Positions 1-64,000 of a stretch of DNA of 64,000 bases are shown here, piece after piece. The DNA comes from Betaproteobacteria bacterium (lineage in GTDB: Bacteria > Pseudomonadota > Gammaproteobacteria > Burkholderiales > CAIKXV01). The notes beneath the pieces were generated by a model. It was not told the origin of the DNA, searched no databases, and worked only from the letters and a program-made list of their open reading frames with translations. Made by a program: the position numbers and the translations under genes. Positions within the stretch are counted from its first letter, which is position 1. Each line of letters starts with the position of its first letter. Location: positions 142,491 to 206,490 of the forward strand of contig CANGYF010000004.1 in NCBI GenBank assembly GCA_947458265.1. Reading direction: 5' to 3'.

Positions 1-1
1 C

Positions 2-706
2 TCAGCCCCGGGATGTCCATTTGGCATTGCGTGCCTGCACCAGCGCGCGGGCCTCGGGCGAGAAACCGAGCCCGGCCACCTGGTGCGCGGCCTGCTGGAA
101 GAAGGCCGGACATTCGGATGGAAGGTGGGTCTCCAGCCGGCGGTAGGCCCGCTCCATCTTGCGCAGATCGCGCGAGCGGGTGGAGACGATCGCGGCATTG
201 ATCAGCAACTGCCGCCACGGCCGAAGCGGATCGGTCGAGGTGTGGTCGACCTGCAACCGGGCCGCGACATTGGCGATCACCGCCTCGTAGGCATCCGACA
301 GCGCGATGCAGGCGTCCAGGCTGCCGGCCAGGTTCGCCCGGTTGGCGAGCGCGGCCACCACCGGCCCGATCTGGCGCAACTGGCCCCGATGGCGCATGCA
401 CCACTGGGCGGCCTCGAGCGAGATGTCGATCACCGAGACACGCGCATTGCGCAGCTTTAGCCGATCGGCCCAGTTGCCCAGGTCGTGCAGGCATTCGAAT
501 ATCTGGTCCGCGATGCCGTTCACGTCCTCGGCCAGCACCTCGGCGGTCGGTCCGTAGTCGCGGTCGATGCGCTCGCAGTCGTCGAAGAACACATCGAGGG
601 CATCGACGAGGTTCGTCGGAGTGATCTTGTTGCCGGGCGGCACGCCCGAGAGATCGAATGCGGCGATGATTTCCCGCGCGGCCGCCTTGAGGCGCGCCCG
701 CATCAT
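2..706 (-). CDS. conserved hypothetical protein (234 aa), family not recognised
   Basis: ATG at 706 overlaps the msrB stop (ATGA, 703-706) and the ORF ends at TGA 2-4. The track ORF portion upstream of 706 lies inside msrB in another frame. Confidence 0.6.
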
Positions 707-1107
707 TCGGAGCCTGTCTTGTCCAGATGCAGGGCGGCCGAGTTCATGCAGTAGCGCAGGCCGGTCGGCGCCGGTCCGTCCTCGAACACGTGGCCCAGGT
801 GTGCGTCGCAGCGTGCGCACAGGACCTCGGTGCGCCGGCTGAACCAGCTGTTGTCTTCCGCGGTGGCCACCGCATCGCCCGCCAGGGGCTGGAAGAAGCT
901 CGGCCACCCGGTGCCCGAGTCGTACTTGGTGGAGGCGTCGAACAGCGGGTTGCTGCAGCACACGCAACGGTAGGTGCCGGCGTCCTTGGCATCCCAGTAA
1001 GCTCCGGTGAACGCGCGCTCGGTGCCGTGCCGGCGGGTCACTTCGTACTGCTCGGCGCTCAACTGGGCGCGCCACTCCTCGTCGGTCTTGCGGATCTTGT
1101 CTGTCAT
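703..1107 (-). CDS. msrB: peptide-methionine (R)-S-oxide reductase MsrB
   Basis: 134 aa. It has two CxxC pairs ([23 protein letters not shown]) and the RYCMNS catalytic Cys context typical of MsrB/SelR. Confidence 0.95.
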
Positions 1108-1166
1108 GATCGCGGTTCTGGCTGGATGGCTCGGCTGCTCGGTGGATACGGAAAGGAGAGACCCGG

Positions 1167-1544
1167 ATGACCCTTGCCTACTGGATGGTCCTCGCAGGAG
1201 CGATGTTGCCTTACCTGACGGTGGCGGTGGCGAAGTATCGTCCCGATTACGACAATGCTGCGCCTCGGGCGCAGCTCGCCGCGGCCGACGGACACCGGCT
1301 GCGCGCCTGGTGGGCGCACCTGAACCACTTCGAGGCTTTCCCGCCGTTCGCTGCAGGCGTCATTATTGCGCACCTCGCACAGGCTCGGCAGGATTGGGTG
1401 GACATCCTCGCCGTCGCTTTCGTGGCGCTGCGCTGCCTGTATGCGGTGCTGTACGTGGCCGATCGGCCGACCGCCCGGTCGCTCGTCTGGTCGGCGGCCT
1501 TCTTCTGCATGGTGGGCCTGTTCGTGGCGGCGGCGCTCGCCTGA
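1167..1544 (+). CDS. MAPEG-family small membrane protein
   Basis: 125 aa with several hydrophobic segments. The N-terminus ([15 protein letters not shown]) and the '[13 protein letters not shown]' block resemble bacterial MAPEG proteins. Confidence 0.75.
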
Positions 1545-1850
1545 TCGGGCGATGGCAGCAGGGCAAGCGGTGCGCTTCGGAGAGGGTGGTTGCACCGGTC
1601 GCGGCATGCCCGCACGGCGGCGAAATGTGCAAAAATCGAAAGCTGTCGACCCCGGCGCCAGTAATCAGTGACAGCGGCGCGTGACGCCGTCGTGTGATGA
1701 CGTCGCGCGATGTCGGTACCTGATCGCGGTAGCCCGTCGGCAGCGGCGCCGGTCGCCGGTCCGTCCCCAGTGACTGGACCGCCGTTCCAGCAGCGCCCAG
1801 GTCTTTCCAGGACACTTCAACACTCACAAAGCCTCTGAGAGGAAGCCAGC

Positions 1851-4538
<2,688 letters not shown>

Positions 4539-4607
4539 CCGGGTTACGCCCCGTCCAAGCATGCCCTTCGTACCCTTTTCCTGTTTCGTGCGACTACAGA
4601 GCCTGTC

Positions 4608-7313
<2,706 letters not shown>

Positions 7314-7370
7314 TAGGGCGGGCCGCTCTGATCGACTGAACCGGGCGGAGTCGTACCTTCAGGGGGCTGG

Positions 7371-7479
7371 GACGCGGGCATCGGGTAGCCCCTTCCGCTC
7401 ATGTCCTCCGGCTCCAGTCGGTCGCCCGACTGGAGCCTCCCCCTTTACTTCGCTCCAGGGGCTACCCGATACCCGCGTC
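7371..7479. repeat. ~110-nt long-hairpin repeat, copy 1
   Basis: Outer arms 7371-7392 (GACGCGGGCATCGGGTAGCCCC) and 7458-7479 (GGGGCTACCCGATACCCGCGTC) are complementary with 1 mismatch. An inner hairpin GGCTCCAGTCGG/CCGACTGGAGCC lies at 7411-7438. It carries the core blocks CCGCTCATGTCC (7395-7406) and TACTTCGCTCC (7446-7456). Confidence 0.7.
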
Positions 7480-7639
7480 CGTTCCACCCGCGTGCGGTAC
7501 TGCCGCCTTGGGCCGGGACGTCCGTCGTACGTTGAGCGACCATTTCGCCATGGTTGCGCGGCGCACGTTGGTTCCGTTGCAGCCATCCTGCCCGAACGCC
7601 GATGACGGCAATACCCCCTCTGGCCACAGCCCGGTGCTG

Positions 7640-7750
7640 ATCGAGGAGGCGGGGTGCCCTGCGGAGCGAAGTAGAGGAGGAGGCCCGGAGCCGCGCGAGC
7701 GGGTCTGGGCCGGGGGACATGAGCGGAGCAGGGCACCCCGTCTCCTCGAT
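7640..7750. repeat. ~110-nt long-hairpin repeat, copy 2 (inverted relative to copy 1)
   Basis: Outer arms 7640-7662 and 7728-7750 are complementary with 1 mismatch. It contains the exact reverse complements of the copy-1 core blocks: GGAGCGAAGTA (7663-7673) and GGACATGAGCGG (7715-7726). Confidence 0.7.
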
Positions 7751-7815
7751 CCGGCAAGGCTCCGTCGACCGATGGGCGGAGCAGCGCACCGGTCGTTGAT
7801 CGGGTAAGGCGATAC

Positions 7816-9258
7816 TCAGGCCGAGAACAGGTCCACGAACTGGTCGACCGGCATCGATTGCAGCTTGCCGGCATCCGCGCAGGCCTCGCGGATCAGCCGC
7901 TGCTGCTTCGGAGCGAAGCGCCGCGCCAGGTTGACCGCAAACTTGGCGTCGAGCAGCGGGTAGCCCTCCGCGCGGCGGCGGCGATGTCCGACCGGGTATT
8001 CGACCTCCACCTGCTGCGTGCTGGTCCCGTCCTTGAAGGTGACCTGCACCGCGTTGGCGATCGAGCGCTTCGCCGGATCGAGGTAGTCGCGGGTGTAGCG
8101 CGGTTCCTCGACGATCTCCATCCGGTCGCGCAGCGCGTCGATCCGCGGGTCCGCGGCCACGCCGTCCTCGTAGTCGGCCGCCACGAGGTTGCCCTTGATG
8201 AGACCGACCGCCGTCATGTACTGGATGCAGTGATCCCGGTCGGCCGGGTTGTGCAACGGCCCCCGCTTGTCGATGATGCGGATCGCCGATTCATGCGTGG
8301 TGATGGTGACCTTCTCGATATCCTCCAGTCGGTGCTTCACCAGCGGATGCAGCACCAGCGCGCATTCGACCGCGGTCTGCGCGTGGAACTCGGCCGGGAA
8401 AGAGATCTTGAACAGCACGTTCTCCATCACGTACGAGCCGAGCGGGCGGCCCAGCACCAGCGGCTGGCCCTTGAACAGCACGTCCTGGAAGCCCCAGGTC
8501 TTCGCGCTGAGCGCGGACGGATAGCCCATCTCGCCGCGCAGCGTCATCCATGCGATGCGCACCGCGCGCGAAGTCGCGTCGCCAGCGGCCCACGACTTGC
8601 GCGACCCGGCGTTCGGTGCGTGGCGGTAGGTGCGCAACGACTGCCCGTCGATCCAGGCGTTCGACACGGCGTCGATGACCTCGTCGCGCGTGCCGCCCAT
8701 CATCGCGGTCACCACCGCTGTCGAGGCCACCTTCACCAGCACGACATGGTCCAGGCCGACGCGGTTGAAGCTGTTCTCCAGCGCCAGCACGCCCTGGATC
8801 TCGTGCGCCTTGATCATCGCGGTGAGCACGTCGCGCACCGTGAGCGGCGCGAGGCCGCGCGCGACCCGCGTACGCGACAGCCAGTCGGCGGTGGCCAGGA
8901 TGCCGCCCAGGTTGTCCGACGGATGGCCCCACTCGGCGGCAAGCCAGGTATCGTTGAAATCGAGCCAGCGGATCATGGTGCCGATGTTGAACGCGGCCTG
9001 GACCGGGTCGAGCTGGTACGGCGTCCCCGGGACCTTCGCGCCGTTCGGAACGACCGTGCCTGGCACGATCGGGCCGAGCAGCTTGGTGCAGGCCGGGTAC
9101 TCCAGCGCCTCCAGGCCGCAGCCCAGGGTGTCGAGCAGGCAGTAGCGGGCGGTGTCGTAGGCCTCGGTGCTGTCGACCTGCGTCGACAGCACGTAGTCGG
9201 CGATATCGACCAGCAGCGCGTCGGGTTCGGGGCGGATGTTGGAGATCGGAGCGGACAT
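7816..9258 (-). CDS. prpD: 2-methylcitrate dehydratase (PrpD)
   Basis: 480 aa. The N-terminal '[14 protein letters not shown]' block and '[18 protein letters not shown]' are characteristic of PrpD proper. Confidence 0.9.
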
Positions 9259-9360
9259 GTGGGCAGTGCCGGTGGGTTGTACGGGGCTTGCAGGGGAGTG
9301 GGAGGTGGGTTGGCTGGGTGTCGACCAGCGGCGCTGGTCAGGCGCGGCCAGCGGGGTGCT

Positions 9361-10530
9361 TCAGCGCTCGTCGATCGGCACCCAGCGCACGCCTTCCGGC
9401 CCGGTGTAGTTGGCCGTCGGGCGGATGATCTTGCCGTCGATGCGCTGCTCGATCACATGCGCGGCCCAGCCGGAGGTGCGCGAGACCACGAACAGCGGGG
9501 TGAACATCGCGGTTGGTACGCCCATCATGTGGTACGAGACCGCGCTGAACCAGTCCAGGTTCGGGAACATCCGCTTCTCGCGCCACATCACGGCTTCCAG
9601 GCGCTCGGCGATATCGAACAGCTTCATCGACCCTGCGCGCTGCGAGAGGCGGCGTGCGACCTCCTTGATCACCACGTTCCGCGGGTCTCCGGTGGTGTAG
9701 ACGGGATGGCCGAAGCCGATCACCACCTCCTTGGCCTGCACCCGGCGCACGATGTCGGCTTCCGCCTCGTCGGGCGTGGCATAGCGCGACTGGATCTCGA
9801 AGGCCACCTCGTTCGCGCCGCCGTGCTTGGGTCCGCGCAGCGCGGCAATGCCGCCGCAGATCGCCCCATGCATGTCGGCACCGGTGCCGGCGACCACTCG
9901 GCAGGCGAAGGTCGAGGCGTTGAATTCGTGTTCCGCGTACAGGATCAGCGACGTGTTCATCGCCCGTACCCACTCGGCTGGCGGAGCCTCGCCATGCAGC
10001 AGGTGCAGGAAATGGCCACCGATGGATTCGTCGTCGGTGTCGACGTCGATGCGCTTTCCGTTGTGCGACCAGTGGTACCAGTAGAGCAGCATCGAGCCGA
10101 AGCTGGCCATGAACCGGTCCGCGATCTCGCGCGCGCCGGCGGTGCCGTGGTCGTCCTTCTCCGGCAGCAGCGCGCCCAGCGCCGAGGCGCCGGTGCGCAT
10201 CACGTCCATCGGATGGGCCGACGGCGGCAGGCGCTCGAGCAGCGCCTTCAGCGGTGCGGGCAGCCCGCGCAGCGCACGCAGGCTGCGCTTGTAGCGATCG
10301 AGTTCAGCACGGTCGGGCAGGCGTTCGTGCACCAGCAAGTGCGCGATCTCCTCGAATTCGGCGCTGTCGGCGAACTCCATGATGTCGTAGCCGCGGTAGT
10401 GCAGGTCGTTGCCGGAGCGTCCGACGGTGCACAGCGCGGTGTTGCCCGCCGTGATGCCGGACAGGGCAACCGACTTCTTGGGCTTGAACGGTACGGGTGA
10501 TGGCGGTATGCCCGCGGGGGTGTCGCTCAT
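9361..10530 (-). CDS. prpC: citrate synthase family protein, 2-methylcitrate synthase-like (PrpC-like)
   Basis: 389 aa short-type citrate synthase with 'GFGHPVY' and '[11 protein letters not shown]' catalytic His contexts. RBS GAGGAGG precedes the ATG. It lies immediately upstream of prpD on the same strand. Confidence 0.82.
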
Positions 10531-10556
10531 TTCGAATCCTCCTCTGGCAGCAGACG

Positions 10557-10584
10557 AAAAAACGGCCGCTTCGCTGGCGGCCGT
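10557..10584 (-). terminator. Rho-independent terminator downstream of mdh
   Basis: On the minus strand the sequence reads ACGGCCGC-CAGCGAA-GCGGCCGT followed by TTTTTT. It sits about 30 nt after the mdh stop. Confidence 0.75.
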
Positions 10585-10615
10585 CCTTCGATCAACGGGC
10601 GTCGCGCCTGCCGGT

Positions 10616-11605
10616 TCAACCGAGCAGGTGCTTGACGCCGTCGCGCTCTTCCTCGAGTTCCTTCTGGGTGGCCTGCATCTTCGACCGGCTGAAGTCGGAG
10701 ATATCGATGCCCTTGACGATCGAGTACTGGCCGTCCTTGCAGGTAACCGGGAAGCCGTACATCAGTCCTTCCGGGATGCCGTAGCTGCCGTCCGACGGGA
10801 TGCCCATCGACACCCAGTCGCCGTCGGGCGTGCCGTTGACCCAGTTGCGCACATGGTCCATCGCCGCGTTGGCCGCACTGGCCGCCGAGGACAGGCCGCG
10901 CGCATCGATGATCGCCGCGCCGCGCTTCTGGATGGTCGGGATGAAGTTCGACTCGAGCCACTGCTGGTCGTTGATCATCGGCCACGCCGGCTTGCCATCG
11001 ACCTCCGCGCGGAACACGTCCGGGTACTGGGTGGCCGAGTGGTTGCCCCAGATGGTCATCTTCTTCACGCTGCTGACCGGACGGCCGACCTTCTGGGCGA
11101 TCTGGGTCAGCGCACGGTTGTGGTCGAGCCGCATCATCGCGGTGAACTGGGTCGGTTTCAGGCTGGGCGCGTTCTTCATCGCGATCAGCGCGTTCGTGTT
11201 CGCCGGGTTGCCTACCACCAGGACCTTCACGTCGCGGCTGGCGAACTCGTCGAGCGCACGGCCCTGGGGCCCGAAGATCTTGCCGTTGGCTTCCAGCAGG
11301 TCCTTGCGCTCCATGCCCGGGCCGCGCGGGCGCGCGCCGACCAGAAGGGCCACGTTGGCATCGCGGAAGGCGACTTTCGGGTCGTCGGTCGGTGCCACGG
11401 ACTGCAGCAGCGGGAACGCGCAGTCGTCGAGTTCCATGATGACGCCGCGCAGGGCCTTCTGGGCCTTTTCGTCGGGGATCTCGAGCAGTTGCAGGATCAC
11501 CGGCTGGTCTGCGCCGAGCATCTCGCCGCTGGCGATGCGAAACAGCAGGCTGTAGCCGATCTGGCCGGCGGCGCCGGTGACGGCGACGCGAACGGGCGAT
11601 TTCAT
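10616..11605 (-). CDS. mdh: malate dehydrogenase (NAD-dependent, LDH-like family)
   Basis: 329 aa from ATG 11605 (RBS AAGGGAG). It has the N-terminal Rossmann motif [12 protein letters not shown] and the WGNHS motif. The 658-aa track ORF is an upstream extension with no homology signal. Confidence 0.95.
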
Positions 11606-11926
11606 CGTGAAGCTCCCTTGGACTTGGAATGCACGGATATGCAATGTTGCACGGGTTTCGAGGTACGGGGCAGGCGCCGCGCAGCAGGCCTTCGGCCCCG
11701 TGGGGGCTGGCCCGGTGGCGGGCAGCGGCCCGGGCGTACCCGGACGGGCGGTTGGCGTTGCGATCGTGCTGCAATGGCGTTGACAAGTACTGCCGCCCTC
11801 GCGCCGATCGACGTACGCCGGCGGGCAGGACGTTGCCCATGCACCGGAAGCGTGCGGACCGCCTGGCCGGCACCGATGCACTGGCGGGAGGATGATACCG
11901 TAGCCGGGTGGATGCCGTTCACCGGC

Positions 11927-11955
11927 TTGTGAAACCGTGCGCCTGCTGCGATAAT
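11927..11955 (+). promoter_or_regulatory. sigma70-like promoter candidate (TTGTGA-N17-GATAAT) facing sdhC
   Basis: The hexamers lie at 11927-11932 and 11950-11955 with a 17-nt spacer, about 265 nt upstream of the sdhC start. This is a sequence-pattern call only. Confidence 0.25.
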
Positions 11956-12220
11956 CACATGGCTTTGCAGCCAGCCTGCGCGCATGCTCCGCCGGCCGCT
12001 TGCACAACGCGGGATTGCACCAGCCCCGCGCCGATGTGCAGGGCAGCGGCTTCACGGTGCCACCGTGCAGCGCCGGTACCGGCGCCGTCCTGCTGCGTCG
12101 GCAGGCAGCGTCGCCATCGAGCGTGGAAGTGCACGACATCGGTTCGGCGCGTGCCGCGGTCAGGCCGACCGGCGTTCCCGAGTGTCGCGCCCGTACTTTG
12201 TCAGAGAGGAAGACAGCCCG

Positions 12221-12601
12221 TTGATCAAGAAAAGCCGTCCAAAGTATCTCGACCTTACCGAGATAAAGATGCCGACCCCTGCGTTGGTATCCATCCTCCA
12301 CCGGGCCAGCGGCGTAGGCCTCTATCTGGTCGGCGTCCCGCTGGGCCTCTATTTTTTCCAGATGAGCCTCGCCTCGGAGCAGGGCTACGCGCAGTTCGCG
12401 GCGATCGCCGGACATTGGTTCGTCAAGCTGATCTTCCTTGGGCTGCTCTGGGCATTCCTGCATCATTTCTGCGCCGGCATCCGTTACCTCACGCTTGACA
12501 TGCACATGGGTGAGGAATTGCAGCAGGCGCGCAGCACGAGTCTTGCCGTCCTCGCGGTCAGCCTCGTGCTTACCCTGATACTGGGAGTGCAACTATGGTG
12601 A
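12221..12601 (+). CDS. sdhC: succinate dehydrogenase cytochrome b556 subunit (SdhC)
   Basis: The TTG start at 12221 is preceded by AGAGAGGAAG. The N-terminus '[29 protein letters not shown]' matches the SdhC pattern. The gene overlaps the sdhD start. Confidence 0.85.
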
Positions 12602-12939
12602 GCAGGGTCGTGACTGGCGCGCATTACGGGCTGAGGGACTGGCTCGGACAACGCGTGACCGCGGTCATCATGGCCGTGTACACCGTTCTGCTCGGGGCGA
12701 TCCTCCTCTTCAATGCCCCGGACGGATACGGCGAGTGGAAAGCGCTGTTCTCAGGACGGATCATGCAGCTGGCGACCCTTCTGTTCATCGCCTCGCTGCT
12801 GTATCACGCCTGGGTCGGCATTCGTGATGTGTTGATGGACTACATAAAGCCCACTTCGGTTCGGCTCGCGCTCCAGATCGGCGTGATCCTGTCGCTGGTG
12901 GTCTACATGGGTTGGTCCATCCTGATCCTCCTGGGGTAA
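12595..12939 (+). CDS. sdhD: succinate dehydrogenase membrane anchor subunit (SdhD)
   Basis: 114 aa with the 'GAHYGLRDWLGQRVTAV' block and three hydrophobic helices. Its position between sdhC and sdhA supports the call. Confidence 0.9.
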   Translation: MVSRVVTGAHYGLRDWLGQRVTAVIMAVYTVLLGAILLFNAPDGYGEWKALFSGRIMQLATLLFIASLLYHAWVGIRDVLMDYIKPTSVRLALQIGVILSLVVYMGWSILILLG

Positions 12940-12945
12940 AGACTG

Positions 12946-14709
12946 ATGGCACTCGCAAAACGTACTTTCGACGCGGTGGTGGTGGGCGCAGGCGGAGCGG
13001 GGCTCCGTGCAGCGCTGCAGTTGTCCGAGTCAGGCCTCAAGACGGCGGTGCTGACCAAGGTGTTCCCGACCCGCTCCCACACCGTGGCCGCGCAGGGCGG
13101 TATCGCCGCGGCGCTGGGCAACTCGATGGAAGACCACTGGATCTTCCACATGTACGACACCGTGAAGGGCGCCGACTATCTGGGCGACCAGGACGCGATC
13201 GAATTCATGTGCCGTACCGCCAACGAGTGCGTCTACGAGCTCGAGCACTTCGGCATGCCGTTCTCGCGCCTGCCCAACGGCAAGATCTACCAGCGTCCGT
13301 TCGGCGGCCAGTCGATCCACTTCGGCAAGGAGCAGGCTGCGCGCAGCTGCGCCGTGGCCGACCGCACCGGCCATTCGATGCTGCACACGCTCTACCAGCG
13401 CAACGTGCGGGCGAACACCCTGTTCTTCGTCGAGTGGATGGCACTCGACCTGATCATGAACGAGGCCGGCGAGTGCCTGGGCGTGACCGCGCTCGAGATG
13501 GAAACCGGCGAAGTGATGATGCTCCAGGCCAAGGCCACGCTGCTCGCCACGGGCGGCGCCGGACGGGTCTACCAGGCCAGCACCAATGCGTTCATCAACA
13601 CCGGTGACGGCATCGGCATGGCGGCGCGCGCCAATATCCCGCTGGAAGACATGGAATTCTGGCAGTTCCACCCGACCGGCGTCGCCGGCGCCGGCGTGCT
13701 GATCACCGAAGGCGTGCGGGGCGAGGGCGGCTACCTGCTGAACAAGTCGGGTGAGCGCTTCATGGAGCGCTACGCGCCGAATGCGAAAGACCTCGCCAGC
13801 CGCGACGTCGTCGCACGCGCGATGGCCACCGAGATCAAGGAAGGCCGTGGCGCAGGCCCGGACGGCACCTACCTGTTGCTGAAGCTCGACCACCTCGGTG
13901 CCGAGACGATCAACTCGAAGCTGCCGGGTATCCGCGAGATCGCGCTGAAGTTCGCCAACGTCGACCCGATCAAGGATCCGATCCCGGTCGTGCCGACCTG
14001 CCACTACATGATGGGCGGCATCCCGACCAACTACCACGGCCAGGTGGTGGTGCCGCGCGGCGGCAATCCCGAGGTGCCGGTACCCGGCCTGTATGCGGCC
14101 GGCGAGGCCGCCTGCGTGTCGGTGCACGGCGCGAACCGCCTCGGCACCAACTCGCTGCTCGACCTGGTGGTGTTCGGCAAGTCGGCCGGCCAGCACATGG
14201 CCGATCACGCCCGCTCCAGCCGCAGCCAGCAGGACCTGCCCAAGGATGCCGGCGAGCAGACCGAGGCACGGCTGGCGCGCCTCGAAGGCCAGAAGGACGG
14301 CGAGAAGGTGTCGTCGGTGCTGCGCGACCTGCAGTTGACCATGCAGCTCGATTGCGGCGTCTTCCGCTTCCCCGACAGCATGAAGTCCGGCGTGGAGAAG
14401 ATGCGCGAAGTGGCGAAGCGGTCGCTGGTGACGGAGATCAAGGACAAGAGCAAGGTGTTCAACACCGCGCGCGTCGAGGCCCTCGAACTCGACAACCTGG
14501 TCGAGGTCGCGCTGTCCTCGCTGGTGTCGGCCGAAGCCCGCACCGAATCGCGCGGCGCACACGACCGCAGTGACTTCCCGACGCGCGACGATGCGAACTG
14601 GATCAAGCACACCCTGTGGTTCAAGGAAGGTGACCGGCTCGAGTACAAGCCTGTGCACGACAAGCCGCTGACGGTCGACTCGTTCGAGCCGAAGGCACGG
14701 GTCTACTGA
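12946..14709 (+). CDS. sdhA: succinate dehydrogenase flavoprotein subunit (SdhA)
   Basis: 587 aa with the FAD dinucleotide fold [14 protein letters not shown], the histidyl-FAD context '[10 protein letters not shown]', and HGANRLG. Confidence 0.97.
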
Positions 14710-14743
14710 TCTTCCAGGGCATGCAACGACAAGGCACCGCACG

Positions 14744-15439
14744 ATGAAATTCTCAGTCTTCCGCTACAACCCCGAAGTCGACGAAAAGCCGTACATGCAG
14801 AGCTACGACATCCCGCTCGAGCCGAGCGACCGGATGCTGCTCGACGCGATCGTGCGCATCAAGCAGCACGACGACTCGCTGTCCCTGCGTCGTTCCTGCC
14901 GCGAGGGTGTCTGCGGCTCGGACGCCATGAACATCAACGGCAAGAACGGCCTCGCCTGCATCACGCCGCTCGATTCGCTGGCGGAGCCGGTAGTGCTCAA
15001 GCCGCTGCCGGGCCTGCCGGTGATCCGCGACCTGATCGTCGACATGTCGCAGTTCTTCAAGCAGTACCACTCGGTCAAGCCGTACCTGATCAACGAGAAC
15101 CAGCCGCCCGAGACCGAACGGCTGCAGTCGCCGGAAGAGCGGGAAGAACTCGACGGCCTGTACGAGTGCATCCTGTGCGCCTGCTGCTCGACCTCCTGCC
15201 CGTCGTTCTGGTGGAATCCCGACAAGTTCGTCGGTCCGGCCGGCCTGCTGCAGGCCTACCGGTTCCTGGCCGACAGCCGCGACGAGGCCACTTCCGAGCG
15301 CCTGGACAACCTGGAAGATCCGTACCGGCTGTTCCGCTGCCACACGATCATGAATTGCGTCGACGTCTGCCCGAAGGGCTTGAACCCGACGCGCGCGATC
15401 GGCAAGATCAAGCAGCTGATGGTGCGGAGGATGGTATGA
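14744..15439 (+). CDS. sdhB: succinate dehydrogenase iron-sulfur subunit (SdhB)
   Basis: 231 aa with three Cys clusters (CREGVCGSDAMNINGKNGLAC, CILCACCSTSCP, CHTIMNCVDVCP). Confidence 0.97.
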   Translation: MKFSVFRYNPEVDEKPYMQSYDIPLEPSDRMLLDAIVRIKQHDDSLSLRRSCREGVCGSDAMNINGKNGLACITPLDSLAEPVVLKPLPGLPVIRDLIVDMSQFFKQYHSVKPYLINENQPPETERLQSPEEREELDGLYECILCACCSTSCPSFWWNPDKFVGPAGLLQAYRFLADSRDEATSERLDNLEDPYRLFRCHTIMNCVDVCPKGLNPTRAIGKIKQLMVRRMV

Positions 15440-15696
15440 CCATGGTGCAGACCGAAGTCGCCCGCATCCAGGAGAATCGGTTGCGCTGGCACTGCCGTCG
15501 AGGCCTTCTCGAGCTCGACCTCGTGTTGCAGCGGTTCATGGACAACCGCTATGCTTCGATGAAGGCGGCGGACGTCGAGCTGCTGAAGGAACTGCTCGAC
15601 TACCCCGACCAGGACCTGTGGGACATGATCATCGGTCGGCTGCAGCCAGCCGACAAGAGGGTCGCTCCGGTACTGGAAATGTTGCGCGCGGCTTGA
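15436..15696 (+). CDS. sdhE: FAD assembly factor SdhE (DUF339 family)
   Basis: 86 aa. ATG 15436 overlaps the sdhB stop (ATGA). It carries the conserved '[15 protein letters not shown]' (RGxxE) motif. Confidence 0.85.
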
Positions 15697-15775
15697 CCGC
15701 GCGTTTTTGTATTCGCGCCTGCCTGGACTCGCCCGTGGCGTGGCGGGAGTGCGCGATTTCTCTGTGGAGAAACTG

Positions 15776-17077
15776 ATGGACAGCAAAGCCAAGGCAACCC
15801 TCTCGTTCAGCGACGGACGCCCGTCGGTCGACTTCCCGATCTACGGCGGCACCATTGGTCCCGACGTGATCGACGTGCGCTCGCTCTACGCCAAGACCGG
15901 TGCCTTCACCTATGACCCGGGCTTCATGTCGACCGCGTCGTGCAAGTCGAGCATCACCTACATCGACGGCGACGAGGGCATCCTGCGGCACCGCGGCTAT
16001 CCGATCGAGCAACTGGTCGAGAGCTGCGACCTGCTCGAGGTCGCCTACCTGATCATGAAGGGCGAACTGCCGAACGCGAAGGAGAAGAAGGAGTTCGACA
16101 GCACCGTCACCATGCACACCATGGTGCACGAGCAGATGGCTCGCTTCTACCAGGGCTTCCGCCGCGACGCGCACCCGATGGCGGTGCTCTGCGGCGTGGT
16201 CGGTGGCATGGCGGCCTTCTACCACGACTCGATCGACATCAACGACCCGAAGAGCCGGATGATCTCCGAGTTCCGGCTGATCGCGAAGATGCCGACCATC
16301 GTCGCGATGACCTACAAGTACAACGTCGGCCAGCCGTTCATGTACCCGCGCAACGACCTCGGCTATGTCGAGAACTTCATGCGCATGATGTTCGGCGTGC
16401 CCTGCGAGGACTACAAGCCGAACCCGGTGCTGGTGCGTGCCCTCGAGAAGATCCTGATCCTGCACGTCGACCACGAGCAGAACGCATCGACCTCGACCGT
16501 CCGCCTGGCTGGCTCGTCGGGCGCCAACCCGTTCGCCTGCATCGCAGCCGGCATCGCCAGCCTCTGGGGCCCGGCGCACGGCGGCGCGAACGAGGCCGTG
16601 CTGAAGATGCTCGACGAGATCGGCGACGTGTCGAACATCGACAAGTTCATCGCGCGCGCCAAGGATCCGACGGAAGCCTCGAAGCTGATGGGTTTCGGCC
16701 ACCGCGTGTACAAGAACTACGACCCGCGCGCGCGCCTGATCCAGGGTGCCTGCCACGACGTGCTGGCCGAGCTCGGCCTGGAAGACAACAAGATGTTCAA
16801 GCTGGCGATGGCCCTCGAGAAGGTCGCGCTGGAAGACGAATACTTCGTCAAGCGCAAGCTGTTCCCCAACGTCGATTTCTATTCCGGCATTGTGTACAAG
16901 GCGCTCGGCATCCCGGTGTCGATGTTCACCGCGCTGTTCGCGCTGTCGCGCACCATCGGCTGGATCGCACAGTGGAACGAGATGATCGAGGATCCGGACC
17001 AGAAGATCGGCCGTCCGCGCCAGCTGTTCCTGGGCGAGGCCGAGCGCACGCTCAAGCCGCTCGCCGAGCGCCGCTGA
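15776..17077 (+). CDS. gltA: citrate synthase (type II, hexameric type)
   Basis: 433 aa from ATG 15776 (RBS GGAGAA). It has 'HRGYPIEQL', '[14 protein letters not shown]' and '[14 protein letters not shown]'. Confidence 0.95.
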
Positions 17078-17120
17078 GCCAGCGGCCAGGCCTCGCAGAA
17101 AACAGACGGGAAGATTCCTG

Positions 17121-19958
17121 ATGATGCAAGAGATGTTCGGCAACTCCTACCTGTTCGGCTCGAATGCGCCGTTCATCGAGGAGCTCTACGATGCCTACCT
17201 GGCCGACCCCGCGTCGGTCGACGGCACCTGGCGGCAGTACTTCGACGCGCTGCAGCGGACGGGCAACGGCCCGGACGTGTCGCACGAGCAGGTGCGCGCG
17301 AAGTTCGCCGAGATGGCGAAACGCAGTCCCTACCAGGCGGCTGCGTCCACCGGGATCAGCGCCGAAGCGGCGCTGAAACAGGTGGCGGTGCTGCAGCTGA
17401 TCGGTGCCTACCGGTTCCTCGGCGTGCGTCATGCGGAGATCGACCCGCTGAAGCGCCAGGAAAAGCCGTACATCCAGGAACTCGACCCGTCGTTCTACGG
17501 TCTGTCCGATGCTGACATGGAGACGGAGTTCAACACCGGTTCGCTGGTGGGGCCGCAGCGCGCGACGCTGCGGCAGATCCTGACCCATGTCCGCGAGACC
17601 TATTGCGGCTCGATCGGTTTCGAGTACATGTACATCTCGGATCCGGCGCAGAAGAAGTGGATCCAGCAGCGCTTCGAGAGCATCCACTCGAAGCCGTCAT
17701 ACGACGCCACCTTCAAGCAGAACATCCTCGAGCGCCTGACCGCCGCCGAGACGCTCGAGAAGTACCTCCATACCAAGTACGTCGGCCAGACCCGCTTCTC
17801 GCTGGAGGGCGGCGAGACGCTGATCCCGATGCTCGACATCCTGCTGCAGCGCGCTGGCGCGAAGGGCGTCAAGGAGTCGGTAATCGGCATGGCCCATCGC
17901 GGCCGGCTGAACGTTCTGGTGAACACGCTGGGCAAGATGCCGAAGGACCTGTTCGCCGAGTTCGAAGGCAAGATCGACGAAGCCATCCTCTATGGCGACG
18001 TGATCTATCACGACGGCTTTTCGAGCGACATCACGACTCCGGGCGGCCCGATGCACCTGGCGCTCGCGTTCAATCCGTCGCACCTGGAGATCGTCAACCC
18101 GGTGGTCACCGGTTCGGTACGGGCGCGCCAGCACCGGCGTGGCGACAAGCTCGGCCGCGAGGTGATGCCGATTCTGATCCACGGCGACGCCTCGTATGCA
18201 GGGCAGGGCGTGGTGATGGAGACGCTGAACCTGTCGCAGACGCGCGGTTTCGGCACCGGCGGCACGATGCACCTCATCATCAACAACCAGATCGGCTTCA
18301 CCATCTCGGACCCGCGCGACTCGCGCTCGTCGCTGTATTGCAGCGACGTATCGAAGATGATCGAGGCGCCGATCTTCCACGTGAACGCCGACGACCCGGA
18401 GGCGGTCGCGCTGGTGATCGAAGCGGCACTCGACTTCCGTATGGAGTTCCGCAAGGACGTCGTGGTCGACATGGTCTGCTACCGCAGGCCCGGCCACAAC
18501 GAGCAGGACGAGCCGATGGTCACCCAGCCGCTGATGTACAAGGTGATCGGCAAGAAGGCTGGCACGCGCAAGTTGTACGCCGACAAGCTCGCCGCCGAGG
18601 GCGTGGTCACCGACAACATCGCGAGCGAGCTGATCAGCACCTATCGCACCGCGATGGATGGTGGTTACCACACGAACAAGACGGTGCTCTCCAACTTCAA
18701 GCCGCCCTATACGCCCAACTGGGAGCAGTTCAAGGGCACGAAGTGGAACGAGAACGACAACACCCAGATCCCGCTCGAGACCCTGAAGGAACTCGGCCGG
18801 CTGGTGTCGAAGGTGCCGGACGACTTCAAGCTGCACCCGCGGGTGCAGAAGATCATGGAAGACCGGCGGCTGATGGCCGAGGGGAGCATCCCGCTCGACT
18901 GGGGCATGGCCGAGACGCTCGCCTATGCGTCGCTGCTGAAGGACGGCTTCGCGATCCGCATGTCGGGTCAGGATGCCGGGCGCGGCACGTTCTTCCACCG
19001 CCATGCGGTACTCCATGACCAGAACCGCGAGCGCTGGGATTCCGGCACCTACATCCCGCTGCAGAACCTGTTCCCCGGACAGCCGGACTTCACCGTCATC
19101 GACTCGCTTCTGTCCGAGGAGGCGGTGCTCGGCTTCGAGTACGGCTACTCGTCCACCGAGCCGAACGAGCTGGTGATCTGGGAAGCCCAGTACGGCGACT
19201 TCGTCAACGGTGCCCAGGTCGTGATCGACCAGTTCATCGCTTCGGGCGAGGTGAAGTGGGGGCGCATGTCCGGCCTGGTGATGATGTTGCCGCACGGCTA
19301 TGAAGGCGCGGGTCCGGAGCACTCGTCGGGCCGCATCGAGCGCTTCCTGCAGCTGTGCGCCGACTACAACATGCAGGTGTGCTACCCGGCCACGCCGGTG
19401 CAGATGTTCTACCTGCTGCGCCGGCAGATGATCCGCCCGTATCGCAAGCCGCTGATCATCTTCACTCCGAAGAGCATCCTGCGCCACAAGGAGTCCGTGT
19501 CCCAGCTCGAGGAGTTCGCGCTCGACAAGTTCCGCCCGGTCAACGGCGAGTGGGATGCCGATGTCGATCCGGCGACGGCGAAGCGGGTCGTGTTCTGCAG
19601 CGGCAAGGTGTTCTACGACCTGCGCGCTGCGCGGCGCGAGGCCGGCATCAAGGACGTGGCGCTGGTGCGCATCTCGCAGCTCTATCCGTTCCCGCACGAC
19701 GAGTACAAGGAGCAGATCGATCTGTACCCGGCGGCGAAGGAGATCGTCTGGTGCCAGGAGGAGCCGCGCAACCAGGGCGCCTGGTACTGGGTGCAGCACT
19801 ACCTGCGCCGGCCGATGCGCAAGGGCCAGAAACTGTTCTATGCTGGCCGGGTATCATCCGCGACACCGGCGGTCGGCTACAAGAAATTGCACGCCATGCA
19901 ACAGAAAGAGCTCGTCACGGCAGCGATCACGCTCGGCGGCGGCGAGACGAAGGAATAG
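17121..19958 (+). CDS. sucA: 2-oxoglutarate dehydrogenase E1 component
   Basis: 945 aa. It is collinear with the SucA family throughout ('GFEYMYI', 'HRGRLNVL', 'YCSDVSKM', 'LLPHGYEGAGPEHSS'). Confidence 0.97.
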   Translation: MMQEMFGNSYLFGSNAPFIEELYDAYLADPASVDGTWRQYFDALQRTGNGPDVSHEQVRAKFAEMAKRSPYQAAASTGISAEAALKQVAVLQLIGAYRFLGVRHAEIDPLKRQEKPYIQELDPSFYGLSDADMETEFNTGSLVGPQRATLRQILTHVRETYCGSIGFEYMYISDPAQKKWIQQRFESIHSKPSYDATFKQNILERLTAAETLEKYLHTKYVGQTRFSLEGGETLIPMLDILLQRAGAKGVKESVIGMAHRGRLNVLVNTLGKMPKDLFAEFEGKIDEAILYGDVIYHDGFSSDITTPGGPMHLALAFNPSHLEIVNPVVTGSVRARQHRRGDKLGREVMPILIHGDASYAGQGVVMETLNLSQTRGFGTGGTMHLIINNQIGFTISDPRDSRSSLYCSDVSKMIEAPIFHVNADDPEAVALVIEAALDFRMEFRKDVVVDMVCYRRPGHNEQDEPMVTQPLMYKVIGKKAGTRKLYADKLAAEGVVTDNIASELISTYRTAMDGGYHTNKTVLSNFKPPYTPNWEQFKGTKWNENDNTQIPLETLKELGRLVSKVPDDFKLHPRVQKIMEDRRLMAEGSIPLDWGMAETLAYASLLKDGFAIRMSGQDAGRGTFFHRHAVLHDQNRERWDSGTYIPLQNLFPGQPDFTVIDSLLSEEAVLGFEYGYSSTEPNELVIWEAQYGDFVNGAQVVIDQFIASGEVKWGRMSGLVMMLPHGYEGAGPEHSSGRIERFLQLCADYNMQVCYPATPVQMFYLLRRQMIRPYRKPLIIFTPKSILRHKESVSQLEEFALDKFRPVNGEWDADVDPATAKRVVFCSGKVFYDLRAARREAGIKDVALVRISQLYPFPHDEYKEQIDLYPAAKEIVWCQEEPRNQGAWYWVQHYLRRPMRKGQKLFYAGRVSSATPAVGYKKLHAMQQKELVTAAITLGGGETKE

Positions 19959-20033
19959 GCCAAGAGAGGCTCCGGTCGCGCAGGCCCGTCCCCGGGCCGC
20001 GCGGACGAAACACGCAGACAAGGTGAATCGATC

Positions 20034-21272
20034 ATGCTGGTGGAAGTGAAGGTACCGATGCTGTCCGAGTCCGTCGCCGAGGCGACGCTGCTCTCGTGGC
20101 ACAAGAAGCAGGGCGAGTTCGTCAAGCGCGACGAGAACCTGATCGACATCGAGACGGACAAGGTGGTGCTCGAGTTGCCCGCGCCCGATTCCGGCGTGCT
20201 GGTGAGCATCGCCAAGGGCGATGGCGGAACGGTGGTGAGCCAGGAGGTGATCGCGACGATCGACACCGAGGCCACTGCCAGCGCCGCGGCGCCCGCAGCT
20301 GCCGCGGTAGCCCCTACTGCAGCCCCGGCCGCGGCCCCTGCACCGGCTGCGTCGCCGGCCGTGATGCCCGCAGCCCAGAAGATCGCCACCGAGCAGCATG
20401 TCGCCACCGACGCACTGGCCGGGTCCGGCCGTGGCGGTCGGGTGACCAAGGAAGACGTGCTGGGCGCGGTGCAGGCCCGTGCAGCGGCACCGGCCGCTGC
20501 GTCGGCGCCCGCCGCGCGCGCAGCGCTGCCGAAGGTCGAGGCACCGGTGAACGTGGGTGCGATCCTGGGCGACCGTCCGGAGCAGCGGGTACCGATGTCG
20601 CGCCTGCGCCAGCGCGTGGCAGAGCGCCTGCTTGCCTCGCAGGCGAACGCTGCCATCCTGACCACCTTCAATGAAGTGAACATGCAGCCGGTGATGGACC
20701 TGCGCGCGAAGTATCGCGACCGGTTCGAGAAGGAGCACGGCGTGAAGCTCGGCTTCATGTCCTTCTTCGTCAAGGCGGCCGTCTACGCGCTGAAGAAGTT
20801 CCCGGCGGTGAATGCCTCGATCGACGGCCCGGATATCGTCTACCACGGCTACTACGACATCGGCGTGGCCGTCTCCAGCCCGCGTGGACTGGTCGTGCCG
20901 ATCGTGCGCGATGCCGACCGCAAGACGATGGCCGACATCGAGAAGGAGATCGCCGAACTGGGCAAGCGTGCGCAGGACGGCAAGCTCACCCTCGAGGAGC
21001 TCACCGGCGGCACCTTCTCGATCTCCAACGGCGGTGTGTTCGGCTCGATGCTGTCGACGCCGATCATCAACCCGCCGCAGAGCGCCATCCTCGGCGTTCA
21101 CGCCACCAAGGATCGCCCGGTCGTCGAGAATGGCCAGATCGTCATTCGCCCGATGAACTACCTGGCGATGTCGTATGACCACCGGATCATCGACGGCCGC
21201 GAAGCGGTGCTGTCGCTGGTCGCCATGAAGGATGCCCTCGAGGATCCTTCCCGCCTGCTGCTGGACGTCTGA
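20034..21272 (+). CDS. sucB: dihydrolipoyllysine-residue succinyltransferase (E2 of OGDH)
   Basis: 412 aa. It has an N-terminal lipoyl domain (IETDKVVLE), an Ala/Pro linker, and a C-terminal catalytic '[13 protein letters not shown]' motif. Confidence 0.95.
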
Positions 21273-21274
21273 CC

Positions 21275-22699
21275 ATGGCCAAGCAATTCGATGTAGTGGT
21301 GATCGGCGGTGGTCCCGCCGGTTATGTCGCGGCCATCCGCGCCGGCCAGCTGGGCCTGTCGGTCGCCTGCGCGGAATCCAACCCGTATGCCGACCCGAAG
21401 GGCGAGCCGCGGCTGGGTGGCACCTGCCTGAACGTGGGCTGCATTCCGTCCAAGGCGCTGCTGCAGTCGTCCGAGAACTACCACCTGCTGCACGAAGGCT
21501 TCGCGCAGCACGGGATCACCGTGTCGGATGCGAAGATCGACATCGCGACCATGGTCGGTCGCAAGAACAAGATCGTCGACCAGTTCACCGGCGGCATCAA
21601 GGGCCTGTTCCGCAAGTACAAGGTCACCTTCATCCCGGGCCATGGCAGGTTCGTGGCCGCCGGTGGTGCCGGCTGGAAGCTCGACATCGGCGGGGAGGCC
21701 GTGGAGGCGAAGCATGTGATCGTCGCCACCGGTTCGCGCTCGCGTCCGCTGCCCGGCGTTCCGGTGGATAACGAGACCATCGTCGACAACGTCGGCGCGC
21801 TCGACTTCAAGGCGGTGCCGAAGAAGCTCGGCATCATCGGCTCCGGCGTGATCGGGCTGGAACTCGGTTCGGTGTGGAAGCGGCTCGGCGCCGAGGTCAC
21901 CATCCTCGAAGCACTGCCGACCTTCCTCGGCGCCTGCGATGAGGCGGTGTCGAAGGAGGCCTGGAAGGTGTTCACGGCGAAGCAGGGCCTGGACATCAAG
22001 CTGGGCTGCAAGATCGGCGAAGTGAAGAAGGGCAAGGCGGGCGTATCGATCGCCTATGAGCAGGACGGCAAGGCGACGACGCTCGAGTGCGACAAGCTGA
22101 TCGTATCGATCGGCCGCGTCCCCAACACCGACGGCCTGGCTGCCGACGCGGTCGGTCTGAAGCTCGACGGTCGCGGCTTCATCGAGGTCGATGGCCATTG
22201 CCGTACCACGCTGCCCAATGTCTACGCCGTCGGCGACGTGGTGCGCGGGCCGATGCTTGCGCACAAGGCGATGGAAGAGGGCGTGATGGTCGCCGAGATC
22301 ATCGCCGGACAGGCCGGCCATGTGAACCTCGATACGGTTCCCTGGGTGATCTACACCTCGCCCGAGATCGCCTGGGTCGGCAAGACGGAGCAGCAGCTGA
22401 AGGCCGAAGGCGTCGCCTATCGTACCGGGCAGATTCCGTTCATGGCCAACGGTCGCGCGATGGGCATGGGCGACACCACCGGTTTCGTGAAGATGATCGC
22501 CGACGCGAAGACCGACCGTATCCTGGGCGTGCACATCATCGCTGCCCATGCTTCGGAACTGATCTCCGAGGCGGTGGTTGCGATGGAGTTCTCCGCGAGT
22601 TCCGAGGACCTTGCCCGGATCGTTCACGCGCATCCGACGCTGTCCGAGGTGATCCACGAGGCGGCACTCGCGGTCGACAAGCGATCGCTGCACTTCTGA
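21275..22699 (+). CDS. lpdA: dihydrolipoyl dehydrogenase (E3)
   Basis: 474 aa with the FAD fold [11 protein letters not shown], the redox disulfide '[13 protein letters not shown]', and the C-terminal 'HAHPTLSE'. Confidence 0.95.
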
Positions 22700-22806
22700 A
22701 CGGGAATCCGACAGTCCCGGGAGCCGCGGCCGGCGCAGGCGCGGCAGGATCCGAAGCGGTGGTGAAGGTGCCGCCCCCTGCCGAGGGCGGCGCCCTCGCG
22801 GCCTGG

Positions 22807-23895
22807 ATGCGGCGCCATGCCTCTGCGCATGGCTACACGCTCGATCCTGCCCAGGAGGCGACCCTTCCGGCGTTCGGACGCGTGTTCGACGGTATGGCCG
22901 AACTCGAGCGCGCCGGGCGATCGCTGCTAGGCCGCCTGTCGCGTCGGCGTACCGTGCGCGGCCTTTACCTCTGGGGTGGCGTCGGTCGGGGCAAGAGCTT
23001 CCTGATGGACACGTTCTTTGCTGCCGTGCCGGCGACGAGGAAGAAGCGCATCCACTTCCATCGCTTCATGCAGGAGATCCACCACAGCCTTCGTGACCTC
23101 CAGGGCCGTGCGAACCCGATGCGCGAAGTGGCGCGCCTGATCGCGAAGGATGCACGGCTGCTGTGCCTGGACGAGTTCCACGTGACCGACATCACCGACG
23201 CGATGCTGATGCGCAACCTGCTCGAAGGGCTGGTGGAGGAGGGCATCGTTCTGGTGACCACCTCGAACGCGAAGCCGGACGACCTGTACCGCAACGGCCT
23301 GCAGCGCAGCGGCTTCCTGCCGGCGATCGAACTGCTGAAGCAGCACCTCGAGGTGATCGAGGTCGAATCCGAAGTCGACTACCGGCTGCGTGCGCTGCAT
23401 GCGGGTGGTGTCTATCACACGCCGATCGATTCGTCGGTCGAGGCGCGGCTAGAGGCTGAGTTCCGGGCGCTGTCCGGCGAGACCGGCGAGACCAGCGTCC
23501 CGATCGAGGTTGATGAGCGCGTGTTCGTCGCGCGCCGCGTCGCCAGCGGCACCGCCTGGTTCGACTTCCGCATGCTGTGCGACGGTCCGCGCGGCAAGTC
23601 GGATTACATCGAACTCGCACGGCGGTTCCATACCGTGATCGTGTCCGGTGTGCCCGAGCTGACGTCCGGCGAACGCGATGTCGCGCGCCGGTTCGTCTGG
23701 CTGATCGACGAGTTCTACGACCGCCGGGTGAAGCTGATCCTGTCGGCCGAAGTCACGGTCGAGCGGCTGTTCGTGCGCGTTCCGCTCGACGATGTCTACA
23801 AGGAGCAGAAGGGCAGTGGCGAGTTCGACCGCACGGTGAGCCGGCTGGTCGAGATGCAGTCGGCGCACTATCTCGCCGAGCCGCACCTTCCCTGA
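22807..23895 (+). CDS. zapE: AFG1/ZapE-family ATPase
   Basis: Walker A GGVGRGKS and Walker B LLCLDEFHV are present. The start is uncertain: ATG 22807, or in-frame GTG at 22759/22762. The track ORF from 22087 overlaps lpdA and is not credible upstream. Confidence 0.85.
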   Translation: MRRHASAHGYTLDPAQEATLPAFGRVFDGMAELERAGRSLLGRLSRRRTVRGLYLWGGVGRGKSFLMDTFFAAVPATRKKRIHFHRFMQEIHHSLRDLQGRANPMREVARLIAKDARLLCLDEFHVTDITDAMLMRNLLEGLVEEGIVLVTTSNAKPDDLYRNGLQRSGFLPAIELLKQHLEVIEVESEVDYRLRALHAGGVYHTPIDSSVEARLEAEFRALSGETGETSVPIEVDERVFVARRVASGTAWFDFRMLCDGPRGKSDYIELARRFHTVIVSGVPELTSGERDVARRFVWLIDEFYDRRVKLILSAEVTVERLFVRVPLDDVYKEQKGSGEFDRTVSRLVEMQSAHYLAEPHLP

Positions 23896-23916
23896 GACCC
23901 CGCGACGGAGTCGACG

Positions 23917-24846
23917 ATGGTCCTGCTGGTCAATGCGCCCACCGAGAACGGGAATGCGTGGCGCGAGATGTTCCTGGAACTGGATCCGTCGCTCGAGGTG
24001 CGCGTCTGGCCCGACGTCGGTGATCCCGCCGAGGTGGACGTCGCATTCGCTTGGCGCACCCAGCCGGGCGACCTCGCGCGCTATCCCAACCTGCGTGCGG
24101 TGTTCTCGCTCGGCGCCGGGGTAGATGGGATGCTCGCCGATCCGGCCTTCCCCCGACAGGTGCCGCTGGTGCGCATGGTCGATCCCAACCTCGGCGTGCT
24201 GATGACCGAGTACGTGCTGGCGGCCGTGCTTCGCCATCATTGCGAACTCGACCACTACCACCTGCTGCAGCAGGCCGGACGCTGGGAGAAGCGGGTGCGT
24301 CCGCCTGCAGGCGAGCGCGTCGTGGGCATCATGGGCCTGGGAGAACTCGGCACGCGTGCGGCGGTGGCGCTGCGGGGGCTGGGTTTCAACGTTCGGGGCT
24401 GGTCGCGGCGCATCCGTACGGTACCGGGCGTCGAGACCTGCGCTGGCGATGCCAGCCTGTCCGCCTTCCTGGCCGGCAGCCAGATCCTGGTCTGCCTGCT
24501 GCCGCTGACCGCGCAGACGCGGGGCATCCTCGGTGCGTCGACCTTCGCCCGGATGCCGCGCGGCAGCTGTCTGGTGAACGCGGCGCGCGGCGGGCATGTG
24601 ATCGATGCAGACCTGATCGCTGCACTCGACGCCGGGCAACTGTCTTCGGCCACGCTCGACGTGTTCGAGACCGAACCGTTGCCGGCCGGGCATCCGTTCT
24701 GGACGCACCCGCGCATCCTGATCACACCGCACATCGCCAGCGTGACCAGCCTGCCCACCGCCGCCACGCTGGTGATCGAGAACCTGAAGCAGTGGCGCGC
24801 CGGTGGCGCGCTGCGTAACGTGGTGGATCCGGACCGGGGCTATTGA
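23917..24846 (+). CDS. D-2-hydroxyacid dehydrogenase family protein (glyoxylate/hydroxypyruvate reductase A-like)
   Basis: 309 aa with the NAD fold 'VGIMGLGELGTRAA' and the catalytic region 'NAARGGHV...D..E..P......PHIAS'. Confidence 0.85.
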   Translation: MVLLVNAPTENGNAWREMFLELDPSLEVRVWPDVGDPAEVDVAFAWRTQPGDLARYPNLRAVFSLGAGVDGMLADPAFPRQVPLVRMVDPNLGVLMTEYVLAAVLRHHCELDHYHLLQQAGRWEKRVRPPAGERVVGIMGLGELGTRAAVALRGLGFNVRGWSRRIRTVPGVETCAGDASLSAFLAGSQILVCLLPLTAQTRGILGASTFARMPRGSCLVNAARGGHVIDADLIAALDAGQLSSATLDVFETEPLPAGHPFWTHPRILITPHIASVTSLPTAATLVIENLKQWRAGGALRNVVDPDRGY

Positions 24847-25025
24847 GCCGGGACGCGCCCGCAAAGGCATTCAGGTCTGTGTCGTACGAACGGGCGCCAG
24901 CCGAGATCGGTGTGGCCCGGTGGTAGCATTCGACAGGTTTTCGTCAGCAACGCGGGAAAACGCTGTCGACGTCGGATTCAGGGATGAAGTTTGCGGTCGG
25001 AACGACCGAGAGGATGGAGACACGC

Positions 25026-26063
25026 ATGGAGCACTCGAAACACGGCACCGCGCCTGGAGGCGCATCACAAGAGACCGGCGTGTGCAGCCGCGGCGCATGC
25101 AGCCGGTCGGCGTATGCAGCAGCGGCGTTCGCGCTGGCAGCCGCCTTGCCGATGACGGCTTTCTGCCAGGCATGGCCCGCGAAGCCGGTCCGGTGGGTGG
25201 TGCCGTTCTCGTCGGGTGGTGTCGCCGACATCCCGGCGCGCATCATCGGCCAGAAGCTGTCGGAGACACTAGGGCAGCAGGTGGTGATCGAGAACCGCCC
25301 GGGTGCCGGCGGCACGCTCGGGTCCGAGGCCGTCGCGCGGGCGCAGCCCGACGGTTATTCGTGGCTGGTCGTGTCCAACACGAACGTGATCAATGCAGCA
25401 CTGTACGGCAAGCTGTCCTACGACCCGGTGAAGGACTTCACGCCGGTCATCCACTTCGCTTCGACGCCCAATGTGCTGGTGGTGCATCCGTCCTTCCCGG
25501 CGAAGACCGTGAAGGAACTGATCGAAGTCGCGCGCAAGCGGCCGAAGCAGATCTTCTATGCCTCGTCCGGTAACGGCAGTTCGCAGCATCTGTTCGCGGC
25601 ATTGTTCGAGTCGATGGCGAAGACCGAGATGGAGCATGTGCCGTTCAAGGGCAGCGGTCCGGCGATCGCGGCGCTGCTAGGCGGCGAGGTGTCGATGTCA
25701 TTTACGGGCATGAGCGCAGTGCTGCCGTTCATCCGGTCCGGCAAGCTGCGTGCACTGGGGGTGACGACCGCGAAACGCAACGCCGCGCTGCCGGACGTTC
25801 CTGCGATCGGGGAGGCAGTTCCTGGTTACGACGCGACGCTATGGCTTGGCCTGCTTGCCCCGGCCGCTACCCCGCGCGAGATCGTCACACGGATGAACGC
25901 CGAGATCGTCAAGGCGCTGAAGGATCCGGTGGTGCGCAAGCCGCTGGTCGATGGCGGCAACGAGGTGATCGGCGGCACGCCGGACGAGTTCGGCAAGCTG
26001 TTCAATGCCGAGATGGTGAAGTGGGCCAGGATCGTCAAGGCAGTTGGCGCCAGGATCGACTGA
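25026..26063 (+). CDS. Bug-family (TctC-like) tripartite tricarboxylate transporter substrate-binding protein
   Basis: The signal region ends at CQA|WPAKP and is followed by 'VVPFSSGGVADI', the Bug signature. The start is ambiguous (ATG 24984, ATG 25026 with GGAGA RBS, or GTG 25080). Confidence 0.85.
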   Translation: MEHSKHGTAPGGASQETGVCSRGACSRSAYAAAAFALAAALPMTAFCQAWPAKPVRWVVPFSSGGVADIPARIIGQKLSETLGQQVVIENRPGAGGTLGSEAVARAQPDGYSWLVVSNTNVINAALYGKLSYDPVKDFTPVIHFASTPNVLVVHPSFPAKTVKELIEVARKRPKQIFYASSGNGSSQHLFAALFESMAKTEMEHVPFKGSGPAIAALLGGEVSMSFTGMSAVLPFIRSGKLRALGVTTAKRNAALPDVPAIGEAVPGYDATLWLGLLAPAATPREIVTRMNAEIVKALKDPVVRKPLVDGGNEVIGGTPDEFGKLFNAEMVKWARIVKAVGARID

Positions 26064-26079
26064 CCACGGAGCGCAGCAT

Positions 26080-26108
26080 CCGGTCCGGACCATGGCGGCC
26101 CGGACCGG
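26080..26108. terminator. GC-rich hairpin between convergent genes (terminator-like, no U tract)
   Basis: CCGGTCCGG (26080-26088) pairs perfectly with CCGGACCGG (26100-26108) around an 11-nt loop. It lies between the Bug stop (26063) and the hydrolase stop (26116). Confidence 0.35.
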
Positions 26109-26115
26109 GAGGGCA

Positions 26116-27033
26116 TCAGCCGCGGTACAGCGGCTCCGGCTGGGTGAAGAACGAATGCAGGATGTGGTAGCACATCAGGTAGTTCTTCTGCTGGAAGCTC
26201 GCATGCGAGATGCCAGCCATCATGGTGAATTGCTTGTCCGGGTTCGGCAGGTGCTTGTAGAACTCGATCAGGTCGTCCAGGGCGGCGATACCGTCGAATT
26301 CACCGCGCATCAACAGCGTGGCGGCCTGGATCTTCGCGGGATCGACGACCGGCAGCTTCGAGCACATGTCGACATAGGTGCCGGTGGGCATCTCGTGGTC
26401 CAGCGCCAGGATCGCATCTGCGAAGGCTTCGACGGTTGCCTCATCGGCGCAGCCGGGGTGGTCGCGGTTGAAGATCGAGTGCACGAAGGCGCGGTCGATC
26501 GGACGCTTCTTGATCGCGATGAAGTCGGGCAGCTTCTTCTTGCGCTCGACCAGGGTCGGTGCGCCTTCGCCGGTCCAGACGAAGGCGTCGAGTGCAAGGC
26601 GCGACACGCGTTCCGGGTTGCGCTCGGCGAACATGGCCGCGCGCAGTGCGCCGGAGGAGATCCCGTAGACCAGGAACTGCTTCGTGCCCCGGGTCTTCGT
26701 GATGTAGTCGCTGGCGGCCTTCAGGTCATCAGCGCCGTTGGAGATGTCGAAATAGATGTCGCGCGACTTGTCGGAACGGCCATAGCCCTCCATGTCGACG
26801 CACCAGTTGTCGAAGCCGCGCTTGGCGAACCAGTCCATCACCGACGAATCCGGCCGGCCCGGGACGGTCAGGTCGAAGGTCGGGGTCGAGGCCATCGAGG
26901 ATCCATGGACCCAGAGGATGGTGCCCCTGCTGCCGGTACCCGGCACGGCACGCTTCTCCCACAGGTACAGGTTGATGTCGCCCTTTTTCGTCCAGTGTTC
27001 CTGTCCGGCGACGTTCGCTTCAGTGGTGCTCAT
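26116..27033 (-). CDS. alpha/beta-fold hydrolase
   Basis: 305 aa from ATG 27033 (RBS AAGGAG). It has the nucleophile elbow 'YGISSG' and a late His ('GISHASF'). The upstream part of the 460-aa track ORF is a low-complexity Arg/Ala/Gly artefact. Confidence 0.85.
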   Translation of the reverse strand: MSTTEANVAGQEHWTKKGDINLYLWEKRAVPGTGSRGTILWVHGSSMASTPTFDLTVPGRPDSSVMDWFAKRGFDNWCVDMEGYGRSDKSRDIYFDISNGADDLKAASDYITKTRGTKQFLVYGISSGALRAAMFAERNPERVSRLALDAFVWTGEGAPTLVERKKKLPDFIAIKKRPIDRAFVHSIFNRDHPGCADEATVEAFADAILALDHEMPTGTYVDMCSKLPVVDPAKIQAATLLMRGEFDGIAALDDLIEFYKHLPNPDKQFTMMAGISHASFQQKNYLMCYHILHSFFTQPEPLYRG

Positions 27034-27050
27034 CGGTGTTGCACTCCTTT

Positions 27051-28352
27051 TCAGGCAGTCGTGCCGCTGCGCCGCTGGAACATGTCGCGCGGCATCAGGA
27101 ACACGAAGAAATTGGCCAGCACGATCGTGCCGGCGAGGAAATAGAACACGGCGAACAGGCCCCAGGTATCGGCGACCCAGCCCGCGAGCAGGGGCGCCAC
27201 GGCGGCACCGATCGCCTGCGTGCTGAACATGATGCCCACCGCCGAGCCCGCTGCCGTGGGCGGGGTGTTGTCCAGCATCCATGCCTGAAGCACGGCGCGC
27301 ACGGCGTACAGGAAGAACCCGAGCAGGGCGGTGCAGAACACGAACAGCAGCGTGCCCGGCGCCATCAGCATCACGCCGATCACCACGGCACTCATCAGCA
27401 TCGATCCGGCGACGATACGCGACCGTCCCATCCGGTCGGACAGGTGGCCGGCGATCGGCGAGGCGGCGAATCCGGCCGCCTGCAGCACGAACAGGCACAC
27501 GCCGACGGCAAAGATCGAGTAGCCGAGGTCATGGGTCAGGTACAGCGGCAGGAACACCAGCAGGCCGGTCTGGGTCATGGTGCGGAAGGCGGCGCTGGTG
27601 CAGATCATCATCATCGCGCGGTTGCGCAGGAGCGCCGCCGACTCGGCCATCTGTTCGGACCAGCGCGGACGCGTGCGCGCCGACTGCGCATCGGCCTGCA
27701 CGTCCATCGGCGTCAGGCCAGCCTGCTTTGCCCCGTCGTCGCGGCCAACGCGCACCGTCGGCAGTGCGCCGAGCATGGCCAGGATCAGCAGGGAGGCGAA
27801 CACCCCTGGAACGACGTTCATCACGACCACTTCGCGCCAGGTGAACATCGCGAGCAGGGCGCCGACCACCAGCGGGGCCAGAGCCTCGCCGACGTTGCCG
27901 CCCATGCCGTGTACCGACAGCGTGACGCCCTTGCGCGAGGGGTAGCGGTCGGCAAGGGTCGAGATCGCGGTCGGGTGCCAGATGTTGTTGCCCACCGATA
28001 CCAGCGTGACGCAGGCGAGCAGCACCCAGTAGGTGCTGGTGAAGCCCATCAGCAGGTAGGGGAAGCCGACCCAGAACAGCGAGGCCGCCATCATCAGGCC
28101 GCGTCTTGCATAACGGTCGACGAGCATCCCGGCCGGCAGGTTCGAGGCGGCACCGACCGCGTGCTGGACGGTCATGATGAAGCCGATCTGCACGTAGGAC
28201 AGGCCCAGCTCGGTGCCGATCAGCGGCAGCAGCAGGTAGAACGTCGCCGTATACCAGTGGGTCATCGCGTGGCCGGCCGATATCAGCCACACATCCTTCA
28301 GGCGCATGATGCCGGGCTGCGGGGGCTGGGGCAGGGTTGCTAGGCCGGACAT
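27051..28352 (-). CDS. MFS transporter
   Basis: 433 aa with about 12 hydrophobic segments and the MFS loop motif 'GMLVDRYARRG'. Confidence 0.85.
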   Translation of the reverse strand: MSGLATLPQPPQPGIMRLKDVWLISAGHAMTHWYTATFYLLLPLIGTELGLSYVQIGFIMTVQHAVGAASNLPAGMLVDRYARRGLMMAASLFWVGFPYLLMGFTSTYWVLLACVTLVSVGNNIWHPTAISTLADRYPSRKGVTLSVHGMGGNVGEALAPLVVGALLAMFTWREVVVMNVVPGVFASLLILAMLGALPTVRVGRDDGAKQAGLTPMDVQADAQSARTRPRWSEQMAESAALLRNRAMMMICTSAAFRTMTQTGLLVFLPLYLTHDLGYSIFAVGVCLFVLQAAGFAASPIAGHLSDRMGRSRIVAGSMLMSAVVIGVMLMAPGTLLFVFCTALLGFFLYAVRAVLQAWMLDNTPPTAAGSAVGIMFSTQAIGAAVAPLLAGWVADTWGLFAVFYFLAGTIVLANFFVFLMPRDMFQRRSGTTA

Positions 28353-28519
28353 CGTGGGTATTCGACTGGCGTGGGTGAACCACGGAAGCCTTGGATGTTA
28401 TCACGCACCCCCGGGCCTTCCCGGTTCACCGGGCCGCAACGGCACTACCGTGCGGGGGCAAGGCCATGGCCCGGCGAAGGCGCTGCTGGCGGGGCGGCCG
28501 CAGCCGCCCCCGGAACCCT

Positions 28520-30397
28520 TCAGGCCGCCTGGGCGAACATCGTGGCCGGGTCGTCGTGCCCGGGCTCGGAGAGCAGGGCCTCCATGTCCAGCACCAGCAC
28601 GACCGAGCCATCGCCGGCAAGTGTCGCTCCGGCCACGCCCTTCGGCTTGATCTGGTCGAGCGGCTTGATCACGACATCATCGCGGCCGATGAAGCCATCC
28701 ACCGCGAGCACCAGCGAGGACAGTGAAGCCTGCAGCAGCACGCCGTAGCGCGGCTGCATCGGCTGTGGCCAGCCGATCAGCCCGGACAGGCTGCGTACCG
28801 GCAGCACCTCGTCGCGCACCACCATCGTGGCGCGTCCGGAGACCGCCTGCACCTCGTTGGCGCGGATCGGGATGATCTCGCGCACCATCGACAGCGGCAC
28901 CGCGAACGGCTGGTCGCCGACCCGCACCACCAGCACCGGCAGGATCGCCAGGGTCAGCGGCAACGCGATCGAGATGCGGGTTCCGGAGCCGGGCTCGGAG
29001 GCGATCTCGATGCGCCCGTTCAACTTCTGGATGTTGCTCTTGACCACGTCCATGCCGACGCCGCGCCCGGACACACTGGACACTTCCTCCTTGGTGGAGA
29101 AGCCGGGCATGAAGATCAGGTGCAGCGCCTGCCGGTCGTCGAGTGCGCTTGCGGCCTCGATGTCGAGCAGTCCCTTCTCGACCGCCTTGCGGCGCAGTAC
29201 GTCTGGTCGCATGCCCCGGCCGTCGTCGCTGATCTCGATCACGATATGGTCGCCGGCCTGGCGTGCGGACAGCCGGACCGTGCCCTTCTCGGGCTTGCCG
29301 GCGGCCCGGCGGTCTTCCGGCGACTCGATGCCATGGTCGGCCGCGTTGCGCACCAGGTGCACCAGCGGATCGTTCAGTTCCTCGACCATCGTCTTGTCGA
29401 GTTCGGTCTCCTCGCCGGAGAGTTCCAGGTCGAGGTCCTTGCCGAGCTGGCGCGCGAGGTCCCGTGCCATCCGGGGATACTTCTGGAACAGTCGGCCGAC
29501 CGGCTGCATCCGCGTCTTCATCACCGCGTTCTGCAGGTCGCCGACCAGCAGGTCGAGTTGGCTCACCGCCTCGTCAAGCGCCCGGAACACTTCGGTAGAC
29601 GTCTTGCCCTGCATGATCTCCGTGCGCAGGCAGGTCAGGCGGTTCTTGGTCAGGCCGATCTCGCCGGACAGGTTGAGCACCTGGTCCAGCCGCGCGGTGT
29701 CGATCCGGATCGTGTTGTCCTTGACCACCAGCTTGTCGTTGTCGCGCCGTCCGGAGCGCTCACCGCGCGCGCCCGGCTGGTCGGTGTCGCGTCGGCCCAG
29801 GGGCGATGGTGCTGCCGGTGCTGCTTCGGCCACGGTAGCGCCGGCGGCCTGAGCCACGGCCGCGGGGGCCGGTACGCCGGTCAGCGCGCCGTACAGCGCC
29901 GGCCAGTCGACTGCCTCGCCTTCCTTGCCGGCCGCCATCGCGGCTGCCGGCGCCGACGGCGGGGTCGCAGCTGCCGGTGTCGCCACCGCGGCGCGCGCCA
30001 GCGGCTCGCCGGAGATCGCGCGCTCGAGATCGGCCAGCAGTGCCGGATCTGCCGGGCCCGAGTGGCCGGACGCGGCCAGCCCATCGAACATGTCCCGAAC
30101 CGAGCCCGTCGCCGACATGATCACGTCCATCAGCGCCGGGTCCAGCTTCAGCGAGCCGTTGCGCAGCAGATCGAACAGGTTTTCGGTCAAGTGGCACAGG
30201 TCGACCAGTGGCTGCACGCAGAGGAAGCCCGCGCCCCCCTTGATGGTGTGGAAGCCACGGAAGATGTGGTTGAGCAGTGCCGGATCGTCCTGCCGCCGCT
30301 CCAGTTCGACCAGCTTGTTGTCGACGTCGGCCAGCAGTTCGCCAGCCTCGGTCAGGAATTCCTTAAGCAGTTCTTGGTCGCCGGAAAAATCGCTCAT
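28520..30397 (-). CDS. cheA: chemotaxis histidine kinase CheA
   Basis: 625 aa. It has the Hpt motif 'FRGFHTIKGGAG', kinase boxes 'HLVRNAADHGIE', 'DDGRGM', 'GFSTK' and 'GRGVGMDVV', and a C-terminal CheW-like domain. Confidence 0.93.
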   Translation of the reverse strand: MSDFSGDQELLKEFLTEAGELLADVDNKLVELERRQDDPALLNHIFRGFHTIKGGAGFLCVQPLVDLCHLTENLFDLLRNGSLKLDPALMDVIMSATGSVRDMFDGLAASGHSGPADPALLADLERAISGEPLARAAVATPAAATPPSAPAAAMAAGKEGEAVDWPALYGALTGVPAPAAVAQAAGATVAEAAPAAPSPLGRRDTDQPGARGERSGRRDNDKLVVKDNTIRIDTARLDQVLNLSGEIGLTKNRLTCLRTEIMQGKTSTEVFRALDEAVSQLDLLVGDLQNAVMKTRMQPVGRLFQKYPRMARDLARQLGKDLDLELSGEETELDKTMVEELNDPLVHLVRNAADHGIESPEDRRAAGKPEKGTVRLSARQAGDHIVIEISDDGRGMRPDVLRRKAVEKGLLDIEAASALDDRQALHLIFMPGFSTKEEVSSVSGRGVGMDVVKSNIQKLNGRIEIASEPGSGTRISIALPLTLAILPVLVVRVGDQPFAVPLSMVREIIPIRANEVQAVSGRATMVVRDEVLPVRSLSGLIGWPQPMQPRYGVLLQASLSSLVLAVDGFIGRDDVVIKPLDQIKPKGVAGATLAGDGSVVLVLDMEALLSEPGHDDPATMFAQAA

Positions 30398-30477
30398 GGC
30401 CGGTCTCGCTTCAGCAGGGTGTACTTTGGTATGGGCAGCACGGGGTGCCCGGCAGTGTCGGGATGTCGCCTGTCCGG

Positions 30478-31203
30478 TCAGAAGCCGAGCGACTCCAGCA
30501 GTTCGTCGACCTGGTCCTGGTTTGAGACCACGTCCTTGCTGCCGTCGTGCTTGATCACCGGGCCGTTAAGCAGGCTCTCGGCCCCGGATCGCTTCTCCGC
30601 AGGCATCTGCTCGACCAGCAGCTGCAGCAGCTTGTGTTCGATGTCGTGGGCCGCGGCGGTGATCTTCTTGATCACCTGCCCGGTCAGGTCCTGGAAGTCC
30701 TGCGCCATCATGATCTCGGTCAGCTGCTGGCGCGTGGCCTCGGTGCGTGTGGGCACGTCGCCGAGGTAGTGCCTGGTCTCTGCGACCAGCACCTTGAATT
30801 CTTCGACCGACAGCTGATTGTCGAACAGGTGTTCCCACTTGGTCGAAAGCGCCTTGGCACCCGTCTCGAGCTCGTCCTGCAACGGGCGCGCGATCTCGGT
30901 TGCGTTGAGGGCGCGTTCGGCTGCCTTCTCGGTGAGCGTGGCCACGTAATTGAGGCGGTCGCGGGTGTCGGGGATGGCGGAGGCGGCCTGCTGCAGCGAC
31001 TTGTCCAGGCCGAGCTGGCGCAGGCTGTCGTGCAGTGCGCGGGTGAGCTTTCCGAGCTTGACCACCACTTCGCCCGACTGAGTGTCGGCCGCACCATGTA
31101 CTGCGTCGCCGCCAGCCACCGGCTCGCCACCGGCGGCCACGATGCTGTCGAAAAGCGCCTCGAGGTCGGGGGAGTCCTGATCCAGAACCGTGCTGTCGTT
31201 CAT
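30478..31203 (-). CDS. cheZ: CheY-P phosphatase CheZ
   Basis: 241 aa with the catalytic-Gln context 'MMAQDFQDLTGQVIKK' and an acidic C-terminal tail 'DQVDELLESLGF'. Confidence 0.9.
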   Translation of the reverse strand: MNDSTVLDQDSPDLEALFDSIVAAGGEPVAGGDAVHGAADTQSGEVVVKLGKLTRALHDSLRQLGLDKSLQQAASAIPDTRDRLNYVATLTEKAAERALNATEIARPLQDELETGAKALSTKWEHLFDNQLSVEEFKVLVAETRHYLGDVPTRTEATRQQLTEIMMAQDFQDLTGQVIKKITAAAHDIEHKLLQLLVEQMPAEKRSGAESLLNGPVIKHDGSKDVVSNQDQVDELLESLGF

Positions 31204-31207
31204 CGCC

Positions 31208-31603
31208 TCACCCCACCTTTTCCATGGTCTTCAGGATCTTGCTGAGCTTCTCGTCGAGCACCGCCGCCGTGAATGGCTTGACGATGTAGCCGCTGGCCTT
31301 GGCCTGCGCCGCCTCGATGATGTTCTCCTTCTTCGCCTCGGCCGTGATCATCAGCACCGGCAGGCTGGACAGCGCCGCATCGCCGCGGATCGCGCGCAGC
31401 AGTTCGATGCCGGTCATGTTCGGCATGTTCCAGTCCGAGATGACGAAGTCGAAGCTGCCACTCTTGAGCTTGGCCAGGGCCACCGCGCCGTCTTCGGCCT
31501 CTTCGATGTTGGTGAAGCCGAGTTCCTTCAGCAGGTTGCGCACGATCCTGCGCATCGTGGAGAAGTCGTCGACGACGAGGAACTTCATGTTTTCCTTGCT
31601 CAT
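31208..31603 (-). CDS. cheY: chemotaxis response regulator CheY
   Basis: 131-aa single REC domain with '[10 protein letters not shown]', '[12 protein letters not shown]', 'MITAEA' and 'YIVKPF'. Confidence 0.95.
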
Positions 31604-31679
31604 TCAGATGCTCCGGAGCGGCTGATGTAGGACGGTTCGGGATTCGGGTCGCGTTGCATGGACGTTCGATGGGTACCCG

Positions 31680-32624
31680 TCAGGCGGCGCGGGCGAGCAG
31701 GGGACGCAGCGTCTCTGCGAGCATGGAGGCATCGAACTTCGCCACGTAGGCATCGACGCCCACGGCCTGGCCCATGGCCCGGCTGGCGCTGGAGGACAGC
31801 GAGGAGTGCATCACCACCGGGATGCCGTTGAAGCGCTTGTCCGCCTTCACCAGTCGGGTGAGCACGTAGCCATCCATCTCGGGCATCTCGGCATCGGCCA
31901 GGATCACCCCGAGGTGCGCGGACAGCGGTGTGCCTTCGGCATCGGCACGCGCTGCCATGGTCTGCAGACTGTCCCAGGCTTCGCGGCCGTTGGTGGCCTG
32001 CAGCGAGCGCACGCCGAGCCGGTCCAGCACGAGGCTGATCTCGCGCCGGGCGACCAGCGAGTCGTCCACGTAGAAGACGGTCGCATCGGACGCGTTGTGC
32101 GCGGGTGCGATCTCCGGCACCAGCGTGTCGCCGTAGACCTGCGCCAGCACGTGCTCGACGTCCAGGATCGACACCAGCCGGTCCTGCTCGAGGCGCGTGA
32201 TGGCGGTGATCGGGTTCTCCGAGGAGGTGAGGCGACTCTCCGGCGGCTTCACCTGGTCCCAGTCGACGCGGATGATGTGTTCGACGTCGTGCACCAGGAA
32301 TGCCTGCGTATGCCGGCTGTACTCGGTGATCATCATCGTTTCGCAGGAAGACAGCGATGGATCGGACAGGCCGGCGAAGCGCGCGAGGTTGATCACCGGG
32401 ATGATGTTGCCGCGAAGGCTGATCACGCCCTCCACGCCGCTGGGCATGTTCGGCGTACGGGTGACCTTCGGGGTCTTCGTGACCTCGCGCACCTTGAACA
32501 CGTTGATGCCGAAGGTCTCGCGGGTGCCGAGGGAGAACAGCAGGATCTCCATCTTGTTCGAGCCGGCGAGGCGGGTGCGTGCATCCACGCTGTCGAGCAT
32601 CGTGCTGTTTTCTGGCATGTCCAT
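31680..32624 (-). CDS. cheV: CheV (CheW-like domain fused to receiver domain), copy 1
   Basis: 314 aa. The N-terminal CheW-like region ('FGINVFKVREV', 'ISLRGNIIPVINL') is followed by a C-terminal REC ('ILADAEMPEMDGY', 'KF'). Confidence 0.9.
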   Translation of the reverse strand: MDMPENSTMLDSVDARTRLAGSNKMEILLFSLGTRETFGINVFKVREVTKTPKVTRTPNMPSGVEGVISLRGNIIPVINLARFAGLSDPSLSSCETMMITEYSRHTQAFLVHDVEHIIRVDWDQVKPPESRLTSSENPITAITRLEQDRLVSILDVEHVLAQVYGDTLVPEIAPAHNASDATVFYVDDSLVARREISLVLDRLGVRSLQATNGREAWDSLQTMAARADAEGTPLSAHLGVILADAEMPEMDGYVLTRLVKADKRFNGIPVVMHSSLSSSASRAMGQAVGVDAYVAKFDASMLAETLRPLLARAA

Positions 32625-32727
32625 CGGGGAGTGTCCTGGTGTCGTCTGTCCGGTGCGGGAGTCGGGGATCGGGAAGCCCGGAGGAAGAGGGAAAGTCGGC
32701 GTGCTTGCCTGATACGGTCGCCTTCGT

Positions 32728-33669
32728 TCAGACGAGCAGGCGCGCCAGCGTGGCGGCGAGCCGCTGCGGCTCGAACTTCGACACGTATTCGTCGACCCCG
32801 ACCGACTTGCCGAGCTTCTGGTTGGAATCGCCTGACAGGGAGGAGTGCATCAGTACCTTGATGCCCTTGAAGCGCGTATCCGACTTGATGCGGCGGGTCA
32901 GCATGTAGCCGTCCATCTCCGGCATCTCGACGTCGGTGAGGACGATCTGCACGCTCTGTACAAGGGGCTCGCCGCGCGAAGTCGACTGGTCGGCCAGCCG
33001 CAGCAGCGTCTCCCAGGCCTGGCGGCCGTTGACCGCCTGGATGTGGTGCACGCCGAGCGCATCCAGGGTGCGCGAGATCTGCTTGCGCGCGGTGCTGGAG
33101 TCATCGGCGAAGAACACGGTGCGGCCTTCCTTGCCGAGCGGGACCACGTGGCGGTAGACATCCTCGTCTTCGGTGCCGGTGGTGTCGGAGAGAATCTTCT
33201 CGACGTCCATCATCATCACCAGCCGGCCGTCGGCGAGTTCCGTCACCGCGGTGATCAGGCCGCTCATGTTCTGCGCGAGCATGGCCGGCGGCACCTTCAT
33301 CTTCGCCCAGTCCAGGCGCAGGATGGTGTCGACCGCGGCCACCAGTAGGCCCTGGGTCCGCCCGTTGTATTCGGTGACGATCATCACCTCCGGCGTGGTG
33401 TCGCTGGGAATGCCGGTGTAGCGCACCAGATCGATGACCGGCACCAGCACGCCGCGCAGGCTCACCATGCCCATTACCGAGCTGGGCATTTCCGGGGCGC
33501 TGGTGATCGGGGGCGTGCGCATCACCTCGCGCACCTTGAACACATTGATGCCGAAGGTCTCGGTGCGTCCGGTCCTGGAGTCGAGGCCCAGGGAGAACAT
33601 CAGGATCTCGAGCTTGTTGGTACCGGCGAGCCGGGTGCGTGCGTCAATGCTCTGTAGGAGGTCGGACAT
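32728..33669 (-). CDS. cheV: CheV (CheW-like domain fused to receiver domain), copy 2
   Basis: 313 aa with the same architecture as copy 1 ('FGINVFKVREV', 'VSLRGVLVPVIDL', 'VLTDVEMPEMDGY'). Confidence 0.9.
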   Translation of the reverse strand: MSDLLQSIDARTRLAGTNKLEILMFSLGLDSRTGRTETFGINVFKVREVMRTPPITSAPEMPSSVMGMVSLRGVLVPVIDLVRYTGIPSDTTPEVMIVTEYNGRTQGLLVAAVDTILRLDWAKMKVPPAMLAQNMSGLITAVTELADGRLVMMMDVEKILSDTTGTEDEDVYRHVVPLGKEGRTVFFADDSSTARKQISRTLDALGVHHIQAVNGRQAWETLLRLADQSTSRGEPLVQSVQIVLTDVEMPEMDGYMLTRRIKSDTRFKGIKVLMHSSLSGDSNQKLGKSVGVDEYVSKFEPQRLAATLARLLV

Positions 33670-33699
33670 TGGGATTCCCGTGTGGATCCGTGCGGGGGG

Positions 33700-35328
33700 T
33701 CAGGCGCGGAACTGGCTGACCTGCTGGTTCACGGCTTCGGCGAGTCCTTCGAGGTCGCGTGCCGCATCGGTCGCGACGACGATGGCACGGCTCGAGTCCT
33801 CGGCCATGCGGGCGATGCGCTCCACATGGCGTGCGATCTCCTGGCTGGCGTTACGCTGTTCGGACGCCGCCGACGCGATGTCGCCGACGTAGTTGCTGGT
33901 GGAACCTGCGCCTTCCTGAATCTGTGCGAGTGCCCGCTCGACCTCGTTCGACAGGCCGACGCCTTCGTCGACCTGGGTGGTGCTGCGCTGGAGCTGGGCT
34001 ACCGCGCTGGCGACTTCCGTCTGGATGGTGCTGGTCAGTGCGGAGATCTCGGTGGTAGACGCACCAGTGCGCTCGGCCAGCTTGCGTACCTCGTCAGCGA
34101 CGACCGCGAAGCCTCGGCCCTGCTCGCCGGCCCGGGCCGCCTCGATCGCCGCGTTCAGCGCCAGGAGGTTGGTCTGTTCGGAGATGTCGCGGATCACGTC
34201 GACGATGGTCGAGATCTCGGCCGAGCGTCTCGACAGCGCTTCGATCAGTCGCGACGAGTCCTGCACCGACCCGGCGAGCCGCGTCATGGCCTCTGCCGCC
34301 TTGCGCATGGTCTCGCGGCCGGTCTCGGACAGGGTGCTTGCCTCCTGGGCGATGCCCCGGGTCTGCTCGGCATGCTCGGCCACATGGCTGATGCTGACCG
34401 ACACCTGCTCGACCGCCGCTGCAGTCGACGAGGCCGCTTCGCTCTGCGCCTGCGCTTGCCCCGCGATGTCGCGCGTGGCCCCGGCGACGCTGGTCGATGC
34501 GCCGGACAGGCGTCCTGCGTCCTGCTTCAACCTGCCCACGGTCTGCTGCAATTGCACCATCAGGCCATTGAAGGCGTCCATCGCCTGGCCGAGTTCGTCG
34601 TGGCCGGCACCTCGCGCGCGCACCGTGAGATCATTGTCGCGCTGGGCGGCCTTCAGCGCATCGCGCAAGCCGTTGAGAGGGTTCAGGATCGAACGGCTGA
34701 CCAGCAGGCCGAAGCCCAGCAGCACGAGCGCGCCCGCGAGGCTGATGCCGACGGTAACCCAGCGGGTCGTCTGTTGGCGGGCGGTTGCCGCCTCGTATTC
34801 CTTGCGGACTTCCTCGACCTGCAGCGCAGTCAGCGCGGTCAGCGCCTCGCTCAGCCCGTTCCAGGGTGCTTCGACTTCGCCGGTGATGATCGTGCGTGCG
34901 GCCGGCATGTTGCCCGCCTTGAGTTCGGCGGCCGCCGGCTTCAGGCCATCGTCGATGAATCGCTTGAGCCGGGGCAGGGTGCTCTTCTGCAGTTCCGCCT
35001 CTTCCCGCGTGCTGCCCGTGGCGAGGTAGTCGGCGAGTGCCTTCTCCGCCTCGGCGACCCGGGCCTCGATACGCGCGGCACGCGCGGCGGCGGCCTCCCT
35101 GGTGTTTTCCACGACAGCGAACGCAGCGTCGGCGCGGGCCCGGGTCAGGCGCTCCACGACGGCGGCGATGTGCAGTTGTGCGACCATCCGGTCTTCGTAC
35201 ACAACCCGCAAGGTCTCCTTCGCCCCGCTCAAGCTCTGGAAGGCGACCACGGACAGCATCACGATCACGAGCAAGGGTAGGAGGGCCATGGCCCAGAGGC
35301 GCTGTGCGACAGTCAGGCTATTCAACAT
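33700..35328 (-). CDS. methyl-accepting chemotaxis protein
   Basis: 542 aa. It has an N-terminal TM segment, a helical periplasmic sensor, a second TM segment and a HAMP domain. The conserved signalling hairpin is '[38 protein letters not shown]'. Confidence 0.93.
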
Positions 35329-35393
35329 GCTTGCAACTCCGGTGGATGGCGTCGTGCGCTGGCGTGCATTCAGATGGTCGAGCCGTTAACGGC

Positions 35394-36059
35394 ATGCCGG
35401 GCGCGCACTTTAGCCCTCGCGTCGACGCGAGGGCAGGTTCTGCCTCGCCGGACATCACGGCTCCCGCGGCGCGAGGTGTGGTCGTGGTGGTGCTCGGCGC
35501 CGGCTTCGGCCGCCGGTTCGGCGGGGACAAGCTGTCGGCCGTCCTGCCCGACGGGCGCGCGGTCGGGGCGGCGAGCCTGGCCCTGGCCCGTGCCGCCTGG
35601 CCGGACGTGGTCTGCGTGGCGCGTCCCGATACCGGCATGGCCCGGATCGCGCGCGAGTCCGGTGTTCCGCTCATCGAGTGCCCGGATGCAGTCGGCGGCA
35701 TGGGCTACAGCCTCGCCGCCGCGGTACGGGCTACCGCCGGCGCGGCCGGCTGGGTGATCGCCCTCGGCGACATGCCTTTCCTGTCGCCGGCGACTTTGCG
35801 CGCGGTCGCCGAATCCGTGGCTGCAGGCCAGTTGATCGTCGCGCCCTCGTTCGAAGGCGAGCGCGGGCATCCGGTCGGGTTCGGAGCAGCGCTTGGACCG
35901 GAACTCGCCGCACTGGCCGGGGACGAGGGCGCCCGGACGGTGCTGACCCGACATCGGGACCGACTGACTCTGCTGTCAGTCTCCGATGCCGGTGTACTAC
36001 AAGATGTCGACCAGCCGACAGACCTCGCCGGAACAGTGGCGGATCCGCGGCCGGACTGA
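35394..36059 (+). CDS. MobA/MocA-like nucleotidyltransferase family protein
   Basis: 'VVVLGAGFGRRFGGDKL' and 'ALGDMPF' motifs of the molybdenum-cofactor nucleotidyltransferase-like fold. The start is uncertain (ATG 35394 or ATG 35346). Confidence 0.7.
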   Translation: MPGAHFSPRVDARAGSASPDITAPAARGVVVVVLGAGFGRRFGGDKLSAVLPDGRAVGAASLALARAAWPDVVCVARPDTGMARIARESGVPLIECPDAVGGMGYSLAAAVRATAGAAGWVIALGDMPFLSPATLRAVAESVAAGQLIVAPSFEGERGHPVGFGAALGPELAALAGDEGARTVLTRHRDRLTLLSVSDAGVLQDVDQPTDLAGTVADPRPD

Positions 36060-36067
36060 ACGCTGGA

Positions 36068-36886
36068 TCAGGCGATCAGCGACAGCTCCGCAGCGAGCAT
36101 GGAAACGCCAGCCGCCGCCGATGCCCAGAACAGGCTGCGCGCGGTGGAGCGCTGTCCCTTGCTGGTACTGGCCGGAATCACCACCTTGTGCTGGTCGCGC
36201 CGCAGCACGCCGTCCCGGTGCAGTTCGTTCAGGGCAGTGGTCACGGTCTGGCGGCGGGCGCCGATCATGTTCGCGAGTTCCTGATGTGTCAGGCGCAGGT
36301 CCAGTGCCCACTCGCCGTCGCGCCGTTCCCCCTTGCCGGCGGCCAGCCGCTGCAGCAGGCGGACGATGCGGTTGGGTACGTCCTGCGACACGACATCGGT
36401 CAGCGAATCGGCGACCGATTCCATCCGCCAGCGCAGCGATTCGATCACCGCCAAGGCCATCGCCGGGCGTGCGGCGATCAGCGCGCGGAAGTCGGCCTCG
36501 TCGATTGCCAACGCCTCGCCGGCTTCGACCACCTGGGCCGATGCCACCCGCGTCGTCGATTTCGAGAGGCCGCTGAAGCCGACCAGTTCCCCGGGACCGC
36601 AGAGCGTGATGATCACTTCGTTGCCGTTCGCGGTCTGGCGCTGCAGTTTCACCAGGCCGCTGCGCAGGATGAACACCGTCGAGCGTGGTTCGCCGCGGCT
36701 GAACAGCAGCTGGCGACGGCCGAGCGCGCGGCGCGAGCATCGCTCGATCATCGCCGTGCGGTCCTCGGCCGACAGCAGGTCGAGGAAGGCTGCCGGCGCA
36801 TGCTGCGCCACTTCGAGGCTGTCGTGGGTGGCGCGCTCGTCGCTGCCTGAGCGGTCGTCCAGGGTGTCGGTCATGGTTCTGGCCAT
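36068..36886 (-). CDS. Crp/Fnr-family transcriptional regulator
   Basis: It has a cNMP-binding-like beta-roll ('FSRGEPRSTVFILRSGLVKL') and a C-terminal HTH ('LTHQELANMIGARRQTVTTALNEL'). The start is ATG 36886 or ATG 36874. No N-terminal Cys cluster is evident. Confidence 0.85.
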   Translation of the reverse strand: MARTMTDTLDDRSGSDERATHDSLEVAQHAPAAFLDLLSAEDRTAMIERCSRRALGRRQLLFSRGEPRSTVFILRSGLVKLQRQTANGNEVIITLCGPGELVGFSGLSKSTTRVASAQVVEAGEALAIDEADFRALIAARPAMALAVIESLRWRMESVADSLTDVVSQDVPNRIVRLLQRLAAGKGERRDGEWALDLRLTHQELANMIGARRQTVTTALNELHRDGVLRRDQHKVVIPASTSKGQRSTARSLFWASAAAGVSMLAAELSLIA

Positions 36887-37152
36887 TCTGTGAGGATATG
36901 GGACTTCAGGGAGCCCGCCGGAATGAATGCGGGCCTTGTATTGGAAGGCATTCTTGACAGTCATCTAGAATTGCATCTTGTGAGAGCCCGCCACACGATT
37001 ATGACATCCGACGTGGCGGTTGGTTCCCGCGACGCTGCCTGAACCTGACGCCTTTGCGCCGCCGGCGCTCGGGGAGGCAGGCGGCCGGTGCAGTGACTTC
37101 CCGCCGCCTGCTTGCTACGATGCGACCCGCCGCAATCGTCCGAGGAAGAAAA

Positions 37153-37632
37153 ATGCTGCAGCTCTCGAAGACTTCAAGCCGCGCGCTGGCAGGTTTCGTC
37201 GCCGCCGCAGGACTCGTGCTGTCGCTCGGCGCCGGGGTGGCGATGGCGCAGACGCCGCAGCAGGCGATCGCATTCCGCAAGGGCTCGATGCAGGTCCAGC
37301 AATGGCACCTGGCGCGCGTCCTGGTCCCGATGATCAAGGGCCAGCGCCCGTTCGACGCGGCCGTCTACCTGCGCGCGATGACGACCATCGAGGTGCTCTC
37401 CGGTTCGATTGGTGACGGTTACATTCCCGGCAGCGAAACCGGCGAAACCCGGGCTCTGCCCGAGGTGTTCAAGGATCCGGCCAGCTTCCGTGCCGCGGTC
37501 GAGCGCTTCCAGGGCGAGGCGAAGCGGGCGGTGGCCGTGGCCCGCAGCGGCGACGAGAAAGCGATGCGCGCCGAGGTGGTGGAGATGATCAAGGCCTGCG
37601 AAGGCTGCCACGAGCGCTTCCGCAGCAAATAG
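37153..37632 (+). CDS. cytochrome c' (class II c-type cytochrome)
   Basis: 159 aa from ATG 37153 (RBS GAGGAAG). It has a signal peptide ending VAMA|QT and a single C-terminal haem site 'CEGCHERFR', typical of four-helix-bundle cytochrome c'. Confidence 0.85.
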   Translation: MLQLSKTSSRALAGFVAAAGLVLSLGAGVAMAQTPQQAIAFRKGSMQVQQWHLARVLVPMIKGQRPFDAAVYLRAMTTIEVLSGSIGDGYIPGSETGETRALPEVFKDPASFRAAVERFQGEAKRAVAVARSGDEKAMRAEVVEMIKACEGCHERFRSK

Positions 37633-37683
37633 AGCGGCCCTGCGGAGCCAGGGCAACCCTCCGGGGCAGAGTAACCCTGCGGG

Positions 37684-38430
37684 TTAGCGCACCAGCAGCC
37701 AGACGCCGCCGGCCGTGCCGGCGGCGAGCAGCACTGCCAGGAGCGGGCTGGCAAAGCGCAGCGCCGGGGGGGCTTCGCCGTCGGCCAGCGGCTTGCGCCC
37801 GGTGAACATCGCCGTCAGCAGATTCCGGCGCAACACCAGCAGGTAGTACAGCACGGCTGCCACATGCACGCCGGCGAGCACCAGCAGTACCTCGAAGTTC
37901 CACTTGTGGATGGTGGTCAGCCAGTCGCTTGTCTCCTTGCTGACCCATCCCACCAGCGGACCTTCGGTCACGATATCGTCGTTGGCGAACATGCCGGTAC
38001 CCGCCTGAACCAGAAGGCACAGCAGCATCAGCGCGATCATCCAGCCGCCCAACGGTGTATGGCCGGCGTAGTGCGGCGGACTGCGCCGTACGAGCCCGGC
38101 GGCATATCGCATCGTCTCGCCCGGTCCATGCAGGAAATGGCCGAAGCGGGCGGTGGTCGAGCCGACCAGGCCCCAGGCGATGCGGAACAGGATCAGTGCC
38201 AGCACGGCGCTGCCCGACCACATGTGCCAGGTCATCTCGTCCAGCCCGCCGGTCTCGCCGGTGTACCAGGACACGGCCAGCAGCGCGACCAGCAGCCAGT
38301 GGAACAGGCGCACCGCCGGGTCCCATGTCCGGACCTCGCGTGAGCGCGCGGCGCCGTCGGGCCCGACGGCGCCGGGTCCGACAGGCTCATCGGGCGACGG
38401 TTCCGTGGCGGGTGGCGTCGATGACTTCAT
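37684..38430 (-). CDS. cytochrome b561-family membrane protein (Ni/Fe-hydrogenase b-type cytochrome-like)
   Basis: 248 aa from ATG 38430 (RBS GGGAGA). It has the 'WDPAVRLFHWLLV..SWYTGE' entry motif, four hydrophobic helices and conserved His residues. Confidence 0.8.
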   Translation of the reverse strand: MKSSTPPATEPSPDEPVGPGAVGPDGAARSREVRTWDPAVRLFHWLLVALLAVSWYTGETGGLDEMTWHMWSGSAVLALILFRIAWGLVGSTTARFGHFLHGPGETMRYAAGLVRRSPPHYAGHTPLGGWMIALMLLCLLVQAGTGMFANDDIVTEGPLVGWVSKETSDWLTTIHKWNFEVLLVLAGVHVAAVLYYLLVLRRNLLTAMFTGRKPLADGEAPPALRFASPLLAVLLAAGTAGGVWLLVR

Positions 38431-38630
38431 CAGGATTCTCCCGGACAATAGAGACGAGTCTGCCGTGACCTGCGGCGGCGTGGCAAGCACGGCATCGGTG
38501 CCGGCAGCCCCGCCACCGGCAAGGCGGCAGGCGGTGCATGACGATAATGCCGGCAGGCCCGCCCGGGCCCTGAGCCGGACGCGCCCCGGCCGCCTTGGCC
38601 GCTACGGGCGTTCCAATGGAGGAGTATCCG

Positions 38631-39614
38631 ATGCCGAGAATCGATGTATTGACGTTTCGGGGCGTTGCCGTAGCGCTGCTGGTGGCAGCGCTGCCGGCGG
38701 CGCCCGTGCATGCACAGGCATGGCCGTCGAAGGCGGTGCGCATGATTGTTCCGTTCCCGCCGGGCGGTTCGACCGACATCTTCGGTCGGCTGATGGCCGA
38801 GGCACTGACCCGGCAACTGGGCGTGCAGGTCGTGGTCGACAATCGCGGCGGTGCAGGCGGCAACATCGGCGCCGCGCTCGCGGCCCGCGCGCCGGCCGAC
38901 GGCTACACGATCTCGATGTTCACGGTCGCGCAGAGCATTGCCCCTTCCGTGATGAAGCTCGACTTCGACCCGGCGAAGGATTTCACCCCGATCACGCTGA
39001 TCGCGCGCCTGCCCAGCATCCTGCTCGTGCATCCGTCCCTGCCGGTGCGCAACGTGAAGGAGTTGCTGGCACTGATGAAGAAGCGGCCGGGCGCGCTCAA
39101 CTATGCATCGACCGGTCCGGGTACCTCGCCGCACATGCTGATGGAAATGTTCCTGCTGATGTCCGGCACCAAGGCGACGCACATCGCCTACAAGGGGGCG
39201 AGTCCGGCGATGGTCGACCAGCTGGGCGGGATGGTCGAGATGGGCTTCACCACCGGCATCGGGCCTTCCCTCGAGGCTGCGCGCAACGGCAAGCTGCGCG
39301 CGATCGCGGTGTCTACCGCCGAGCGCTACGCCGCACTGCCGAACGTGCCGACGGTGGCCGAGGGCGGCGTGCCCGGCTTCGATGGCAGCTCCTGGCAGGG
39401 GCTGGTGGCGCCGGCGGGCCTCCCGAAGGACATCCTGGCACGGCTGAGCGGCGAGGCGGTCAAGTGGATCCAGTCTCCCGAAGGGCGGGAGCGGATCGCG
39501 CAGCAGGGTGGCAATCCCGGCGGCAATTCGCCCGAGGCCTTCGGGCAGTTCATCCAGGAAGAGATCGCGCGCTGGGCGAAGGTGGCCAGGGCGGCGAACG
39601 TGCGTACCAATTGA
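38631..39614 (+). CDS. Bug-family (TctC-like) substrate-binding protein
   Basis: 327 aa from ATG 38631 (RBS GGAGGAG). The signal peptide ends AQA|WPSK and is followed by 'VPFPPGGSTD'. Confidence 0.9.
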   Translation: MPRIDVLTFRGVAVALLVAALPAAPVHAQAWPSKAVRMIVPFPPGGSTDIFGRLMAEALTRQLGVQVVVDNRGGAGGNIGAALAARAPADGYTISMFTVAQSIAPSVMKLDFDPAKDFTPITLIARLPSILLVHPSLPVRNVKELLALMKKRPGALNYASTGPGTSPHMLMEMFLLMSGTKATHIAYKGASPAMVDQLGGMVEMGFTTGIGPSLEAARNGKLRAIAVSTAERYAALPNVPTVAEGGVPGFDGSSWQGLVAPAGLPKDILARLSGEAVKWIQSPEGRERIAQQGGNPGGNSPEAFGQFIQEEIARWAKVARAANVRTN

Positions 39615-39669
39615 CTGGGGCGTCGCCTCTGCCTGCCGCGCGTGCGGCAGGCCACCAGGCGGCCTGCCG

Positions 39670-40926
39670 GTGAGGTTCGCCTCGGTTGCGTTCCGCGCAC
39701 TGCGCCACCGCAACTACGCCCTGTTCTTCGCCGGCCAGGGCCTGTCCATGGTCGGCTACTGGGTGCAGCAGGTGGCAGCCGGCTGGCTGATGTACGAACT
39801 GACGCAGTCGGCTTTCTCGCTCGGGCTGCTGGCTTTCTTCTCGAACCTGCCCGTGCTGCTGCTCTCGCCGCTGGCCGGGTGGTGGTCGGACCACGCGGAC
39901 CGGCGCCGGCTGATGCTCGCTTCGCAGGTGCTGCAGGGCTTGCAGGCGCTGGTGCTGGTGGTGCTCACGGTGAGCGGGCTTATCCAGCCCTGGCACCTCA
40001 TGGTGCTCGGCGCCATCCTGGGTGCCCTGGTGGCGCTGGAACTCGCGGTACGCCAGACCTTCCTGCTCGACCTGATCGATGTGCGAGAGGACCTGCCGAG
40101 TGCGATCTCGCTCACCGCCACGATGGGGCAGGCGGGCCGGCTGGTGGGACCGGCCATCGCGGGTGCGCTGCTGGTCGCGGTCGGACCCGCCTGGTGCTTC
40201 GCCGCCAATGCGCTGTGCTACGTGGTGGTCGTGGGCAGCATCGTGGCCATCCGCACGCCGCCGCAGGCGCCATCGGCCACGCGCGGGTCGTTCATCGAGG
40301 GCCTGCGCGAAGGCTTCGCCTACGCCTGGAATTCGTACCCGATCCGCAACCTGCTGGTTGCGCTGGCGCTGGTGAGCGTGCTGGTGACGCCCTACCAGAA
40401 CCTGATGCCGGCCTTCGTCGCGCAGGTCCATGCCGGTGACCCGAAGATGCTCGGGATGCTGCTCGCCCTGGCCGGCGGCGGCGCCCTGGCCGGCAGCCTG
40501 TACCTCGCGGCGCGGCCCAACGCAGGCGGGTTGCTGAACGTGCTGATCGCCGCGATGGCAACCGCCGGGCTCGGCCTGCTGGCCTTCGCGCTGAGCGACC
40601 GCTGGTGGCTGTCCGCGCCGCTGGTGGTGCTGGTCGGGCTGGGAGTGCTCGCCACGACGCTGCCGGTGCAACTGATCATGCAGACACTGGTGGACGACGA
40701 CAAGCGCGGCCGGGTGATGAGCCTGTCGACCATGCTCTTCATGGGCGTCGGTCCGATCGGGAACCTGCTGGCGGGCAGCATCGCCGAGGCGATCGGCCCC
40801 AGGCTGGCGCTCGCGCTCAACGGCGCAGTGTGCGCCGTCGCCGCGGTCTGGCTGTTCTCGCGGCGCGCCCGGATGCGCGCCGCGATGCGGCCGACCGTCG
40901 AGCGCCTCGGCATCCGTTCGCCTTGA
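39670..40926 (+). CDS. MFS transporter (EntS/MFS_3-like)
   Basis: Its GTG start at 39670 is the first plausible start upstream of 'FRALRHRNYALFFAGQGLSMVGYW'. It has about 12 hydrophobic segments and the loop 'WSDHADRRRLM'. Confidence 0.8.
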   Translation: MRFASVAFRALRHRNYALFFAGQGLSMVGYWVQQVAAGWLMYELTQSAFSLGLLAFFSNLPVLLLSPLAGWWSDHADRRRLMLASQVLQGLQALVLVVLTVSGLIQPWHLMVLGAILGALVALELAVRQTFLLDLIDVREDLPSAISLTATMGQAGRLVGPAIAGALLVAVGPAWCFAANALCYVVVVGSIVAIRTPPQAPSATRGSFIEGLREGFAYAWNSYPIRNLLVALALVSVLVTPYQNLMPAFVAQVHAGDPKMLGMLLALAGGGALAGSLYLAARPNAGGLLNVLIAAMATAGLGLLAFALSDRWWLSAPLVVLVGLGVLATTLPVQLIMQTLVDDDKRGRVMSLSTMLFMGVGPIGNLLAGSIAEAIGPRLALALNGAVCAVAAVWLFSRRARMRAAMRPTVERLGIRSP

Positions 40927-40957
40927 TGACCCTGCCGACTTTGGTACCCTAGGCCCC

Positions 40958-42349
40958 ATGGCACTCCCTGCACCCGCCCTCCGTGCGCACTGGAACCGGC
41001 TGCGCGTCCGTTCGCTGTCGCCGCGCGACCTGCTGGCGGTCGGGCTGCCGGCGCTGCTTCTGCTGGCTGGTGCGTTCTGGTTCGCGTCGCGCTTCATCCA
41101 GCCAGCTCCGCCCGGCTCTCTCGTGATGGCCACTGGCAGCGTCGAAGGTGCCTACCACCACTATGCAGAGCGCTACCGGGACATCCTTGCGCGCAAGGGG
41201 TTCGACCTTCGGCTGCGTCCGTCCGACGGCTCGGCCGAGAACCTCGAACTGCTCGATGGCCGTGCTGAAACCATCGATGTCGCATTCGTGCAGGGCGGGC
41301 TGGGCGCCCCGGAGAAGTCACCGTCGCTGGTGTCGCTCGGCAGCCTCTATCATGAGCCGCTGTGGGTCTTCCATAGATTGCCCGAGGACATCTCGCGCCT
41401 GTCCGACCTGCACGGCAAGCGCGTCGCCATCGGCCCCGAAGGCAGTGGCACGCGGCCGCTGGCGCTGCAACTGCTGCTCGCGAACGGGCTGGGGCCCGGG
41501 CAGGTGCGTCTGTCGGGGCTCACCGGCAAGGCTGCGGTCGAGGCCCTGCGCAGCGGGAAGGTCGATGCGCTGATGATGATCGCGGCGCCCGAGGCCGGCT
41601 ACATCGCCGAGTTGCTGCGCGATCCCGGTGTGCGCCTGATGAGCTTCGTCCAGGCCGACGCCTACACGAAGAAGTTCCTGTTCCTGTCGAAGGTCGTGCT
41701 GCCGCGCGGTTCGATCGACCTGGTGCGCGACCTTCCGCGCCAGGACGTGGCTCTGGTCGCGCCCACCGCGCAACTGGTCGCGCGCGCGGACCTGCATCCG
41801 ACGCTGCAGACGCTGCTGCTTCAGGCTGCGGCGCAAGTCCATGGTGGCGCCGGCCTGTTCCAGGCGGCGCGCGAGTTTCCGTCCGGTCAGCAGCAGGATT
41901 TCCCGCTCAGCCCTGAAGCGGAGCGCTTCCATCGTGGCGGGCTGCCGTTCCTGCAGCGCATCTTTCCGTTGTGGCTGGCGATCCTGATCGAGCGGCTGTG
42001 GGTGATGGTGCTGCCGCTGGTGGCAGTGGCGATCCCGCTGTCGCGCATCATCCCGCCGCTCTACAACTGGCGTATCCGCCGGCGCATCCTGAAGCTTTAT
42101 GGCGAACTGCGGCTGCTCGAGTACGACATCCGCTCGAACTTCGATGCATCCAGGGCCGTCGAGTACGAACAGAAGATCGATGCCCTCGAGGTCGCCGCCT
42201 ACACGCGGCCGATCCCGCTCGGCTTCACCGACCAGGTCTACCTGCTGCGCCAGCACATCAACCTCGCGCGCGAGACGCTGCGCCAGATGAGCGGCGGCGC
42301 GGCGTCGCGGCCGGCATTGCCGCCGGCCACCGGCAAGGCCGGAGCCTGA
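40958..42349 (+). CDS. TAXI-family TRAP-type solute receptor-like protein with N- and C-terminal membrane segments
   Basis: 463 aa. An N-terminal TM segment is followed by 'MATGSVEGAYHHYAERY' and 'VDVAFVQGG', a TAXI-like core. The C-terminus has a TM pair and a charged helical tail. Confidence 0.72.
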   Translation: MALPAPALRAHWNRLRVRSLSPRDLLAVGLPALLLLAGAFWFASRFIQPAPPGSLVMATGSVEGAYHHYAERYRDILARKGFDLRLRPSDGSAENLELLDGRAETIDVAFVQGGLGAPEKSPSLVSLGSLYHEPLWVFHRLPEDISRLSDLHGKRVAIGPEGSGTRPLALQLLLANGLGPGQVRLSGLTGKAAVEALRSGKVDALMMIAAPEAGYIAELLRDPGVRLMSFVQADAYTKKFLFLSKVVLPRGSIDLVRDLPRQDVALVAPTAQLVARADLHPTLQTLLLQAAAQVHGGAGLFQAAREFPSGQQQDFPLSPEAERFHRGGLPFLQRIFPLWLAILIERLWVMVLPLVAVAIPLSRIIPPLYNWRIRRRILKLYGELRLLEYDIRSNFDASRAVEYEQKIDALEVAAYTRPIPLGFTDQVYLLRQHINLARETLRQMSGGAASRPALPPATGKAGA

Positions 42350-42352
42350 TCG

Positions 42353-43750
42353 ATGTCACATGAAGCGGGCGGCGACAACCGCTACACCCGGGGCATCGCT
42401 GAGTTCGTCTCCGGGTTGCGTTACGAGGACGTTCCGCCCGAGGTGCTGGCGCGGATCAAGCTGCTGATGCTCGATTCGCTCGGCTGCGCACTGTACGGCG
42501 CCGACCTCGAGTGGAGCCGCATCCTGCAGCGCATGCTGTCGGTGGTCGATGCCACGCGTACCTGCCCGGTCTGGGGCACCGACCAGCGCCTTTCTGCCCC
42601 GCATGCGGCCCTGGTCAATGGCACGCAGGTACAGGGCTTCGAACTCGACGACGTTCACCGCGCCGGCGTGCTGCATGTCGGCGCCGTCGTGCTGCCGGCG
42701 CTGATCGCCGTGGCGCAGATGCGCCCCGGCATGACCGGTCGCGAGTTCCTGGCCGCGGCGGTGGCCGGCTACGAGGTCGGCCCGCGCGTCGGGCTGTGCA
42801 TGGGCCCGGAGCACATCGCCCAGGGCTGGCATTCGGGTGCGACCCTCGGTGTGTTTTCGGCAGCCGCCGGCGCGGCGCGCGGCCTTGGCCTCGATGCCGA
42901 CCGGACCGTGCATGCCCTGGGCATCGCCGGCACCCAGGCCGCCGGCCTGATGGCCGCGCAGTACGGTGCGATGGTCAAGCGGGTGCATGCTGGCCGTTCG
43001 TCGCAGAGCGGCCTCTACGGTGCGCTGTTCGCGCGCGAGGGCCTGACCGGCATCGTCAACGTGCTCGAGAGCGAGTACGGCGGCTACTGCACGACCTTCT
43101 CGCGCTCGACCGACCGCTTCAACCTGTCGGAGCTCACTGCCGGGTTCGGAACCACGTGGCAGACCATGGGCGTCGCGCTGAAGTTCTATTCCTGCGTCGG
43201 CAGCAACCACACGACGCTGGATGCGATCCGCGACATGCAGGCCGAGCGTGCGTTCGGTGCCGAGGAGGTCGACCGCATCCTGGTGCACGGCTCGCAGGTG
43301 ACGATGGACCATGTCGGCTGGAAGTACGTGCCGCAGGGGCTGACCTCAGCCCAGTTGAACCTGCCGTACTGCGTGGCGACCTGGCTGCTCGAGGGCGACT
43401 GCTTTGTCGACCAGTTCACTGACGACAAGGTGGCCGACCCGGAGCGCATGCGCATCGCGCAGAAGGTCGCCGTGCAGCATGACGACGTGATCACCGCCAA
43501 GGGCGCGAAGTACCGGCACGAGGTCAGGGTCGAACTCTGGCTGAAGGATGGCACCCGCTTCGAACGCCGGGTCGAGTCGGCGCGCGGCAGCGAGTACCGC
43601 TTCGCCTCGGATGCCGACGTGGTCGAGAAGTTCGGCAAGCTGGCGTCCAAGGCGCTGCCGCCGCGCAAGGTCGAGGCCCTGCGCGATGCGATCCTCGGTC
43701 TCGACACGCTGGCCGACGCCTCCACCCTCGGCGAACTGCTCGTCCGGTGA
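42353..43750 (+). CDS. MmgE/PrpD-family protein (not PrpD proper)
   Basis: 465 aa with 'LMLDSLGCALYG', 'NGTQVQGFELDDVH' and 'GWHSGATLGVF' blocks. It starts 4 nt after the preceding stop. Confidence 0.88.
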   Translation: MSHEAGGDNRYTRGIAEFVSGLRYEDVPPEVLARIKLLMLDSLGCALYGADLEWSRILQRMLSVVDATRTCPVWGTDQRLSAPHAALVNGTQVQGFELDDVHRAGVLHVGAVVLPALIAVAQMRPGMTGREFLAAAVAGYEVGPRVGLCMGPEHIAQGWHSGATLGVFSAAAGAARGLGLDADRTVHALGIAGTQAAGLMAAQYGAMVKRVHAGRSSQSGLYGALFAREGLTGIVNVLESEYGGYCTTFSRSTDRFNLSELTAGFGTTWQTMGVALKFYSCVGSNHTTLDAIRDMQAERAFGAEEVDRILVHGSQVTMDHVGWKYVPQGLTSAQLNLPYCVATWLLEGDCFVDQFTDDKVADPERMRIAQKVAVQHDDVITAKGAKYRHEVRVELWLKDGTRFERRVESARGSEYRFASDADVVEKFGKLASKALPPRKVEALRDAILGLDTLADASTLGELLVR

Positions 43751-44002
43751 GTCTCGCGCCGGAGGCGAGATTACAGACTGCGGCGCGCGTGCTGGCCGGG
43801 TACGCTGCCGGCATCACATGCGCGGCGGACGAAAGCCCACGGAGACCAACTTGAATGACATGAAGGCACCGGCCGCAGTCGGCCAGTCACCGCTGACCCC
43901 GCCCCAGGTGCGGGCGATGTATCCGGGCGCGCTTTGGTGTCGGATCGAGCGGATGCAGGCGCTGTGCAGCGAATGGACCGGCGCGCGCGCGTCGGCGGTC
44001 CC

Positions 44003-44920
44003 ATGAGTTTCGATGTGATCGTGGTGGGCGAGGGCATTGCCGGCCTGGCCACGGCGCGCGACTGTGCGCGGGCCGGCCTGCGCACCGGTACTGTCGAGCA
44101 GTTGATGTTCGGTGGGCTGGTGACCTCGATCAACGAGCTGGTCGACTGGCCTGCCGAGGGCGGCGACCCCTGCTCCGGCAGCGACGTGGCGACGAACTGG
44201 ATCACCGAGGCGGCCGATGCCGGGGTCGAGAGCCTGGGCGGCTGCGCGATCGGGCTGGCGAGCGCACCGGGCGGCCTGCTGCTGCACACCGATGCCGGCA
44301 GCCACGAGGCGCGCTGCGTGGTCGTGGCCTCCGGCGCGTCGCGCCGGCCGCTGGGCATCGCCGGGGAGGAAGACTACGCCGAGCGCGGCCTGTCGCATTG
44401 TGCCGACTGCGATGGCCCGCTGGTCAAGGGGGCCGACGTGGTGGTGGTCGGCGGTGGCGACAGTGCGCTGCAGGAGGCCGCGGTGCTGGCGCACTATGCG
44501 CGCACGGTACATGTCGTGCACCGGGGCAGCGCGTTTCGCGCGCGGCCGTCGGTGCGCGCGCTCTTCGAGCGCGCCTTCGAGGGCCGGCCCGATGCACTGC
44601 AGGTACACTGGCAATCGACGGTGTCGGCCATTGAAGGTGCCGGTGGCGTCGAGGCGGTCATCGTCGACGGGCCGTCCGGTGCGTCGCGGCTGCCGGTGCG
44701 CGCGGTGTATCCCTGCGTCGGCCTGGTGCCCAACAGCGGCTGGACCGGCCTGGCCACCGATGCGCAGGGTGCAATCGTCACCGATGACAGGCTGGCGGCG
44801 TCGTTGTCTGGAGTGTTCGCCGTCGGTGCGGTGCGCGCTGGCCATGGTGGTCGGCTGATCGACGCGGTAGCCGATGGCGCACTGGCCGCGAAGTCCGTGA
44901 AGGAGGCATTGCAATGCTGA
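44003..44920 (+). CDS. thioredoxin-reductase-like FAD/NAD(P)H disulfide oxidoreductase
   Basis: 305 aa from ATG 44003. It has the FAD fold 'VIVVGEGIAGL', a redox pair 'SHCADCDG' (canonical TrxB is CATCDG), 'VVVVGGGDSALQEA' and 'HRGSAFRA'. Confidence 0.85.
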   Translation: MSFDVIVVGEGIAGLATARDCARAGLRTGTVEQLMFGGLVTSINELVDWPAEGGDPCSGSDVATNWITEAADAGVESLGGCAIGLASAPGGLLLHTDAGSHEARCVVVASGASRRPLGIAGEEDYAERGLSHCADCDGPLVKGADVVVVGGGDSALQEAAVLAHYARTVHVVHRGSAFRARPSVRALFERAFEGRPDALQVHWQSTVSAIEGAGGVEAVIVDGPSGASRLPVRAVYPCVGLVPNSGWTGLATDAQGAIVTDDRLAASLSGVFAVGAVRAGHGGRLIDAVADGALAAKSVKEALQC

Positions 44921-45585
44921 AGCTCTGGGGAAGGCTCACGTCCAACCGCACGCAGAAGGTGCTGTGGACGCTGGCCGAGGTCGGCATCGAGTTCGAGATG
45001 ATCCTCGCCAGCGGCGTGATGGGTGCCGGCGGCCATGTCGCGAAGGGCAACAAGCCGTTCGGCCTGGTCGACACACCGGAGTACCGCGCGCTCAACCCGA
45101 ACGGGCGAATCCCGACGATCGACGACGACGGCTACGTGCTCTGGGAGTCGAACGCGATCTGCCGCTATCTGGTGATGCAGTACGCACCGGAGGCGATGTA
45201 CGGCAACGACGTGCGCACCTTCGCCTCGGCGACCCGCTGGCAGGATTTTGAGAACAACGAGCTGCTGCCGCCGCAGCACGAACTGGTGATGGAGCTGGTG
45301 CGCCTGCCGCCGGAGCAGCGCAGCGCCGACAACCTGGCCAAGGCCCGTGCCGCGTTCAACAAGCGGCTGGAGATCATCGAGGCACAGCTCGCGCGCACCC
45401 GCTACATGGTCGGCGACCGGTTCACGTTCGGCGACATCCCGATCGGCATCCGGGTGCATCGCTGGGTGCTGCTCGAGGCCGAGCGTCCGCGGTTTCCGAA
45501 CATCGAGCGCTGGTATGCCTCGCTGATCGAGCGGCCTGCCTTCCAGCGCTTCAGCGCAGACCCGGCCAACCATGTCGAGGGGTGA
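44914..45585 (+). CDS. glutathione S-transferase family protein
   Basis: 223 aa with the N-terminal thioredoxin-like part 'NPNGRIPTIDDDGYVLWESNAICRYL'. It overlaps the preceding gene by 7 nt. Confidence 0.9.
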   Translation: MLKLWGRLTSNRTQKVLWTLAEVGIEFEMILASGVMGAGGHVAKGNKPFGLVDTPEYRALNPNGRIPTIDDDGYVLWESNAICRYLVMQYAPEAMYGNDVRTFASATRWQDFENNELLPPQHELVMELVRLPPEQRSADNLAKARAAFNKRLEIIEAQLARTRYMVGDRFTFGDIPIGIRVHRWVLLEAERPRFPNIERWYASLIERPAFQRFSADPANHVEG

Positions 45586-45690
45586 TTGCGCCGGGGACGT
45601 CGGGGACGCACGCCCGTGCCTGCAATAGGTAAACTCCGGCCATCCTGAGCCGGCCCGTGAAGCCGGCGCACCATGGCCCCGGAGGACTTG

Positions 45691-46710
45691 ATGGACCGAT
45701 TCGATACCCCCACGCGCCCAGCCGCGCACACGCCTGCCACATCGACGCTGGCACTGACCCTGGCACTGGCCGCGTCTGCCGCGGCGATGCTCCCCGTCGG
45801 CGCGGCTGCCCAGGCACAGGCCTGGCCGGTCAAGCCGGTGCGGGTGATCTTCCCCTATCCCCCTGGCGGCGGCACCGACGCGGTCGGGCGCATCGCGACC
45901 AACGCGCTCACCGAGCAGCTCGGGCAGACCTTCATCGTCGATACCCGGCCTGGTGCCAGCGGCCAGATCGGCACCGAGGTCGCCAGCAAGTCGCCGGCCG
46001 ACGGCTACACGCTGGTCCTGGGCAACGTCGCGCCGCTGGCGATCCTGCCGGCGTCCAACCCGAAGCTGCCCTACGATCCGCTGCGTGACCTGGCTCCGAT
46101 CAGCCTGATCGCCACCTCCGATTACATCCTCACCGTGCACCCGTCGCTGCCGGTGAAGAACCTGAGTGACCTGCTCGCGCTCGCGAAGAAGCGCCCGGGC
46201 GAACTCAGCTTCGCCTCCAGCGGCGCGCTGGGCGGGCCGCACCTGGCGGGCGAACTGCTGAACCTGCTCGGTGGCGTCAACATGCTGCATGTGCCCTACA
46301 AGGGCAATGGCCCGGCGGTGGTCGCCGTGCTGTCTGGCGAGGCGACGATGCTCTATGGCACCGGGCCAGCCGTGGTTCCATTCGCGCAGCAGGGCAGGAT
46401 GCGCATCATCGCCACCACCGGCCTCACGCGCACGATCAAGGACGTGCCGGCGATCGCCGAGCAGATCAAGGACTTCCAGGTCACCCAGTGGTACGGGCTG
46501 CTGGCGCCCGCGGGTACGCCGCGCGAGATCATCGACCGCCTGGCGAAGGAGACCGCGCGCGCCGTGGCCGATCCGAAGAATGCGGCGGCGCTGGTGAAGC
46601 TCGGCGCCGATCCCATGACGAACAGCCCCGCCGACTTCCGGCGCTTCATCGAGGGCGAGATCGCGCGTTACACCAAGGTGGTGAAGGCGGCCAAGCTGAC
46701 CGCGCAATGA
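45691..46710 (+). CDS. Bug-family (TctC-like) substrate-binding protein
   Basis: 339 aa from ATG 45691 (RBS GGAGGA 4 nt upstream; ATG 45673 is an alternative). The signal ends AQA|WPVKP and is followed by 'FPYPPGGGTD'. Confidence 0.9.
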   Translation: MDRFDTPTRPAAHTPATSTLALTLALAASAAAMLPVGAAAQAQAWPVKPVRVIFPYPPGGGTDAVGRIATNALTEQLGQTFIVDTRPGASGQIGTEVASKSPADGYTLVLGNVAPLAILPASNPKLPYDPLRDLAPISLIATSDYILTVHPSLPVKNLSDLLALAKKRPGELSFASSGALGGPHLAGELLNLLGGVNMLHVPYKGNGPAVVAVLSGEATMLYGTGPAVVPFAQQGRMRIIATTGLTRTIKDVPAIAEQIKDFQVTQWYGLLAPAGTPREIIDRLAKETARAVADPKNAAALVKLGADPMTNSPADFRRFIEGEIARYTKVVKAAKLTAQ

Positions 46711-47735
46711 GTGGCGGGCAGGACCTCGACCCGTTCGAGTTCTTCTTCGACAAGCCGTGGAGTGACGGCCTGCCGGTGGTGACACCGACGCAGGAGCGGC
46801 TCGACTGGATGCTCGGTGGCACCCGGCGCGATCCGACCGAGGTGGTCGGGCCGGTGCCCCCGGCGATGAACGTCGCCACCGTGCGCGATGTCGCACTGCA
46901 TGCGGTGATGGCCGGCTGCCGCCCCGACTACCTGCCGGTGGTGCTCGGCGGCCTCGCGCTGATCCTGCAGGAGCCGTTCAACATGAACGGCGTGCAGGGC
47001 ACGATGCATGGCGTCGCACCGCTGATGATCGTCAACGGGCCGTACGCGGCGAAGATCGGGCTGCACGGCGGCAACGGTTGCCTCGGGCCGGGCTTTCGCG
47101 CGAACGCCACCATCGGCCGCGCGATCCGTCTGCTGCTGCTCAACCTCGGCGGCGGCATCCCGGGCCTGGCTTCGGCCACCGTGCTGTCGACGCCGCAGCG
47201 CTACACCGCCTGCTGGACCGAGAACACCGAGCGCAGCCCGTGGGAGACGCTTGCCGTGTCGCGCGGCTACCGCGCGGACGAAGACGTGATCACCTGCGCC
47301 ATGGTCGAGAGCCCGCGCCTGTGCTACGACGACGTGAGTCAGGAGCCCGTACGCCTGCTCACCGGCATCGCCGACACGATGGCTGCGATGAGCAGCTGGA
47401 ACATGCACGTCCGCTCCGACATGGTGGTGGTGATGGGGCCCGAGCAGGCAACGGTCTGCGATCGCGCCGGCTGGCCTCGAGCGCGGGTGCATGAATGGCT
47501 GGTCGCCAACGCCGGCATGAAGGTGGTGGACATGCGCCGCGGCGGCAACTGGCGCGACGAGCGGGCACGGAAGATCGGTGTCGATCCGTCGGACGACGCT
47601 GCGTTCGTGCCGGTGATCAAGGACGCGCGCGACCTGCACCTGATGGTTGCGGGAGGGTGGGGTCCCGTGAGCGCGGTGGCGCATGGCTGGGGCGGCGGCA
47701 GCCGCGCGGTGCAGGGCACCTACCGCACGGATTGA
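46707..47735 (+). CDS. conserved protein of unrecognised family, paralog A (342 aa)
   Basis: ATG 46707 overlaps the Bug stop (ATGA). The coding signal is strong, with high third-position GC. About two thirds of positions are identical by eye to the next gene. I can name no domain. Confidence 0.8.
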   Translation: MSGGQDLDPFEFFFDKPWSDGLPVVTPTQERLDWMLGGTRRDPTEVVGPVPPAMNVATVRDVALHAVMAGCRPDYLPVVLGGLALILQEPFNMNGVQGTMHGVAPLMIVNGPYAAKIGLHGGNGCLGPGFRANATIGRAIRLLLLNLGGGIPGLASATVLSTPQRYTACWTENTERSPWETLAVSRGYRADEDVITCAMVESPRLCYDDVSQEPVRLLTGIADTMAAMSSWNMHVRSDMVVVMGPEQATVCDRAGWPRARVHEWLVANAGMKVVDMRRGGNWRDERARKIGVDPSDDAAFVPVIKDARDLHLMVAGGWGPVSAVAHGWGGGSRAVQGTYRTD

Positions 47736-47778
47736 CGTGCAGCACCATTGGCGGGGATGACCGCAGGGAAGGGATGCA

Positions 47779-48798
47779 GTGATCGACGAGTTCGAATTCT
47801 TCCTCGAGAAGCCGTGGTCGGACGGGCTTCCGGTGGTGACACCGACCGAGGCGCGGCTGGCCCCCTTCCTGGCGGCAGCCGGGCGCGACCCGGACGAGCC
47901 GATCGGCCGCGTGCCGCCAGCGATGGAGCCGGTCACGGTGCGTATCGCTGCGATCCATGCGCTGATGGCCGGCTGCCGTCCCGAGTACCTGCCGGTCGTG
48001 CTCGGCGCGCTGCCGCTGGTCCTGCGCGACGAGTTCAACCTGAACGGCGTGCAGGGCACGATGCATGGCGTGGCACCCCTGATGATCGTCAACGGCCCGC
48101 ATGCGGCGAAGATCGGGCTCAATGGCGGCAACGGCTGCTTCGGCCCCGGTTTTCGCGCCAACGCGACCATCGGCCGTGCGATCCGGCTGATGCTGCTCAA
48201 CCTCGGCGGCGGCATGGCCGGCATCGCCTCGGCCACCATCTTCGCGACGCCGATGCGCTACACCGCGTGCCTCACCGAGAACGTCGCACGCAGCCCGTGG
48301 GATAGCCTCGCTGCCTCGAAAGGCTACGCGGCTGGCGATGACGTGATCACCTGCGCGATGGTCGAGAGCCCGCGCCTGCACTTCGACGACGTGAGCCAGG
48401 AGCCCGAGCGCCTGCTGACCGGCATCGCCGACGGCATGACTGCGCTCGGTTCATGGAACATGCATGCCCGCTCGGACATGGTGGTCGCCATGGGTCCGCA
48501 GCATGCGACGATCTGCGCGCAGGCCGGCATGAGTCGCGAAGACGTGCACCGCTGGCTGGTCGAACACGCCGGGCGTACGGTCGGCGACCTCAAGCGTGGC
48601 GGTAACTGGCGGCGCGAGCGTGCGCTGCAGTTCCCGATCAAGGTCGACCCCGACGACGATACCTGCTTCATCCCGACGCTGAAGGATCCGGTCGACCTGC
48701 AACTGATCGTCGCCGGTGGCTGGGGTCCATGCACCGCGATCTGCCATGGCTGGAGCGGCGGCAGCCGTGCGGTGCATGGCACCTATGCCGTCCGATGA
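47779..48798 (+). CDS. conserved protein of unrecognised family, paralog B (339 aa)
   Basis: GTG start at 47779 follows GGGAAGGGA. It shares blocks with paralog A: KPWSDGLPVVTPT, NGVQGTMHGVAPLMIVNGP, GGNGC(L/F)GPGFRANATIGRAIRL, DVITCAMVESPRL, GGWGP..HGW(G/S)GGSRAV. Confidence 0.8.
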   Translation: MIDEFEFFLEKPWSDGLPVVTPTEARLAPFLAAAGRDPDEPIGRVPPAMEPVTVRIAAIHALMAGCRPEYLPVVLGALPLVLRDEFNLNGVQGTMHGVAPLMIVNGPHAAKIGLNGGNGCFGPGFRANATIGRAIRLMLLNLGGGMAGIASATIFATPMRYTACLTENVARSPWDSLAASKGYAAGDDVITCAMVESPRLHFDDVSQEPERLLTGIADGMTALGSWNMHARSDMVVAMGPQHATICAQAGMSREDVHRWLVEHAGRTVGDLKRGGNWRRERALQFPIKVDPDDDTCFIPTLKDPVDLQLIVAGGWGPCTAICHGWSGGSRAVHGTYAVR

Positions 48799-48826
48799 AC
48801 CGAACACCCCTGGAAGGAAAGCAACC

Positions 48827-49354
48827 ATGAACGAACTGCCCTTCATCGACCCGACCGCGGGCGGCAACCGTCCGCCGGTCGCCCTCGCACCGCGTCCGAT
48901 GGATCTCGCCGGCAAGGTCGTGGCGATGATCGACAACACCAAGGAGCAGGGCAGCCTGATCCTCGAGACGGTCGCCCAGGTGCTGCGCGAACGCCATGGC
49001 GTCGCCAAGGTGATCATCCGGCGCAAGGAGCACTACTCCAAACCGGCCACCGACCAGCTGATCGACGAACTCGCGCAGGAGGCCCACCTGGCCGTCGCTG
49101 CCGTGGGTGGGTGAGGGTCCTGCACGTTGTGCAGTGTGCACGACACCGTGGAATTCGAGAAACGCGGCATCCCCGCGACCGTCATCATCACGCAGGCCTT
49201 CCGCAATGCCTGCATCTTCCAGTTCCGGTCCAAGGGCATGGCCGGCCATCCGTACATCGAGCTGCCGCATCCGATCAGCAACATGACCGAAGACGAAATG
49301 CGCGAAGTGACGCTGAAGGAAGTCGATGCGCTGGTGAAGCAGCTGGTCGCCTGA
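48827..49354 (+). CDS. candidate selenoprotein with U-G-S-C-T-L-C motif (in-frame TGA at 49112-49114 read as Sec, codon 96 of 175)
   Basis: ATG 48827 lies 8 nt after GGAAGGA. Track ORFs 48716..49114 and 49127..49354 are in the same frame and separated only by TGA plus four sense codons. The downstream part lacks an ATG and an RBS. A hairpin follows the TGA directly. Confidence 0.78.
49117..49144 (+). promoter_or_regulatory. SECIS-like hairpin immediately 3' of the in-frame UGA
   Basis: GUC-C-UGCAC (49117-49125) pairs with GUGCA-C-GAC (49136-49144), giving 8 Watson-Crick pairs and one C.C mismatch. The stem can extend by G.U, U.G and U-A pairs to a GUGC tetraloop at 49129-49132. The hairpin starts 3 nt after the UGA. 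Confidence 0.45.
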
Positions 49355-49370
49355 GCACGAGGCGGCGCGC

Positions 49371-49397
49371 GAGCCGGGGCTGCCCGTGCCCTGGCTC
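49371..49397. terminator. GC-rich hairpin between convergent genes (terminator-like, no U tract)
   Basis: GAGCCGGGGC (49371-49380) pairs with GCCCTGGCTC (49388-49397): 10 bp including one G.U, around a 7-nt loop. It lies between the selenoprotein stop (49354) and the methyltransferase stop (49417). Confidence 0.3.
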
Positions 49398-49416
49398 CCG
49401 GGGGCGCGGTCGGCCC

Positions 49417-50175
49417 CTAGCGTGGCCGCACGAAGCGCAGCGCGAACTTGTCGCTCGAGGGTTTCGCCTCGTTGTAATGAGTAGCACGGGTATCGGCCGG
49501 ATTGCGCCAGGCGGCGCTGTCGGCTTCGAACACGAACCCTGCCGCCTCCACCTCCCGCCGCAGCACCGTTTCTTCGATGCGATGGAAGGTTCTCGTCTCT
49601 GAGAGACCGGTGCCCGGCCGTCCGGAATGGTCCATGACGACCAGCCGTCCACCGGGCTTGAGTGCGTTGAACATCGCCCGGTTCAGCTTCATCCGGTCGG
49701 TGGGGGTGTTGACGATGTCGTGGTAGGAGAGGACCAGCGTGACCAGGTCGACCCGTGCCGCCTCGGCCGGGAACGGATCGTCGAACGGGCGCATCAGCAC
49801 TTCGATGTTCGACGGCGCTGCCTTCGCCCGCTCGATCAGTGCCGGACCGGGCTTCGGCGCCTGCGCCCAGACCTTGCCCCGCTCGCCGACCGCCACCGAC
49901 ATCACCTGCGTGGTGTAGCCGCCGCCGGCGGAGATGTCGAGCACCGTCATGCCCGGACGCACGCCTGCCAGTTGCAGCAGGTCGGCCGGCATGCGCCGCG
50001 CATCGGCCTTTCGGTCTGCGTCCGGCCGTAGCGGGCTGGCCAGCACCGGGGCGTAGTCCATCGGCGGCTGCAGGAGCGCGCATCCCGGCAGGGTCGAGAC
50101 CAGCGCCCCCGAGGCGCCCAGCAGGGCGAGGTTGGCGACAAGGCCGCGACGGGTGCGGTTGGGCGGCTGGATCAT
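49417..50175 (-). CDS. class I SAM-dependent methyltransferase-like protein with N-terminal export/lipoprotein-like signal
   Basis: 252 aa with the SAM motif I 'VLDISAGGGYTT' and post-I/II blocks. The N-terminus 'NRTRRGLVANLALLGASGALVSTLPGC' resembles a twin-arginine signal plus lipobox. Confidence 0.82.
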   Translation of the reverse strand: MIQPPNRTRRGLVANLALLGASGALVSTLPGCALLQPPMDYAPVLASPLRPDADRKADARRMPADLLQLAGVRPGMTVLDISAGGGYTTQVMSVAVGERGKVWAQAPKPGPALIERAKAAPSNIEVLMRPFDDPFPAEAARVDLVTLVLSYHDIVNTPTDRMKLNRAMFNALKPGGRLVVMDHSGRPGTGLSETRTFHRIEETVLRREVEAAGFVFEADSAAWRNPADTRATHYNEAKPSSDKFALRFVRPR

Positions 50176-50284
50176 GCTCGGACTCCTGCTGGCGGGTTTG
50201 GGTAGGGCACCAACATGCTAACAAGTCCGGCGTGCGCGCGCCGTCCGGGGCTGGGCACGAATGCTGCGGGCTCGCCGTCCGATA

Positions 50285-50298
50285 TTGACGATCGTCAA
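50285..50298. promoter_or_regulatory. perfect FNR/Anr/Dnr-type palindrome TTGAC-GATC-GTCAA
   Basis: This 14-nt perfect inverted repeat matches the TTGA(T/C)-N4-(A/G)TCAA consensus. Its centre lies about 79 nt upstream of the uspA ATG. A -10-like GACTAT at 50322-50327 is at class-II spacing. Confidence 0.55.
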
Positions 50299-50370
50299 GG
50301 CAGGCGCAGACCACGCGCCCAGACTATGAACCGCAGGCATTCGCCTGCCGAACCCGGGAGACTACACATC

Positions 50371-50889
50371 ATGTACCGCAGGATTCTGGTAGCCATCGAC
50401 GACAGCGAGACCTCCGCACGCGGCCTGGACGAGGCGATCAAGCTGGCCAGGGGCGACGCTGCCCAGCTGTGCATCATGCACGTGATCGAGCCCATGGCGC
50501 TCGCGATGTACCCGGAAGCGGCCGCCTATGCCGACGACCTGTTCGGGATGCTGCGCGAGTCGGGCAAGGCGCTGGTGCAGAAGGCTTCCGCGAAGGCTGC
50601 GCGGCGCGGGGTGGTGGCGCGAATGGCACTGGTCGAGGATCGCGGCTTCCCGATCGCGGATCTGATCGTCGAGTACGCAGGGCGGTGGAAGGCCGACGTG
50701 ATCGTGCTCGGCACCCACGGCCGCCGCGGCTTCAGTCACCTGCTGATGGGCAGCGACGCCGAGAGCGTGGTGCGCCTGTCGCCGATCCCGGTGCTGCTGG
50801 TGCGCAGTCCGGAGGGTAGTGCGCCGAAGGCGGCTCCGGCGAAGCGGGCGGGCGGCGCGAAGCGCGGTGCTGGCCGCAAGCGCGCTTAG
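50371..50889 (+). CDS. universal stress protein (UspA family)
   Basis: 172 aa from ATG 50371 (RBS GGGAGA). It starts 'ILVAIDDSE' and has the ATP-binding motif 'VLGTHGRRGFSHLLMGSDAESV', with a basic Lys/Arg/Ala tail. Confidence 0.9.
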   Translation: MYRRILVAIDDSETSARGLDEAIKLARGDAAQLCIMHVIEPMALAMYPEAAAYADDLFGMLRESGKALVQKASAKAARRGVVARMALVEDRGFPIADLIVEYAGRWKADVIVLGTHGRRGFSHLLMGSDAESVVRLSPIPVLLVRSPEGSAPKAAPAKRAGGAKRGAGRKRA

Positions 50890-51063
50890 CGGCACGAGCC
50901 ACAGCGCAGGGCCTGCACTGCGCCGTCGTTGAACCTGCCGGATTCACAGGCACCTGTCATCTACGGTATGCTTTTCCGGCTACCGCAAGGTGGCTGGGAC
51001 GCGCGGTATTGCCGGGGGGCCTTCCCCGGCTGCACGCGCGCTCGGACCAGGGGGAGTGAATCG

Positions 51064-52338
51064 ATGAGCAGAAAATGGATGGCTGCGCTCGCGCGCGGCA
51101 TGCTGCCCGCCGCGCTGGCTGGCGCGTTCGGGATGATCGCCGGAGTGGCCGGGGCACAGACGCCGACCACACCGCCAACGGCCAAGGAGGTCGAGGCGCG
51201 CCGCGCGATGGGTGGGTATTTCCCCGAGCGGATGACGAACCCGAACCTCACGGCCAATCCGCCCCACCTCATCGCGACACCACTCGACCAGATCCCGCTC
51301 GACCGGATCCGTGTACCCGAGGGCTTCAAGGTGGAAGTCTGGGCGCACGGCATTCCCGGCGGACGCATGATGGCGCGCGCCCCGGGTGGTACGATTTTCG
51401 TCGGTACCCGCACGATCGGCCGCGTCTACGCGGTCTACGAGCAGAACGGCCAACGCGTCAACAAGGTGGTTGCCGAGAAACTCGTGCAGCCCAACGGCGT
51501 GCTGGTGCAGAACGGCTCGCTGTACATCGCCGCGATCAACCGCGTGTTCCGCTACGACAACATCGAGGCCAACCTCGAGAACATCCCGACGCCGGTGGAC
51601 ATGACCGAGGCGTTCAAGCTGCCGCCCGAGGTGCACCACAACTGGAAGTTCCTCGCCTTCGGCCCCGACGGGAAGATCTACTTCCAGGTCGGCGCGCCCT
51701 GCAACGCCTGCGAGATCAACCCCGGCGTGCATGGCCAGATCCGTCGCTACAACCTCGACGGCTCGGGCATGGAGATCGTCGCGCGCGGTGTACGCAACAC
51801 CGTGGGCTTCGACTTCCATCCGAAGACCGGCGAGCTCTGGTTCACCGACAACGGACGTGACTGGGCTGGCGAGAACGGCTTCGAGGACGAGCTCAACCGG
51901 CTGCCCGCCAACATGATCGGCGCGAACTTCGGCTTCCCGTACTGCCATGCCAACGGACAGCCCGACCCGGATGTCCGCGTGCCCAATCCCTGTGCCAACA
52001 CCATCCTTCCGGTGACGTTGCTGGGTGCGCACACGGCCGCACTGGGCATGCGCTTCTACACCGGCAAGATGTTCCCGGCCGACTACCAGAACTCGATCAT
52101 GATCGCGCGTCGCGGTTCGTGGAACCGCACCGAACGCGCAGGCTATGACGTGGTGCGTGTGACCGCGACGCCGGATGGCCGCAATGCACGGGTGACCCCG
52201 TTCATGACCGGCTTCCTGGACACCGCGAAGAACGCCTACTACGGCCGGCCGGTCGATGTGCTGCAGTTGCCCGACGGATCGATGCTGGTCGCCGACGAGC
52301 AGAATGGCGCAATCTACCGCGTGAGCTACTCGAGGTGA
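51064..52338 (+). CDS. PQQ-dependent sugar/sorbosone dehydrogenase-family protein (soluble, beta-propeller)
   Basis: 424 aa from ATG 51064 (RBS GGGGGAG), with a signal peptide. The blocks 'FTDNGRDWAGENGFEDELNRL' and 'GANFGFPYCH' are typical of this family. Confidence 0.85.
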   Translation: MSRKWMAALARGMLPAALAGAFGMIAGVAGAQTPTTPPTAKEVEARRAMGGYFPERMTNPNLTANPPHLIATPLDQIPLDRIRVPEGFKVEVWAHGIPGGRMMARAPGGTIFVGTRTIGRVYAVYEQNGQRVNKVVAEKLVQPNGVLVQNGSLYIAAINRVFRYDNIEANLENIPTPVDMTEAFKLPPEVHHNWKFLAFGPDGKIYFQVGAPCNACEINPGVHGQIRRYNLDGSGMEIVARGVRNTVGFDFHPKTGELWFTDNGRDWAGENGFEDELNRLPANMIGANFGFPYCHANGQPDPDVRVPNPCANTILPVTLLGAHTAALGMRFYTGKMFPADYQNSIMIARRGSWNRTERAGYDVVRVTATPDGRNARVTPFMTGFLDTAKNAYYGRPVDVLQLPDGSMLVADEQNGAIYRVSYSR

Positions 52339-52979
52339 CAGGCAGTGTCGATCGCGCGCCGCAGTCGCTGCGGCGCGTGTTCGCGTCGGTTGCGCTGGGC
52401 GCGACGCTCGCGGCCGGCGTGGCCTCCGCCCAGCAGGTCTGGCGCGTAGGCGATCCTGCCAGGGGAGCGTCACTCGCCGCCGGCTGCGCAGGCTGCCACG
52501 GCGAGCACGGTGCGGCACCGCTTCCGGGCATGCCGGCGCTGGCCAGCCAGCAGCCGGAGTTCCTCATGCTGCAACTCGTGCTGATGCGCGAAGGGTTGCG
52601 CGATGTGCCGGCGATGGCCGGGACACTGAAGGGACTCAACGATCGCGATCTGGTGGATATCGCCACCTACTACGGAGCGGCCCGGCCGTTCCGCAGCCCG
52701 CCTGCGCGCGATCCGGCGCTCTACGCCCGTGGCGAAACGCTGTCCGGGGCGATGGGTTGCAACAGCTGCCACATGGGCGACTACAGCGGTCAGCGCCAGG
52801 TGCCGCGGCTGGTCAACCAGCGTGAGGACTACCTGGCGGCCGCGCTGCGCGCCTACCGCGACGACCGGCGCAGCGGCACGGATACCAGCATGAATGCGGT
52901 GATGTACAAGGCTGTCGACGCGGATATCGCCGCAATCGCGCACTACCTGGCGCAGCGCCCGAACGATCAGATACGGTAG
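52335..52979 (+). CDS. dihaem c-type cytochrome (c4-like)
   Basis: GTG 52335 overlaps the preceding stop (GTGA). It has a signal peptide and two CxxCH sites (CAGCH, CNSCH). Confidence 0.85.
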   Translation: MTGSVDRAPQSLRRVFASVALGATLAAGVASAQQVWRVGDPARGASLAAGCAGCHGEHGAAPLPGMPALASQQPEFLMLQLVLMREGLRDVPAMAGTLKGLNDRDLVDIATYYGAARPFRSPPARDPALYARGETLSGAMGCNSCHMGDYSGQRQVPRLVNQREDYLAAALRAYRDDRRSGTDTSMNAVMYKAVDADIAAIAHYLAQRPNDQIR

Positions 52980-54058
52980 CGCTCGACGCGACGCCAGTCG
53001 ACGAGGGTCGAGAGGCCCACGGTGTCGTCCAGCCTTACGACACCGTGGCTGATCTCGGGCGATCGCGTGGTGATCTGATCGGCGTAGGCCAGGAAGAACG
53101 TGGATTCGGCCGGCAGCGATCCTGCGTGTCGGGGAAATGCGGCTGCCACGTTGAGGCTCGCGAACGCGCCCAGTGCGCTTTCCGCATGTAATCCCACGTT
53201 CACCGCACATCCGGCCGCATCTGCTGCGTGCGCGATGTCGAGGGCGATACTTGCGCCAACCCGGGCCGCCTTGAGGCCGATGAAGCGCGCGCCGCGTTCC
53301 AGGAACAGTTCGGCGTCTTCCAGCGACAGACAGCGCCCGTCCACCACGAACGGAATGGGCAGGGCGCGCTGGGTCTCTTCGAACCAGCGATTGGGGCGCA
53401 GGTCGCACGGATCTTCCGCATGCGTGGCGCCCTTGTCCGCAAGCAGCGCCACATAGGCTGCAGTCTGCTCAGGCGTGTAGGCGGTATTGGCGTCGACATA
53501 GAAGCTCACCTCGGCGCCTACCGCTGTACGGATCTCGTCCAGCGCCTTCGCATCGGTGTCGAAACCCTGGCCGCCCTTGATCTTCAGGGTCCTGAAGCCG
53601 TGACGCTCGACCATGCTGGCCGCTTCCCGCGCCATCTCCAGGGGCAGGGCGCGAGTCACGGTCCACGACACGGGCACTTCGGGCGTGCCCTTCCAGAGCT
53701 GCCATAGCGGCACGCGTTGCGCCTGCGCGCGCAGGTCCCAGCATGCGCTGTCGATGAGTCCCTTCGCCAGTCGGTTCTCCGGGAAAGGAGCAAGCCGCTG
53801 GCGCACGGCTCGAACATCCGAGAGGTCCACGCCCTTCAGCGCCGGCAGCAGCATGTCCTCGAGCACCGCGACCAGCGCCCTGCGTGTCGTACCGGTCCAG
53901 GTCGGCTTGATCGCCCCCTCGGCGACGCCTTCCAGGCCGTCATCCGTGAACAGCCGCAGCAGCATCAACTCGCAGCCTTCTTCCACCGTATCTTTCCAGT
54001 GGATCGGGCGAGGGTAGGGCAGCCTGATCGCAGTCAGGGTCGAGCGTTCGAGTTGCAT
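52967..54058 (-). CDS. enolase-superfamily enzyme (mandelate racemase/muconate lactonizing enzyme family)
   Basis: 363 aa. It has an N-terminal capping domain and barrel motifs 'LKIKGG', 'FYVDANTAY' and 'HAEDP'. Confidence 0.88.
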   Translation of the reverse strand: MQLERSTLTAIRLPYPRPIHWKDTVEEGCELMLLRLFTDDGLEGVAEGAIKPTWTGTTRRALVAVLEDMLLPALKGVDLSDVRAVRQRLAPFPENRLAKGLIDSACWDLRAQAQRVPLWQLWKGTPEVPVSWTVTRALPLEMAREAASMVERHGFRTLKIKGGQGFDTDAKALDEIRTAVGAEVSFYVDANTAYTPEQTAAYVALLADKGATHAEDPCDLRPNRWFEETQRALPIPFVVDGRCLSLEDAELFLERGARFIGLKAARVGASIALDIAHAADAAGCAVNVGLHAESALGAFASLNVAAAFPRHAGSLPAESTFFLAYADQITTRSPEISHGVVRLDDTVGLSTLVDWRRVERYRI

Positions 54059-54097
54059 GTACGAAGTCCCTGTCTCCGGTTCCTGAAGGTCACGCGG

Positions 54098-55105
54098 TCA
54101 TTCAGGCTTGATCCCGGTCTCCTGCGCAACCTTGCGCCAGCGGTTGATCTCGTTGGAAACGAAGCGCTGGAACGCCTCGGCGCTCATGGCCTCCGGCTCC
54201 GCACCCTCGCCGGCGAAGCTCTGCCTGAGCTCGGTGGACTGCAACGCCCTGGCCAGTTCGCTCCCCAGCCGGGCAGTGATCTCGGCCGGCGTCTTCACCG
54301 GAACCACCAGGCCCCACCAGAACTCCGCCATGTAGCCGGGTACGCCGGACTCGGCGATGGTCGGCACCTGCGGCATGAAGCTGCTGCGCTTCTCGCTGGC
54401 CACGCCCAGCGCTCTCATGCGGCCGGCCTGGACCTGGGTCATCGCCGAGGGCAGGCTGGTCATCACCAGCTGGATGTGACCGCCCATCAGGTCGGTCAGC
54501 GCTGGTGCCGCCCCTTTGTACGGCACGTGGATGATGTTGATGCCGGCCATGCGCTTGAACAGTTCCGTGGCCATGTGGTTATGGCTGCCGGTGCCGGTGG
54601 AGCCGTAGTTGATAAGCCCGGGCTTGGATTTCGCCAGCGCGAGGAACTCGCGCACATTCCTCACCGGCAGCGACGGATGCACCACCATCAGCAGCGGACC
54701 GCGCGCCATCATCCCGACATAGGCGAAGTCGGCGATCGGCTCGTAGGGCAGCTTCGGCCGCAGCGCGGCATTGGCGACGAAGGAGGCCTGGATATTGAGC
54801 ATGCTGTAGCCATCGCCGGGCGACCTCGCGACGATCTCGGTACCGACGATGCCGCCGCTGCCCGGACGGTTCTCGACGACGATCTGCTGGCCGAGTCCAG
54901 GGCTCATGGCCTGCGCCGTGATCCGCGACAGCACATCGTTGCTGGCCCCGGGCGGGAAGGGCACGACCAGGCGAATCGGTTTGGCCGGCCAGGCCTGGGC
55001 CTGTGCCTGTGCCTGTGCCTGCACGGGACCGGTGGTGATCGCGTGGAAAGCGGTGGCAAGGATTGCGGCAACAAGCGGGGCACGCAGCCCGGAGCGCATG
55101 AACAT
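54098..55105 (-). CDS. Bug-family (TctC-like) substrate-binding protein
   Basis: 335 aa. The signal peptide ends in a (QA)n run followed by WPAKP, then 'VPFPPGASND'. Confidence 0.9.
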   Translation of the reverse strand: MFMRSGLRAPLVAAILATAFHAITTGPVQAQAQAQAQAWPAKPIRLVVPFPPGASNDVLSRITAQAMSPGLGQQIVVENRPGSGGIVGTEIVARSPGDGYSMLNIQASFVANAALRPKLPYEPIADFAYVGMMARGPLLMVVHPSLPVRNVREFLALAKSKPGLINYGSTGTGSHNHMATELFKRMAGINIIHVPYKGAAPALTDLMGGHIQLVMTSLPSAMTQVQAGRMRALGVASEKRSSFMPQVPTIAESGVPGYMAEFWWGLVVPVKTPAEITARLGSELARALQSTELRQSFAGEGAEPEAMSAEAFQRFVSNEINRWRKVAQETGIKPE

Positions 55106-55122
55106 TGTCGGTCACCTCCACT

Positions 55123-55383
55123 TCAGAGGACGTCGGTTTCGTCGATCGCCTTCTGCACCGCGCTGGCGGTCACCCTGGCCCTCGTTGCGGCTGGCGCCAG
55201 CACCATGAAGCGACCGCTCTGCCGCTTCGGGGACGCCTGCATGATGTCGGCCTGCAGGCCGCGCTCGACCACGCTGCCCGGCAGCCGGGCAAGCGGAATG
55301 TCGTCGCGCTGCGACTGCCGCCGCAGCCGCTCATGCAATGCGTCGCTCAGTTCGATGGTGGTGCGCACGATGATTCTCCACAT
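55123..55383 (-). CDS. ribbon-helix-helix (CopG/VapB-like) antitoxin-like protein, no cognate toxin gene adjacent
   Basis: The N-terminus 'VRTTIELSDALHERLRRQSQRDDIPLARL...VERGL' resembles RHH antitoxins. The C-terminal half is not recognisable. Confidence 0.5.
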   Translation of the reverse strand: MWRIIVRTTIELSDALHERLRRQSQRDDIPLARLPGSVVERGLQADIMQASPKRQSGRFMVLAPAATRARVTASAVQKAIDETDVL

Positions 55384-55414
55384 CAGTGATGCAATGAATC
55401 ATACGGTGCGTCGA

Positions 55415-55510
55415 GAGCCGGGCGCAAACCAGGTTCACCGACACGCCCGAATCGGCCCTTTTCAAGAACCCGATGAGCTGCGCCTCCGAGAACCGCTTCT
55501 TCACGTCCAA
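55415..55510 (-). mobile_element. IS3-family transposase OrfA N-terminal remnant (about 30 codons only)
   Basis: The translation 'KKRFSEAQLIGFLKRADSGVSVNLVCARL' matches the conserved start of IS3-family OrfA (HTH). Similarity ends abruptly and no OrfB follows. Confidence 0.55.
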
Positions 55511-55876
55511 CCTCCTTTTCGGGGCCGGACTCTGAACCTTCATGCTACTGATTCTTGGGGGGCGTCGCTGCCGCTATGCGTAGTTCCGTCCGCAGCAAGG
55601 GCAGGGTTATCGGACGTCGTCGTCGGTTATGTGCAGGCTCACCCGGTGAGCCCGCTCTCAGCCAAGATCCCGCGCTGTGATACGGCCTGATATAGAGGGC
55701 ATCATGGATCTGACAGAAGGCAGGCCCTTCGTGCCTGCGCGAACATGAGTTTCCCGGGCCTTGCGTGGTCATGGCACAGTATGAAAAGACGAACCTGGTC
55801 GCGCTATTGTTGGCGAAGGTCAAGGCACTCTGGACATGTTGCCTACTAGATCGCCCAACCGGCACCGGGGTGCTGG

Positions 55877-56155
55877 GTGATGCAAGCCCGCGTGCGAAAC
55901 GCAGTTCTGGACGACGTGACGGACGAGGATGTCGAAGCGTGCCGGCTGAACGATGACCAGATCCAGGCTATGTCGGGCCAGACGCTCGAGGATGCGCAGA
56001 CTGCCGAGTACCGCAAGGTCGTTGCCTGGTGCGACGAAGTCGACCCGGACTGCACCGCCAAGGACATGGCGGCCGTTCTTTACAGGGCAGTTTGCGAGGA
56101 GGGCGGCAAGGAGATTACCGAGCCGGACCCGATCATCGGCCTGCTGGAGGTGTGA
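55877..56155 (+). CDS. small acidic hypothetical protein (about 91-92 aa)
   Basis: Start is GTG 55877 or ATG 55880. Its stop overlaps the next start (TGATG). No family is recognised. Confidence 0.45.
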   Translation: MMQARVRNAVLDDVTDEDVEACRLNDDQIQAMSGQTLEDAQTAEYRKVVAWCDEVDPDCTAKDMAAVLYRAVCEEGGKEITEPDPIIGLLEV

Positions 56156-56730
56156 TGGGAACCATGGACCGACTTACTTATACATCTGACCGGATTTCCG
56201 AGAGCGTCCGCGACGCAGCGGGCGATGCGGCAGCGCAGTGTGGCTACGACCAGTTCGAGGAGGTGTTGCTCGATTACGTAATCGTCGGCATACGACGGGT
56301 TTCCGCTCGGTCGGTCAAGGATCACTATCCCGAATGGCTGGAGCCGCCGTGTTCGTTTTCGCCTGACGAAATCGTTCGAGTCGACTGGCAAACCTGGGCT
56401 GTGCCCAAGGGCTACGTAAGCGCTTGTAAGGGAGGCGTGATTGCACGCGCCGATTCCATCCTCGTAGCCATCCCGACCCTTTTAGCGCGGGAGGTGTTCA
56501 CCTACGGATTGGGCCCCGAATACAACTGGCTGGAATGGGAAGAAGGCGTTCCCCCGGCAGGCGAGCCAGCGGCGTGCGCTTTCGAGGCGCTTTATGACCT
56601 GATCACCAGCGAATGGCTGGATGATATTTGCTGGGATGCCGACAGGGACCCTCGCTATCTGGATGACCTTCATCCCGACCTTCGGGCGACAGTCGCTAAG
56701 GCGATCGACAACTGCGGCAACCGTTCATGA
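56155..56730 (+). CDS. hypothetical protein (191 aa)
   Basis: ATG 56155 overlaps the preceding stop, and its own stop overlaps the next start (ATGA at 56727-56730). No family is recognised. Confidence 0.55.
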   Translation: MGTMDRLTYTSDRISESVRDAAGDAAAQCGYDQFEEVLLDYVIVGIRRVSARSVKDHYPEWLEPPCSFSPDEIVRVDWQTWAVPKGYVSACKGGVIARADSILVAIPTLLAREVFTYGLGPEYNWLEWEEGVPPAGEPAACAFEALYDLITSEWLDDICWDADRDPRYLDDLHPDLRATVAKAIDNCGNRS

Positions 56731-57512
56731 GCCGTTCGGGCTATCCCCCCTGGGTGGTCTTGCACATTCCGCATGACTCCACCTTCATCCCCGACCAAGT
56801 GCGGCCGCAATTCCTGCTGTCCGAGCAAGATCTCGCGCTCGAGCTTCAGCGCATGACCGATCATTTCACACACGCGCTGTTTGCCGAGCCGTCTGGTGAG
56901 GCTACGGTCATTCGCGCACCGGTCAGTCGCTTGGTGGTCGATGTGGAGCGTTTCGCCGACGACGCGATGGAGCCGATGGCCGCCCGGGGCATGGGGGCCG
57001 TTTACCAAGTTACGTCGCAACTCGCACCGCTTAGACGTCTGCTGCAGCCAGAGGAGCGTGAGGCGCTGATGCGTGAGTGGTATCGGCCTCACCACGAGCG
57101 GCTCGAGTGGTCGGTTGCCAGTGCTGTCGATCGGCACGGGCGTTGCCTTGTGATCGACTGCCACAGCTTCCCCGGGACGGCGCTGCCCTACGAGGACGCA
57201 GATCCTTTCGGTGCCCGACCGGACATCTGCATAGGGACCGATCCGTTCCACACGTCAGACGCGCTGGGGCAGGCCTTCATCGCCGCGTTCGGTTGCGACA
57301 GCTGGCGCGTTACGGTGAACGAACCTTTTGCGGGCGCTCTGGTACCGGCAAGCCGGTATCGTAAAGACCCTCGCGTTGCCGCGGTGATGGTCGAGGTGAA
57401 ACGGGATCTGTATCTCGACCGTTCAAATTTTTGCCCAGACCGACACTTTGATCTGATCGCGACCGAGGTGAAGCGCCGCTGCGTCGAGGCGATTTCGGCG
57501 TGGCAGGGGTGA
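56727..57512 (+). CDS. N-formylglutamate amidohydrolase (FGase)-family protein
   Basis: 261 aa with 'VVLHIPHDSTFIP', 'RLVVDVERF' and 'LVIDCHSFP' motifs characteristic of the FGase family of metal-dependent hydrolases. Confidence 0.75.
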   Translation: MSRSGYPPWVVLHIPHDSTFIPDQVRPQFLLSEQDLALELQRMTDHFTHALFAEPSGEATVIRAPVSRLVVDVERFADDAMEPMAARGMGAVYQVTSQLAPLRRLLQPEEREALMREWYRPHHERLEWSVASAVDRHGRCLVIDCHSFPGTALPYEDADPFGARPDICIGTDPFHTSDALGQAFIAAFGCDSWRVTVNEPFAGALVPASRYRKDPRVAAVMVEVKRDLYLDRSNFCPDRHFDLIATEVKRRCVEAISAWQG

Positions 57513-57730
57513 ATGATCTCTGGCGGACAAAGGCCCGCCAGCTTCATTCCAAACGCTATTGGCCGCTTCCGGGAGTTAAGCGCATCGACCTTCTTCTGTT
57601 TGTCCTAACCCCGTTCCCGAGCATCAGCCCGACATCGGCATACGCCAAACAGGGAAATCTACTTCCCTTTACAGATCAGAGGATTGCTGCACTCTGATGT
57701 GTTGTTCGTGCACTTGGGAGGGGATGCTGC

Positions 57731-57806
57731 TGGCGCCCCGAAGACGAATCGAACGTCCGACCTGCCCCTTAGGAGGGGGCTGCTCTATCCACTGAGCTAC
57801 CGGGGC
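57731..57806 (-). tRNA. tRNA-Arg (anticodon CCU)
   Basis: The minus strand reads GCCCCGG-TA-GCTC-AGTGGATA-GAGC-A-GCCCC-CTCCTAA-GGGGC-AGGTC-GGACG-TTCGATT-CGTCT-TCGGGGC-G-CCA. This is a 76-nt cloverleaf with an encoded CCA and a TTCGA T-loop. Confidence 0.92.
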
Positions 57807-57882
57807 GTGGCCCGGCGCGACCAGCCGGGATCCGGATTCTACCCCGGTCGCGTCGCAGGCATCAGCTACGCGCCAGCCCTTG

Positions 57883-58887
57883 TCAATCCGCCGTGATCTT
57901 CAACCGCTTGATCGTCTCCCCGTACGTGCGCGCGTCTGACCGCACCAGGTCGGCCATCTGCTTCGGCGTGCCGCCCACCGGGTTGATGCCCTGTGCGGTC
58001 AGCTGCCCGCGGATGTCGGTCGAGCGCACCACCTCGGTGGCATCGCGTGCGATCTTCTCGAGCAGGCGCGGGGGCGTGCTCGCTGGTGCATAAAGCGCGA
58101 ACCAGCTCACCACGCGGAAGCCCTTGTAGGTTTCGCCAACGGCGGGCGCCGCCGGGAACTGCGGGTTGCGCTTGACGCCGCCGGTGGCCACCGGGAACAC
58201 GCGGCCGCTGGTGGCGAAGCCCATCGCAGCCGCGGGCGAGACGAACATCGCATCGACGTTGCCGGCCGCGACCTCGGCGGCGCCGGGCGGGCCGCCCTTG
58301 AACGGGACATGCACCATCGACACGCCCAGCAGCTGGTTCAGCTGCTCGAAGCCGAGGTGGTGCACGGTGCCGATGCCGGCCGAGGCGAAGGTGCGCTGCC
58401 CGGGCTGCTTCAGCGCCAGTGCGCGCAGGTCGTCCAGGGTCCGGATGCCCGACTTCGCCGATGCGATCAGCACGTAGTCGGTGTCGGCGAGGTTGACCAC
58501 CGGTGCCAGCGCCTTCTGCGGGTCGATGCTCAGGTTGCGCTGGATCGCTGGTGCGATGACGATCGCGCCTTCCTGCGCGAGCATCAAGGTGTGTCCGTCG
58601 GGTTCGGCCTTGGCGACGATCTCGGCGGCGAGCAGCCCGCCGACGCCGCCGCGGTTGTCGACGATCACCGACTCCTTCCAGGCGTCGGTCAGGCCGCGCG
58701 CAACGATGCGAGCGGCAAGGTCTGCGCCGCTGCCGGCGGTATTGCCGACGATGAAGCGCACCGGCCGGGTCGGGAAGCGCATGTCGTTCGCTGCGGCGCC
58801 CATGGGCACCAGCATCGAGGCCAGGCCGATGGCCAGGGTGCACAGGAGGGCGGCGGCGCGGCGCGTCGGCAGAGGTGCAGCAGGCAT
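57883..58887 (-). CDS. Bug-family (TctC-like) substrate-binding protein
   Basis: 334 aa from ATG 58887, with a signal peptide followed by 'PTRPVRFIVGNTAGSGAD'. The 749-aa track ORF upstream of 58887 overlaps the M1 peptidase gene in another frame. Confidence 0.88.
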   Translation of the reverse strand: MPAAPLPTRRAAALLCTLAIGLASMLVPMGAAANDMRFPTRPVRFIVGNTAGSGADLAARIVARGLTDAWKESVIVDNRGGVGGLLAAEIVAKAEPDGHTLMLAQEGAIVIAPAIQRNLSIDPQKALAPVVNLADTDYVLIASAKSGIRTLDDLRALALKQPGQRTFASAGIGTVHHLGFEQLNQLLGVSMVHVPFKGGPPGAAEVAAGNVDAMFVSPAAAMGFATSGRVFPVATGGVKRNPQFPAAPAVGETYKGFRVVSWFALYAPASTPPRLLEKIARDATEVVRSTDIRGQLTAQGINPVGGTPKQMADLVRSDARTYGETIKRLKITAD

Positions 58888-59003
58888 CGAGGTCTTCAGG
58901 TTCCGAGGGGGCACGAAGGGTAACGTGGCCCTGCGCCCGACTGAACGTCTTTCTCGTAGCATGGATATTCGCGAAACGACTGAGCCAGCCGCAGGGCGGT
59001 GCC

Positions 59004-61121
59004 TCAGGGGGCGACCGGTACTCGCGGGCTCTCGATGCTGCCCACGCCCGAGACGATCGCCCGGCCGCTGCGGAAGCCGACATGGCCCTGCGCGCCGTAG
59101 TGCGGAGCGCGCCGGTGCAGGTCGATCAGCGCGACGGTGTCCTCGACCGAGGCGACGATGCGCGGGGCGCCTGCGCTGCTCCGTGCAGCCCACAGCGCGG
59201 CGTCGGCCTGGCGGGGCAGCGGCGTCGGCCGGATGAGTCGCGGGTCGCGCCGGACGAGGCGGTCGATGTCCTCGTGGCGGCCGATGATCAGCAGCGGCAC
59301 CGCTGCATCGAGCTCGGTGAGGCGGGCAGTTGCGGGCTTCGCGGCCTCGAGCATGCGCGCGGCGAGCTCGGCGGCGGCCGACCGCCAGCCTTCGTCGCCG
59401 TCGCTGGCGACCAGCAGGCGTGCGTCCGGCGCCAGCATGGCATCGCGCAGCAGCGGGGGCGACTCGCCCGGGGCGAGCCTGCGCCAGGCCGCGAAGCCGG
59501 GGTCGAACTGCAGGGCGTCGGGTATCCGGCCCCCGGGTGGCCGCCAGGTCACGCTGCGTTCGCCGCGCCTGAGCTCGAGCGTGGTCGGCTCGGCGCGATC
59601 GCCAGTCCACGCAACGACCGGCAGCCTGAACGCATAGAGCAGGGGCTCGGCGAAGGTCAACCGCACGGTGGCGCCGTCGGGCTCTGCGCGCACCGACTGT
59701 GGCAGCAGCAACGGTGCGCCGGTGCCCGACACCATCGGCTCGAACAGCGCGGCCAGCGACCGCCCAGCGCGTCGCTCGAATGCCGCCTGCAGGTCTTTCC
59801 AGGCCGCGCTGCGCCCGGCGTGGCTGCGCCACAGGTCGCGCAGTGCTTCGTGGAAAGCGGTATCGCCGATCTCGCCGCGTACCATGTGGAACAGCATTGC
59901 CGACTTGCCGTAGCCGACCGCGGAGGCTGCACCGTGCGTGCGTGAGGTGAAGGCCTGCAGCGGCGCATCGCTGCCGGGTGCGATCGCTGCGAAATCGCGC
60001 AGCCAGCTCCAGCGCATCTGGCGTGCGGCGTCCGGAGACTGCGCCGCGCGCAGTGCGTGGTCGGCCATCAGCGTGGTGAGGCCTTCGCTCCAGTTGCCGC
60101 TGCGCCAGTCGGGGCGCACGCCATTGCCCCACCAGTTGTGCAGCACTTCATGCGCGAGCGACTGGCCGCGCATGAACGGCAGGCCGAGCACTGCCTCGCC
60201 GATGTAGGTTGCGCCAGGCAGGCCGAAGCCGGTGGGCAGTGGCGAGGACACGATGCTGAAGCCATCGAACGGGTAGGGGCCGATCTCTCGGTCGTAGCGC
60301 TCGATCGGCGCGGCCGCGGCGGCGAGGTAATCCTGGGCGAGCGGATGTACACCCTCGACGAAGTACGTGCGCAGCCGCACGCTGCGCCCGCCCGGCAGCG
60401 GTAACGGCCGTTCGTCCACCCGGTAGGGCCCTGCCATCAGCGTCACGCCCTCGGTCGGCAGTATCGATTCGTACACCGCGTGCGAGCCGGTGCCGTCCGC
60501 CGATTCGGACACGAGCCGGCCCGGGACGACCGCACGCTGGCCCGAGGGCAGTTCGACGCGCACCCGGTAGTGCACGGGCAGCGTCGTCTCTGGATACCAG
60601 CCTGAGCCGGCCGGCAGGTAGCTGCCTCGGGGCGAGGCCATCGGTGGCAAGGCGCCTATCACGCCGCGATGGTCCAGCGATCGGTCGAGATCGGCCAGTG
60701 GGCCGCGCCAGCGCAGCAGCCAGGTGCGCGTGCCCGGGGCGGCGGCGATGGCGATCACCCGGCGCGTGGTGCCGACTGGTGCGCCGCCCTCCGCCAGCGG
60801 GCGCGGGCGGCCGTCGACCGACAGCGCCTCCAGGGTGAAGCGGCGGTCGAGTGCCAGTTCCAGGGCCACACCGGACGGGATCGTCCAGGTGGCCTCGCCG
60901 CGCAGCAGTCGGGTTGCGGGGTCGAACTGAACGTCGAGTACGACCTGCGGCAGGGCCGCTGTCGACGGGCTGCGTGCGTCTGGCGTGGTGCCGCCGGCGC
61001 TGCGCCCGGGCCTGGCAGCCTCTGCCTCGCGCAGGGCGAAGAGGGGCGTGTGTCGCGGGACCAGACCTGCCATCGCTGTGCCGAGCGCTACCTGCAAGGC
61101 ACGGCGCCGCGCCCGCTTCAT
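59004..61121 (-). CDS. M1-family zinc metallopeptidase (aminopeptidase N-like), secreted
   Basis: 705 aa with the zinc site 'HEVLHNWWGN...NWSEGL' and an N-terminal signal-like segment. Confidence 0.88.
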   Translation of the reverse strand: MKRARRRALQVALGTAMAGLVPRHTPLFALREAEAARPGRSAGGTTPDARSPSTAALPQVVLDVQFDPATRLLRGEATWTIPSGVALELALDRRFTLEALSVDGRPRPLAEGGAPVGTTRRVIAIAAAPGTRTWLLRWRGPLADLDRSLDHRGVIGALPPMASPRGSYLPAGSGWYPETTLPVHYRVRVELPSGQRAVVPGRLVSESADGTGSHAVYESILPTEGVTLMAGPYRVDERPLPLPGGRSVRLRTYFVEGVHPLAQDYLAAAAAPIERYDREIGPYPFDGFSIVSSPLPTGFGLPGATYIGEAVLGLPFMRGQSLAHEVLHNWWGNGVRPDWRSGNWSEGLTTLMADHALRAAQSPDAARQMRWSWLRDFAAIAPGSDAPLQAFTSRTHGAASAVGYGKSAMLFHMVRGEIGDTAFHEALRDLWRSHAGRSAAWKDLQAAFERRAGRSLAALFEPMVSGTGAPLLLPQSVRAEPDGATVRLTFAEPLLYAFRLPVVAWTGDRAEPTTLELRRGERSVTWRPPGGRIPDALQFDPGFAAWRRLAPGESPPLLRDAMLAPDARLLVASDGDEGWRSAAAELAARMLEAAKPATARLTELDAAVPLLIIGRHEDIDRLVRRDPRLIRPTPLPRQADAALWAARSSAGAPRIVASVEDTVALIDLHRRAPHYGAQGHVGFRSGRAIVSGVGSIESPRVPVAP

Positions 61122-62371
61122 GGCGTGCGCGGCGGGAACCGCACCATCACCTCGACCTCGCGGCCGTCGCGCTGCACGACGATCGGCAGGATCGTCCCCG
61201 GCGGCTGCTCGCGGATCGCGGCGGTGACGTCCTCTGCGCCGCGCACCGGCACACCCGCGACGCGCTGGATGCGGTCGCCGGCGCGCAGGCCACTGCGTTC
61301 GGCGAGGCTGTCGCTGCCCACCTTGTCGATGCGCGGCGGTCCGTCTGCGCCGCCGAGCGCCACGCCGAGGCGCGGGCCGGCGGCCACGGGTGCCGCGGCT
61401 GGCAGCACGAACACGGCCTGCGCGAGCGCCGTTGGTGGCTTCGCGCAGTCCTGGCCAGGCGACAGGTCGAACGGCAGCATGGTGTATGGATCGGCAATAC
61501 CCAGCGCGCGCAGCTGGTGCGGTACGCCATGCCCGAACGTCAGGTGACCGCTGCCCATCACGCCGACCACCAGCGAGGCGGCGGACGCACGGGCGCGCTG
61601 GGCCAGCAACTCGGCCATCGCACGATCCCAGGTGAGCTGCGCCTCGAGGAAGCGCATGAAGCGCGCGTCCGCATCGGACGGGCGTGCCGCGCCGGGTGCT
61701 CGCGGCGGCAGGTGCATCTCGAAGGTCTCGCGCAGTTGTGCGACGTAGGCCTCGGGTGCCGGGGCTGCGCGCGTCACGCCCTCGCGCTGGGCCTCGGGCA
61801 CGCTGTCCCAGCCGCCGGCACCGACCTGGCGCACCAGCGTGCGTTCCACGTTCAGCGCGATCATCGGGATACGGTTCAGGCGTGCGAAATGGAACAGCGG
61901 CAGGTAGAGCTGTGGATCGAAACCCCAGACGCGATTCCAGTCCGACGCACGCAGGAACTCCGCCTCCGACAGCTCGCCCGCCACCCAGCGGTCGAGCACC
62001 GGCTGCACCCGGCGCGGGAACATCTCGAAGCCGATCGCCATGTCGGGGCGTCGCGCATGCAGAGCGGCGAGGACCTGCAGTTGCCAGCGATGATGGTCGG
62101 CGCTGTCGTGGTGCTCGCCGATCAGGACGACCCGTCGCTGCGCTGCCTCCGCGATCACCTCGAGCGCCGGACGCGGCTGCAGCGCGTGCACGGGGCTGCC
62201 GGAGGACGTGGTCGCCGCCGGCGACAGCCAGTCGCCCGGCCGGGCACAGCCATCGGCCGCGACACGTGGCAGCGGCTGTGCGCCGCTGGTGCGGGTGGAG
62301 ATCGGCACGGCCAGCGCGACCACCGCCGTCAACGGCAGCAGCAGTGCGAGCAGGGCGGGTCGGGCAGTCAT
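61118..62371 (-). CDS. ChaN/Tiki-superfamily protein fused to a C-terminal PDZ domain
   Basis: 417 aa with a signal peptide. The 'VVLIGEHHDSADHHRWQLQVL' ChaN-type motif is followed by a C-terminal PDZ ('GLRAGDRIQRVAGVPV'). Its stop overlaps the M1 peptidase start by 4 nt. Confidence 0.8.
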   Translation of the reverse strand: MTARPALLALLLPLTAVVALAVPISTRTSGAQPLPRVAADGCARPGDWLSPAATTSSGSPVHALQPRPALEVIAEAAQRRVVLIGEHHDSADHHRWQLQVLAALHARRPDMAIGFEMFPRRVQPVLDRWVAGELSEAEFLRASDWNRVWGFDPQLYLPLFHFARLNRIPMIALNVERTLVRQVGAGGWDSVPEAQREGVTRAAPAPEAYVAQLRETFEMHLPPRAPGAARPSDADARFMRFLEAQLTWDRAMAELLAQRARASAASLVVGVMGSGHLTFGHGVPHQLRALGIADPYTMLPFDLSPGQDCAKPPTALAQAVFVLPAAAPVAAGPRLGVALGGADGPPRIDKVGSDSLAERSGLRAGDRIQRVAGVPVRGAEDVTAAIREQPPGTILPIVVQRDGREVEVMVRFPPRTP

Positions 62372-62469
62372 GGCATAGCCTAGCGCAGGCGCCCGTGCCA
62401 GGCTCTGGCCGGCGCGGTGTTCACTCGGTGCTGGTGGCTGCCGGCGGTAGCCGGACAGCGCGTCGGCGC

Positions 62470-63444
62470 TCAGCCCACGCGCGAGAACGCCTCCGCGGTT
62501 GCGCGCAGTGCGACCACCTGGTCGGCCAGACGCTCGCCGATCGACTCGATCACGTCAGCATCGATCGACAGCAGCGCAGCGGTACGCTCCGAGACGCCCT
62601 CGAGCATGACTGCATCGAGCAGGAAGGGTGGGTCCACGTCGCGGTACACGGCACCCATCACCACCTCGGATCGTGCGAGTTCGTCGGCAACCGCGAGGAT
62701 GGCCGACAGCGAGTCGGGCTCGATGCAGTCGAAGTCCCGCTCCGCCACCGCTGCGGTGATCTCCTCCGGCAGGCTCCACTTGTGCAACAGTGCGGTGGAC
62801 ACCGCGCGGCGCGCCTTGCCCAGCATCACGTGCTCGACCTCGCCGAGCTTCATGCCGCGCATGATCGCCGTCTCCAGCAGCAGGTCGAGGGTGCCTGCCT
62901 GAAGGCACTCGATCACCAGCGTGCCGATGTCGTAGATCATGCCGGCGAGGTAGGCATTGGCGCGTTCGGCCGGGGCTGCCTTCACCGCCAGCATGCTGGC
63001 ACCGTGGGCCACCGCCATGGCATGCAGCCAGAGGAACTCCCGCCACTGCGGCGACAGCCCATTGTTCAGTGCCTGTCCGCACAGCATGCCGAAGGCTGTC
63101 TGGGCGGCGCGTTCGAGTCCGATCCGGGTGACCGCCTGGTCGAGCGCATTGAACTTCTTGCCCGGGATGCCGAACGCCACCGAGTTCGCCAGCCCGATCA
63201 GCCGGGCGACGCAGATCGGTTCCTGTTCGATGATCGCGCAGAACTCCCTGGTCGATTCCATTTCCGACGGGTTGAGTGCGGCGAGCTTGCTCGCCACCGG
63301 GGAAATCCGGGGCAGGGCGTTGAGGTCGAGCGCATCGAGGCGTTCCGACAGCTTGCCCATTGCGCCGCTGGAGGCGGCAGGCGGGGGCGGAGCTGGCGGG
63401 GGCGCCGCTTGCGGGGGCGTGGTGAAATCCAGTGAATCATCCAT
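62470..63444 (-). CDS. HDOD-domain protein
   Basis: 324 aa with 'LPRISPVASKL', 'IEQEPICVARLIGLANS', 'HAMAVAH' and 'GMIYDIG' blocks typical of HDOD signalling domains. Confidence 0.85.
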   Translation of the reverse strand: MDDSLDFTTPPQAAPPPAPPPPAASSGAMGKLSERLDALDLNALPRISPVASKLAALNPSEMESTREFCAIIEQEPICVARLIGLANSVAFGIPGKKFNALDQAVTRIGLERAAQTAFGMLCGQALNNGLSPQWREFLWLHAMAVAHGASMLAVKAAPAERANAYLAGMIYDIGTLVIECLQAGTLDLLLETAIMRGMKLGEVEHVMLGKARRAVSTALLHKWSLPEEITAAVAERDFDCIEPDSLSAILAVADELARSEVVMGAVYRDVDPPFLLDAVMLEGVSERTAALLSIDADVIESIGERLADQVVALRATAEAFSRVG

Positions 63445-63471
63445 GGGTCTGCAGGGAGTCCTTCGGTTGGG

Positions 63472-64000
63472 TCAGTGGATCTGGGCGAACATGGATGCCA
63501 TGGCGCGCAGGGCCTGCACCTGGCTGGCCACCCGCGCCTCGATCCGTACCGCCTCGTCCGGGGTCAGCGAACAGGCGGAGAAGAATGCGTCCGGCAGGCC
63601 CTCTTGCGTGCAGATCTGCAGCGGCAGCGGCGGTTCCTCGTCGAGGTAGACGCCCTCGACCAGGTCGCGAGAGCGTGCCATGTGGTCCGCGCACCAGAGT
63701 ACCGCCGGCATCGAGTCCTGGTCCATCGACGACAGCGACCGGCGGGTCACCGCATCGATGATCGGTGCGGGCATCGACCAGCTCGCGAGCAGCGTGCGGG
63801 CAAGCTGGTCGCGCGCGTCACCGGCGCGCTCGTCCTCCACCTGGCGCAGCGGGCGTCCTTTGCCCTGCGCGGTCGTCGCGATCGCATCCAGCGTCCCCTG
63901 CTGGACGCATTCGAGCGCCATCAGGCCGATGTCGTAGATCAGGCCGCCGAGGTAGGCATCGTTCGGATCGCAGGTCTCCAGCTCGCGCGCGATCTTGTTG
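63472..64000 (-). CDS. HDOD-domain protein, paralog (5' end beyond window)
   Basis: The reading frame stays open to the window edge ('...YLGGLIYDIGLMALECVQQGTLD...'). Its C-terminal two thirds are collinear with the preceding HDOD protein. Confidence 0.75.
   Translation of the reverse strand, partial: NKIARELETCDPNDAYLGGLIYDIGLMALECVQQGTLDAIATTAQGKGRPLRQVEDERAGDARDQLARTLLASWSMPAPIIDAVTRRSLSSMDQDSMPAVLWCADHMARSRDLVEGVYLDEEPPLPLQICTQEGLPDAFFSACSLTPDEAVRIEARVASQVQALRAMASMFAQIH

What the first reader, a model, noticed from the sequence alone, without database searches (positions are those of the whole stretch)
45691..49354. Candidate uncharacterised selenium-dependent system: Bug receptor, two unknown paralogs and a small selenoprotein
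Four plus-strand genes are packed as one unit. The Bug stop overlaps the paralog A start (ATGA at 46707). Paralog B follows after 43 nt and the Sec-protein gene after 28 nt, and each has its own RBS. I cannot assign the two roughly 340-aa proteins to any family. They are clearly coding and clearly paralogous. This architecture resembles the substrate-specific 'protein B' of glycine/sarcosine/betaine/proline reductases, where larger subunits work with a Sec subunit bearing UxxCxxC. That similarity is an inference, not a demonstrated homology. A periplasmic Bug carboxylate receptor at the head of the operon suggests the substrate is an imported organic acid. A Sec-dependent reductive enzyme in an aerobic TCA-cycle betaproteobacterium would be unusual.
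Basis: inference. Interest (0 to 1): 0.9.

Follow-up and report, generated by a model that had tools for sequence, protein, structure and literature searches.

The report
UGSC selenoprotein with unnamed partner enzymes
The four genes are real and form one unit: a periplasmic carboxylate receptor, two copies of a large, unnamed protein family, and a small selenocysteine protein of the known but functionally unexplained "UGSC" family, which turns out to be encoded next to, or fused to, that unnamed family in most genomes sampled across many phyla.

Summary
Bug/TctC (45691-46710), paralog A (46707-47735), paralog B (47779-48798) and a 175-codon gene with an in-frame UGA (48827-49354) lie packed on the + strand.

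The small protein is not a new family. It scores above cut-off for NCBIfam NF041046 and Pfam PF24696, the "UGSC family (seleno)protein". That family has been known since 2007-2008, is abundant in aquatic metagenomes, and has no known function. A SECIS-like hairpin follows the UGA and is supported by compensatory changes.

A and B are 70% identical. They belong to a very large family (4573 clusters at 50% identity) with no Pfam or NCBIfam model and no convincing fold match in the PDB. This family is the usual partner of UGSC: 75 of 88 copies in 80 species-representative genomes have UGSC beside them on the same strand, and many proteins are fusions of the two.

Other fusion partners are thioredoxin-like, NifU-like CxxC and thioredoxin-reductase-like domains. 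UGSC weakly but repeatedly matches only the Sec region of GrdB/PrdB.

Best reading: a thiol/selenol-dependent two-part enzyme, linked in Burkholderiales to a TctC receptor and often an MmgE/PrpD enzyme. The substrate is unknown.

The parts
45691..46710 (+). Bug/TctC-family periplasmic solute receptor. An in-frame ATG at 45673 is an alternative start. The N-terminus looks like an Ala-rich signal peptide. The stop overlaps the start of paralog A (ATGA).
   Evidence: Pfam PF03401 TctC, E 1.6e-61. Sequence read. The same TctC-A-B-UGSC order occurs in L004, L005 and L085-L089.
46707..47735 (+). Paralog A (342 aa), a member of a large unnamed family called P here. Invariant or nearly invariant residues across the family are D20, G70-C71, N133, G137-R138, C169 and E172.
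   Evidence: No Pfam or NCBIfam hit. At least 6986 homologues at E<=1e-3. 4573 clusters at 50% identity. Conservation. AlphaFold2 model with pLDDT 94.7 and pTM 0.92. Only weak PDB fold hits, TM <=0.28.
47779..48798 (+). Paralog B (339 aa, GTG start), 70% identical to A. It belongs to a separate orthologous clade that is kept alongside the A clade in related Burkholiales genomes, which suggests an A/B heteromer.
   Evidence: BLASTP, E 2e-177. The neighbour-joining tree shows distinct A and B clades. Tandem two-domain proteins of about 710 aa exist elsewhere in the family.
48827..49354 (+). UGSC-family selenoprotein gene (175 codons). Sec is codon 96 in the motif U-G-S-C-T-L-C.
   Evidence: NF041046, 133.5 bits (cut-off 125). 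PF24696, E 1.5e-47. Weak hits to GrdB, GrdF, GrdH and PrdB models around the Sec position.
49112..49114 (+). In-frame UGA read as selenocysteine.
   Evidence: The TGA is conserved at this column in 73 distinct homologous genes, with TGC/TGT in two archaeal homologues and Cys in fused or actinobacterial forms.
49126..49144 (+). SECIS-like hairpin. The 8-bp stem is 49126-49133 paired with 49137-49144, and the apical loop is GUG (49134-49136). The stem starts 11 nt after the UGA.
   Evidence: RNA fold. Across 71 sequences, 87% of cells are paired and 26 cells have changes on both sides, against 6.2 in shuffles (0 of 500 shuffles reach this). One pair is CG in 53 sequences and GC in 17. The hairpin is missing in the Cys-form Methanobacterium homologue.
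44003..44920 (+). Context, possibly linked: a divergent thioredoxin-reductase-like flavoprotein with a C-A-D-C redox motif. The ORF opens at TTG 43934; the likely start is ATG 44003. Its stop overlaps the GST start.
   Evidence: Pfam Pyr_redox_2, 3.3e-31. TIGR01292, 189 bits, below the cut-off of 343. It is 37% identical to the TrxR-like half of the P-TrxR fusion P0228. Such a gene is not conserved next to the module elsewhere.
44914..45585 (+). Context: a glutathione S-transferase-family gene directly upstream of the Bug gene.
   Evidence: Pfam GST_N and GST_C. A syntenic GST-TctC-A-B-UGSC order occurs in L005.
42353..43750 (+). Context: an MmgE/PrpD-family protein. This is a recurrent neighbour of the module in Burkholderiales.
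   Evidence: Pfam MmgE_PrpD_N and MmgE_PrpD_C. MmgE/PrpD genes lie next to the module in L007, L010, L068 and L085-L089.

Best explanation
The locus encodes a multi-subunit thiol/selenol-dependent enzyme plus its solute receptor.

The small protein is a UGSC-family selenoprotein. It is predicted to have a flavodoxin-like alpha/beta fold, with Sec96 and Cys99 (U-x-x-C) at the start of a helix right after a beta-strand. It is a remote relative of the Sec-bearing region of GrdB/PrdB.

Paralogs A and B belong to an unnamed family (P) that is the usual partner of UGSC. They probably form an A/B heteromer that binds the substrate, using the conserved D20, C71, R138, C169 and E172.

Inferred mechanism:
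1. The UGSC selenol either attacks the substrate bound on A/B or reduces a C71-C169 disulfide formed during turnover.
2. This leaves a selenenyl-sulfide with Cys99.
3. A thioredoxin / thioredoxin-reductase-type or glutathione system re-reduces it. A TrxR-like gene and a GST gene lie just upstream.

In Burkholderiales the module is translationally coupled to a TctC/Bug receptor and often sits beside an MmgE/PrpD enzyme. The substrate here is therefore probably an imported organic (poly)carboxylate.

Shown: gene structure, Sec recoding signals, family memberships, co-occurrence, fusions, predicted folds.
Inferred: complex formation, redox chemistry, electron donor, substrate class.
For: - Family and Sec recoding: UGSC membership is above the curated cut-offs. 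The TGA is conserved and the SECIS hairpin shows compensatory changes.
- Partnership with P: 75 of 88 P domains in 80 species-representative loci have a same-strand UGSC within 1.2 kb, with a median gap of 76 nt.
- Fusions: 36 of 63 odd-length family representatives carry a UGSC domain, in both orders.
- Packing: the AlphaFold2 model of a natural UGSC-P fusion has pLDDT 94.4 and pTM 0.93. This implies a confident packing of the two domains.
- Redox character of P's other fusion partners: all are thiol-redox modules. They are AhpC/TSA or thioredoxin-like domains with CxxC, NifU-like domains with CxxC, and a TrxR-like flavoprotein.
- Actinobacterial operons: Rhodococcus wratislaviensis has P-UGSC(Cys)-NifU-like followed by TrxR and Trx. 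L050 has a Grx-TrxR fusion right after UGSC.
- GrdB/PrdB link: selenoprotein-B models are the only recurrent secondary hits of UGSC.
- A/B heteromer: A and B fall into separate orthologous clades, and tandem double-P proteins exist.
- Carboxylate context: the stop and start overlap with TctC. TctC-A-B-UGSC is conserved, with MmgE/PrpD nearby, in L004, L005 and L085-L089. In L009 and L015 there are three P/UGSC pairs among several TctC genes.
Against: - No activity, cofactor or substrate is known for either family.
- P has no detectable homology to any characterised family, so its catalytic role is inferred only from conservation and fusions.
- Hits of UGSC to GrdB/PrdB are far below the family cut-offs (15-19 bits against 65-600).
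- Outside Betaproteobacteria the neighbours are heterogeneous. There is no common transporter or third enzyme, and Bug genes are so numerous in Burkholderiales that some adjacency is expected by chance.
- TrxR-like genes are adjacent in only a few loci.
- Four loci have P without an adjacent UGSC.
- I could not read model coordinates, so the proximity of Sec to C71/C169 is untested.
Confidence: 0.55

Rival explanations
1. The P/UGSC pair is a general antioxidant or repair reductase, in the manner of methionine sulfoxide reductase or peroxiredoxin with a dedicated redoxin. It would reduce an oxidised metabolite or protein side chain and have no tie to solute import. On this view the adjacency to Bug/TctC and MmgE/PrpD in Burkholderiales is incidental.
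For: Neighbours are heterogeneous across phyla. Fusions involve peroxiredoxin-like, thioredoxin-like and TrxR-like modules. Sequence conservation within clades is very high, 72-94% among the best 120 hits. The family is widespread, and UGSC is among the most abundant selenoproteins in aquatic metagenomes (PMC2398784).
Against: The ATGA overlap couples the Bug gene to paralog A. TctC-A-B-UGSC is conserved in several genomes. Multiple divergent P/UGSC pairs lie among TctC genes within 17 kb (L009, L015), which looks like catabolic diversification. LysR regulators sit next to the module in cultured strains.
Confidence: 0.2
2. The cysteine and selenocysteine motifs bind a metal or an iron-sulfur cluster rather than cycling as a redox pair. 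P would then be a cluster-dependent hydro-lyase-like enzyme acting on dicarboxylates or tricarboxylates. UGSC and NifU-like proteins would supply ligands or serve in cluster delivery or repair.
For: The U-x-x-C-x-x-C spacing in the window's protein resembles a cluster-binding motif. NifU-like CxxC proteins are fused or adjacent. The best, though weak, PDB fold hits of P are class I (Fe-S) fumarate hydratases (E 7e-4). The genomic context includes a carboxylate receptor and MmgE/PrpD.
Against: TM-scores are only 0.25-0.28. hhalign of the P profile against E. coli FumA and TtdA, and of UGSC against TtdB, gives probabilities below 0.2%. Only two Cys are conserved in P. The third Cys of the UGSC motif is replaced by Trp in a whole subfamily.
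Confidence: 0.1
3. P is not an enzyme. It is a handling factor for UGSC or for selenium or sulfur, such as a carrier or maturation protein.
For: Very weak fold hits to selenophosphate synthetase and other PurM-like proteins. In Paralcaligenes a YeeE-type sulfur transporter and a rhodanese lie beside the pair.
Against: Those fold hits have E>=0.02 and TM about 0.1-0.15. The Cys-form organisms keep P although no selenium is involved. P is twice the size of UGSC and has a conserved polar Asp/Arg/Glu/Cys set typical of an active site.
Confidence: 0.07
4. The TGA at 49112 is a real stop, and the region encodes two independent small proteins of 95 aa (96 in relatives) and 75 aa, as automatic gene callers annotate it.
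For: Gene callers split the homologues into products of 96 aa and 72-75 aa. No tRNA-Sec or sel genes lie inside the 64-kb window.
Against: A single HMM spans both halves. Cys replaces Sec in archaeal, actinobacterial and fused forms. A SECIS-like hairpin with compensatory changes is conserved. NCBI's curated model names the family as a (seleno)protein.
Confidence: 0.03

Closest known systems
UGSC-containing selenoprotein family (NCBIfam NF041046, Pfam PF24696; Zhang & Gladyshev 2007/2008)
   Same: The window's small protein is a full member. Its HMM scores are above cut-off, it has the U-G-S-C motif, and it has an in-frame UGA followed by a SECIS-like hairpin.
   Different: Nothing differs for the Sec protein itself. 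What goes beyond the searchable literature: its near-constant pairing with one large unnamed family, a predicted flavodoxin-like fold instead of the suggested thioredoxin-like fold (against PMC2398784), and the duplicated partner plus TctC receptor in Burkholderiales. The 2008 paper mentions a fusion to a domain it calls 'Unknown_1'. I could not verify that this is P, because the figure is an image.
Selenoprotein B of glycine/sarcosine/betaine reductases and D-proline reductase (GrdB, GrdF, GrdH, PrdB)
   Same: The Sec motif is U-x-x-C(-x-x-C). There are weak but recurrent HMM matches around the Sec position (GrdB profile positions 322-409 of 431). The Sec subunit works with larger partner proteins. 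Thioredoxin-system genes occur in or near some operons.
   Different: Scores are far below the family cut-offs. UGSC lacks the first ~250 or more residues of GrdB. The partners A and B show no similarity to the pyruvoyl proproteins GrdE/PrdA. No GrdA-like second selenoprotein and no protein C genes are present. Hosts include many lineages generally regarded as aerobic, which is unlike the fermenting anaerobes that carry the Grd and Prd reductases.
Thiol-dependent reductases with dedicated or fused redoxins (e.g. MsrA/B-Trx fusions, AhpC/AhpF). This is a functional analogy from general knowledge.
   Same: A catalytic domain recurrently fuses to CxxC or UxxC redoxin modules and to a TrxR-like flavoprotein.
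   Different: There is no sequence or fold relation of P to these enzymes. The redoxin here has a flavodoxin-like fold, not a thioredoxin fold.
Bug/TctC-receptor-linked catabolic gene clusters of Bordetella and other Burkholderiales
   Same: A TctC-family receptor gene heads, and is translationally coupled to, genes for cytoplasmic enzymes. Typical neighbours are present: MmgE/PrpD, CoA-transferase III and LysR.
   Different: No TctA/TctB membrane components lie in the cluster. The enzymes downstream are an uncharacterised selenoenzyme module.

Membership tests
UGSC family (seleno)protein (NF041046 / PF24696) | HMM score above the curated cut-off over the whole domain | tested here: met
   NF041046 133.5 bits against a cut-off of 125. 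PF24696 162.4 bits against 25.
UGSC family (seleno)protein (NF041046 / PF24696) | U/C-G-S-C motif with Sec encoded by an in-frame UGA | tested here: met
   GG-U-GSC at codon 96, with TGA at 49112-49114. The column is U in 73 distinct homologous genes and C in two archaeal ones.
UGSC family (seleno)protein (NF041046 / PF24696) | Bacterial SECIS-type hairpin just downstream of the UGA | tested here: met
   An 8-bp stem starts 11 nt after the UGA, with a GUN loop. 87% of cells are paired, and 0 of 500 shuffles reach the observed covariation. There is no Rfam match, but Rfam may have no model for this SECIS type.
UGSC family (seleno)protein (NF041046 / PF24696) | Actual selenium incorporation, and Sec machinery (selA, selB, selC, selD) in the genome | not testable with these tools
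   Only 64 kb of the genome is available, and it holds no tRNA-Sec.
Selenoprotein B of glycine/betaine/sarcosine/D-proline reductases (TIGR01918, TIGR01917, TIGR04483) | HMM score above the family cut-off | tested here: not met
   15-19 bits against cut-offs of 65-800. The match covers only profile positions 322-409 of 431.
Selenoprotein B of glycine/betaine/sarcosine/D-proline reductases | U-x-x-C-x-x-C Sec motif | tested here: met
   U96-G-S-C99-T-L-C102 in the window. The third Cys is Trp in the subfamily encoded upstream of P.
Selenoprotein B of glycine/betaine/sarcosine/D-proline reductases | Partner subunits derived from a pyruvoyl proprotein (GrdE/PrdA) | tested here: not met
   None of 62 P-family members hits any Grd or Prd model in Pfam, even at E<=10. 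NCBIfam also gave no such hit for A or B.
Selenoprotein B of glycine/betaine/sarcosine/D-proline reductases | Companion genes grdA, grdC and grdD (or prdC-F) in the operon | tested here: not met
   Neighbours in the window are MmgE/PrpD, TrxR-like, GST, TctC, a methyltransferase and Usp. No such families appear among 148 neighbours elsewhere.
Tripartite tricarboxylate transporter receptor (Bug/TctC, PF03401) | HMM score above cut-off over the full domain | tested here: met
   208.7 bits against a cut-off of 27, profile positions 2-273 of 274.
Tripartite tricarboxylate transporter receptor (Bug/TctC, PF03401) | TctA/TctB membrane partners encoded alongside | tested here: not met
   They are not among the neighbouring genes. 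From general knowledge, this is usual for the many 'orphan' Bug receptors of Burkholderiales.
Thioredoxin-fold redox proteins (fold suggested for UGSC in PMC2398784) | Thioredoxin-like fold | tested here: not met
   In the model of the UGSC-P fusion, the UGSC part is a five-stranded beta-alpha repeat. Its PDB neighbours are flavodoxin-like proteins such as MsuE, flavodoxin and WrbA (probabilities up to 1.0, TM by target 0.45-0.58).
Class I (Fe-S) fumarate / tartrate hydro-lyases | Sequence-profile or clear fold similarity, and three Cys cluster ligands | tested here: not met
   Foldseek E 7e-4 but TM only 0.25-0.28. hhalign probability 0.16% against FumA and TtdA. Only two Cys are conserved.

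The most novel reading that the evidence does not exclude
P plus UGSC is a previously unrecognised class of selenoenzyme. It would combine a catalytic subunit of novel fold with a dedicated flavodoxin-fold Sec subunit derived from the same stock as GrdB/PrdB. It would carry out a thiol/selenol-driven (probably reductive) transformation of small organic acids in oxygen-exposed freshwater, soil and marine bacteria. That would give a function to one of the most abundant orphan selenoprotein families in aquatic metagenomes, and to a family of more than 4500 clusters that has no name.
Probability: 0.35. Interest if true: 0.85.

Novelty: new variant of a known kind. Interest (0 to 1): 0.66.

Why it matters
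UGSC has been listed since 2007-2008 as a major selenoprotein family of aquatic microbial communities with no known function, and reviews up to 2026 still list it so (PMC13188914).

The work here shows that UGSC is almost always encoded beside, or fused to, one specific large family that has no annotation at all. That family also fuses to thioredoxin-like, NifU-like and thioredoxin-reductase-like modules.

This turns "orphan selenoprotein" into a concrete, testable two-component enzyme hypothesis:
- Defined residues to mutate.
- A plausible electron supply.
- A candidate substrate class in Burkholiales, namely imported carboxylates.
- Cultured, selenium-independent (Cys-form) models: Rhodococcus wratislaviensis, Planotetraspora mira and Paralcaligenes ureilyticus.

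It also flags systematic mis-annotation. Gene callers split the Sec gene into two ORFs (95-96 aa and 72-75 aa).

Tried and rejected
- Pfam and NCBIfam on A and B, and Pfam on 62 diverse family members at E<=10: nothing.
- PDB sequence searches with P and UGSC profiles: only noise.
- Foldseek of the P model against the PDB: weak hits only, to class I fumarate hydratase, cyanuric acid hydrolase and PurM-like proteins, with TM <=0.28.
- Fumarase/tartrate dehydratase lead, followed up with hhalign against E. coli FumA, TtdA and TtdB: probability below 0.2%, so rejected.
- A conserved third partner among 148 nearest neighbours of 80 loci: none. The commonest were TctC 7, NHL 5, SDR 4 and Pyr_redox_2 4.
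- Conservation of the upstream TrxR-like and GST genes: GST is syntenic only in L005, and a TrxR-like gene occurs only in L050. They stay as context.
- Whether the 2008 'Unknown_1' fusion domain equals P: the figure is an image and the stored sequence file is truncated, so this is unresolved.
- Rfam: no SECIS family match, even at E<=10.
- Adjacent CxxC partners in the four loci where P lacks UGSC: none seen.

Full report
**1. Observation**

The four + strand ORFs are present as described.

- The Bug gene runs 45691-46710. An earlier in-frame ATG lies at 45673.
- Its TGA (46708-46710) overlaps the ATG of paralog A (46707-47735).
- Paralog B (47779-48798, GTG start) follows after 43 nt.
- The small gene (48827-49354) follows after a further 28 nt.
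- Purine-rich RBS-like stretches precede the starts of Bug, B and the small gene.
- A and B are 70% identical over 335 residues (E 2e-177).
- The small gene has an in-frame TGA at 49112-49114, codon 96, in the motif ..AAVGG-U-GSC-TLC-SVHD...
- The long antisense ORFs over the region are the usual by-product of high G+C content.

**2. The Sec protein is a member of a known family**

With Cys in place of U, the protein scores 133.5 bits on NCBIfam NF041046, "UGSC family (seleno)protein" (cut-off 125). It scores 162 bits on Pfam PF24696.

The family was first mentioned in 2007 as a selenoprotein of unknown function (PMC1976440). In 2008 it was listed among the most abundant selenoprotein families of the Global Ocean Sampling data, and as the family most frequently used in non-marine samples (PMC2398784). 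Reviews of 2022 and 2026 still list it without a function (PMC9312934, PMC13188914).

Evidence that the UGA is read as Sec:
- TGA sits at the same alignment column in 73 distinct homologous genes. Two archaeal homologues (Natrialba, a Methanobacterium MAG) have TGC/TGT.
- Actinobacterial and fused forms have Cys there.
- An 8-bp hairpin begins 11 nt after the UGA (49126-49133 paired with 49137-49144), with a GUG loop.
- Over 71 sequences, 87% of cells pair. Twenty-six cells carry changes on both sides, against 6.2 in shuffles, and 0 of 500 shuffles reach the observed covariation. One pair is C-G in 53 sequences and G-C in 17. Part of this is a synonymous GTG/GTC switch that tracks TGC/TGG on the other arm (read).
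- The Cys-form Methanobacterium gene lacks the hairpin.
- From my own knowledge, the 11-nt spacing and the G-U in the apical loop match the geometry of the E. coli fdhF SECIS.
- Rfam has no matching model.
- The window holds no tRNA-Sec, which says nothing about the rest of the genome.

**3. Paralogs A and B belong to a very large unnamed family (P)**

- Neither Pfam nor NCBIfam matches A or B. None of 62 diverse relatives gives a meaningful Pfam hit at E<=10.
- The family is huge. At least 6986 sequences reach E<=1e-3 among the scored candidates. In the library clustered at 50% identity, 4573 clusters reach E<=1e-3 and 959 reach E<=1e-30.
- Every source name I saw for a full-length family member is "hypothetical protein"; one 174-aa partial sequence in a P cluster is labelled UGSC.
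- Across sequences 31-94% identical to A, D20, G70, G137, R138 and E172 are invariant. C71, C169, N133, P23, P27, T28 and W179 are conserved in at least 90%.
- An AlphaFold2 model of A is confident (pLDDT 94.7, pTM 0.92).
- Foldseek against the PDB finds only weak matches. The best are class I fumarate hydratases at E 7e-4 with TM 0.25-0.28.
- hhalign of the family profile against E. coli FumA and TtdA gives probability 0.16%.

**4. P and UGSC are partners**

In 80 species-representative genome loci the hosts span Burkholderiales, Chloroflexota/Dehalococcoidia, Rokubacteria/Methylomirabilota, Binatia, Pseudomonadales, Acidimicrobiia, Alphaproteobacteria, a haloarchaeon and a methanogen MAG. 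I searched TGA-read-through translations of these loci with HMMs for both families.

Adjacency:
- 75 of 88 P domains have a UGSC gene on the same strand within 1.2 kb.
- 53 of these UGSC genes lie downstream of P and 22 upstream. The median gap between HMM envelopes is 76 nt.
- Of the other 13 P domains, 5 are on truncated contigs and 4 are extra tandem copies.
- Four loci have P with no UGSC nearby.

Gene order goes with a motif. UGSC downstream of P nearly always has U-G-S-C-T-x-C-S, whereas UGSC upstream of P mostly has U-G-S-C-T-S-W-S.

Fusions:
- Among the best 150 family representatives, 63 have unusual lengths. Of these, 36 carry a UGSC domain.
- Both orders occur. There are full Cys-form UGSC-P fusions, P-UGSC proteins whose called ORF ends at the Sec codon, and ORFs that begin just after it.
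- A model of a natural UGSC-P fusion has pLDDT 94.4 and pTM 0.93 over 533 residues. I take this as confident packing of the two domains.

**5. What kind of protein UGSC is**

In that fusion model, UGSC is a repeat of five beta-alpha units. The C/U-G-S-C motif lies at the end of strand 3 and the start of helix 3. Its PDB neighbours are flavodoxin-like proteins, not the thioredoxin fold proposed in 2008.

Of 26 diverse UGSC sequences, all hit NF041046. The only recurrent secondary hits are selenoprotein-B models: GrdB 12, GrdF 7, the general family model 6, PrdB 4 and GrdH 4. The best E is 1.6e-4, and the matches cover GrdB profile positions ~322-409 of 431, around the Sec position. This supports a remote relation to the Sec-bearing region of GrdB/PrdB, but not membership.

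**6. Hints to mechanism**

Besides UGSC, P fuses to several modules, all of which handle thiol-disulfide electrons:
- AhpC/TSA or thioredoxin-like domains with C-P-T-C or C-E-T-C motifs.
- Short NifU-like C-terminal domains with CxxC.
- A thioredoxin-reductase-like flavoprotein with a C-A-V-C motif (P0228).

Context in cultured or other strains:
- Rhodococcus wratislaviensis and Planotetraspora mira have LysR | P-UGSC(Cys)-NifU-like operons with overlapping genes.
- In Rhodococcus a TrxR and a thioredoxin gene follow.
- L050 has a glutaredoxin-TrxR fusion right after UGSC.
- The window has a divergent TrxR-like gene with a C-A-D-C motif. It overlaps a GST gene, and the pair lies about 100 nt upstream of the Bug gene.

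I therefore favour a thiol/selenol-dependent enzyme. P, with C71 and C169 and an Asp/Arg/Glu pocket, would bind and transform the substrate. UGSC would provide the selenol, either as the nucleophile (as in GrdB/PrdB) or as the reductant of a P disulfide. A thioredoxin-type or glutathione system would recycle the resulting Se-S bond. These steps are inference.

**7. The Burkholderiales version**

- A and B fall into two separate orthologous clades that are both retained in related genomes: the window, L001, L004, L005, L085 and L087.
- Tandem double-P proteins of ~710 aa exist elsewhere.
- This suggests that two P subunits work together, here as an A/B heteromer with one UGSC.
- TctC-A-B-UGSC is conserved in L004, L005 and L085-L089. 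GST is syntenic in L005. An MmgE/PrpD gene is adjacent in L007, L010, L068 and L085-L089, and lies three genes upstream in the window.
- L009 and L015 each hold three P/UGSC pairs interleaved with TctC genes.
- Outside Betaproteobacteria the neighbours are heterogeneous. The commonest are TctC 7, NHL 5, SDR 4 and Pyr_redox_2 4 out of 148.
- An imported carboxylate substrate is therefore plausible for this clade only, and its identity is open.

**8. Comparison with the known, and verdict**

- The Sec protein is already known as a family member.
- The Grd/Prd analogy holds for the Sec motif and weakly for sequence. It fails for the partner subunits, the companion genes and the family score.
- I found no paper that describes the P family or its obligate link to UGSC, apart from an unverified 2008 note of a fusion to 'Unknown_1'.
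- I class the system as a new variant of a known kind: a Sec-dependent two-part reductase-like enzyme with an unrecognised catalytic partner.
- It is interesting chiefly because it makes the function of an abundant orphan selenoprotein family testable, including in cultured Cys-form strains.

Noticed in passing
window 44003-44920 and 44914-45585: A divergent thioredoxin-reductase-like gene (C-A-D-C motif; TIGR01292 189 bits, below the cut-off of 343) overlaps by 7 nt a GST-family gene. Both are co-directional with the Bug-A-B-UGSC unit and lie just upstream of it. Elsewhere a P domain is fused to a TrxR-like domain (P0228).
   Followed up: partly
window 39508-49354: Nine co-directional genes form one long + strand block: MFS transporter, TAXI/NMT1-like binding protein, MmgE/PrpD, TrxR-like, GST, TctC, A, B and UGSC. 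Several gaps are very short or are overlaps, so the transcription unit may be larger than the four genes flagged.
   Followed up: partly
L005-L084: There are two UGSC subfamilies. Genes downstream of P nearly always carry U-G-S-C-T-x-C-S. Genes upstream of P mostly carry U-G-S-C-T-S-W-S, without the third Cys. Natural fusions follow the same two orders.
   Followed up: partly
L092 3132-6884; L093 4948-6845; L090 4869-6564: Cultured strains carry Cys-form modules next to LysR regulators. Rhodococcus wratislaviensis has P-UGSC-NifU-like, then TrxR and Trx. Planotetraspora mira has P-UGSC-NifU-like. Paralcaligenes ureilyticus has P-UGSC beside a YeeE-type sulfur transporter and a rhodanese. These are ready experimental models that do not need selenium.
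   Followed up: partly
window 48646-48684 (paralog B residues 290-302): Near-threshold match to the NCBIfam 'CFI-box putative sorting motif' (15.8 bits against a cut-off of 15.9) at D-D-T-C-F-I-P-T. Paralog A has A-A-F-V-P-V at the same place, so this is probably chance.
   Followed up: no
L001 9021-9851 and 10432-11196: In one metagenomic relative, a fatty-acid desaturase gene is inserted between the P pair and UGSC, and a fatty-acid hydroxylase gene follows UGSC. This is a quite different context from the TctC-linked one.
   Followed up: no
L012, L044, L046, L064: In four loci a P gene has no UGSC and no obvious CxxC partner within about 1.7 kb. The partner may be encoded elsewhere, or P can work alone.
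   Followed up: partly
window 46725-46739: A terminator-like hairpin with a T-rich tail lies inside the first 30 codons of paralog A. The scan found 3 such sites against 1.6 expected, so it is likely chance.
   Followed up: no
cluster of P0015: A 174-aa sequence that NCBI labels 'UGSC family (seleno)protein, partial' (P0274) sits in a 90%-identity cluster of P-family proteins. It may be a fusion fragment or a clustering artefact.
   Followed up: no

What the first reader, a model, noticed from the sequence alone, without database searches (positions are those of the whole stretch)
46707..48798. Tandem paralogs of an unrecognised family with invariant Cys-containing blocks
The 342-aa and 339-aa proteins align end to end, with roughly two thirds of positions identical by eye. 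Shared blocks include KPWSDGLPVVTPT, AGCRP(D/E)YLPVVLG, NGVQGTMHGVAPLMIVNGP, GGNGC(L/F)GPGFRANATIGRAIRL, DVITCAMVESPRL and GGWGP..HGW(G/S)GGSRAV. Retention of both copies at this divergence suggests a heteromer rather than a recent duplication. The invariant Cys residues (AGC, GNGC, ITC) are candidates for catalysis, metal binding or self-processing. That functional reading is speculation.
Basis: seen in the sequence. Interest (0 to 1): 0.6.

Follow-up and report, generated by a model that had tools for sequence, protein, structure and literature searches.

The report
Unknown partner enzyme of UGSC selenoprotein
The two tandem genes are real paralogs of a very large, completely uncharacterised protein family that almost always sits next to, or is fused with, the selenocysteine-containing "UGSC" protein, so they are probably the missing catalytic partner of one of the most abundant aquatic selenoproteins, whose function is still unknown.

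Summary
A (46707-47735) and B (47779-48798) are 70% identical over 335 residues, and both are under strong purifying selection.

The family is huge (at least 4,573 clusters at 50% identity). It has no Pfam, NCBIfam or PDB relative. A confident AlphaFold model (pLDDT 94.5) matches no solved fold.

The next gene (48827-49354) is a UGSC-family selenoprotein with an in-frame TGA at 49112-49114 and a covarying SECIS hairpin.
- Across 102 assessable loci from many phyla, 83% of family genes or arrays lie directly beside a UGSC gene. 83 of the 91 UGSC genes carry Sec.
- 24% of representative family members are fused to UGSC. Others are fused to a CxxC thioredoxin-fold domain or to a thioredoxin-reductase-like flavoprotein.
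- UGSC shows weak but recurrent similarity to the Sec region of GrdB/PrdB reductase selenoproteins.

Family-wide invariant residues are D20, C71, R138, C169 and E172.

A single copy plus UGSC is the rule. Arrays of 2-4 copies are confined to the window's clade.

Best reading: A/B is the substrate-binding catalytic component, possibly a heterodimer, of a new Sec-dependent redox enzyme. It would be recycled by the operon's TrxR-like protein. The substrate and the chemistry remain inferred.

The parts
46707..47735 (+). Paralog A (342 aa), a member of the uncharacterised UGSC-partner family. Its ATG overlaps the TGA stop of the upstream TctC gene (ATGA).
   Evidence: No Pfam or NCBIfam hit. AF2 pLDDT 94.5. 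Core residues D20, C71, R138, C169 and E172.
47779..48798 (+). Paralog B (339 aa), 70% identical to A, with the same core residues.
   Evidence: Its orthologue clade is distinct from A's. dN/dS 0.05-0.20.
48827..49354 (+). UGSC-family selenoprotein gene (175 aa including Sec96). The motif is GG-U-GSCTLC. Gene callers truncate it at the TGA.
   Evidence: PF24696 at 162 bits; NF041046 at 133.5 bits against a cut-off of 125. Read-through translation. Weak GrdB/GrdF/GrdH/PrdB similarity.
49112..49114 (+). In-frame TGA read as selenocysteine.
   Evidence: The same codon position is TGA in all 17 closely related loci and in 83 of 91 UGSC genes found next to family members; the other 8 have Cys.
49126..49144 (+). 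SECIS-like hairpin: stems at 49126-49132 and 49138-49144, with loop AGUGU.
   Evidence: It is the centroid fold. In 31 diverse UGSC genes, 5 pairs show 0 broken cells, and 4 of the 5 pairs show compensatory changes (CG 19, GC 11, UA 1 at the closing pair).
45673..46710 (+). TctC/Bug periplasmic solute-binding protein, translationally coupled to A. It is the likely substrate-uptake component.
   Evidence: PF03401 at 1.6e-61. It is conserved upstream of A in L001-L014 and L030.
44914..45585 (+). Glutathione S-transferase-like protein. Its start overlaps the end of the TrxR-like gene.
   Evidence: GST_N and GST_C domains. It is conserved in 11 related loci.
43934..44920 (+). Thioredoxin-reductase-like flavoprotein with a CADC redox motif. 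It is the proposed NAD(P)H-dependent recycler of the system. The true start may lie a little downstream of the listed TTG.
   Evidence: Pyr_redox_2 at 3e-31; TIGR01292 at 189 bits, below the 343-bit cut-off. It lies near family genes in 17 loci. A natural family-TrxR fusion, P0228, sits directly after a UGSC gene.
42353..43750 (+). MmgE/PrpD-family protein. It is a possible pathway neighbour and its membership of the unit is uncertain.
   Evidence: PF03972 and PF19305. A PrpD-like gene lies near family genes in 9 loci, including distant ones (L075, L085, L094).

Best explanation
A and B are the large, substrate-binding catalytic subunits of a previously uncharacterised two-component thiol/selenol redox enzyme. 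Its small subunit is the UGSC selenoprotein encoded immediately downstream.

Proposed working cycle (inferred):
1. A small, probably carboxylate-bearing substrate is imported via the co-transcribed TctC binding protein.
2. The substrate binds in a pocket built from the invariant D20, R138 and E172 and the glycine-rich loops.
3. It is attacked or reduced using the conserved Cys71/Cys169 of the large subunit together with Sec96 of UGSC. UGSC docks on the large subunit.
4. The resulting selenenyl-sulfide (Sec96-Cys99) or mixed disulfide is re-reduced with NAD(P)H by the operon's TrxR-like flavoprotein, possibly with help from the GST-like protein.

The functional unit of the large subunit is probably a dimer. 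In this lineage the ancestral homodimer may have become an A/B heterodimer.

Shown computationally: the gene partnership, the fusions, the Sec recoding, the conserved residues and the absence of known relatives. Inferred: complex formation, the reductase chemistry, the electron path, the substrate class and the heteromer.
For: 1. Partnership with UGSC.
- 85 of 102 assessable family arrays lie within 400 nt of a UGSC gene on the same strand, and 93 of 102 lie within 6 kb.
- The loci span Burkholderiales, Nitrospinota, Tectomicrobia, NC10, Chloroflexota, Ammoniphilus and the haloarchaeon Natrinema.
- 36 of 150 representative clusters are UGSC fusions, in either order.
- AF2 models a natural fusion with pLDDT 93.5 and pTM 0.93 across both domains.

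2. Redox character.
- UGSC carries Sec in 83 of 91 cases, in a U-G-S-C motif.
- Other family members are fused to thioredoxin-fold domains with CxxC (AhpC-TSA, E = 6.7e-12) followed by a PGCGS motif.
- One family member is fused to a TrxR-like flavoprotein and sits directly after a UGSC gene.
- The window operon itself contains a TrxR-like gene with a CADC motif.

3. UGSC resembles the Sec region of reductase selenoprotein B. 15 of 33 diverse UGSC proteins hit GrdB (best E = 2.2e-5), 12 hit GrdF, 8 hit GrdH and 6 hit PrdB. No other family recurs in more than two members.

4. A catalytic-looking core. D20, C71, R138, C169 and E172 are kept in 137 of 142 copies, including all copies of all arrays.

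5. Dimer and heteromer.
- Six representative clusters are tandem-fused double domains.
- A and B orthologues are separately conserved under purifying selection.
- The 3-4-copy arrays show position-specific orthology.

6. Neighbours are uptake systems and organic-acid or amide catabolic enzymes: TctC, TRAP, ABC, SCFA transporters, CoA-transferases, ECH, PrpD, amidase.
Against: - No homology or fold match gives the chemistry. Foldseek against the PDB reached TM-scores of at most 0.27.
- I could not inspect coordinates, so the proximity of Sec96 to Cys71/Cys169 is untested.
- The TrxR-like gene is near the family in only about five independent lineages.
- A clade of family members (L079, L082, L088, L101, L105, L107) and some multi-copy arrays (L015, L023, L031, L034) have no UGSC within reach. 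UGSC is therefore not universally required.
- The similarity of UGSC to GrdB/PrdB is far below the family cut-offs (19 bits against 602 bits).
- Single-copy relatives with otherwise similar operons (L017, L018, L032) show that an A/B heteromer is not obligatory.
- The dS between A and B (0.54) is no larger than that between orthologues. Partial gene conversion or isoenzyme roles cannot be excluded.
Confidence: 0.55

Rival explanations
1. A/B are pyruvoyl proenzymes analogous to GrdE/PrdA. They self-cleave at Cys71 or Cys169 to make an N-terminal pyruvoyl group. That group binds an amine substrate, and the Sec of UGSC (a mini-GrdB/PrdB) attacks the alpha-carbon. This would be a new glycine/proline-reductase-type enzyme in aerobes.
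For: UGSC shows recurrent weak similarity to GrdB, GrdF, GrdH and PrdB around the Sec. In Prd the pyruvoyl subunit and the selenoprotein are co-encoded, and processing occurs at a Cys (PMC11229817). Two cysteines are nearly invariant in the family. Embedding of a thioredoxin-reductase gene in grd operons is from my own knowledge and was not tested here.
Against: None of 60 diverse members hits Pfam at E <= 10, so none matches Pfam's GrdE/PrdA model (Gly_reductase, PF09338; accession from my own knowledge). Five members have no GrdE/PrdA-type hit in NCBIfam. In the AF2 model Cys71 sits in a tight turn between two helices of a compact domain. No PrdH-, GrdA- or GrdC/D-like genes occur in the operon. 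Natural variants have Ala/Gly at position 71 (L036, L058, L085) or Ala/Val at position 169 (L040, L085, L100). Fusions to CxxC thioredoxin-fold domains point to disulfide chemistry.
Confidence: 0.12
2. A and B are two isoenzymes, not a heteromer. Each forms its own homodimer and acts on a different but related substrate, and both share one UGSC partner and one recycling system.
For: Single-copy operons exist in close relatives (L017, L018, L032). All copies in all arrays keep the full catalytic signature. Arrays of 3-4 copies with a single UGSC some kb away (L021, L022, L025, L035) look like substrate-range expansion. dN/dS between A and B is elevated (0.43) compared with that between orthologues.
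Against: Six representative clusters encode two copies in one polypeptide, which argues that two domains act together. Gene order A then B is strictly conserved across L001-L012. These observations do not exclude isoenzymes.
Confidence: 0.3
3. The family is a non-redox two-cysteine enzyme (a racemase, isomerase or hydrolase acting on a carboxylate or amide). UGSC would be only a regulatory or protective redox switch for its active-site thiols.
For: Two conserved Cys plus Asp, Glu and Arg resemble acid/base pairs of Cys-Cys racemases and isomerases (my own knowledge). Neighbours include amidase, amidohydrolase and PrpD-like enzymes. A clade of the family lacks UGSC.
Against: Tight adjacency (83%) and frequent fusion to UGSC, to Trx-fold CxxC domains and to a TrxR-like flavoprotein fit stoichiometric redox turnover better than occasional protection. 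Sec is preferred over Cys, 83 to 8.
Confidence: 0.15
4. Cys71 and Cys169 of A/B and Sec96 and Cys99 of UGSC together ligate a metal or Fe-S centre at the subunit interface.
For: This gives four soft ligands in total. UGSC has a UxxCxxC spacing in this window. The weakest-of-weak Foldseek hits are to Fe-S class I fumarate hydratase.
Against: Foldseek TM is only 0.24. Several UGSC proteins lack the second Cys (UGSS and UGTS variants). Fusions with CxxC thioredoxin-fold domains suggest dithiol exchange.
Confidence: 0.08

Closest known systems
Substrate-specific 'protein B' components of glycine/sarcosine/betaine reductase (GrdB with GrdE) and D-proline reductase (PrdB with PrdA)
   Same: Each is a two-component enzyme with a small or medium selenoprotein that carries Sec in a UxxC motif. 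UGSC aligns weakly with that Sec region. The selenoprotein is co-encoded with a larger catalytic partner. A thioredoxin-reductase-type recycler lies in the same operon (for grd operons this is from my own knowledge). The substrates are small amino or carboxylic acids.
   Different: The large partner (A/B) has no detectable sequence relation to GrdE/PrdA. There is no evidence of pyruvoyl processing. No GrdA, GrdC/D, PrdC or PrdH genes are present. UGSC is far below the GrdB/PrdB cut-offs. The hosts are mostly aerobic or freshwater Burkholderiales, Nitrospinota and haloarchaea, not Stickland fermenters.
UGSC-containing selenoprotein family (PF24696, NF041046) and the 'UGSC/Unknown_1' fusion noted by Zhang and Gladyshev 2008 (PMC2398784)
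   Same: The downstream gene is a bona fide member. That paper reported UGSC fused to an unnamed conserved Cys-containing domain. This is what I see for this family in 36 of 150 representatives.
   Different: The paper's alignment is held only as an image, and the stored sequence file was cut. The identity of 'Unknown_1' with this family is therefore likely but unverified. Reviews up to 2026 still list UGSC as function unknown. My model gives the UGSC domain a flavodoxin-like alpha/beta fold, not the Trx-like fold suggested there.
Thiol-dependent reductases with dedicated or fused redoxins (for example Msr-Trx fusions, or peroxiredoxin with AhpF/TrxR)
   Same: They combine conserved catalytic cysteines with fusion or adjacency to Trx-fold CxxC domains and TrxR-like flavoproteins.
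   Different: There is no sequence or fold relation to Msr, Prx, ArsC or similar families. The substrate is unknown. The usual partner is a Sec protein with a non-Trx fold.

Membership tests
UGSC family (PF24696 / NF041046), for the downstream gene 48827-49354 | Score above the curated cut-offs of the family models | tested here: met
   Pfam gives 162.4 bits (cut-off 25). NCBIfam gives 133.5 bits (cut-off 125) with U read as C.
UGSC family (PF24696 / NF041046), for the downstream gene 48827-49354 | Sec (TGA) or Cys in a U/C-G-S-C motif, with a SECIS element downstream | tested here: met
   TGA at 49112-49114 within GG-U-GSC. The hairpin at 49126-49144 is supported by covariation in 31 genes.
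GrdE/PrdA pyruvoyl proproteins (Pfam Gly_reductase PF09338; accession from my own knowledge), for A and B | Sequence match to the family model | tested here: not met
   None of 60 family members matches any Pfam family recurrently at E <= 10. Five members have no NCBIfam hit of this kind.
GrdE/PrdA pyruvoyl proproteins, for A and B | Autoproteolysis at a Cys that yields an N-terminal pyruvoyl group | not testable with these tools
   This needs mass spectrometry or carbonyl probes. Indirectly, a few natural variants lack Cys71 or Cys169.
GrdE/PrdA pyruvoyl proproteins, for A and B | Co-encoded selenoprotein B homologue | tested here: inconclusive
   UGSC is adjacent and weakly GrdB/PrdB-like (E down to 2.2e-5, 15 of 33 members), but it falls far below the curated cut-offs.
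GrdE/PrdA pyruvoyl proproteins, for A and B | Accessory genes of Grd/Prd systems (GrdA, GrdC/D, PrdC, PrdH) in the cluster | tested here: not met
   Neighbours are PrpD-like, TrxR-like, GST, TctC, a methyltransferase and Usp.
Selenoprotein B (TIGR01917/TIGR01918/TIGR04483), for UGSC | Score above the curated cut-off and full-length architecture | tested here: not met
   15-19 bits against cut-offs of 65-602. Only UGSC residues 72-164 align, to model positions 322-409 of 431.
Class I fumarate hydratase / cyanuric acid hydrolase (Toblerone) folds, for A | Significant structural superposition | tested here: not met
Unnamed 'UGSC-partner' family (this family) | Core signature D20-G-L-P ... A-G-C71 ... 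G-R138-A ... C169-x-x-E172 ... A-G-G316/317 over ~340 aa | tested here: met
   Both A and B carry all of these residues. 137 of 142 copies share the D-C-R-C-E signature.
Unnamed 'UGSC-partner' family (this family) | Adjacency or fusion to a UGSC gene | tested here: met
   In the window, B ends 28 nt before the UGSC start. Family-wide, 85 of 102 arrays are adjacent and 36 of 150 representatives are fused.

The most novel reading that the evidence does not exclude
A/B plus UGSC is a widespread, previously unrecognised class of selenium-dependent reductase with a catalytic subunit of novel fold. It would be distantly analogous to glycine and proline reductase but would operate in aerobic freshwater and marine bacteria and in haloarchaea on an as yet unknown small organic acid or amine. 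This would finally assign a function to one of the most abundant aquatic selenoprotein families. It may involve either a Cys-derived pyruvoyl group or a new Cys/Sec relay chemistry.
Probability: 0.4. Interest if true: 0.85.

Novelty: categorically new. Interest (0 to 1): 0.7.

Why it matters
UGSC has been listed since 2007-2008 as one of the most abundant selenoproteins in ocean and especially freshwater metagenomes. Its function is still unknown in 2026 reviews (PMC2398784, PMC1976440, PMC13188914).

This work shows that UGSC has an almost obligate, often fused partner of about 340 aa with its own conserved Cys/Asp/Arg/Glu site. It also shows that some operons, including this one, supply a dedicated TrxR-like reductase and an uptake protein. 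That turns 'unknown selenoprotein' into a defined and testable enzyme system: a minimal gene set to express, residues to mutate, and a binding protein (TctC) that can be screened for the substrate.

The large subunit has no Pfam or NCBIfam model and no solved structural relative, although it has thousands of members across bacteria and archaea. It is therefore a clear gap in protein-family annotation. Gene callers also routinely truncate UGSC at the Sec codon.

Tried and rejected
- Pfam and NCBIfam scans of A, B and 58 diverse relatives at E up to 10 gave only scattered singleton noise (autoinducer synthase, the CFI-box motif at 15.8 bits, and others). I rejected these.
- Sequence searches of the PDB with A alone and with family profile A1 gave nothing below E = 0.09.
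- The UGSC sequence (best E = 0.28) and UGSC profile A3 found no GrdB/PrdB chain in the PDB. The best A3 hit (E = 0.0035) is a designed 'protein origami' chain, which I treat as noise. A structural comparison with Grd/Prd was therefore impossible.
- Foldseek of the A model against the PDB and BFVD gave no hit at E <= 1e-3. The weak hits (class I fumarase, cyanuric acid hydrolase, SelD, YjgF-like) have TM <= 0.27 and I rejected them as fold assignments.
- I tried to verify that 'Unknown_1' of Zhang and Gladyshev equals this family. The figure panel is an image and the sequence supplement is truncated, so this stays unverified.
- The SECIS hairpin is not distinguishable from shuffles by folding energy alone (z = 0.70). 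The support for it comes from covariation.
- No tRNA-Sec or other sel genes were found in the window. The only tRNA is Arg-CCT, so the Sec machinery of the host could not be checked.
- No sigma-70-like promoters or convincing terminators were found within the cluster.
Full report
1. THE OBSERVATION

The ORF table shows A at 46707-47735 (+, 342 aa) and B at 47779-48798 (+, 339 aa). BLASTP aligns them end to end with 234/335 identities (70%) and E = 2e-177.

Neither protein matches any Pfam-A or NCBIfam model. Both exact sequences exist in public collections, but only as 'hypothetical protein' from Rhodocyclaceae/Burkholderiales metagenome bins.

B's stop codon is followed 28 nt later by an ATG at 48827. 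That ORF appears to stop at a TGA (49112-49114), but it continues in frame to 49354.

- The N-terminal half alone hits the Pfam UGSC family. The full read-through product scores 162 bits on PF24696 and 133.5 bits on NCBIfam NF041046, 'UGSC family (seleno)protein', against a cut-off of 125.
- The motif is GG-U-GSCTLC.
- In all 17 UGSC genes next to close relatives of A/B, the same codon is TGA.
- In a wider set of 91 UGSC genes found beside family members, 83 have TGA and 8 have a Cys codon at the aligned column.
- A hairpin 12-30 nt after the TGA (49126-49144) is not remarkable by folding energy alone. In 31 diverse genes, however, its five core pairs are never broken, and four of them show compensatory double changes. 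The closing pair is CG in 19 genes, GC in 11 and UA in 1, through a synonymous Val codon. This is a genuine SECIS-type element.

3. THE OPERON

Upstream on the same strand lie four genes:
- an MmgE/PrpD-family gene (42353-43750);
- a thioredoxin-reductase-like flavoprotein with a CADC motif (43934-44920);
- a GST-like gene whose start overlaps that gene's end (44914-45585);
- a TctC/Bug solute-binding protein (45673-46710) whose stop overlaps A's ATG.

The order TrxR-like, GST, TctC, A, B, UGSC is reproduced exactly in 10 freshwater Burkholiales-type MAG loci, here Burkholderiales (L001-L005, L007, L009, L011, L012 and others, cut short in some). TctC-A-B-UGSC is found in four more loci.

No promoter-like site was found inside the cluster, and the few terminator-like matches (4, against about 2 expected by chance) are unconvincing. 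Genes further out are unrelated in kind: MFS, a TAXI-like binding protein, a methyltransferase, Usp, and GSDH with cytochrome c.

4. THE FAMILY

An exhaustive HMMER scan of 1.84 billion representative proteins finds 4,573 clusters (at 50% identity) with E <= 1e-3, and 959 with E <= 1e-30. The word-indexed search saturates at more than 6,900 hits. All named members are 'hypothetical protein' (one UniRef entry reads 'Thioredoxin'), and none carries a Pfam domain apart from fused ones.

Members come from Burkholderiales, Nitrospinota, Tectomicrobia, NC10/Methylomirabilales, Chloroflexota, the firmicute Ammoniphilus resinae and the haloarchaea Natrinema zhouii and N. soli.

- None of 60 diverse members gives a recurrent Pfam hit even at E <= 10.
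- Sequence and profile searches of the PDB give nothing for the family.
- An AlphaFold2 model of A built on the 60-sequence alignment is very confident (mean pLDDT 94.5, pTM 0.92).
- Foldseek nevertheless finds no PDB chain at E <= 1e-3. The best matches (class I fumarate hydratase, cyanuric acid hydrolase, SelD) have TM-scores of 0.17-0.27. BFVD also gives nothing.

5. CONSERVED RESIDUES

In 142 complete copies taken from 110 loci, several residues are invariant or nearly so: D20, G21, P23, A69, G70, G137, R138, E172 and G316. Cys125 (GNGC) is kept in 79 and Cys197 (ITC) in 35.

The five-residue signature D-C-R-C-E is intact in 137 of 142 copies. That includes A, B and every copy of every tandem array.

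6. LINKAGE TO UGSC

I mapped family and UGSC genes with HMMs on six-frame translations of 109 fetched loci plus the window. Of 112 family arrays, 102 have enough flanking DNA to judge.
- 85 (83%) have a UGSC gene within 400 nt on the same strand: 56 downstream and 29 upstream.
- 8 more have a UGSC gene within 6 kb.
- 9 have none in the locus.

Context look-ups for distant members agree. Ammoniphilus, a Natrinema plasmid (with a Cys-type UGSC) and two metagenome contigs all have UGSC adjacent, while the other neighbours differ.

Among the 150 best representative clusters:
- 36 are UGSC fusions, 33 with UGSC at the N terminus and 3 at the C terminus. Several are truncated by gene callers exactly at the Sec codon.
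- 6 are tandem double-domain proteins of about 710 aa.
- About 9 carry an N-terminal thioredoxin-fold domain with CxxC (AhpC-TSA, E = 6.7e-12), followed by a conserved PGCGS linker motif.
- One is fused to a TrxR-like flavoprotein. That TrxR fusion is itself directly preceded by a Sec-type UGSC gene in two contigs. It recapitulates the window's three-part set in a different arrangement.

AF2 models a natural UGSC-family fusion (P0137) with pLDDT 93.5 and pTM 0.93 over all 561 residues, despite a disordered linker. I take this as a confident prediction that the two domains pack against each other. This is an inference, because coordinates and PAE were not available.

7. WHAT UGSC IS LIKE

Read with Cys for Sec, the window's UGSC hits four NCBIfam models weakly: GrdB (TIGR01917, E = 5.4e-4, residues 72-164 against model positions 322-409 of 431), GrdF, GrdH and the generic selenoprotein-B model.

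Over 33 diverse UGSC proteins, 15 hit GrdB (best E = 2.2e-5), 12 GrdF, 8 GrdH, 8 TIGR01918 and 6 PrdB. No unrelated family is hit by more than two members. The scores are far below the family cut-offs. UGSC is therefore not a GrdB/PrdB member, but a remote relationship of the Sec-bearing region is likely.

In the fusion model the UGSC domain is a flavodoxin-like alpha/beta sandwich, with Sec at the start of a helix. Its nearest solved folds are lumazine synthase, AzoR and MdaB (TM on target 0.4-0.56). This is not the Trx-like fold suggested in 2008.

[quoted passage not shown] It mentions a fusion to an unnamed Cys-containing domain, 'Unknown_1'. I could not verify that Unknown_1 is this family.

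8. COPY NUMBER AND THE HETEROMER QUESTION

Across the arrays, 85 are single, 19 double, 4 triple and 4 quadruple. In a neighbour-joining tree all multi-copy arrays fall in one clade, which includes the window.

- Within that clade, A-type and B-type copies of L001-L012 form separate orthologue groups.
- In the Nitrospinota-type arrays, copies 1, 2 and 3 are each other's orthologues by position.
- A and B orthologues evolve under strong purifying selection (dN/dS 0.04-0.18 and 0.05-0.20). Between A and B, dN is 0.23 and dS is 0.54.
- The natural double-domain proteins retain the full signature in both halves.

Together this makes a dimeric functional unit, and so an A/B heterodimer, plausible. 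On the other hand, related Burkholderiales operons have one copy (L017, L018, L032). The 3-4-copy arrays share one UGSC several kb away. All copies look catalytically competent. Isoenzymes are therefore an equally simple reading. I rate heteromer against isoenzymes as roughly even.

9. MECHANISM

What is shown:
- an almost obligate genomic and frequently covalent link between this family and a Sec/Cys protein;
- alternative links to CxxC thioredoxin-fold domains and TrxR-like flavoproteins;
- a conserved Cys/Cys/Asp/Arg/Glu constellation;
- neighbours that are uptake systems and organic-acid or amide catabolic enzymes: TctC in 25 loci, an ABC ATPase in 17, PrpD-like in 9, plus TRAP and SCFA transporters, CoA-transferases, ECH, SDR, amidase and amidohydrolase.

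What I infer: A/B binds a small, probably carboxylate-bearing substrate and converts it by thiol/selenol chemistry, with Sec96 of UGSC as nucleophile or reductant. The oxidised Sec96-Cys99 pair would then be re-reduced by the TrxR-like flavoprotein with NAD(P)H. This resembles selenoprotein-B reductases (mechanism as summarised in PMC11229817) and thioredoxin-dependent reductases.

It is disfavoured by three findings:
- there is no similarity to GrdE/PrdA;
- rare natural variants lack one of the two cysteines;
- the Grd/Prd accessory genes are absent.

10. VERDICT

- The real finding is larger than the one reported. The tandem genes belong to an unannotated, very large family that is the partner of the UGSC selenoprotein. 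Together with the in-frame-TGA gene, the TrxR-like gene, the GST and the TctC gene, they form a conserved operon.
- Neither the chemistry nor the substrate is known, and no characterised family or solved fold is related to the large subunit. I therefore rate it categorically new in kind, while noting that the family's sequences are already deposited as hypothetical proteins.
- Interest is 0.7, because it makes the long-open question of UGSC function directly testable.

Noticed in passing
window 48827-49354 (TGA at 49112-49114): This selenoprotein gene would be mis-called as a 95-aa ORF ending at the Sec codon. In public gene calls, UGSC is repeatedly split into two ORFs (for example 99 aa + 78 aa in L112/L113, 93 aa + 72 aa in L027, 61 aa + 80 aa in L029).
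   Followed up: yes
P0173, P0183, P0193, P0195, P0196, P0201, P0243 (relatives; N-terminal ~160-230 residues): In these family members, UGSC is replaced by a thioredoxin-fold CxxC domain. A conserved 'PGCGS(K/R)' motif in the linker echoes the U-G-S of UGSC. It may be a shared Cys/Sec-Gly-Ser element that reaches into the large domain.
   Followed up: partly
L079, L082, L088, L101, L105, L107 (one clade); also L023, L024, L031: This sub-clade of the family has an intact D-C-R-C-E signature but no UGSC gene within the locus. Several of these loci (L082, L088, L101, L107, and also L023, L024, L031) carry a PotA/MalK-type ABC-transporter ATPase. The ATPase was recognised by eye from its sequence and was not scanned against Pfam. 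These members may use a general thioredoxin instead of UGSC.
   Followed up: partly
L022:6464-9992 (similar in L021, L025, L035): In Nitrospinota-type loci, three to four family copies are separated from UGSC by ORFs that have no Pfam hit, including a 617-aa ORF (L022:8142-9992). An OsmC-like gene and a metallo-beta-lactamase gene lie upstream, and an enoyl-CoA hydratase gene lies downstream.
   Followed up: partly
L002:3-1217 (also L001, L003-L007, L012): In the closest relatives, a class-V aminotransferase (Aminotran_5, E = 4.7e-47) lies just upstream of the TrxR-like gene. Pfam's class-V family also includes cysteine desulfurases and selenocysteine lyases. The window has an MmgE/PrpD gene at that position instead.
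   Followed up: partly
P0137 model residues 1-180 (UGSC domain): The UGSC domain is predicted as a flavodoxin-like alpha/beta sandwich. Its nearest solved folds are lumazine synthase, AzoR and MdaB. This differs from the thioredoxin-like fold suggested in the 2008 literature.
   Followed up: partly
window 52967-55105 (- strand): A second TctC/Bug binding-protein gene (54098-55105) sits next to an enolase-superfamily MR/MLE gene (52967-54058). This looks like another small acid-catabolic module. A GSDH-like dehydrogenase with a dihaem-type cytochrome c lies at 51064-52979.
   Followed up: no
window 56000-58000: G+C drops to 0.62 around a tRNA-Arg(CCT) gene (57731-57806, - strand) and an N-formylglutamate amidohydrolase gene (56727-57512), then rises to 0.72-0.73. 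Small unannotated ORFs lie at 55123-56155. This may be an island or a junction and was not examined.
   Followed up: no

What the first reader, a model, noticed from the sequence alone, without database searches (positions are those of the whole stretch)
48827..49354. In-frame UGA fuses two ORF-track fragments into a U-G-S-C-T-L-C selenoprotein candidate
ORF 48716..49114 stops at TGA 49112-49114, and ORF 49127..49354 is in the same frame (both start coordinates are 2 mod 3). Only four sense codons (GGG TCC TGC ACG) lie between them. The 75-aa downstream piece has no ATG and no Shine-Dalgarno; its only possible start is a TTG. Reading UGA as Sec gives ...HLAVAAVGG-U-GSCTLCSVHDTVEFEKRGIPATVIIT..., which places Sec in a U-x-x-C-x-x-C redox context. 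The likely true start is ATG 48827, 8 nt after GGAAGGA, making Sec codon 96 of 175. From memory only, and needing verification: NCBI uses the family name 'UGSC family (seleno)protein', and glycine-reductase selenoprotein GrdB carries Sec in a UxxCxxC context followed by a similar 'E..GIP..' segment. The function of this small protein is unknown to me. A standard gene caller would truncate or split it.
Basis: partly seen in the sequence, partly recalled or inferred. Interest (0 to 1): 0.88.

Follow-up and report, generated by a model that had tools for sequence, protein, structure and literature searches.

The report
UGSC-family selenoprotein gene with SECIS
The in-frame UGA is very likely a real selenocysteine codon in a 175-residue protein of the known but functionally uncharacterised UGSC family, and the gene is consistently paired with an unannotated 340-residue partner family and redox genes that suggest how to find its function.

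Summary
ATG 48827 to TGA 49354 is one 175-codon gene with an in-frame TGA at 49112-49114 (codon 96), in the motif GG-U-GSCTLC.

**Family.** It passes the curated NCBIfam model "UGSC family (seleno)protein" (133.5 bits, cutoff 125) and Pfam PF24696. All 89 close homologs fetched carry TGA at this column. Distant full-length homologs carry Cys there (54 of 55).

**SECIS.** An 8-bp hairpin with a GUG loop (49126-49144) starts 11 nt after the UGA. Its synonymous sites are frozen, and it shows compensatory changes across clades.

**Novelty.** The family has been known since 2007-2008, so this is a new member of a known kind. Its function is still unknown.

**New context found here:**
- UGSC is the last gene of an operon: TrxR-like flavoprotein, GST, TctC, X1, X2, UGSC.
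- X is a large 340-aa family with no Pfam or NCBIfam model. It is adjacent to UGSC in at least 72 of 89 cases and is fused to it in some organisms.
- A high-confidence model of a Cys homolog is flavodoxin-like, not thioredoxin-like.

**Working model.** UGSC is a Sec/Cys redox subunit serving the X enzyme, recycled by the TrxR-like reductase.

**Limit.** Sec machinery could not be checked, because only 64 kb of the genome is available.

The parts
43934..44920 (+). Thioredoxin-reductase-like flavoprotein with a C-A-D-C redox motif. First gene of the putative operon. The true start is probably ATG 44003.
   Evidence: Pfam Pyr_redox_2. NCBIfam TIGR01292 thioredoxin-disulfide reductase aligns over its full length at 189 bits, below the 343 cutoff, so it is a divergent paralog. 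Its stop overlaps the GST start. Orthologs sit upstream of the cassette in L009-L017.
44914..45585 (+). Glutathione S-transferase family protein.
   Evidence: Pfam GST_N and GST_C. A GST gene lies upstream of TctC-X-X-UGSC in about 20 loci.
45673..46710 (+). TctC/Bug-family periplasmic carboxylate-binding protein.
   Evidence: Pfam PF03401, 208.7 bits. Its stop overlaps the X1 start (ATGA). TctC precedes the X-X tandem in 34 of the 38 loci that carry two X genes.
46707..47735 (+). X1, a 342-aa protein of an unannotated family that partners UGSC.
   Evidence: No Pfam or NCBIfam hit. 70% identical to X2. It carries the family's invariant residues DGLP, MAGC, ANATIGR and SPW.
47779..48798 (+). 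X2, a 339-aa paralog of X1, immediately upstream of UGSC.
   Evidence: More than 5,700 homologs, all named "hypothetical" and none with a Pfam domain. AF2 model has pLDDT 85.4 and pTM 0.87. The best PDB fold match is class I fumarate hydratase, but it is weak: E 1e-4, TM 0.3.
48812..48818 (+). Shine-Dalgarno-like GGAAGGA, 8 nt before ATG 48827.
   Evidence: Read directly from the sequence.
48827..49354 (+). UGSC-family selenoprotein gene: 175 codons, with Sec at codon 96.
   Evidence: NF041046 133.5 bits against cutoff 125. PF24696 162 bits spanning residues 7-174, that is, across the TGA. The N-terminus MNELPFIDPTAGG is conserved in homologs.
49112..49114 (+). In-frame UGA read as selenocysteine (Sec96).
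   Evidence: TGA in 89 of 89 close homologs. Cys in 54 of 55 full-length distant homologs.
49121..49123 (+). Cys99, the resolving cysteine of the U-G-S-C motif. Cys102 (49130-49132) completes UxxCxxC in this clade only.
   Evidence: Cys in 51 of 55 representatives at this column. The third Cys is present in only 22 of 55.
49126..49144 (+). Bacterial SECIS hairpin GUUGUGCA-GUG-UGCACGAC: 8 bp with a GUG loop, starting 11 nt after the UGA.
   Evidence: RNAalifold consensus over 85 sequences. All 7 synonymous sites inside it are frozen, at 0-0.09 bits against 0.5-1.7 bits outside. Compensatory changes occur at pairs 49129/49141 and 49132/49138, and 100% of cells remain paired across clades. It uses the rare codons TTG and AGT.

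Best explanation
Window 48827-49354 is a single gene for a 175-residue selenoprotein of the UGSC family.

**Recoding.** UGA 49112-49114 is decoded as selenocysteine. An 8-bp hairpin with a GUG loop (49126-49144), 11 nt downstream, acts as a bacterial SECIS for SelB and Sec-tRNA(Sec). This step is inferred from conservation.

**Fold and active site.** The protein is a small flavodoxin-like alpha/beta domain, modelled on a homolog. Sec96 and Cys99 (U-G-S-C) sit at the end of strand 3 and the start of helix 3. There they can cycle between selenol/thiol and selenenylsulfide. This is inferred.

**Operon and partner.** It is the last gene of a co-directional operon: TrxR-like flavoprotein, GST, TctC binding protein, X1, X2, UGSC. 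It works physically with the X proteins. The link is shown by near-obligate adjacency and by natural UGSC-X fusions.

**Most likely mechanism (inferred, about 35-40% likely).** X1/X2 bind an imported organic acid. UGSC supplies the reactive selenol, either as a reductant for the invariant Cys66 of X or as a GrdB/PrdB-like nucleophile on the substrate. The TrxR-like flavoprotein then re-reduces the oxidised U-C couple with NAD(P)H, or GSH does so via the GST.
For: **Family membership:** NF041046 above its curated cutoff and PF24696 spanning the UGA.

**Sec column:** TGA in 89 of 89 close genes with GG-U-GSCTLCSVHD invariant. Cys in 54 of 55 full-length representatives, and the resolving Cys in 51 of 55.

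**Both halves are coding:** the codon-position divergence is equal on both sides of the UGA.

**SECIS:**
- RNAalifold picks 49126-49144.
- Synonymous sites inside the hairpin are frozen.
- There are compensatory G-C to A-U and C-G to G-C changes, and 56 of 56 cells are paired against 14-59% when the partners are slid.
- The rare codons TTG and AGT are fixed.

**Local recoding:** TGA is the normal stop here.

**Partnership with X:**
- An X gene lies immediately upstream of UGSC in 72 of 89 cases. Eight more are truncated contigs that show X at the contig edge.
- Divergent UGSC/X pairs (35-40% identity) occur in the opposite gene order in L065, Acidovorax, Paracoccus, Natrinema and Halorientalis.
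- Fusion proteins exist: P0398, P0429, P0492, P0267 and the Variovorax 545-aa protein.

**Redox supply:**
- The TrxR-like gene with a CxxC motif heads the operon here and in L009-L017.
- The Variovorax plasmid carries TrxR-like, TctC and a UGSC-X fusion. The Arthrobacter plasmid carries trxB, trxA, X and UGSC.
- A Trx-like (CPTC)-X fusion, P0320, also exists.

**Fold:** AF2 model of the Cys homolog P0386 has pLDDT 93.5 with strictly alternating beta/alpha units. PDB matches are flavodoxin-like proteins.

**Remote GrdB homology** covers the Sec region.

**Sec machinery next to a family member:** selB lies 4.4 kb from a Sec-type UGSC-X pair in Paracoccus ferrooxidans.
Against: - No selA, selB, selD or tRNA-Sec lies in the window. 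The rest of the genome is unavailable, so the capacity to insert Sec is not shown for this organism.
- There is no experimental evidence for Se incorporation in any UGSC protein in the literature searched.
- The hairpin is nearly invariant within the close clade, so covariation rests on a few divergent sequences. An alternative fold of the same palindromic stretch exists.
The fold is therefore inferred from a homolog that is 38% identical.
- The nature of X is unresolved. It has no sequence-family hits, only a weak fold match (TM 0.3), and hhalign against TtdA and FumA is negative.
- Substrate and chemistry are conjecture.
- Four UGSC genes (L053, L059, L062, L064) have no X gene within 6 kb upstream.
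Confidence: 0.85

Rival explanations
1. UGA 49112 is an ordinary stop. The locus encodes a 95-aa protein, plus either an independent 75-aa protein starting at TTG 49127 or nothing downstream.
For: Gene callers annotate it this way in every metagenome and MAG, and in two GenBank/RefSeq records. TGA is the usual stop in this genome. Sec machinery is not shown for this genome.
Against: - One Pfam/NCBIfam domain spans both pieces.
- The downstream piece has no ATG or SD.
- The frame and the four linking codons are invariant in 89 genes.
- Full-length homologs have Cys at the stop position.
- A conserved, covarying hairpin sits at the canonical SECIS distance.
- The stop is never TAA or TAG.
Confidence: 0.04
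2. The gene is a pseudogene, or the TGA is a sequencing error in what should be a Cys (TGC/TGT) codon.
For: A single-base change separates TGA from TGC or TGT.
Against: The same TGA is found in 89 of 89 independent assemblies from many studies and in cultured isolates. Purifying selection acts on both halves.
Confidence: 0.01
3. UGSC is a real selenoprotein but a free-standing, general thiol/selenol oxidoreductase, the Trx-like antioxidant suggested in the 2008 literature. On this view its adjacency to X reflects co-regulation rather than a shared enzyme.
For: It has a UxxC motif at a helix N-terminus. The literature assigns it to Trx-like redox proteins (PMC2398784, PMC13188914). GST and TrxR-like genes are nearby. 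Four UGSC genes lack an X gene within 6 kb.
Against: - Covalent UGSC-X fusions occur in several lineages.
- Adjacency is kept across bacteria and haloarchaea and in both gene orders.
- The modelled fold is flavodoxin-like, and there are no thioredoxin-fold matches in the top 50.
Confidence: 0.1

Closest known systems
UGSC family (seleno)protein (NCBIfam NF041046, Pfam PF24696). This is the "UGSC-containing protein" of Zhang and Gladyshev, seen in Hyphomonas neptunium, the GOS metagenomes and an Olavius symbiont.
   Same: Scores above the curated cutoffs. Same length class. Same U-G-S-C motif at the same position, and the same Sec/Cys alternation. The literature reports 255 Sec against 21 Cys forms in GOS, with higher abundance in non-marine waters (PMC2398784). 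This fits the freshwater Burkholderiales relatives found here.
   Different: Nothing essential differs, so it is a member. This clade has an extra Cys (UGSCTLC) that only 22 of 55 representatives share. The published guess of a Trx-like fold is not supported by the model.
Selenoprotein B of the glycine, sarcosine, betaine and D-proline reductases (GrdB, GrdF, GrdH, PrdB; TIGR01917, TIGR01918, PF07355).
   Same: - Weak but consistent HMM similarity of UGSC residues 72-164 to GrdB positions 322-409, the region that carries Sec.
- The same UxxC(xxC) motif (PMC13188914; PMC2398784 Table 2).
- Operon association with thioredoxin reductase and thioredoxin. For the grd operons this rests on my own knowledge.
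   Different: - Scores are far below the cutoffs: 19 against 602 bits and 15 against 65.
- UGSC has 175 aa, against about 430 for GrdB.
- No GrdA, GrdE, PrdA or Gly_reductase domain is nearby.
- The hosts are aerobic Burkholderiales and haloarchaea, not amino-acid-fermenting anaerobes.
E. coli fdhF-type bacterial SECIS. From my own knowledge, the minimal element is an upper stem-loop 11 nt downstream of UGA, with G/U in the apical loop bound by SelB.
   Same: A hairpin begins 11 nt after the UGA, and its apical loop GUG starts with G-U. It lies inside the coding sequence.
   Different: It has a shorter 3-nt loop and no bulged U. No Rfam model matched. SelB binding is untested.
Thioredoxin, glutaredoxin and GrdA-type small redox proteins.
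   Same: A small protein with a U/CxxC couple at a helix N-terminus, with a TrxR-like reductase encoded alongside.
   Different: The modelled fold is flavodoxin-like, with five alternating beta-alpha units, and not the thioredoxin fold.

Membership tests
UGSC family (NF041046 / PF24696) | Score at or above the curated HMM cutoff over the whole domain. | tested here: met
   NF041046 133.5 bits against cutoff 125, profile positions 2-146 of 147. PF24696 162.4 bits against cutoff 25, profile positions 3-171 of 172.
UGSC family (NF041046 / PF24696) | A U/C-G-S-C motif, with Sec or Cys alternating at the first position. | tested here: met
   The window has U-G-S-C. The column is TGA in 89 of 89 close genes and Cys in 54 of 55 full-length representatives. 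The second Cys is present in 51 of 55.
Bacterial selenoprotein gene (SelB-dependent recoding) | A SECIS stem-loop shortly downstream of the UGA, conserved at the RNA level. | tested here: met
   Hairpin at 49126-49144. Synonymous sites are frozen. RNAalifold gives the same consensus. There are 2 pairs with compensatory changes, and 100% of cells are paired.
Bacterial selenoprotein gene (SelB-dependent recoding) | The genome encodes selA, selB, selC (tRNA-Sec) and selD. | not testable with these tools
   None is present in the 64-kb window (ARAGORN; tblastn with E. coli SelA, SelB and SelD). The rest of the genome is not available. A family member in Paracoccus ferrooxidans lies 4.4 kb from selB.
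Bacterial selenoprotein gene (SelB-dependent recoding) | Selenium is actually incorporated at the UGA position. | not testable with these tools
   This needs 75Se labelling or mass spectrometry.
GrdB/PrdB selenoprotein B (TIGR01917, TIGR01918, PF07355) | Score above the family cutoff, with the full-length architecture of about 430 aa (GrdB) or about 240 aa (PrdB). | tested here: not met
   19.0 bits against 602.2, and 15.2 bits against 65.45. Only the C-terminal 88 profile positions match. No PF07355 hit appears even at E <= 10.
GrdB/PrdB selenoprotein B (TIGR01917, TIGR01918, PF07355) | A UxxCxxC (GrdB) or UxxC (PrdB) motif. | tested here: met
   UGSCTLC at codons 96-102. The motif definitions come from PMC13188914 and PMC2398784.
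GrdB/PrdB selenoprotein B (TIGR01917, TIGR01918, PF07355) | Partner genes for a pyruvoyl proprotein (GrdE or PrdA) and for GrdA. | tested here: not met
   The neighbours are TrxR-like, GST, TctC and X1/X2. X has no Pfam hit in any of 111 members.
Thioredoxin-fold oxidoreductases | Thioredoxin fold. | tested here: not met
   The AF2 model of the Cys homolog P0386 (pLDDT 93.5) is a strictly alternating beta/alpha fold. The top 50 PDB matches are flavodoxin-like, lumazine synthase or G-domain proteins, and none is thioredoxin-like. This was tested on a homolog that is 38% identical, not on the window protein itself.

The most novel reading that the evidence does not exclude
UGSC and the unannotated X family together form a previously undescribed two-component enzyme. 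In some organisms the two are fused. The enzyme is selenium-dependent in Burkholderiales and some Alphaproteobacteria, and cysteine-dependent in actinobacteria and haloarchaea. It would act on an imported organic acid, with its own TrxR-like reductase. On this reading it is an aerobic, distant evolutionary cousin of the Sec-bearing module of glycine and proline reductase. X would be a new catalytic fold family of more than 5,000 sequences with an invariant Cys (MAGC) facing the Sec.
Probability: 0.4. Interest if true: 0.7.

Novelty: new member of a known kind. Interest (0 to 1): 0.4.

Why it matters
For annotation, the gene is a true selenoprotein that automatic callers split or truncate. Two public isolate records show the same mistake.

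Biologically, UGSC is one of the most abundant selenoprotein families in aquatic metagenomes, yet it has had no function for almost twenty years. This analysis turns that open question into concrete experiments. The leads are the near-obligate pairing and fusion with the X family, the recurrent thioredoxin-reductase-like gene and carboxylate-binding protein, and the existence of cultured carriers (Variovorax boronicumulans, Paracoccus, Acidovorax sp. T1, Arthrobacter, haloarchaea).

Tried and rejected
- **Rfam.** There was no SECIS or other RNA family at the site, either at gathering threshold or at E <= 10.
- **Single-sequence folding.** The region is not more stable than shuffles. The SECIS call therefore rests on comparative data. 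Two alternative hairpins, 49120-49134 and the longer 49115-49147 fold, were rejected. Their outer or lower pairs are broken in many homologs, and the L071 double change fits only the 49126-49144 stem.
- **PDB sequence searches.** UGSC and X, as single sequences and as profiles, gave nothing significant.
- **X against class I fumarase and tartrate dehydratase.** hhalign was negative, so the Foldseek hit (E 1e-4, TM 0.3) is treated as a weak lead only.
- **sel genes.** Searches of the window and of all fetched loci found none, apart from selB in the Paracoccus locus.
- **ComA-like gene.** It lies next to UGSC-X in three distant contexts but is absent from the window's clade, so it was not used in the model.
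- **Genome-wide UGA reassignment.** Rejected, because TGA terminates 37 of 45 genes.

Full report
**1. Observation**

The sequence is exactly as described.
- ATG 48827 is preceded by GGAAGGA (48812-48818), 8 nt upstream.
- It opens a frame that meets TGA at 49112-49114 and continues in frame to TGA 49352-49354.
- The four codons GGG TCC TGC ACG separate the TGA from TTG 49127. That TTG is the only possible start of the 75-aa ORF that gene finders call.
- Read through, the product has 175 residues with position 96 in the motif AAVGG-U-GSCTLCSVHDT.

This is not a chance open frame of a 67% G+C genome.
- It is the only TGA in the window that has coding-type GC3/GC2 and 50 stop-free codons on both sides, apart from two ordinary junctions between adjacent genes.
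- In 85 distinct homologous sequences, pairwise divergence at codon positions 1/2/3 is 0.20/0.13/0.48 upstream of the TGA and 0.19/0.13/0.47 downstream. Both halves are therefore under the same purifying selection in this frame.
- TGA is the normal terminator here (37 of 45 genes), so the read-through must be site-specific.

**2. Family**

With Cys substituted for U, the protein scores 133.5 bits on NCBIfam NF041046 "UGSC family (seleno)protein" (curated cutoff 125). It scores 162 bits on Pfam PF24696 (UGSC), with the match spanning residues 7-174, that is, across the TGA.

The literature knows this family as the "UGSC-containing protein".
- It was first noted in Hyphomonas neptunium and an Olavius symbiont (PMC1976440).
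- It is among the most abundant selenoprotein families in the GOS metagenomes, with 255 Sec forms against 21 Cys forms, and is enriched in non-marine samples (PMC2398784).
- It was found in 26 of about 5,200 genomes (PMC5029168).
- It is still listed as functionally uncharacterised in a 2026 review (PMC13188914).

**3. Sec/Cys column**
- The 120 best database homologs are almost all 96 aa long and cover 54% of the query. They are truncated at the same codon.
- Contigs carrying them show the gene split into 96 + 75 aa pieces that both hit PF24696.
- I fetched 80 genomic loci, mostly freshwater, groundwater and soil Burkholderiales or Betaproteobacteria MAGs. The closest are 98% identical and come from Lake Mendota, Rimov and Loclat bins. 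Every one of 89 genes has TGA at this column, never TAA, TAG or a sense codon, inside an invariant GG-U-GSCTLCSVHD.
- A full HMMER scan of 1.84 billion representatives with the C-terminal half found 227 relatives. In 55 full-length representatives of about 175-200 aa, the column holds Cys in 54 (Ser in 1). The resolving Cys three residues later is present in 51, and the third Cys (UxxCxxC) in only 22.
- This is the classic signature of a selenoprotein family. The conserved redox unit is (U/C)-G-x-C.

**4. SECIS**
- From +12 to +34 after the TGA, the nucleotide sequence is invariant in 85 distinct sequences. The 7 synonymous third positions in it have entropy 0-0.09 bits, whereas flanking third positions have 0.5-1.7 bits.
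- The frozen block coincides exactly with an 8-bp hairpin, GUUGUGCA-GUG-UGCACGAC, at 49126-49144. RNAalifold predicts the same hairpin independently.
- The only variant in the clade (L071) changes both partners of one pair, G-C to A-U at 49129/49141.
- Divergent Sec-type UGSC genes have a hairpin of the same size, loop (GUG) and distance, although the encoded peptide differs (SSW or TSW instead of TLC). These are the L065 paralog, the Acidovorax sp. T1 plasmid and Paracoccus ferrooxidans pFER4.
- In those genes pair 49132/49138 is switched from C-G to G-C. Across the seven sequences all 56 pair cells are standard pairs, against 14-59% when the partners are slid.
- The hairpin forces the rare codons TTG (3.9% of Leu) and AGT (3.4% of Ser).
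- The stem begins 11 nt after the UGA and the loop starts with G-U. From my own knowledge this matches the E. coli fdhF minimal SECIS geometry. No Rfam family covers it.

**5. Surroundings**

UGSC ends a co-directional gene string with short or overlapping junctions.

| Coordinates | Gene |
|---|---|
| 43934-44920 | TrxR-like flavoprotein with a CADC motif. It aligns full-length to TIGR01292 but scores below the cutoff. |
| 44914-45585 | GST |
| 45673-46710 | TctC/Bug binding protein |
| 46707-47735 | X1 |
| 47779-48798 | X2 |
| 48827-49354 | UGSC |

A convergent methyltransferase-like gene follows UGSC.

X1 and X2 are 70% identical paralogs of a family with more than 5,700-8,000 database clusters. 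All are called "hypothetical" and none has a Pfam or NCBIfam hit.

**6. UGSC and X belong together**
- An X gene lies within 400 nt upstream of UGSC in 72 of 89 cases. Eight more are truncated contigs that show X at the edge.
- 38 loci have two X genes in tandem, and 34 of these are preceded by TctC.
- Pairs that have diverged to 30-40% identity keep the adjacency, in the opposite order or flanking UGSC. This holds in L065, Acidovorax, Paracoccus, and the haloarchaea Natrinema and Halorientalis.
- Single polypeptides joining UGSC (Cys form), a linker and X exist: P0398 (560 aa), P0429 (574 aa), P0492, P0466, P0267, and a 545-aa protein on a Variovorax boronicumulans plasmid. This is very probably the "UGSC/Unknown_1 fusion" mentioned without follow-up in 2008.
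- A Trx-like (CPTC)-X fusion also exists (P0320).
- X has one invariant cysteine (Cys66, in MAGC). It also has the invariant motifs DGLP, ANATIGR, E167 and SPW across bacteria and archaea.

**7. Redox supply**

A TrxR-like gene recurs in three separate settings.
- In the window's clade, L009-L017.
- In Variovorax, as NAD(P)/FAD oxidoreductase (CTAC motif), then TctC, then the UGSC-X fusion.
- In Arthrobacter sp. ERGS1:01, as trxB, trxA, X, UGSC.

Other recurrent neighbours all point to organic-acid catabolism. They are GST, ApbA-like reductase, family III CoA-transferase with HMG-CoA/CoA-ester lyase, MmgE/PrpD, and TctC or TAXI-TRAP binding proteins.

**8. Structures**
- That model has pLDDT 93.5 and five strictly alternating beta-alpha units. 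The redox Cys lies between strand 3 and helix 3.
- Foldseek against the PDB returns flavodoxin-like proteins (azoreductases, FMN reductases, flavodoxin domains), lumazine synthases and G-domains at TM about 0.4-0.5. There is no thioredoxin-fold protein in the top 50. The published suggestion of a Trx-like fold is therefore not supported.
- X2 models well (pLDDT 85.4, pTM 0.87). Its best PDB matches, class I Fe-S fumarate hydratases, are weak (E 1e-4, TM 0.3) and are not confirmed by hhalign.
- X lacks the three-Cys cluster ligands such enzymes need. Its fold relationship stays open.

**9. Relation to GrdB and PrdB**
- NCBIfam models for GrdB, GrdF, GrdH and the selenoprotein-B subfamily hit UGSC residues 72-164 (profile positions 322-409) at E = 5e-4 to 8e-3. 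A divergent paralog does so too.
- The motif is the same: UxxCxxC in GrdB and UxxC in PrdB.
- Scores are far below the cutoffs, the large N-terminal part is absent, and no GrdA, GrdE or PrdA genes are present.
- UGSC is therefore not a GrdB. It plausibly shares the ancestry and the chemistry of its Sec module.

**10. Verdict**

The feature is a new member of a known selenoprotein family, so the Sec call itself is not novel.

Three things are worth carrying forward. They are the well-defined SECIS, the flavodoxin-like fold, and above all the near-obligate partnership with the unannotated X family and a TrxR-like reductase. Together they give a testable model for a family that has lacked a function since its discovery.

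The main gap is that Sec-insertion genes could not be looked for outside the 64-kb window. The only direct link is selB lying 4.4 kb from a UGSC-X pair in Paracoccus ferrooxidans.

Noticed in passing
window 46707-47735 and 47779-48798: Two 70%-identical paralogs of a large protein family (more than 5,700-8,000 clusters at 90% identity) that has no Pfam or NCBIfam model and is annotated "hypothetical" everywhere. Invariant residues are DGLP, MAGC (Cys66), ANATIGR, E167 and SPW. The AF2 model is confident, but it has only a weak PDB fold match, to class I fumarate hydratase.
   Followed up: partly
window 43934-44920: A divergent thioredoxin-reductase paralog with a C-A-D-C active-site motif. It aligns full-length to TIGR01292 but scores below the cutoff. 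It heads the operon. Similar genes precede X/UGSC in Variovorax and Arthrobacter plasmids.
   Followed up: partly
L095 6977-7492 (Acidovorax sp. T1 plasmid p2-T1) and L097 6001-6570 (Paracoccus ferrooxidans pFER4): Public isolate records miss the Sec codon. RefSeq lists only a 96-aa "hypothetical protein" in Acidovorax. GenBank lists two hypothetical ORFs in Paracoccus, where selB lies 4.4 kb downstream.
   Followed up: yes
L065 1854-2711; L093 3666-4454; L094 4494-4961: A ComA-like ((2R)-phospho-3-sulfolactate synthase family, PF02679) gene lies next to UGSC-X in three distant lineages: a betaproteobacterial MAG, Arthrobacter and Natrinema. It is absent from the window's clade.
   Followed up: partly
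P0320 (database protein): A thioredoxin-like domain with a CPTC motif is fused to the N-terminus of an X-family protein. This is a second kind of redox-domain fusion to X.
   Followed up: no
L051 978-1499 and 2670-3191; L080 and L088 about 300-3430; L098 4902-7564: The module has expanded in some genomes. There are two tandem X-UGSC modules in L051. There are three or four X paralogs in a row about 2.6 kb upstream of UGSC in L080 and L088. In Halorientalis, X genes lie on both sides of UGSC.
   Followed up: no
L053, L059, L062, L064: A UGSC subclade with the variant motif SVHDAIEFEKRGI has no X gene within 6 kb upstream. These are the only clear exceptions to the pairing.
   Followed up: no
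window 38595-39614 and 45673-46710: There are two TctC/Bug-family binding-protein genes within 8 kb, and many more in the related loci. None has adjacent TctA or TctB membrane components. This pattern of orphan Bug genes is typical of Burkholderiales.
   Followed up: no
window 49112-49150: The palindromic stretch UGCAC-GUUG-UGCA-GUG-UGCAC can also form two alternative hairpins. One of them is the single-sequence MFE fold. Comparative data favour the 49126-49144 stem.
   Followed up: yes
L013, L036, L039, L046 and others (record titles): Several MAG records that carry this betaproteobacterial cassette are titled "Bordetella parapertussis" or "uncultured Streptomycetaceae". These are probably taxonomic mislabels of metagenome bins.
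   Followed up: no

What the first reader, a model, noticed from the sequence alone, without database searches (positions are those of the whole stretch)
49117..49144. Hairpin in the position expected for a bacterial SECIS element
Directly after the UGA (49112-49114) the mRNA can fold. GUC/GAC (49117-49119 with 49142-49144) and UGCAC/GUGCA (49121-49125 with 49136-49140) pair around a C.C mismatch. The stem can extend by G.U, U.G and U-A pairs to a GUGC apical loop at 49129-49132. Bacterial SECIS elements are stem-loops within about 40 nt 3' of the UGA, with G/U in the apical loop. An alternative 6-bp fold, CUGCAC-GUU-GUGCAG, competes with this one. The fold was drawn by hand without energy calculation.
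Basis: seen in the sequence. Interest (0 to 1): 0.6.

Follow-up and report, generated by a model that had tools for sequence, protein, structure and literature searches.

The report
SECIS hairpin of a UGSC selenoprotein gene

Summary
That fold is no better than shuffled sequence (z -0.1 to -0.5) and is nearly isoenergetic with two overlapping alternatives.

The gene (48827-49354, UGA at 49112-49114) scores above cut-off for NCBIfam NF041046 "UGSC family (seleno)protein" and Pfam PF24696.

All 80 related genome loci keep the UGA. In codons 100-106 (49124-49144) the synonymous sites are frozen, while neighbouring codons are saturated with synonymous change.

This footprint, one compensatory double change, four distant Sec-containing paralogs and RNAalifold all support an 8-bp hairpin. 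It pairs 49126-49133 with 49137-49144 around a GUG loop at 49134-49136.

The hairpin starts 11 nt after the UGA and places G and U at positions 23 and 24, as in E. coli fdhF. It meets every sequence and structure criterion of the bacterial SECIS consensus.

In 90 distinct Cys-encoding homologues the same sites vary freely, and only 1 of 90 has G-U at the first two loop positions.

Verdict: a genuine but ordinary SECIS in a known family, with the pairing scheme corrected. SelB binding and Sec insertion remain untested.

The parts
48827..49354 (+). Coding sequence of a UGSC-family selenoprotein. It is 175 codons long, with an ATG start, Sec as codon 96 and the motif G-G-U-G-S-C-T-L-C.
   Evidence: Translation. 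NCBIfam NF041046 scores 133.5 bits against a cut-off of 125. Pfam PF24696 scores 162.4 bits against 25. The coding signature continues past the UGA: identity at codon positions 1+2 is 0.82 and at position 3 is 0.57, on both sides of the UGA.
49112..49114 (+). In-frame UGA read as selenocysteine.
   Evidence: TGA is present at the aligned codon in all 80 genome loci, plus a second copy in L044. Cys (TGY) occupies the same position in 111 metagenomic family members and in plasmid and haloarchaeal homologues.
49115..49125 (+). 11-nt spacer between the UGA and the base of the hairpin (codons G97, S98, C99 and the first two bases of T100).
   Evidence: Third-codon positions +5 and +8 vary freely, with entropy 1.4-1.7 bits. 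The 11-nt spacing equals that of the E. coli fdhF minimal SECIS.
49126..49133 (+). 5' arm of the SECIS hairpin, GUUGUGCA (+14 to +21 from the U of UGA).
   Evidence: It pairs with 49137-49144. Pairing is 99.8% across 65 distinct Sec-form sequences and it is the RNAalifold consensus.
49134..49136 (+). Apical loop GUG. G49134 and U49135 are positions 23 and 24 counted from the U of UGA.
   Evidence: The loop is GUG in 61 of 61 distinct main-clade sequences and in three distant paralogs, and GUC in a fourth. U49135 is the third base of the Ser codon AGU. The 17 Cys-form sequences with the peptide TSWSVHD, which matches that of Sec forms L081 and L082, all use AGC there. The positions match G23/U24 of E. 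coli fdhF.
49137..49144 (+). 3' arm of the SECIS hairpin, UGCACGAC (+25 to +32).
   Evidence: Compensatory changes: G17-C29 to A-U in L065, C20-G26 to G-C in four paralogs, and G14-C32 to A-U in L059:475.
49124..49144 (+). Footprint of frozen synonymous sites, codons 100-106 (ACG UUG UGC AGU GUG CAC GAC).
   Evidence: Synonymous-codon entropy is 0-0.1 bit here. It averages 1.10 bit over 99 other well-conserved codons, none of which falls below 0.28.
49117..49144 (+). It is a nearly isoenergetic competitor that is not conserved outside the main clade.
49120..49134 (+). Second competitor fold, CUGCAC-GUU-GUGCAG.
   Evidence: -7.5 kcal/mol. No double changes, and the 8-22 pair is broken in 21 of 65 sequences. 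Its loop lies 11 nt from the UGA.
49352..49354 (+). True stop codon (UGA) of the gene.
46698..48798 (+). Genomic context: two paralogous ~340-aa 'partner' genes (46698-47735 and 47779-48798) immediately upstream.
   Evidence: The partner-UGSC adjacency is kept in most of the 80 loci and in plasmid and haloarchaeal homologues, and the two are fused in L081 and L084. No Pfam or NCBIfam family matches.

Best explanation
Window 48827-49354 encodes a member of the UGSC selenoprotein family, and the UGA at 49112-49114 is decoded as selenocysteine.

The cis-signal is a 19-nt hairpin that starts exactly 11 nt after the UGA. Its 8 base pairs join 49126-49133 to 49137-49144 and close a GUG triloop at 49134-49136.

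What is shown here:
- the position of the hairpin
- its pairing and covariation
- the freezing of its synonymous sites in Sec forms only
- its fit to the sequence and structure rules of the bacterial SECIS consensus

What is inferred from the E. coli and Moorella paradigm: when the UGA sits in the ribosomal A site, roughly the first dozen downstream nucleotides lie inside the mRNA channel. The +14 to +32 hairpin stands at the channel entrance. There its loop G23/U24 would be bound by the C-terminal domain of SelB, which delivers Sec-tRNA(Sec).

The hairpin is codon-phased. Third positions pair with third positions (14-32, 17-29, 20-26) and the central U is a third position. This explains why seven consecutive codons, and the peptide T-L-C-S-V-H-D, are frozen across the clade.
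For: 1. Family membership: NF041046 at 133.5 bits (cut-off 125) and PF24696 at 162.4 bits. The family has been described since the Sargasso/GOS selenoproteome work, with 255 Sec and 21 Cys members in GOS.

2. The UGA is conserved in 80 of 80 genome loci. The best 120 database proteins are truncated at it or start upstream of it (the 21 Sec-form hits aligned all end at AAVGG). The coding signature downstream equals that upstream.

3. Synonymous sites +14, 17, 20, 23, 26, 29 and 32 are invariant in 61 distinct sequences (entropy 0-0.12 bit). The flanking sites +5, +8, +35 and +38 have 1.2-1.7 bits.

4. The only two exceptions occur together in L065. They are G17A and C29U, which is compensatory for pair 17-29.

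5. Four Sec-form paralogs at 31-36% amino-acid identity (Acidovorax and Paracoccus plasmids, two in L059) keep the same register and a GUG or GUC loop. They show C20-G26 to G-C swaps.

6. The count of structure pairs: 99.8% of cells paired, 3 pairs and 6 cells with double changes, 0 of 500 shuffles as high. All slid registers score worse. RNAalifold predicts the same structure.

7. Among 90 distinct Cys forms retrieved without conditioning on third positions, the same sites have 0.7-1.7 bits. Only 6 of 90 have 8 of 8 pairs, and only 1 of 90 has G-U at the first two loop positions.

8. All four sequence/structure criteria of the bacterial SECIS consensus are met: 3-nt loop, 8-bp stem, loop starting G-U, 19 nt from UGA to loop, and -8.8 to -10.3 kcal/mol.

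9. The spacer (11 nt) and the G23/U24 positions equal those of E. coli fdhF. The fdhF sequence was verified in 5419 genomes.
Against: - No experiment exists: SelB binding and Sec insertion are inferred.
- No selA, selB, selD or tRNA-Sec gene lies in the 64-kb window. The rest of the genome could not be inspected.
- Within the main clade the hairpin is invariant. Covariation therefore rests on one double change (L065) plus four distant paralogs, so independent events are few.
- Five of the eight pairs involve first and second codon positions fixed by the peptide. Some Cys forms, such as Halorientalis L088 with 8 of 8 pairs and loop CGA, form the stem without any Sec machinery. Part of the complementarity is therefore a by-product of the amino-acid motif.
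- The bulged U17 of the E. coli element is absent.
Confidence: 0.85

Rival explanations
1. One reading: GUC/GAC 49117-19 with 49142-44, plus UGCAC/GUGCA 49121-25 with 49136-40, and apical loop GUGC 49129-32.
For: All of its pairs except the outermost are kept in the 61 main-clade sequences. Its energy is -9.6 to -10.0 kcal/mol, and it is the minimum-free-energy structure in 28-, 35-, 44- and 60-nt contexts. Its loop also begins with G-U.
Against: - The G5-C32 pair is broken in 27 of 65 sequences, and C11-G26 is broken in all four distant Sec paralogs.
- It has one double change, a level reached by 66 of 500 shuffles.
- It does not explain the invariance of +17, +20, +29 and +32, nor the linked G17A/C29U change in L065.
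- Its loop starts 14 nt (11 nt without the extension) after the UGA, outside the 16-37 nt consensus.
- Its 5' arm would lie inside the ribosome when the UGA is in the A site (inference).
Confidence: 0.06
2. There is no functional RNA element. The complementarity is a by-product of the conserved peptide (CxxC...HD) and GC-rich codon usage.
For: Five of the eight pairs are fixed by first and second codon positions. Cys forms with similar peptides reach 5-8 of 8 pairs, and haloarchaeal Cys forms reach 7-8 of 8. The region's fold energy is not better than that of shuffles.
Against: Amino-acid constraint cannot freeze seven synonymous sites, including the rare Ser codon AGU, while neighbouring codons are saturated. 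Cys forms with the peptide of Sec forms L081 and L082 vary at exactly these sites and use AGC. Compensatory changes keep the pairs.
Confidence: 0.03
3. Both folds matter. The upstream UGCAC (49121-25) sequesters the 3' arm of the SECIS until the translating ribosome unwinds it. The SelB-binding hairpin would then form only as the UGA reaches the A site.
For: The three folds are mutually exclusive and lie within about 1-3 kcal/mol of each other. The alternative pairs are intact throughout the main clade.
Against: The alternative pairs involve bases already fixed by the Cys and Thr codons, so their conservation carries no information. The variable partners (+5, +8) show no selection for pairing. 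The alternatives are lost in the paralogs, which still keep the Sec codon.
Confidence: 0.05
4. The TGA is a true stop codon: either two separate small genes or a pseudogene.
For: Public gene callers annotate only the 96-aa N-terminal fragment. No Sec machinery is visible in the window.
Against: TGA is conserved in 80 of 80 species-level genomes, with an intact frame and purifying selection downstream. Cys occupies the aligned position in full-length homologues. The curated family model expects Sec there.
Confidence: 0.01

Closest known systems
E. coli fdhF SECIS (the SelB-binding minimal upper stem-loop)
   Same: Both lie in the coding region directly after the Sec UGA. Both stem-loops start at +14, an 11-nt spacer. 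G and U sit at positions 23 and 24 from the U of UGA in the apical loop. Shown by direct comparison with the verified fdhF sequence, with rules taken from PMC11431864 and PMC8659212.
   Different: The stem here is an uninterrupted 8 bp rather than 3+3 bp with a bulged U17. The loop is a GUG triloop rather than the GGUC tetraloop. No lower stem is conserved in the main clade: +8/+38 pair in 23% of sequences against 29% expected. SelB binding has not been tested.
Bacterial SECIS consensus model (bSECISearch; Zhang and Gladyshev, as summarised in PMC13188914)
   Same: All four stated constraints are met by 49126-49144: loop of 3-9 nt, stem of 4-16 bp, G in the first two loop positions followed by U, 19 nt from UGA to loop, and free energy of -7.5 kcal/mol or lower.
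   Different: Nothing beyond being at the short-loop end of the allowed range.
UGSC-containing selenoprotein family (NCBIfam NF041046, Pfam PF24696)
   Same: It scores above both curated cut-offs, has the U-G-S-C motif, and has Cys-containing homologues at the same position. The family is reported as abundant in non-marine aquatic samples. The closest relatives here are Burkholderiales and Betaproteobacteria MAGs, several of them from lakes.
   Different: None at the family level. This clade has an invariant U-GSCTLCSVHD peptide, whereas other clades have TSW or SSW variants.
Selenoprotein B of the glycine/sarcosine/betaine reductases (GrdB, GrdF, GrdH)
   Same: There is weak similarity around the Sec region: residues 72-164 match profile positions 322-409, with E = 5e-4 to 8e-3. 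trxB or trxA genes lie next to UGSC-partner pairs in Arthrobacter and Roseovarius plasmids, and a TrxB-like gene lies in this window.
   Different: The scores are far below the cut-offs (19 bits against 602). The protein is 175 aa rather than about 430 aa. No grdA, grdC, grdD or grdE genes were seen. It is not a member of that family.

Membership tests
Bacterial SECIS (consensus model) | [quoted passage not shown] | tested here: met
   UGA at 49112-14 with the hairpin at 49126-44. Cys forms are aligned at the same codon.
Bacterial SECIS (consensus model) | Apical loop of 3-9 nt on an upper stem of 4-16 bp. | tested here: met
   3-nt loop and 8-bp stem. Criteria.
Bacterial SECIS (consensus model) | G in one of the first two loop positions, usually followed by G or U. 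| tested here: met
   The loop is G-U-G, invariant in 61 of 61 main-clade sequences and GUG or GUC in the paralogs.
Bacterial SECIS (consensus model) | 16-37 nt between the UGA and the apical loop. | tested here: met
19 nt for 49126-44.
Bacterial SECIS (consensus model) | Free energy of -7.5 kcal/mol or lower. | tested here: met
   -8.8 kcal/mol isolated and -10.3 in context. Threshold.
Bacterial SECIS (consensus model) | Structure under selection: covariation, and loss of constraint in Cys forms. | tested here: met
Bacterial SECIS (consensus model) | Binds SelB and directs Sec insertion. | not testable with these tools
   This needs a gel shift, a reporter assay or 75Se labelling.
Bacterial SECIS (consensus model) | The host genome carries selA, selB, selC and selD. 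| not testable with these tools
   None is in the 64-kb window. The rest of the genome is not available.
E. coli fdhF-type minimal SECIS | Upper stem-loop placed 11 nt from the UGA. | tested here: met
   The spacer 49115-49125 is 11 nt.
E. coli fdhF-type minimal SECIS | G23 and U24 in the apical loop. | tested here: met
   G49134 and U49135 are positions 23 and 24.
E. coli fdhF-type minimal SECIS | Bulged U17 in the 5' arm. | tested here: not met
   The stem has no bulge. Position 17 (U49128) forms a U.G wobble in the main clade and is a paired C in the paralogs.
UGSC family (seleno)protein (NF041046 / PF24696) | Whole-protein HMM score above the curated cut-off. | tested here: met
   133.5 against 125 bits, and 162.4 against 25 bits, with U replaced by C in the query.
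UGSC family (seleno)protein (NF041046 / PF24696) | U/C-G-S-C motif at the end of the N-terminal half. | tested here: met
   G-G-U-G-S-C at codons 94-99.
GrdB-type selenoprotein B | Whole-protein HMM score above the cut-off. | tested here: not met
   19 bits against a cut-off of 602.

The most novel reading that the evidence does not exclude
The three mutually exclusive helices could form a ribosome-gated switch. In free mRNA the upstream UGCAC (49121-25) would compete for the 3' arm of the SECIS. The SelB-binding hairpin 49126-44 would then be presented only once the ribosome has unwound +5 to +13, just as the UGA enters the A site.

Separately, and beyond the hairpin itself, the UGSC protein may form an uncharacterised selenium-dependent redox system with three neighbouring genes: the family-less ~340-aa partner (adjacent or fused), a TrxB-like flavoprotein and a TctC-type binding protein.
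Probability: 0.1. Interest if true: 0.45.

Novelty: new member of a known kind. Interest (0 to 1): 0.28.

Why it matters
The result confirms that the UGA is a selenocysteine codon in a widespread freshwater and soil betaproteobacterial gene. Public gene callers truncate this gene almost everywhere: all 120 best database hits cover only about half the protein.

It also gives the correct SECIS register for the largest clade of the UGSC family. That register can be used to annotate these genes and to design read-through or heterologous-expression constructs.

The locus is a clean natural example of dual coding. A codon-phased hairpin freezes 21 nt and seven amino acids across more than 60 distinct sequences, and the constraint disappears in Cys forms.

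The biology of the SECIS itself is textbook. The protein's function and its obligate partner remain unknown.

Tried and rejected
- Rfam: no family matched at gathering thresholds in the whole window, and only chance snoRNA hits (E 0.28-2.8) appeared in 49080-49200 at permissive thresholds.
- Thermodynamic significance: z-scores near zero, so it was rejected as evidence either way.
- Lower stem in the main clade: no excess pairing between variable columns (+8/+38 paired in 23% against 29% expected), so rejected.
- The closest Cys form, P0004: its contig is not on record.
The C-terminal 79 aa were used instead.
- The diverse Cys-form alignment A2 was too divergent for the search for related loci. 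A first DNA pattern had too few plain bases. A degenerate DNA pattern was used instead.
- PDB sequence searches with the UGSC protein and the partner gave only chance hits with E above 0.2.
- The AlphaFold model of the partner, from a 33-sequence alignment, had mean pLDDT 56. That is too poor for a fold search, so none was run.
- A scan for other in-frame TGA read-through candidates found three more sites (23893, 42347, 33702). All look like ordinary stops followed by the next gene in the same frame.
- A search for selA, selB and selD among window ORFs found none.

Full report
**The observation.** The UGA is at 49112-14. GUC 49117-19 faces GAC 49142-44, and UGCAC 49121-25 faces GUGCA 49136-40, across a C/C mismatch (49120 and 49141). 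A G.U/U.G/U-A extension leads to a GUGC loop at 49129-32. The competing CUGCAC-GUU-GUGCAG fold is also there.

**Thermodynamics.** The 6-bp fold scores -7.5 and the third fold -10.3. The minimum-free-energy structure flips with the flanks. The third fold wins in 49-, 66-, 101- and 201-nt contexts, with ensemble probability 0.64-0.90. No context folds better than dinucleotide shuffles, with z between -0.08 and -0.53. Only the isolated 19-mer stands out, at z = -2.5. Thermodynamics therefore neither supports nor refutes a SECIS.

**The gene.** Translating 48827-49354 through the UGA gives a 175-aa protein with the motif G-G-U-G-S-C-T-L-C. With U written as C, it scores 133.5 bits on NCBIfam NF041046 "UGSC family (seleno)protein" (cut-off 125) and 162.4 bits on Pfam PF24696. 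This family has been known since the Sargasso/GOS selenoproteome analyses. In GOS it had 255 Sec and 21 Cys members and was most frequent in non-marine samples. It is listed in a 2026 review under NF041046, with function still uncharacterised. All 120 best database proteins cover only 48-65% of the query and most are 96 aa long. In the 23-sequence alignment, the 21 database hits other than the Cys form P0004 all end at "AAVGG", which means they are truncated at the UGA.

**Comparative evidence in Sec forms.** A scan of one genome per GTDB species returned 80 loci, mostly Burkholderiales and Betaproteobacteria MAGs. L001-L007 are 96-98% identical to the window.
- All 80 loci, plus a second copy in L044, have TGA at the aligned codon, followed by the invariant peptide GSCTLCSVHD.
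- Overall amino-acid identity to the window runs from 62% to 99%.
- Identity at codon positions 1+2 is 0.82 and at position 3 is 0.57, on both sides of the UGA. The downstream part is therefore translated.
- Codons 100-106 (ACG UUG UGC AGU GUG CAC GAC, 49124-49144) have synonymous entropy of 0-0.1 bit. The average over 99 other conserved codons is 1.10 bit, with a minimum of 0.28. The immediately flanking codons G97, S98, T107 and V108 have 1.1-1.65 bit.
- The frozen set includes the rare Ser codon AGU. Amino-acid constraint cannot produce this pattern.

**Which fold?** The frozen third positions are +14, 17, 20, 23, 26, 29 and 32, counted from the U of UGA as 0. In the third fold these are exactly the pairs 14-32, 17-29 and 20-26 plus the central loop base.
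- The only two exceptions to invariance occur together in L065. They are UUG to UUA and CAC to CAU, which turns G17-C29 into A-U.
- Four distant Sec-form paralogs (31-36% identity) keep the same register, +14..+21 with +25..+32, and a GUG or GUC loop at +22..+24. They are two genes in L059 and genes on the Acidovorax sp. T1 and Paracoccus ferrooxidans plasmids. They show C20-G26 to G-C swaps and U16.G30 to C-G changes.
- On 65 distinct Sec-form sequences, the third fold is 99.8% paired, with double changes at 3 pairs (6 cells). None of 500 shuffles reaches this, and every slid register scores worse.
G5-C32 is broken in 27 of 65 sequences and C11-G26 in all four paralogs. Its single double change is matched by 66 of 500 shuffles.
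- The 6-bp fold shows no double change.
- RNAalifold independently returns the third fold.
- No lower stem is conserved in the main clade.

A degenerate DNA pattern was scanned against metagenome contigs. It fixed only the first and second codon positions of C-G-S-C-x-x-[C/W]-x-x-H-D. It returned 120 stretches, of which 111 are family members by HMM and 90 are distinct.
- In these Cys forms the sites +14 to +32 have entropy 0.7-1.7 bit, similar to their flanks.
- Register pairs number 3 to 8, and only 6 of 90 sequences reach 8 of 8.
- The three third-position pairs are all formed in 11 of 90 sequences.
- G-U at the first two loop positions occurs in 1 of 90.
- The 17 sequences with the peptide TSWSVHD, which matches the Sec forms L081 and L082, all use AGC rather than AGU for the loop Ser.
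- Sec forms are 61 of 61 with 8 of 8 pairs and loop GUG.

The refutation criterion, that the structure is equally conserved in Cys orthologues, is therefore not met. One nuance is recorded. Five of the eight pairs are fixed by the peptide, and haloarchaeal Cys forms reach 7-8 of 8 pairs with loops CGA or CAA. Part of the stem therefore comes for free, or is a relic of a Sec ancestor.

**Comparison with what is known.** The bacterial SECIS consensus requires:
- a 3-9 nt loop on a 4-16 bp stem
- G in the first two loop positions, usually followed by G or U
- 16-37 nt between the UGA and the loop
- free energy of -7.5 kcal/mol or lower

Hairpin 49126-44 meets all four, with 19 nt of spacing.

In E. 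coli the minimal element is a 17-nt upper stem-loop 11 nt from the UGA, with U17, G23 and U24 critical. I recalled the fdhF sequence from memory and verified it at 100% identity within fdhF in 5419 E. coli genomes. Its stem-loop starts at +14 and carries G and U at +22 and +23, as this hairpin does. The differences are an uninterrupted 8-bp stem, a triloop, and no bulged U. Rfam has no matching family.

**Mechanism.** The shown and inferred steps are set out in the best explanation above. It rests on general knowledge of ribosome footprints and of the E. coli and Moorella SelB-SECIS work, not on a tool result. No selA, selB, selD or tRNA-Sec gene is in the window. Whether the genome encodes the Sec machinery could not be tested.

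**Context.** On the + strand the genes run in this order:
- an MmgE/PrpD-family gene (42350-43747)
- a TrxB-like flavoprotein gene (43859-44917; TIGR01292 at 188.9 bits, below its cut-off)
- a GST-N-like gene (44788-45582)
- a TctC gene (45673-46710)
- two paralogous ~340-aa partner genes (46698-47735 and 47779-48798)
- the UGSC gene

The partner has no Pfam or NCBIfam family. It has more than 5700 homologues, and every one in the 120 listed that carries a name is called "hypothetical protein". It sits next to UGSC in most loci and in Paracoccus, Arthrobacter, Roseovarius and haloarchaeal plasmids, sometimes with trxB or trxA. It is fused to UGSC in Acidovorax L081 and Variovorax L084. An AlphaFold model of the partner was too poor to use, with pLDDT 56.

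**Verdict.** This is a genuine SECIS in a known selenoprotein family. It is ordinary in kind, well supported by comparison, and untested experimentally.

Noticed in passing
window 46698-47735 and 47779-48798: Two tandem paralogous ~340-aa genes (69% identical) lie directly upstream of the selenoprotein gene. They have no Pfam or NCBIfam family. They have more than 5700 database homologues, and every named one among the 120 listed is called 'hypothetical protein'. The partner-UGSC adjacency is kept in most of the 80 loci and in plasmids of Paracoccus, Arthrobacter, Roseovarius and haloarchaea.
   Followed up: partly
L081:2977-~4600 (Acidovorax sp. T1 plasmid) and L084:2941-4578 (Variovorax plasmid): The UGSC domain and the partner domain are fused in one reading frame, as a Sec form in Acidovorax and a Cys form in Variovorax. 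The fused part shares the motifs W-x-D-G-L-P..PPT and A-x-x-A-x-M-A-G-C-x-P-E-Y-L-P-V with the window's partner. This is probably the 'UGSC/Unknown_1 fusion' mentioned in the GOS paper.
   Followed up: partly
window 42350-46710: Upstream, on the same strand, lie an MmgE/PrpD-family gene, a TrxB-like flavoprotein gene (below the thioredoxin-reductase cut-off), a GST-N-like gene and a TctC/Bug solute-binding gene. trxB, trxA or NAD(P)/FAD oxidoreductase genes also flank UGSC-partner pairs in Arthrobacter, Roseovarius, Variovorax and Haloterrigena plasmids. This hints at a thioredoxin-reductase-fed redox system.
   Followed up: partly
L062:1377 and L063:654: Two further Sec-form UGSC paralogs (motifs U-G-S-S-T-P-W and U-G-S-C-A-S-A-C) use a different SECIS register. 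It has a GC-rich 5-bp stem with loop CGUGA or CGUGCA starting at +27 instead of +22. It still falls within the bacterial consensus.
   Followed up: partly
L088:1756 (Halorientalis) and L092:1726 (Halalkalicoccus): Haloarchaeal Cys forms (CGSCSSWT[IM]HD) still form 8 of 8 and 7 of 8 pairs in the SECIS register but have loops CGA or CAA. This is either a by-product of the S-W...H-D peptide or a fossil of a Sec ancestor.
   Followed up: partly
L044:978-3191 and L059:244-9622: Some genomes carry several modules. L044 has two tandem partner-UGSC pairs. L059 has three Sec-form UGSC genes, one of the main clade and two distant ones with the gene order UGSC-partner.
   Followed up: no
proteins P0001-P0120: The closest database proteins are nearly all 96-aa fragments ending at the UGA. 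One is even named 'urease gamma subunit'. This selenoprotein is systematically truncated in public gene calls.
   Followed up: no
window 1839-22700: This is a central-metabolism cluster. It holds two tandem acnA paralogs, prpD, a 2-methylcitrate synthase gene, mdh, sdhA, sdhB, gltA, sucA, sucB and a dihydrolipoamide-dehydrogenase-like gene.
   Followed up: partly
window 28520-35385 (- strand): This is a chemotaxis cluster: cheA-like, cheZ, two CheW-receiver (CheV-like) genes and an MCP gene. Four TctC-family binding-protein genes are scattered through the window (24927, 38574, 45673 and 54098).
   Followed up: no
window 57731-57806 (- strand): tRNA-Arg(CCU) is the only tRNA gene in the window. 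There is no tRNA-Sec.
   Followed up: yes
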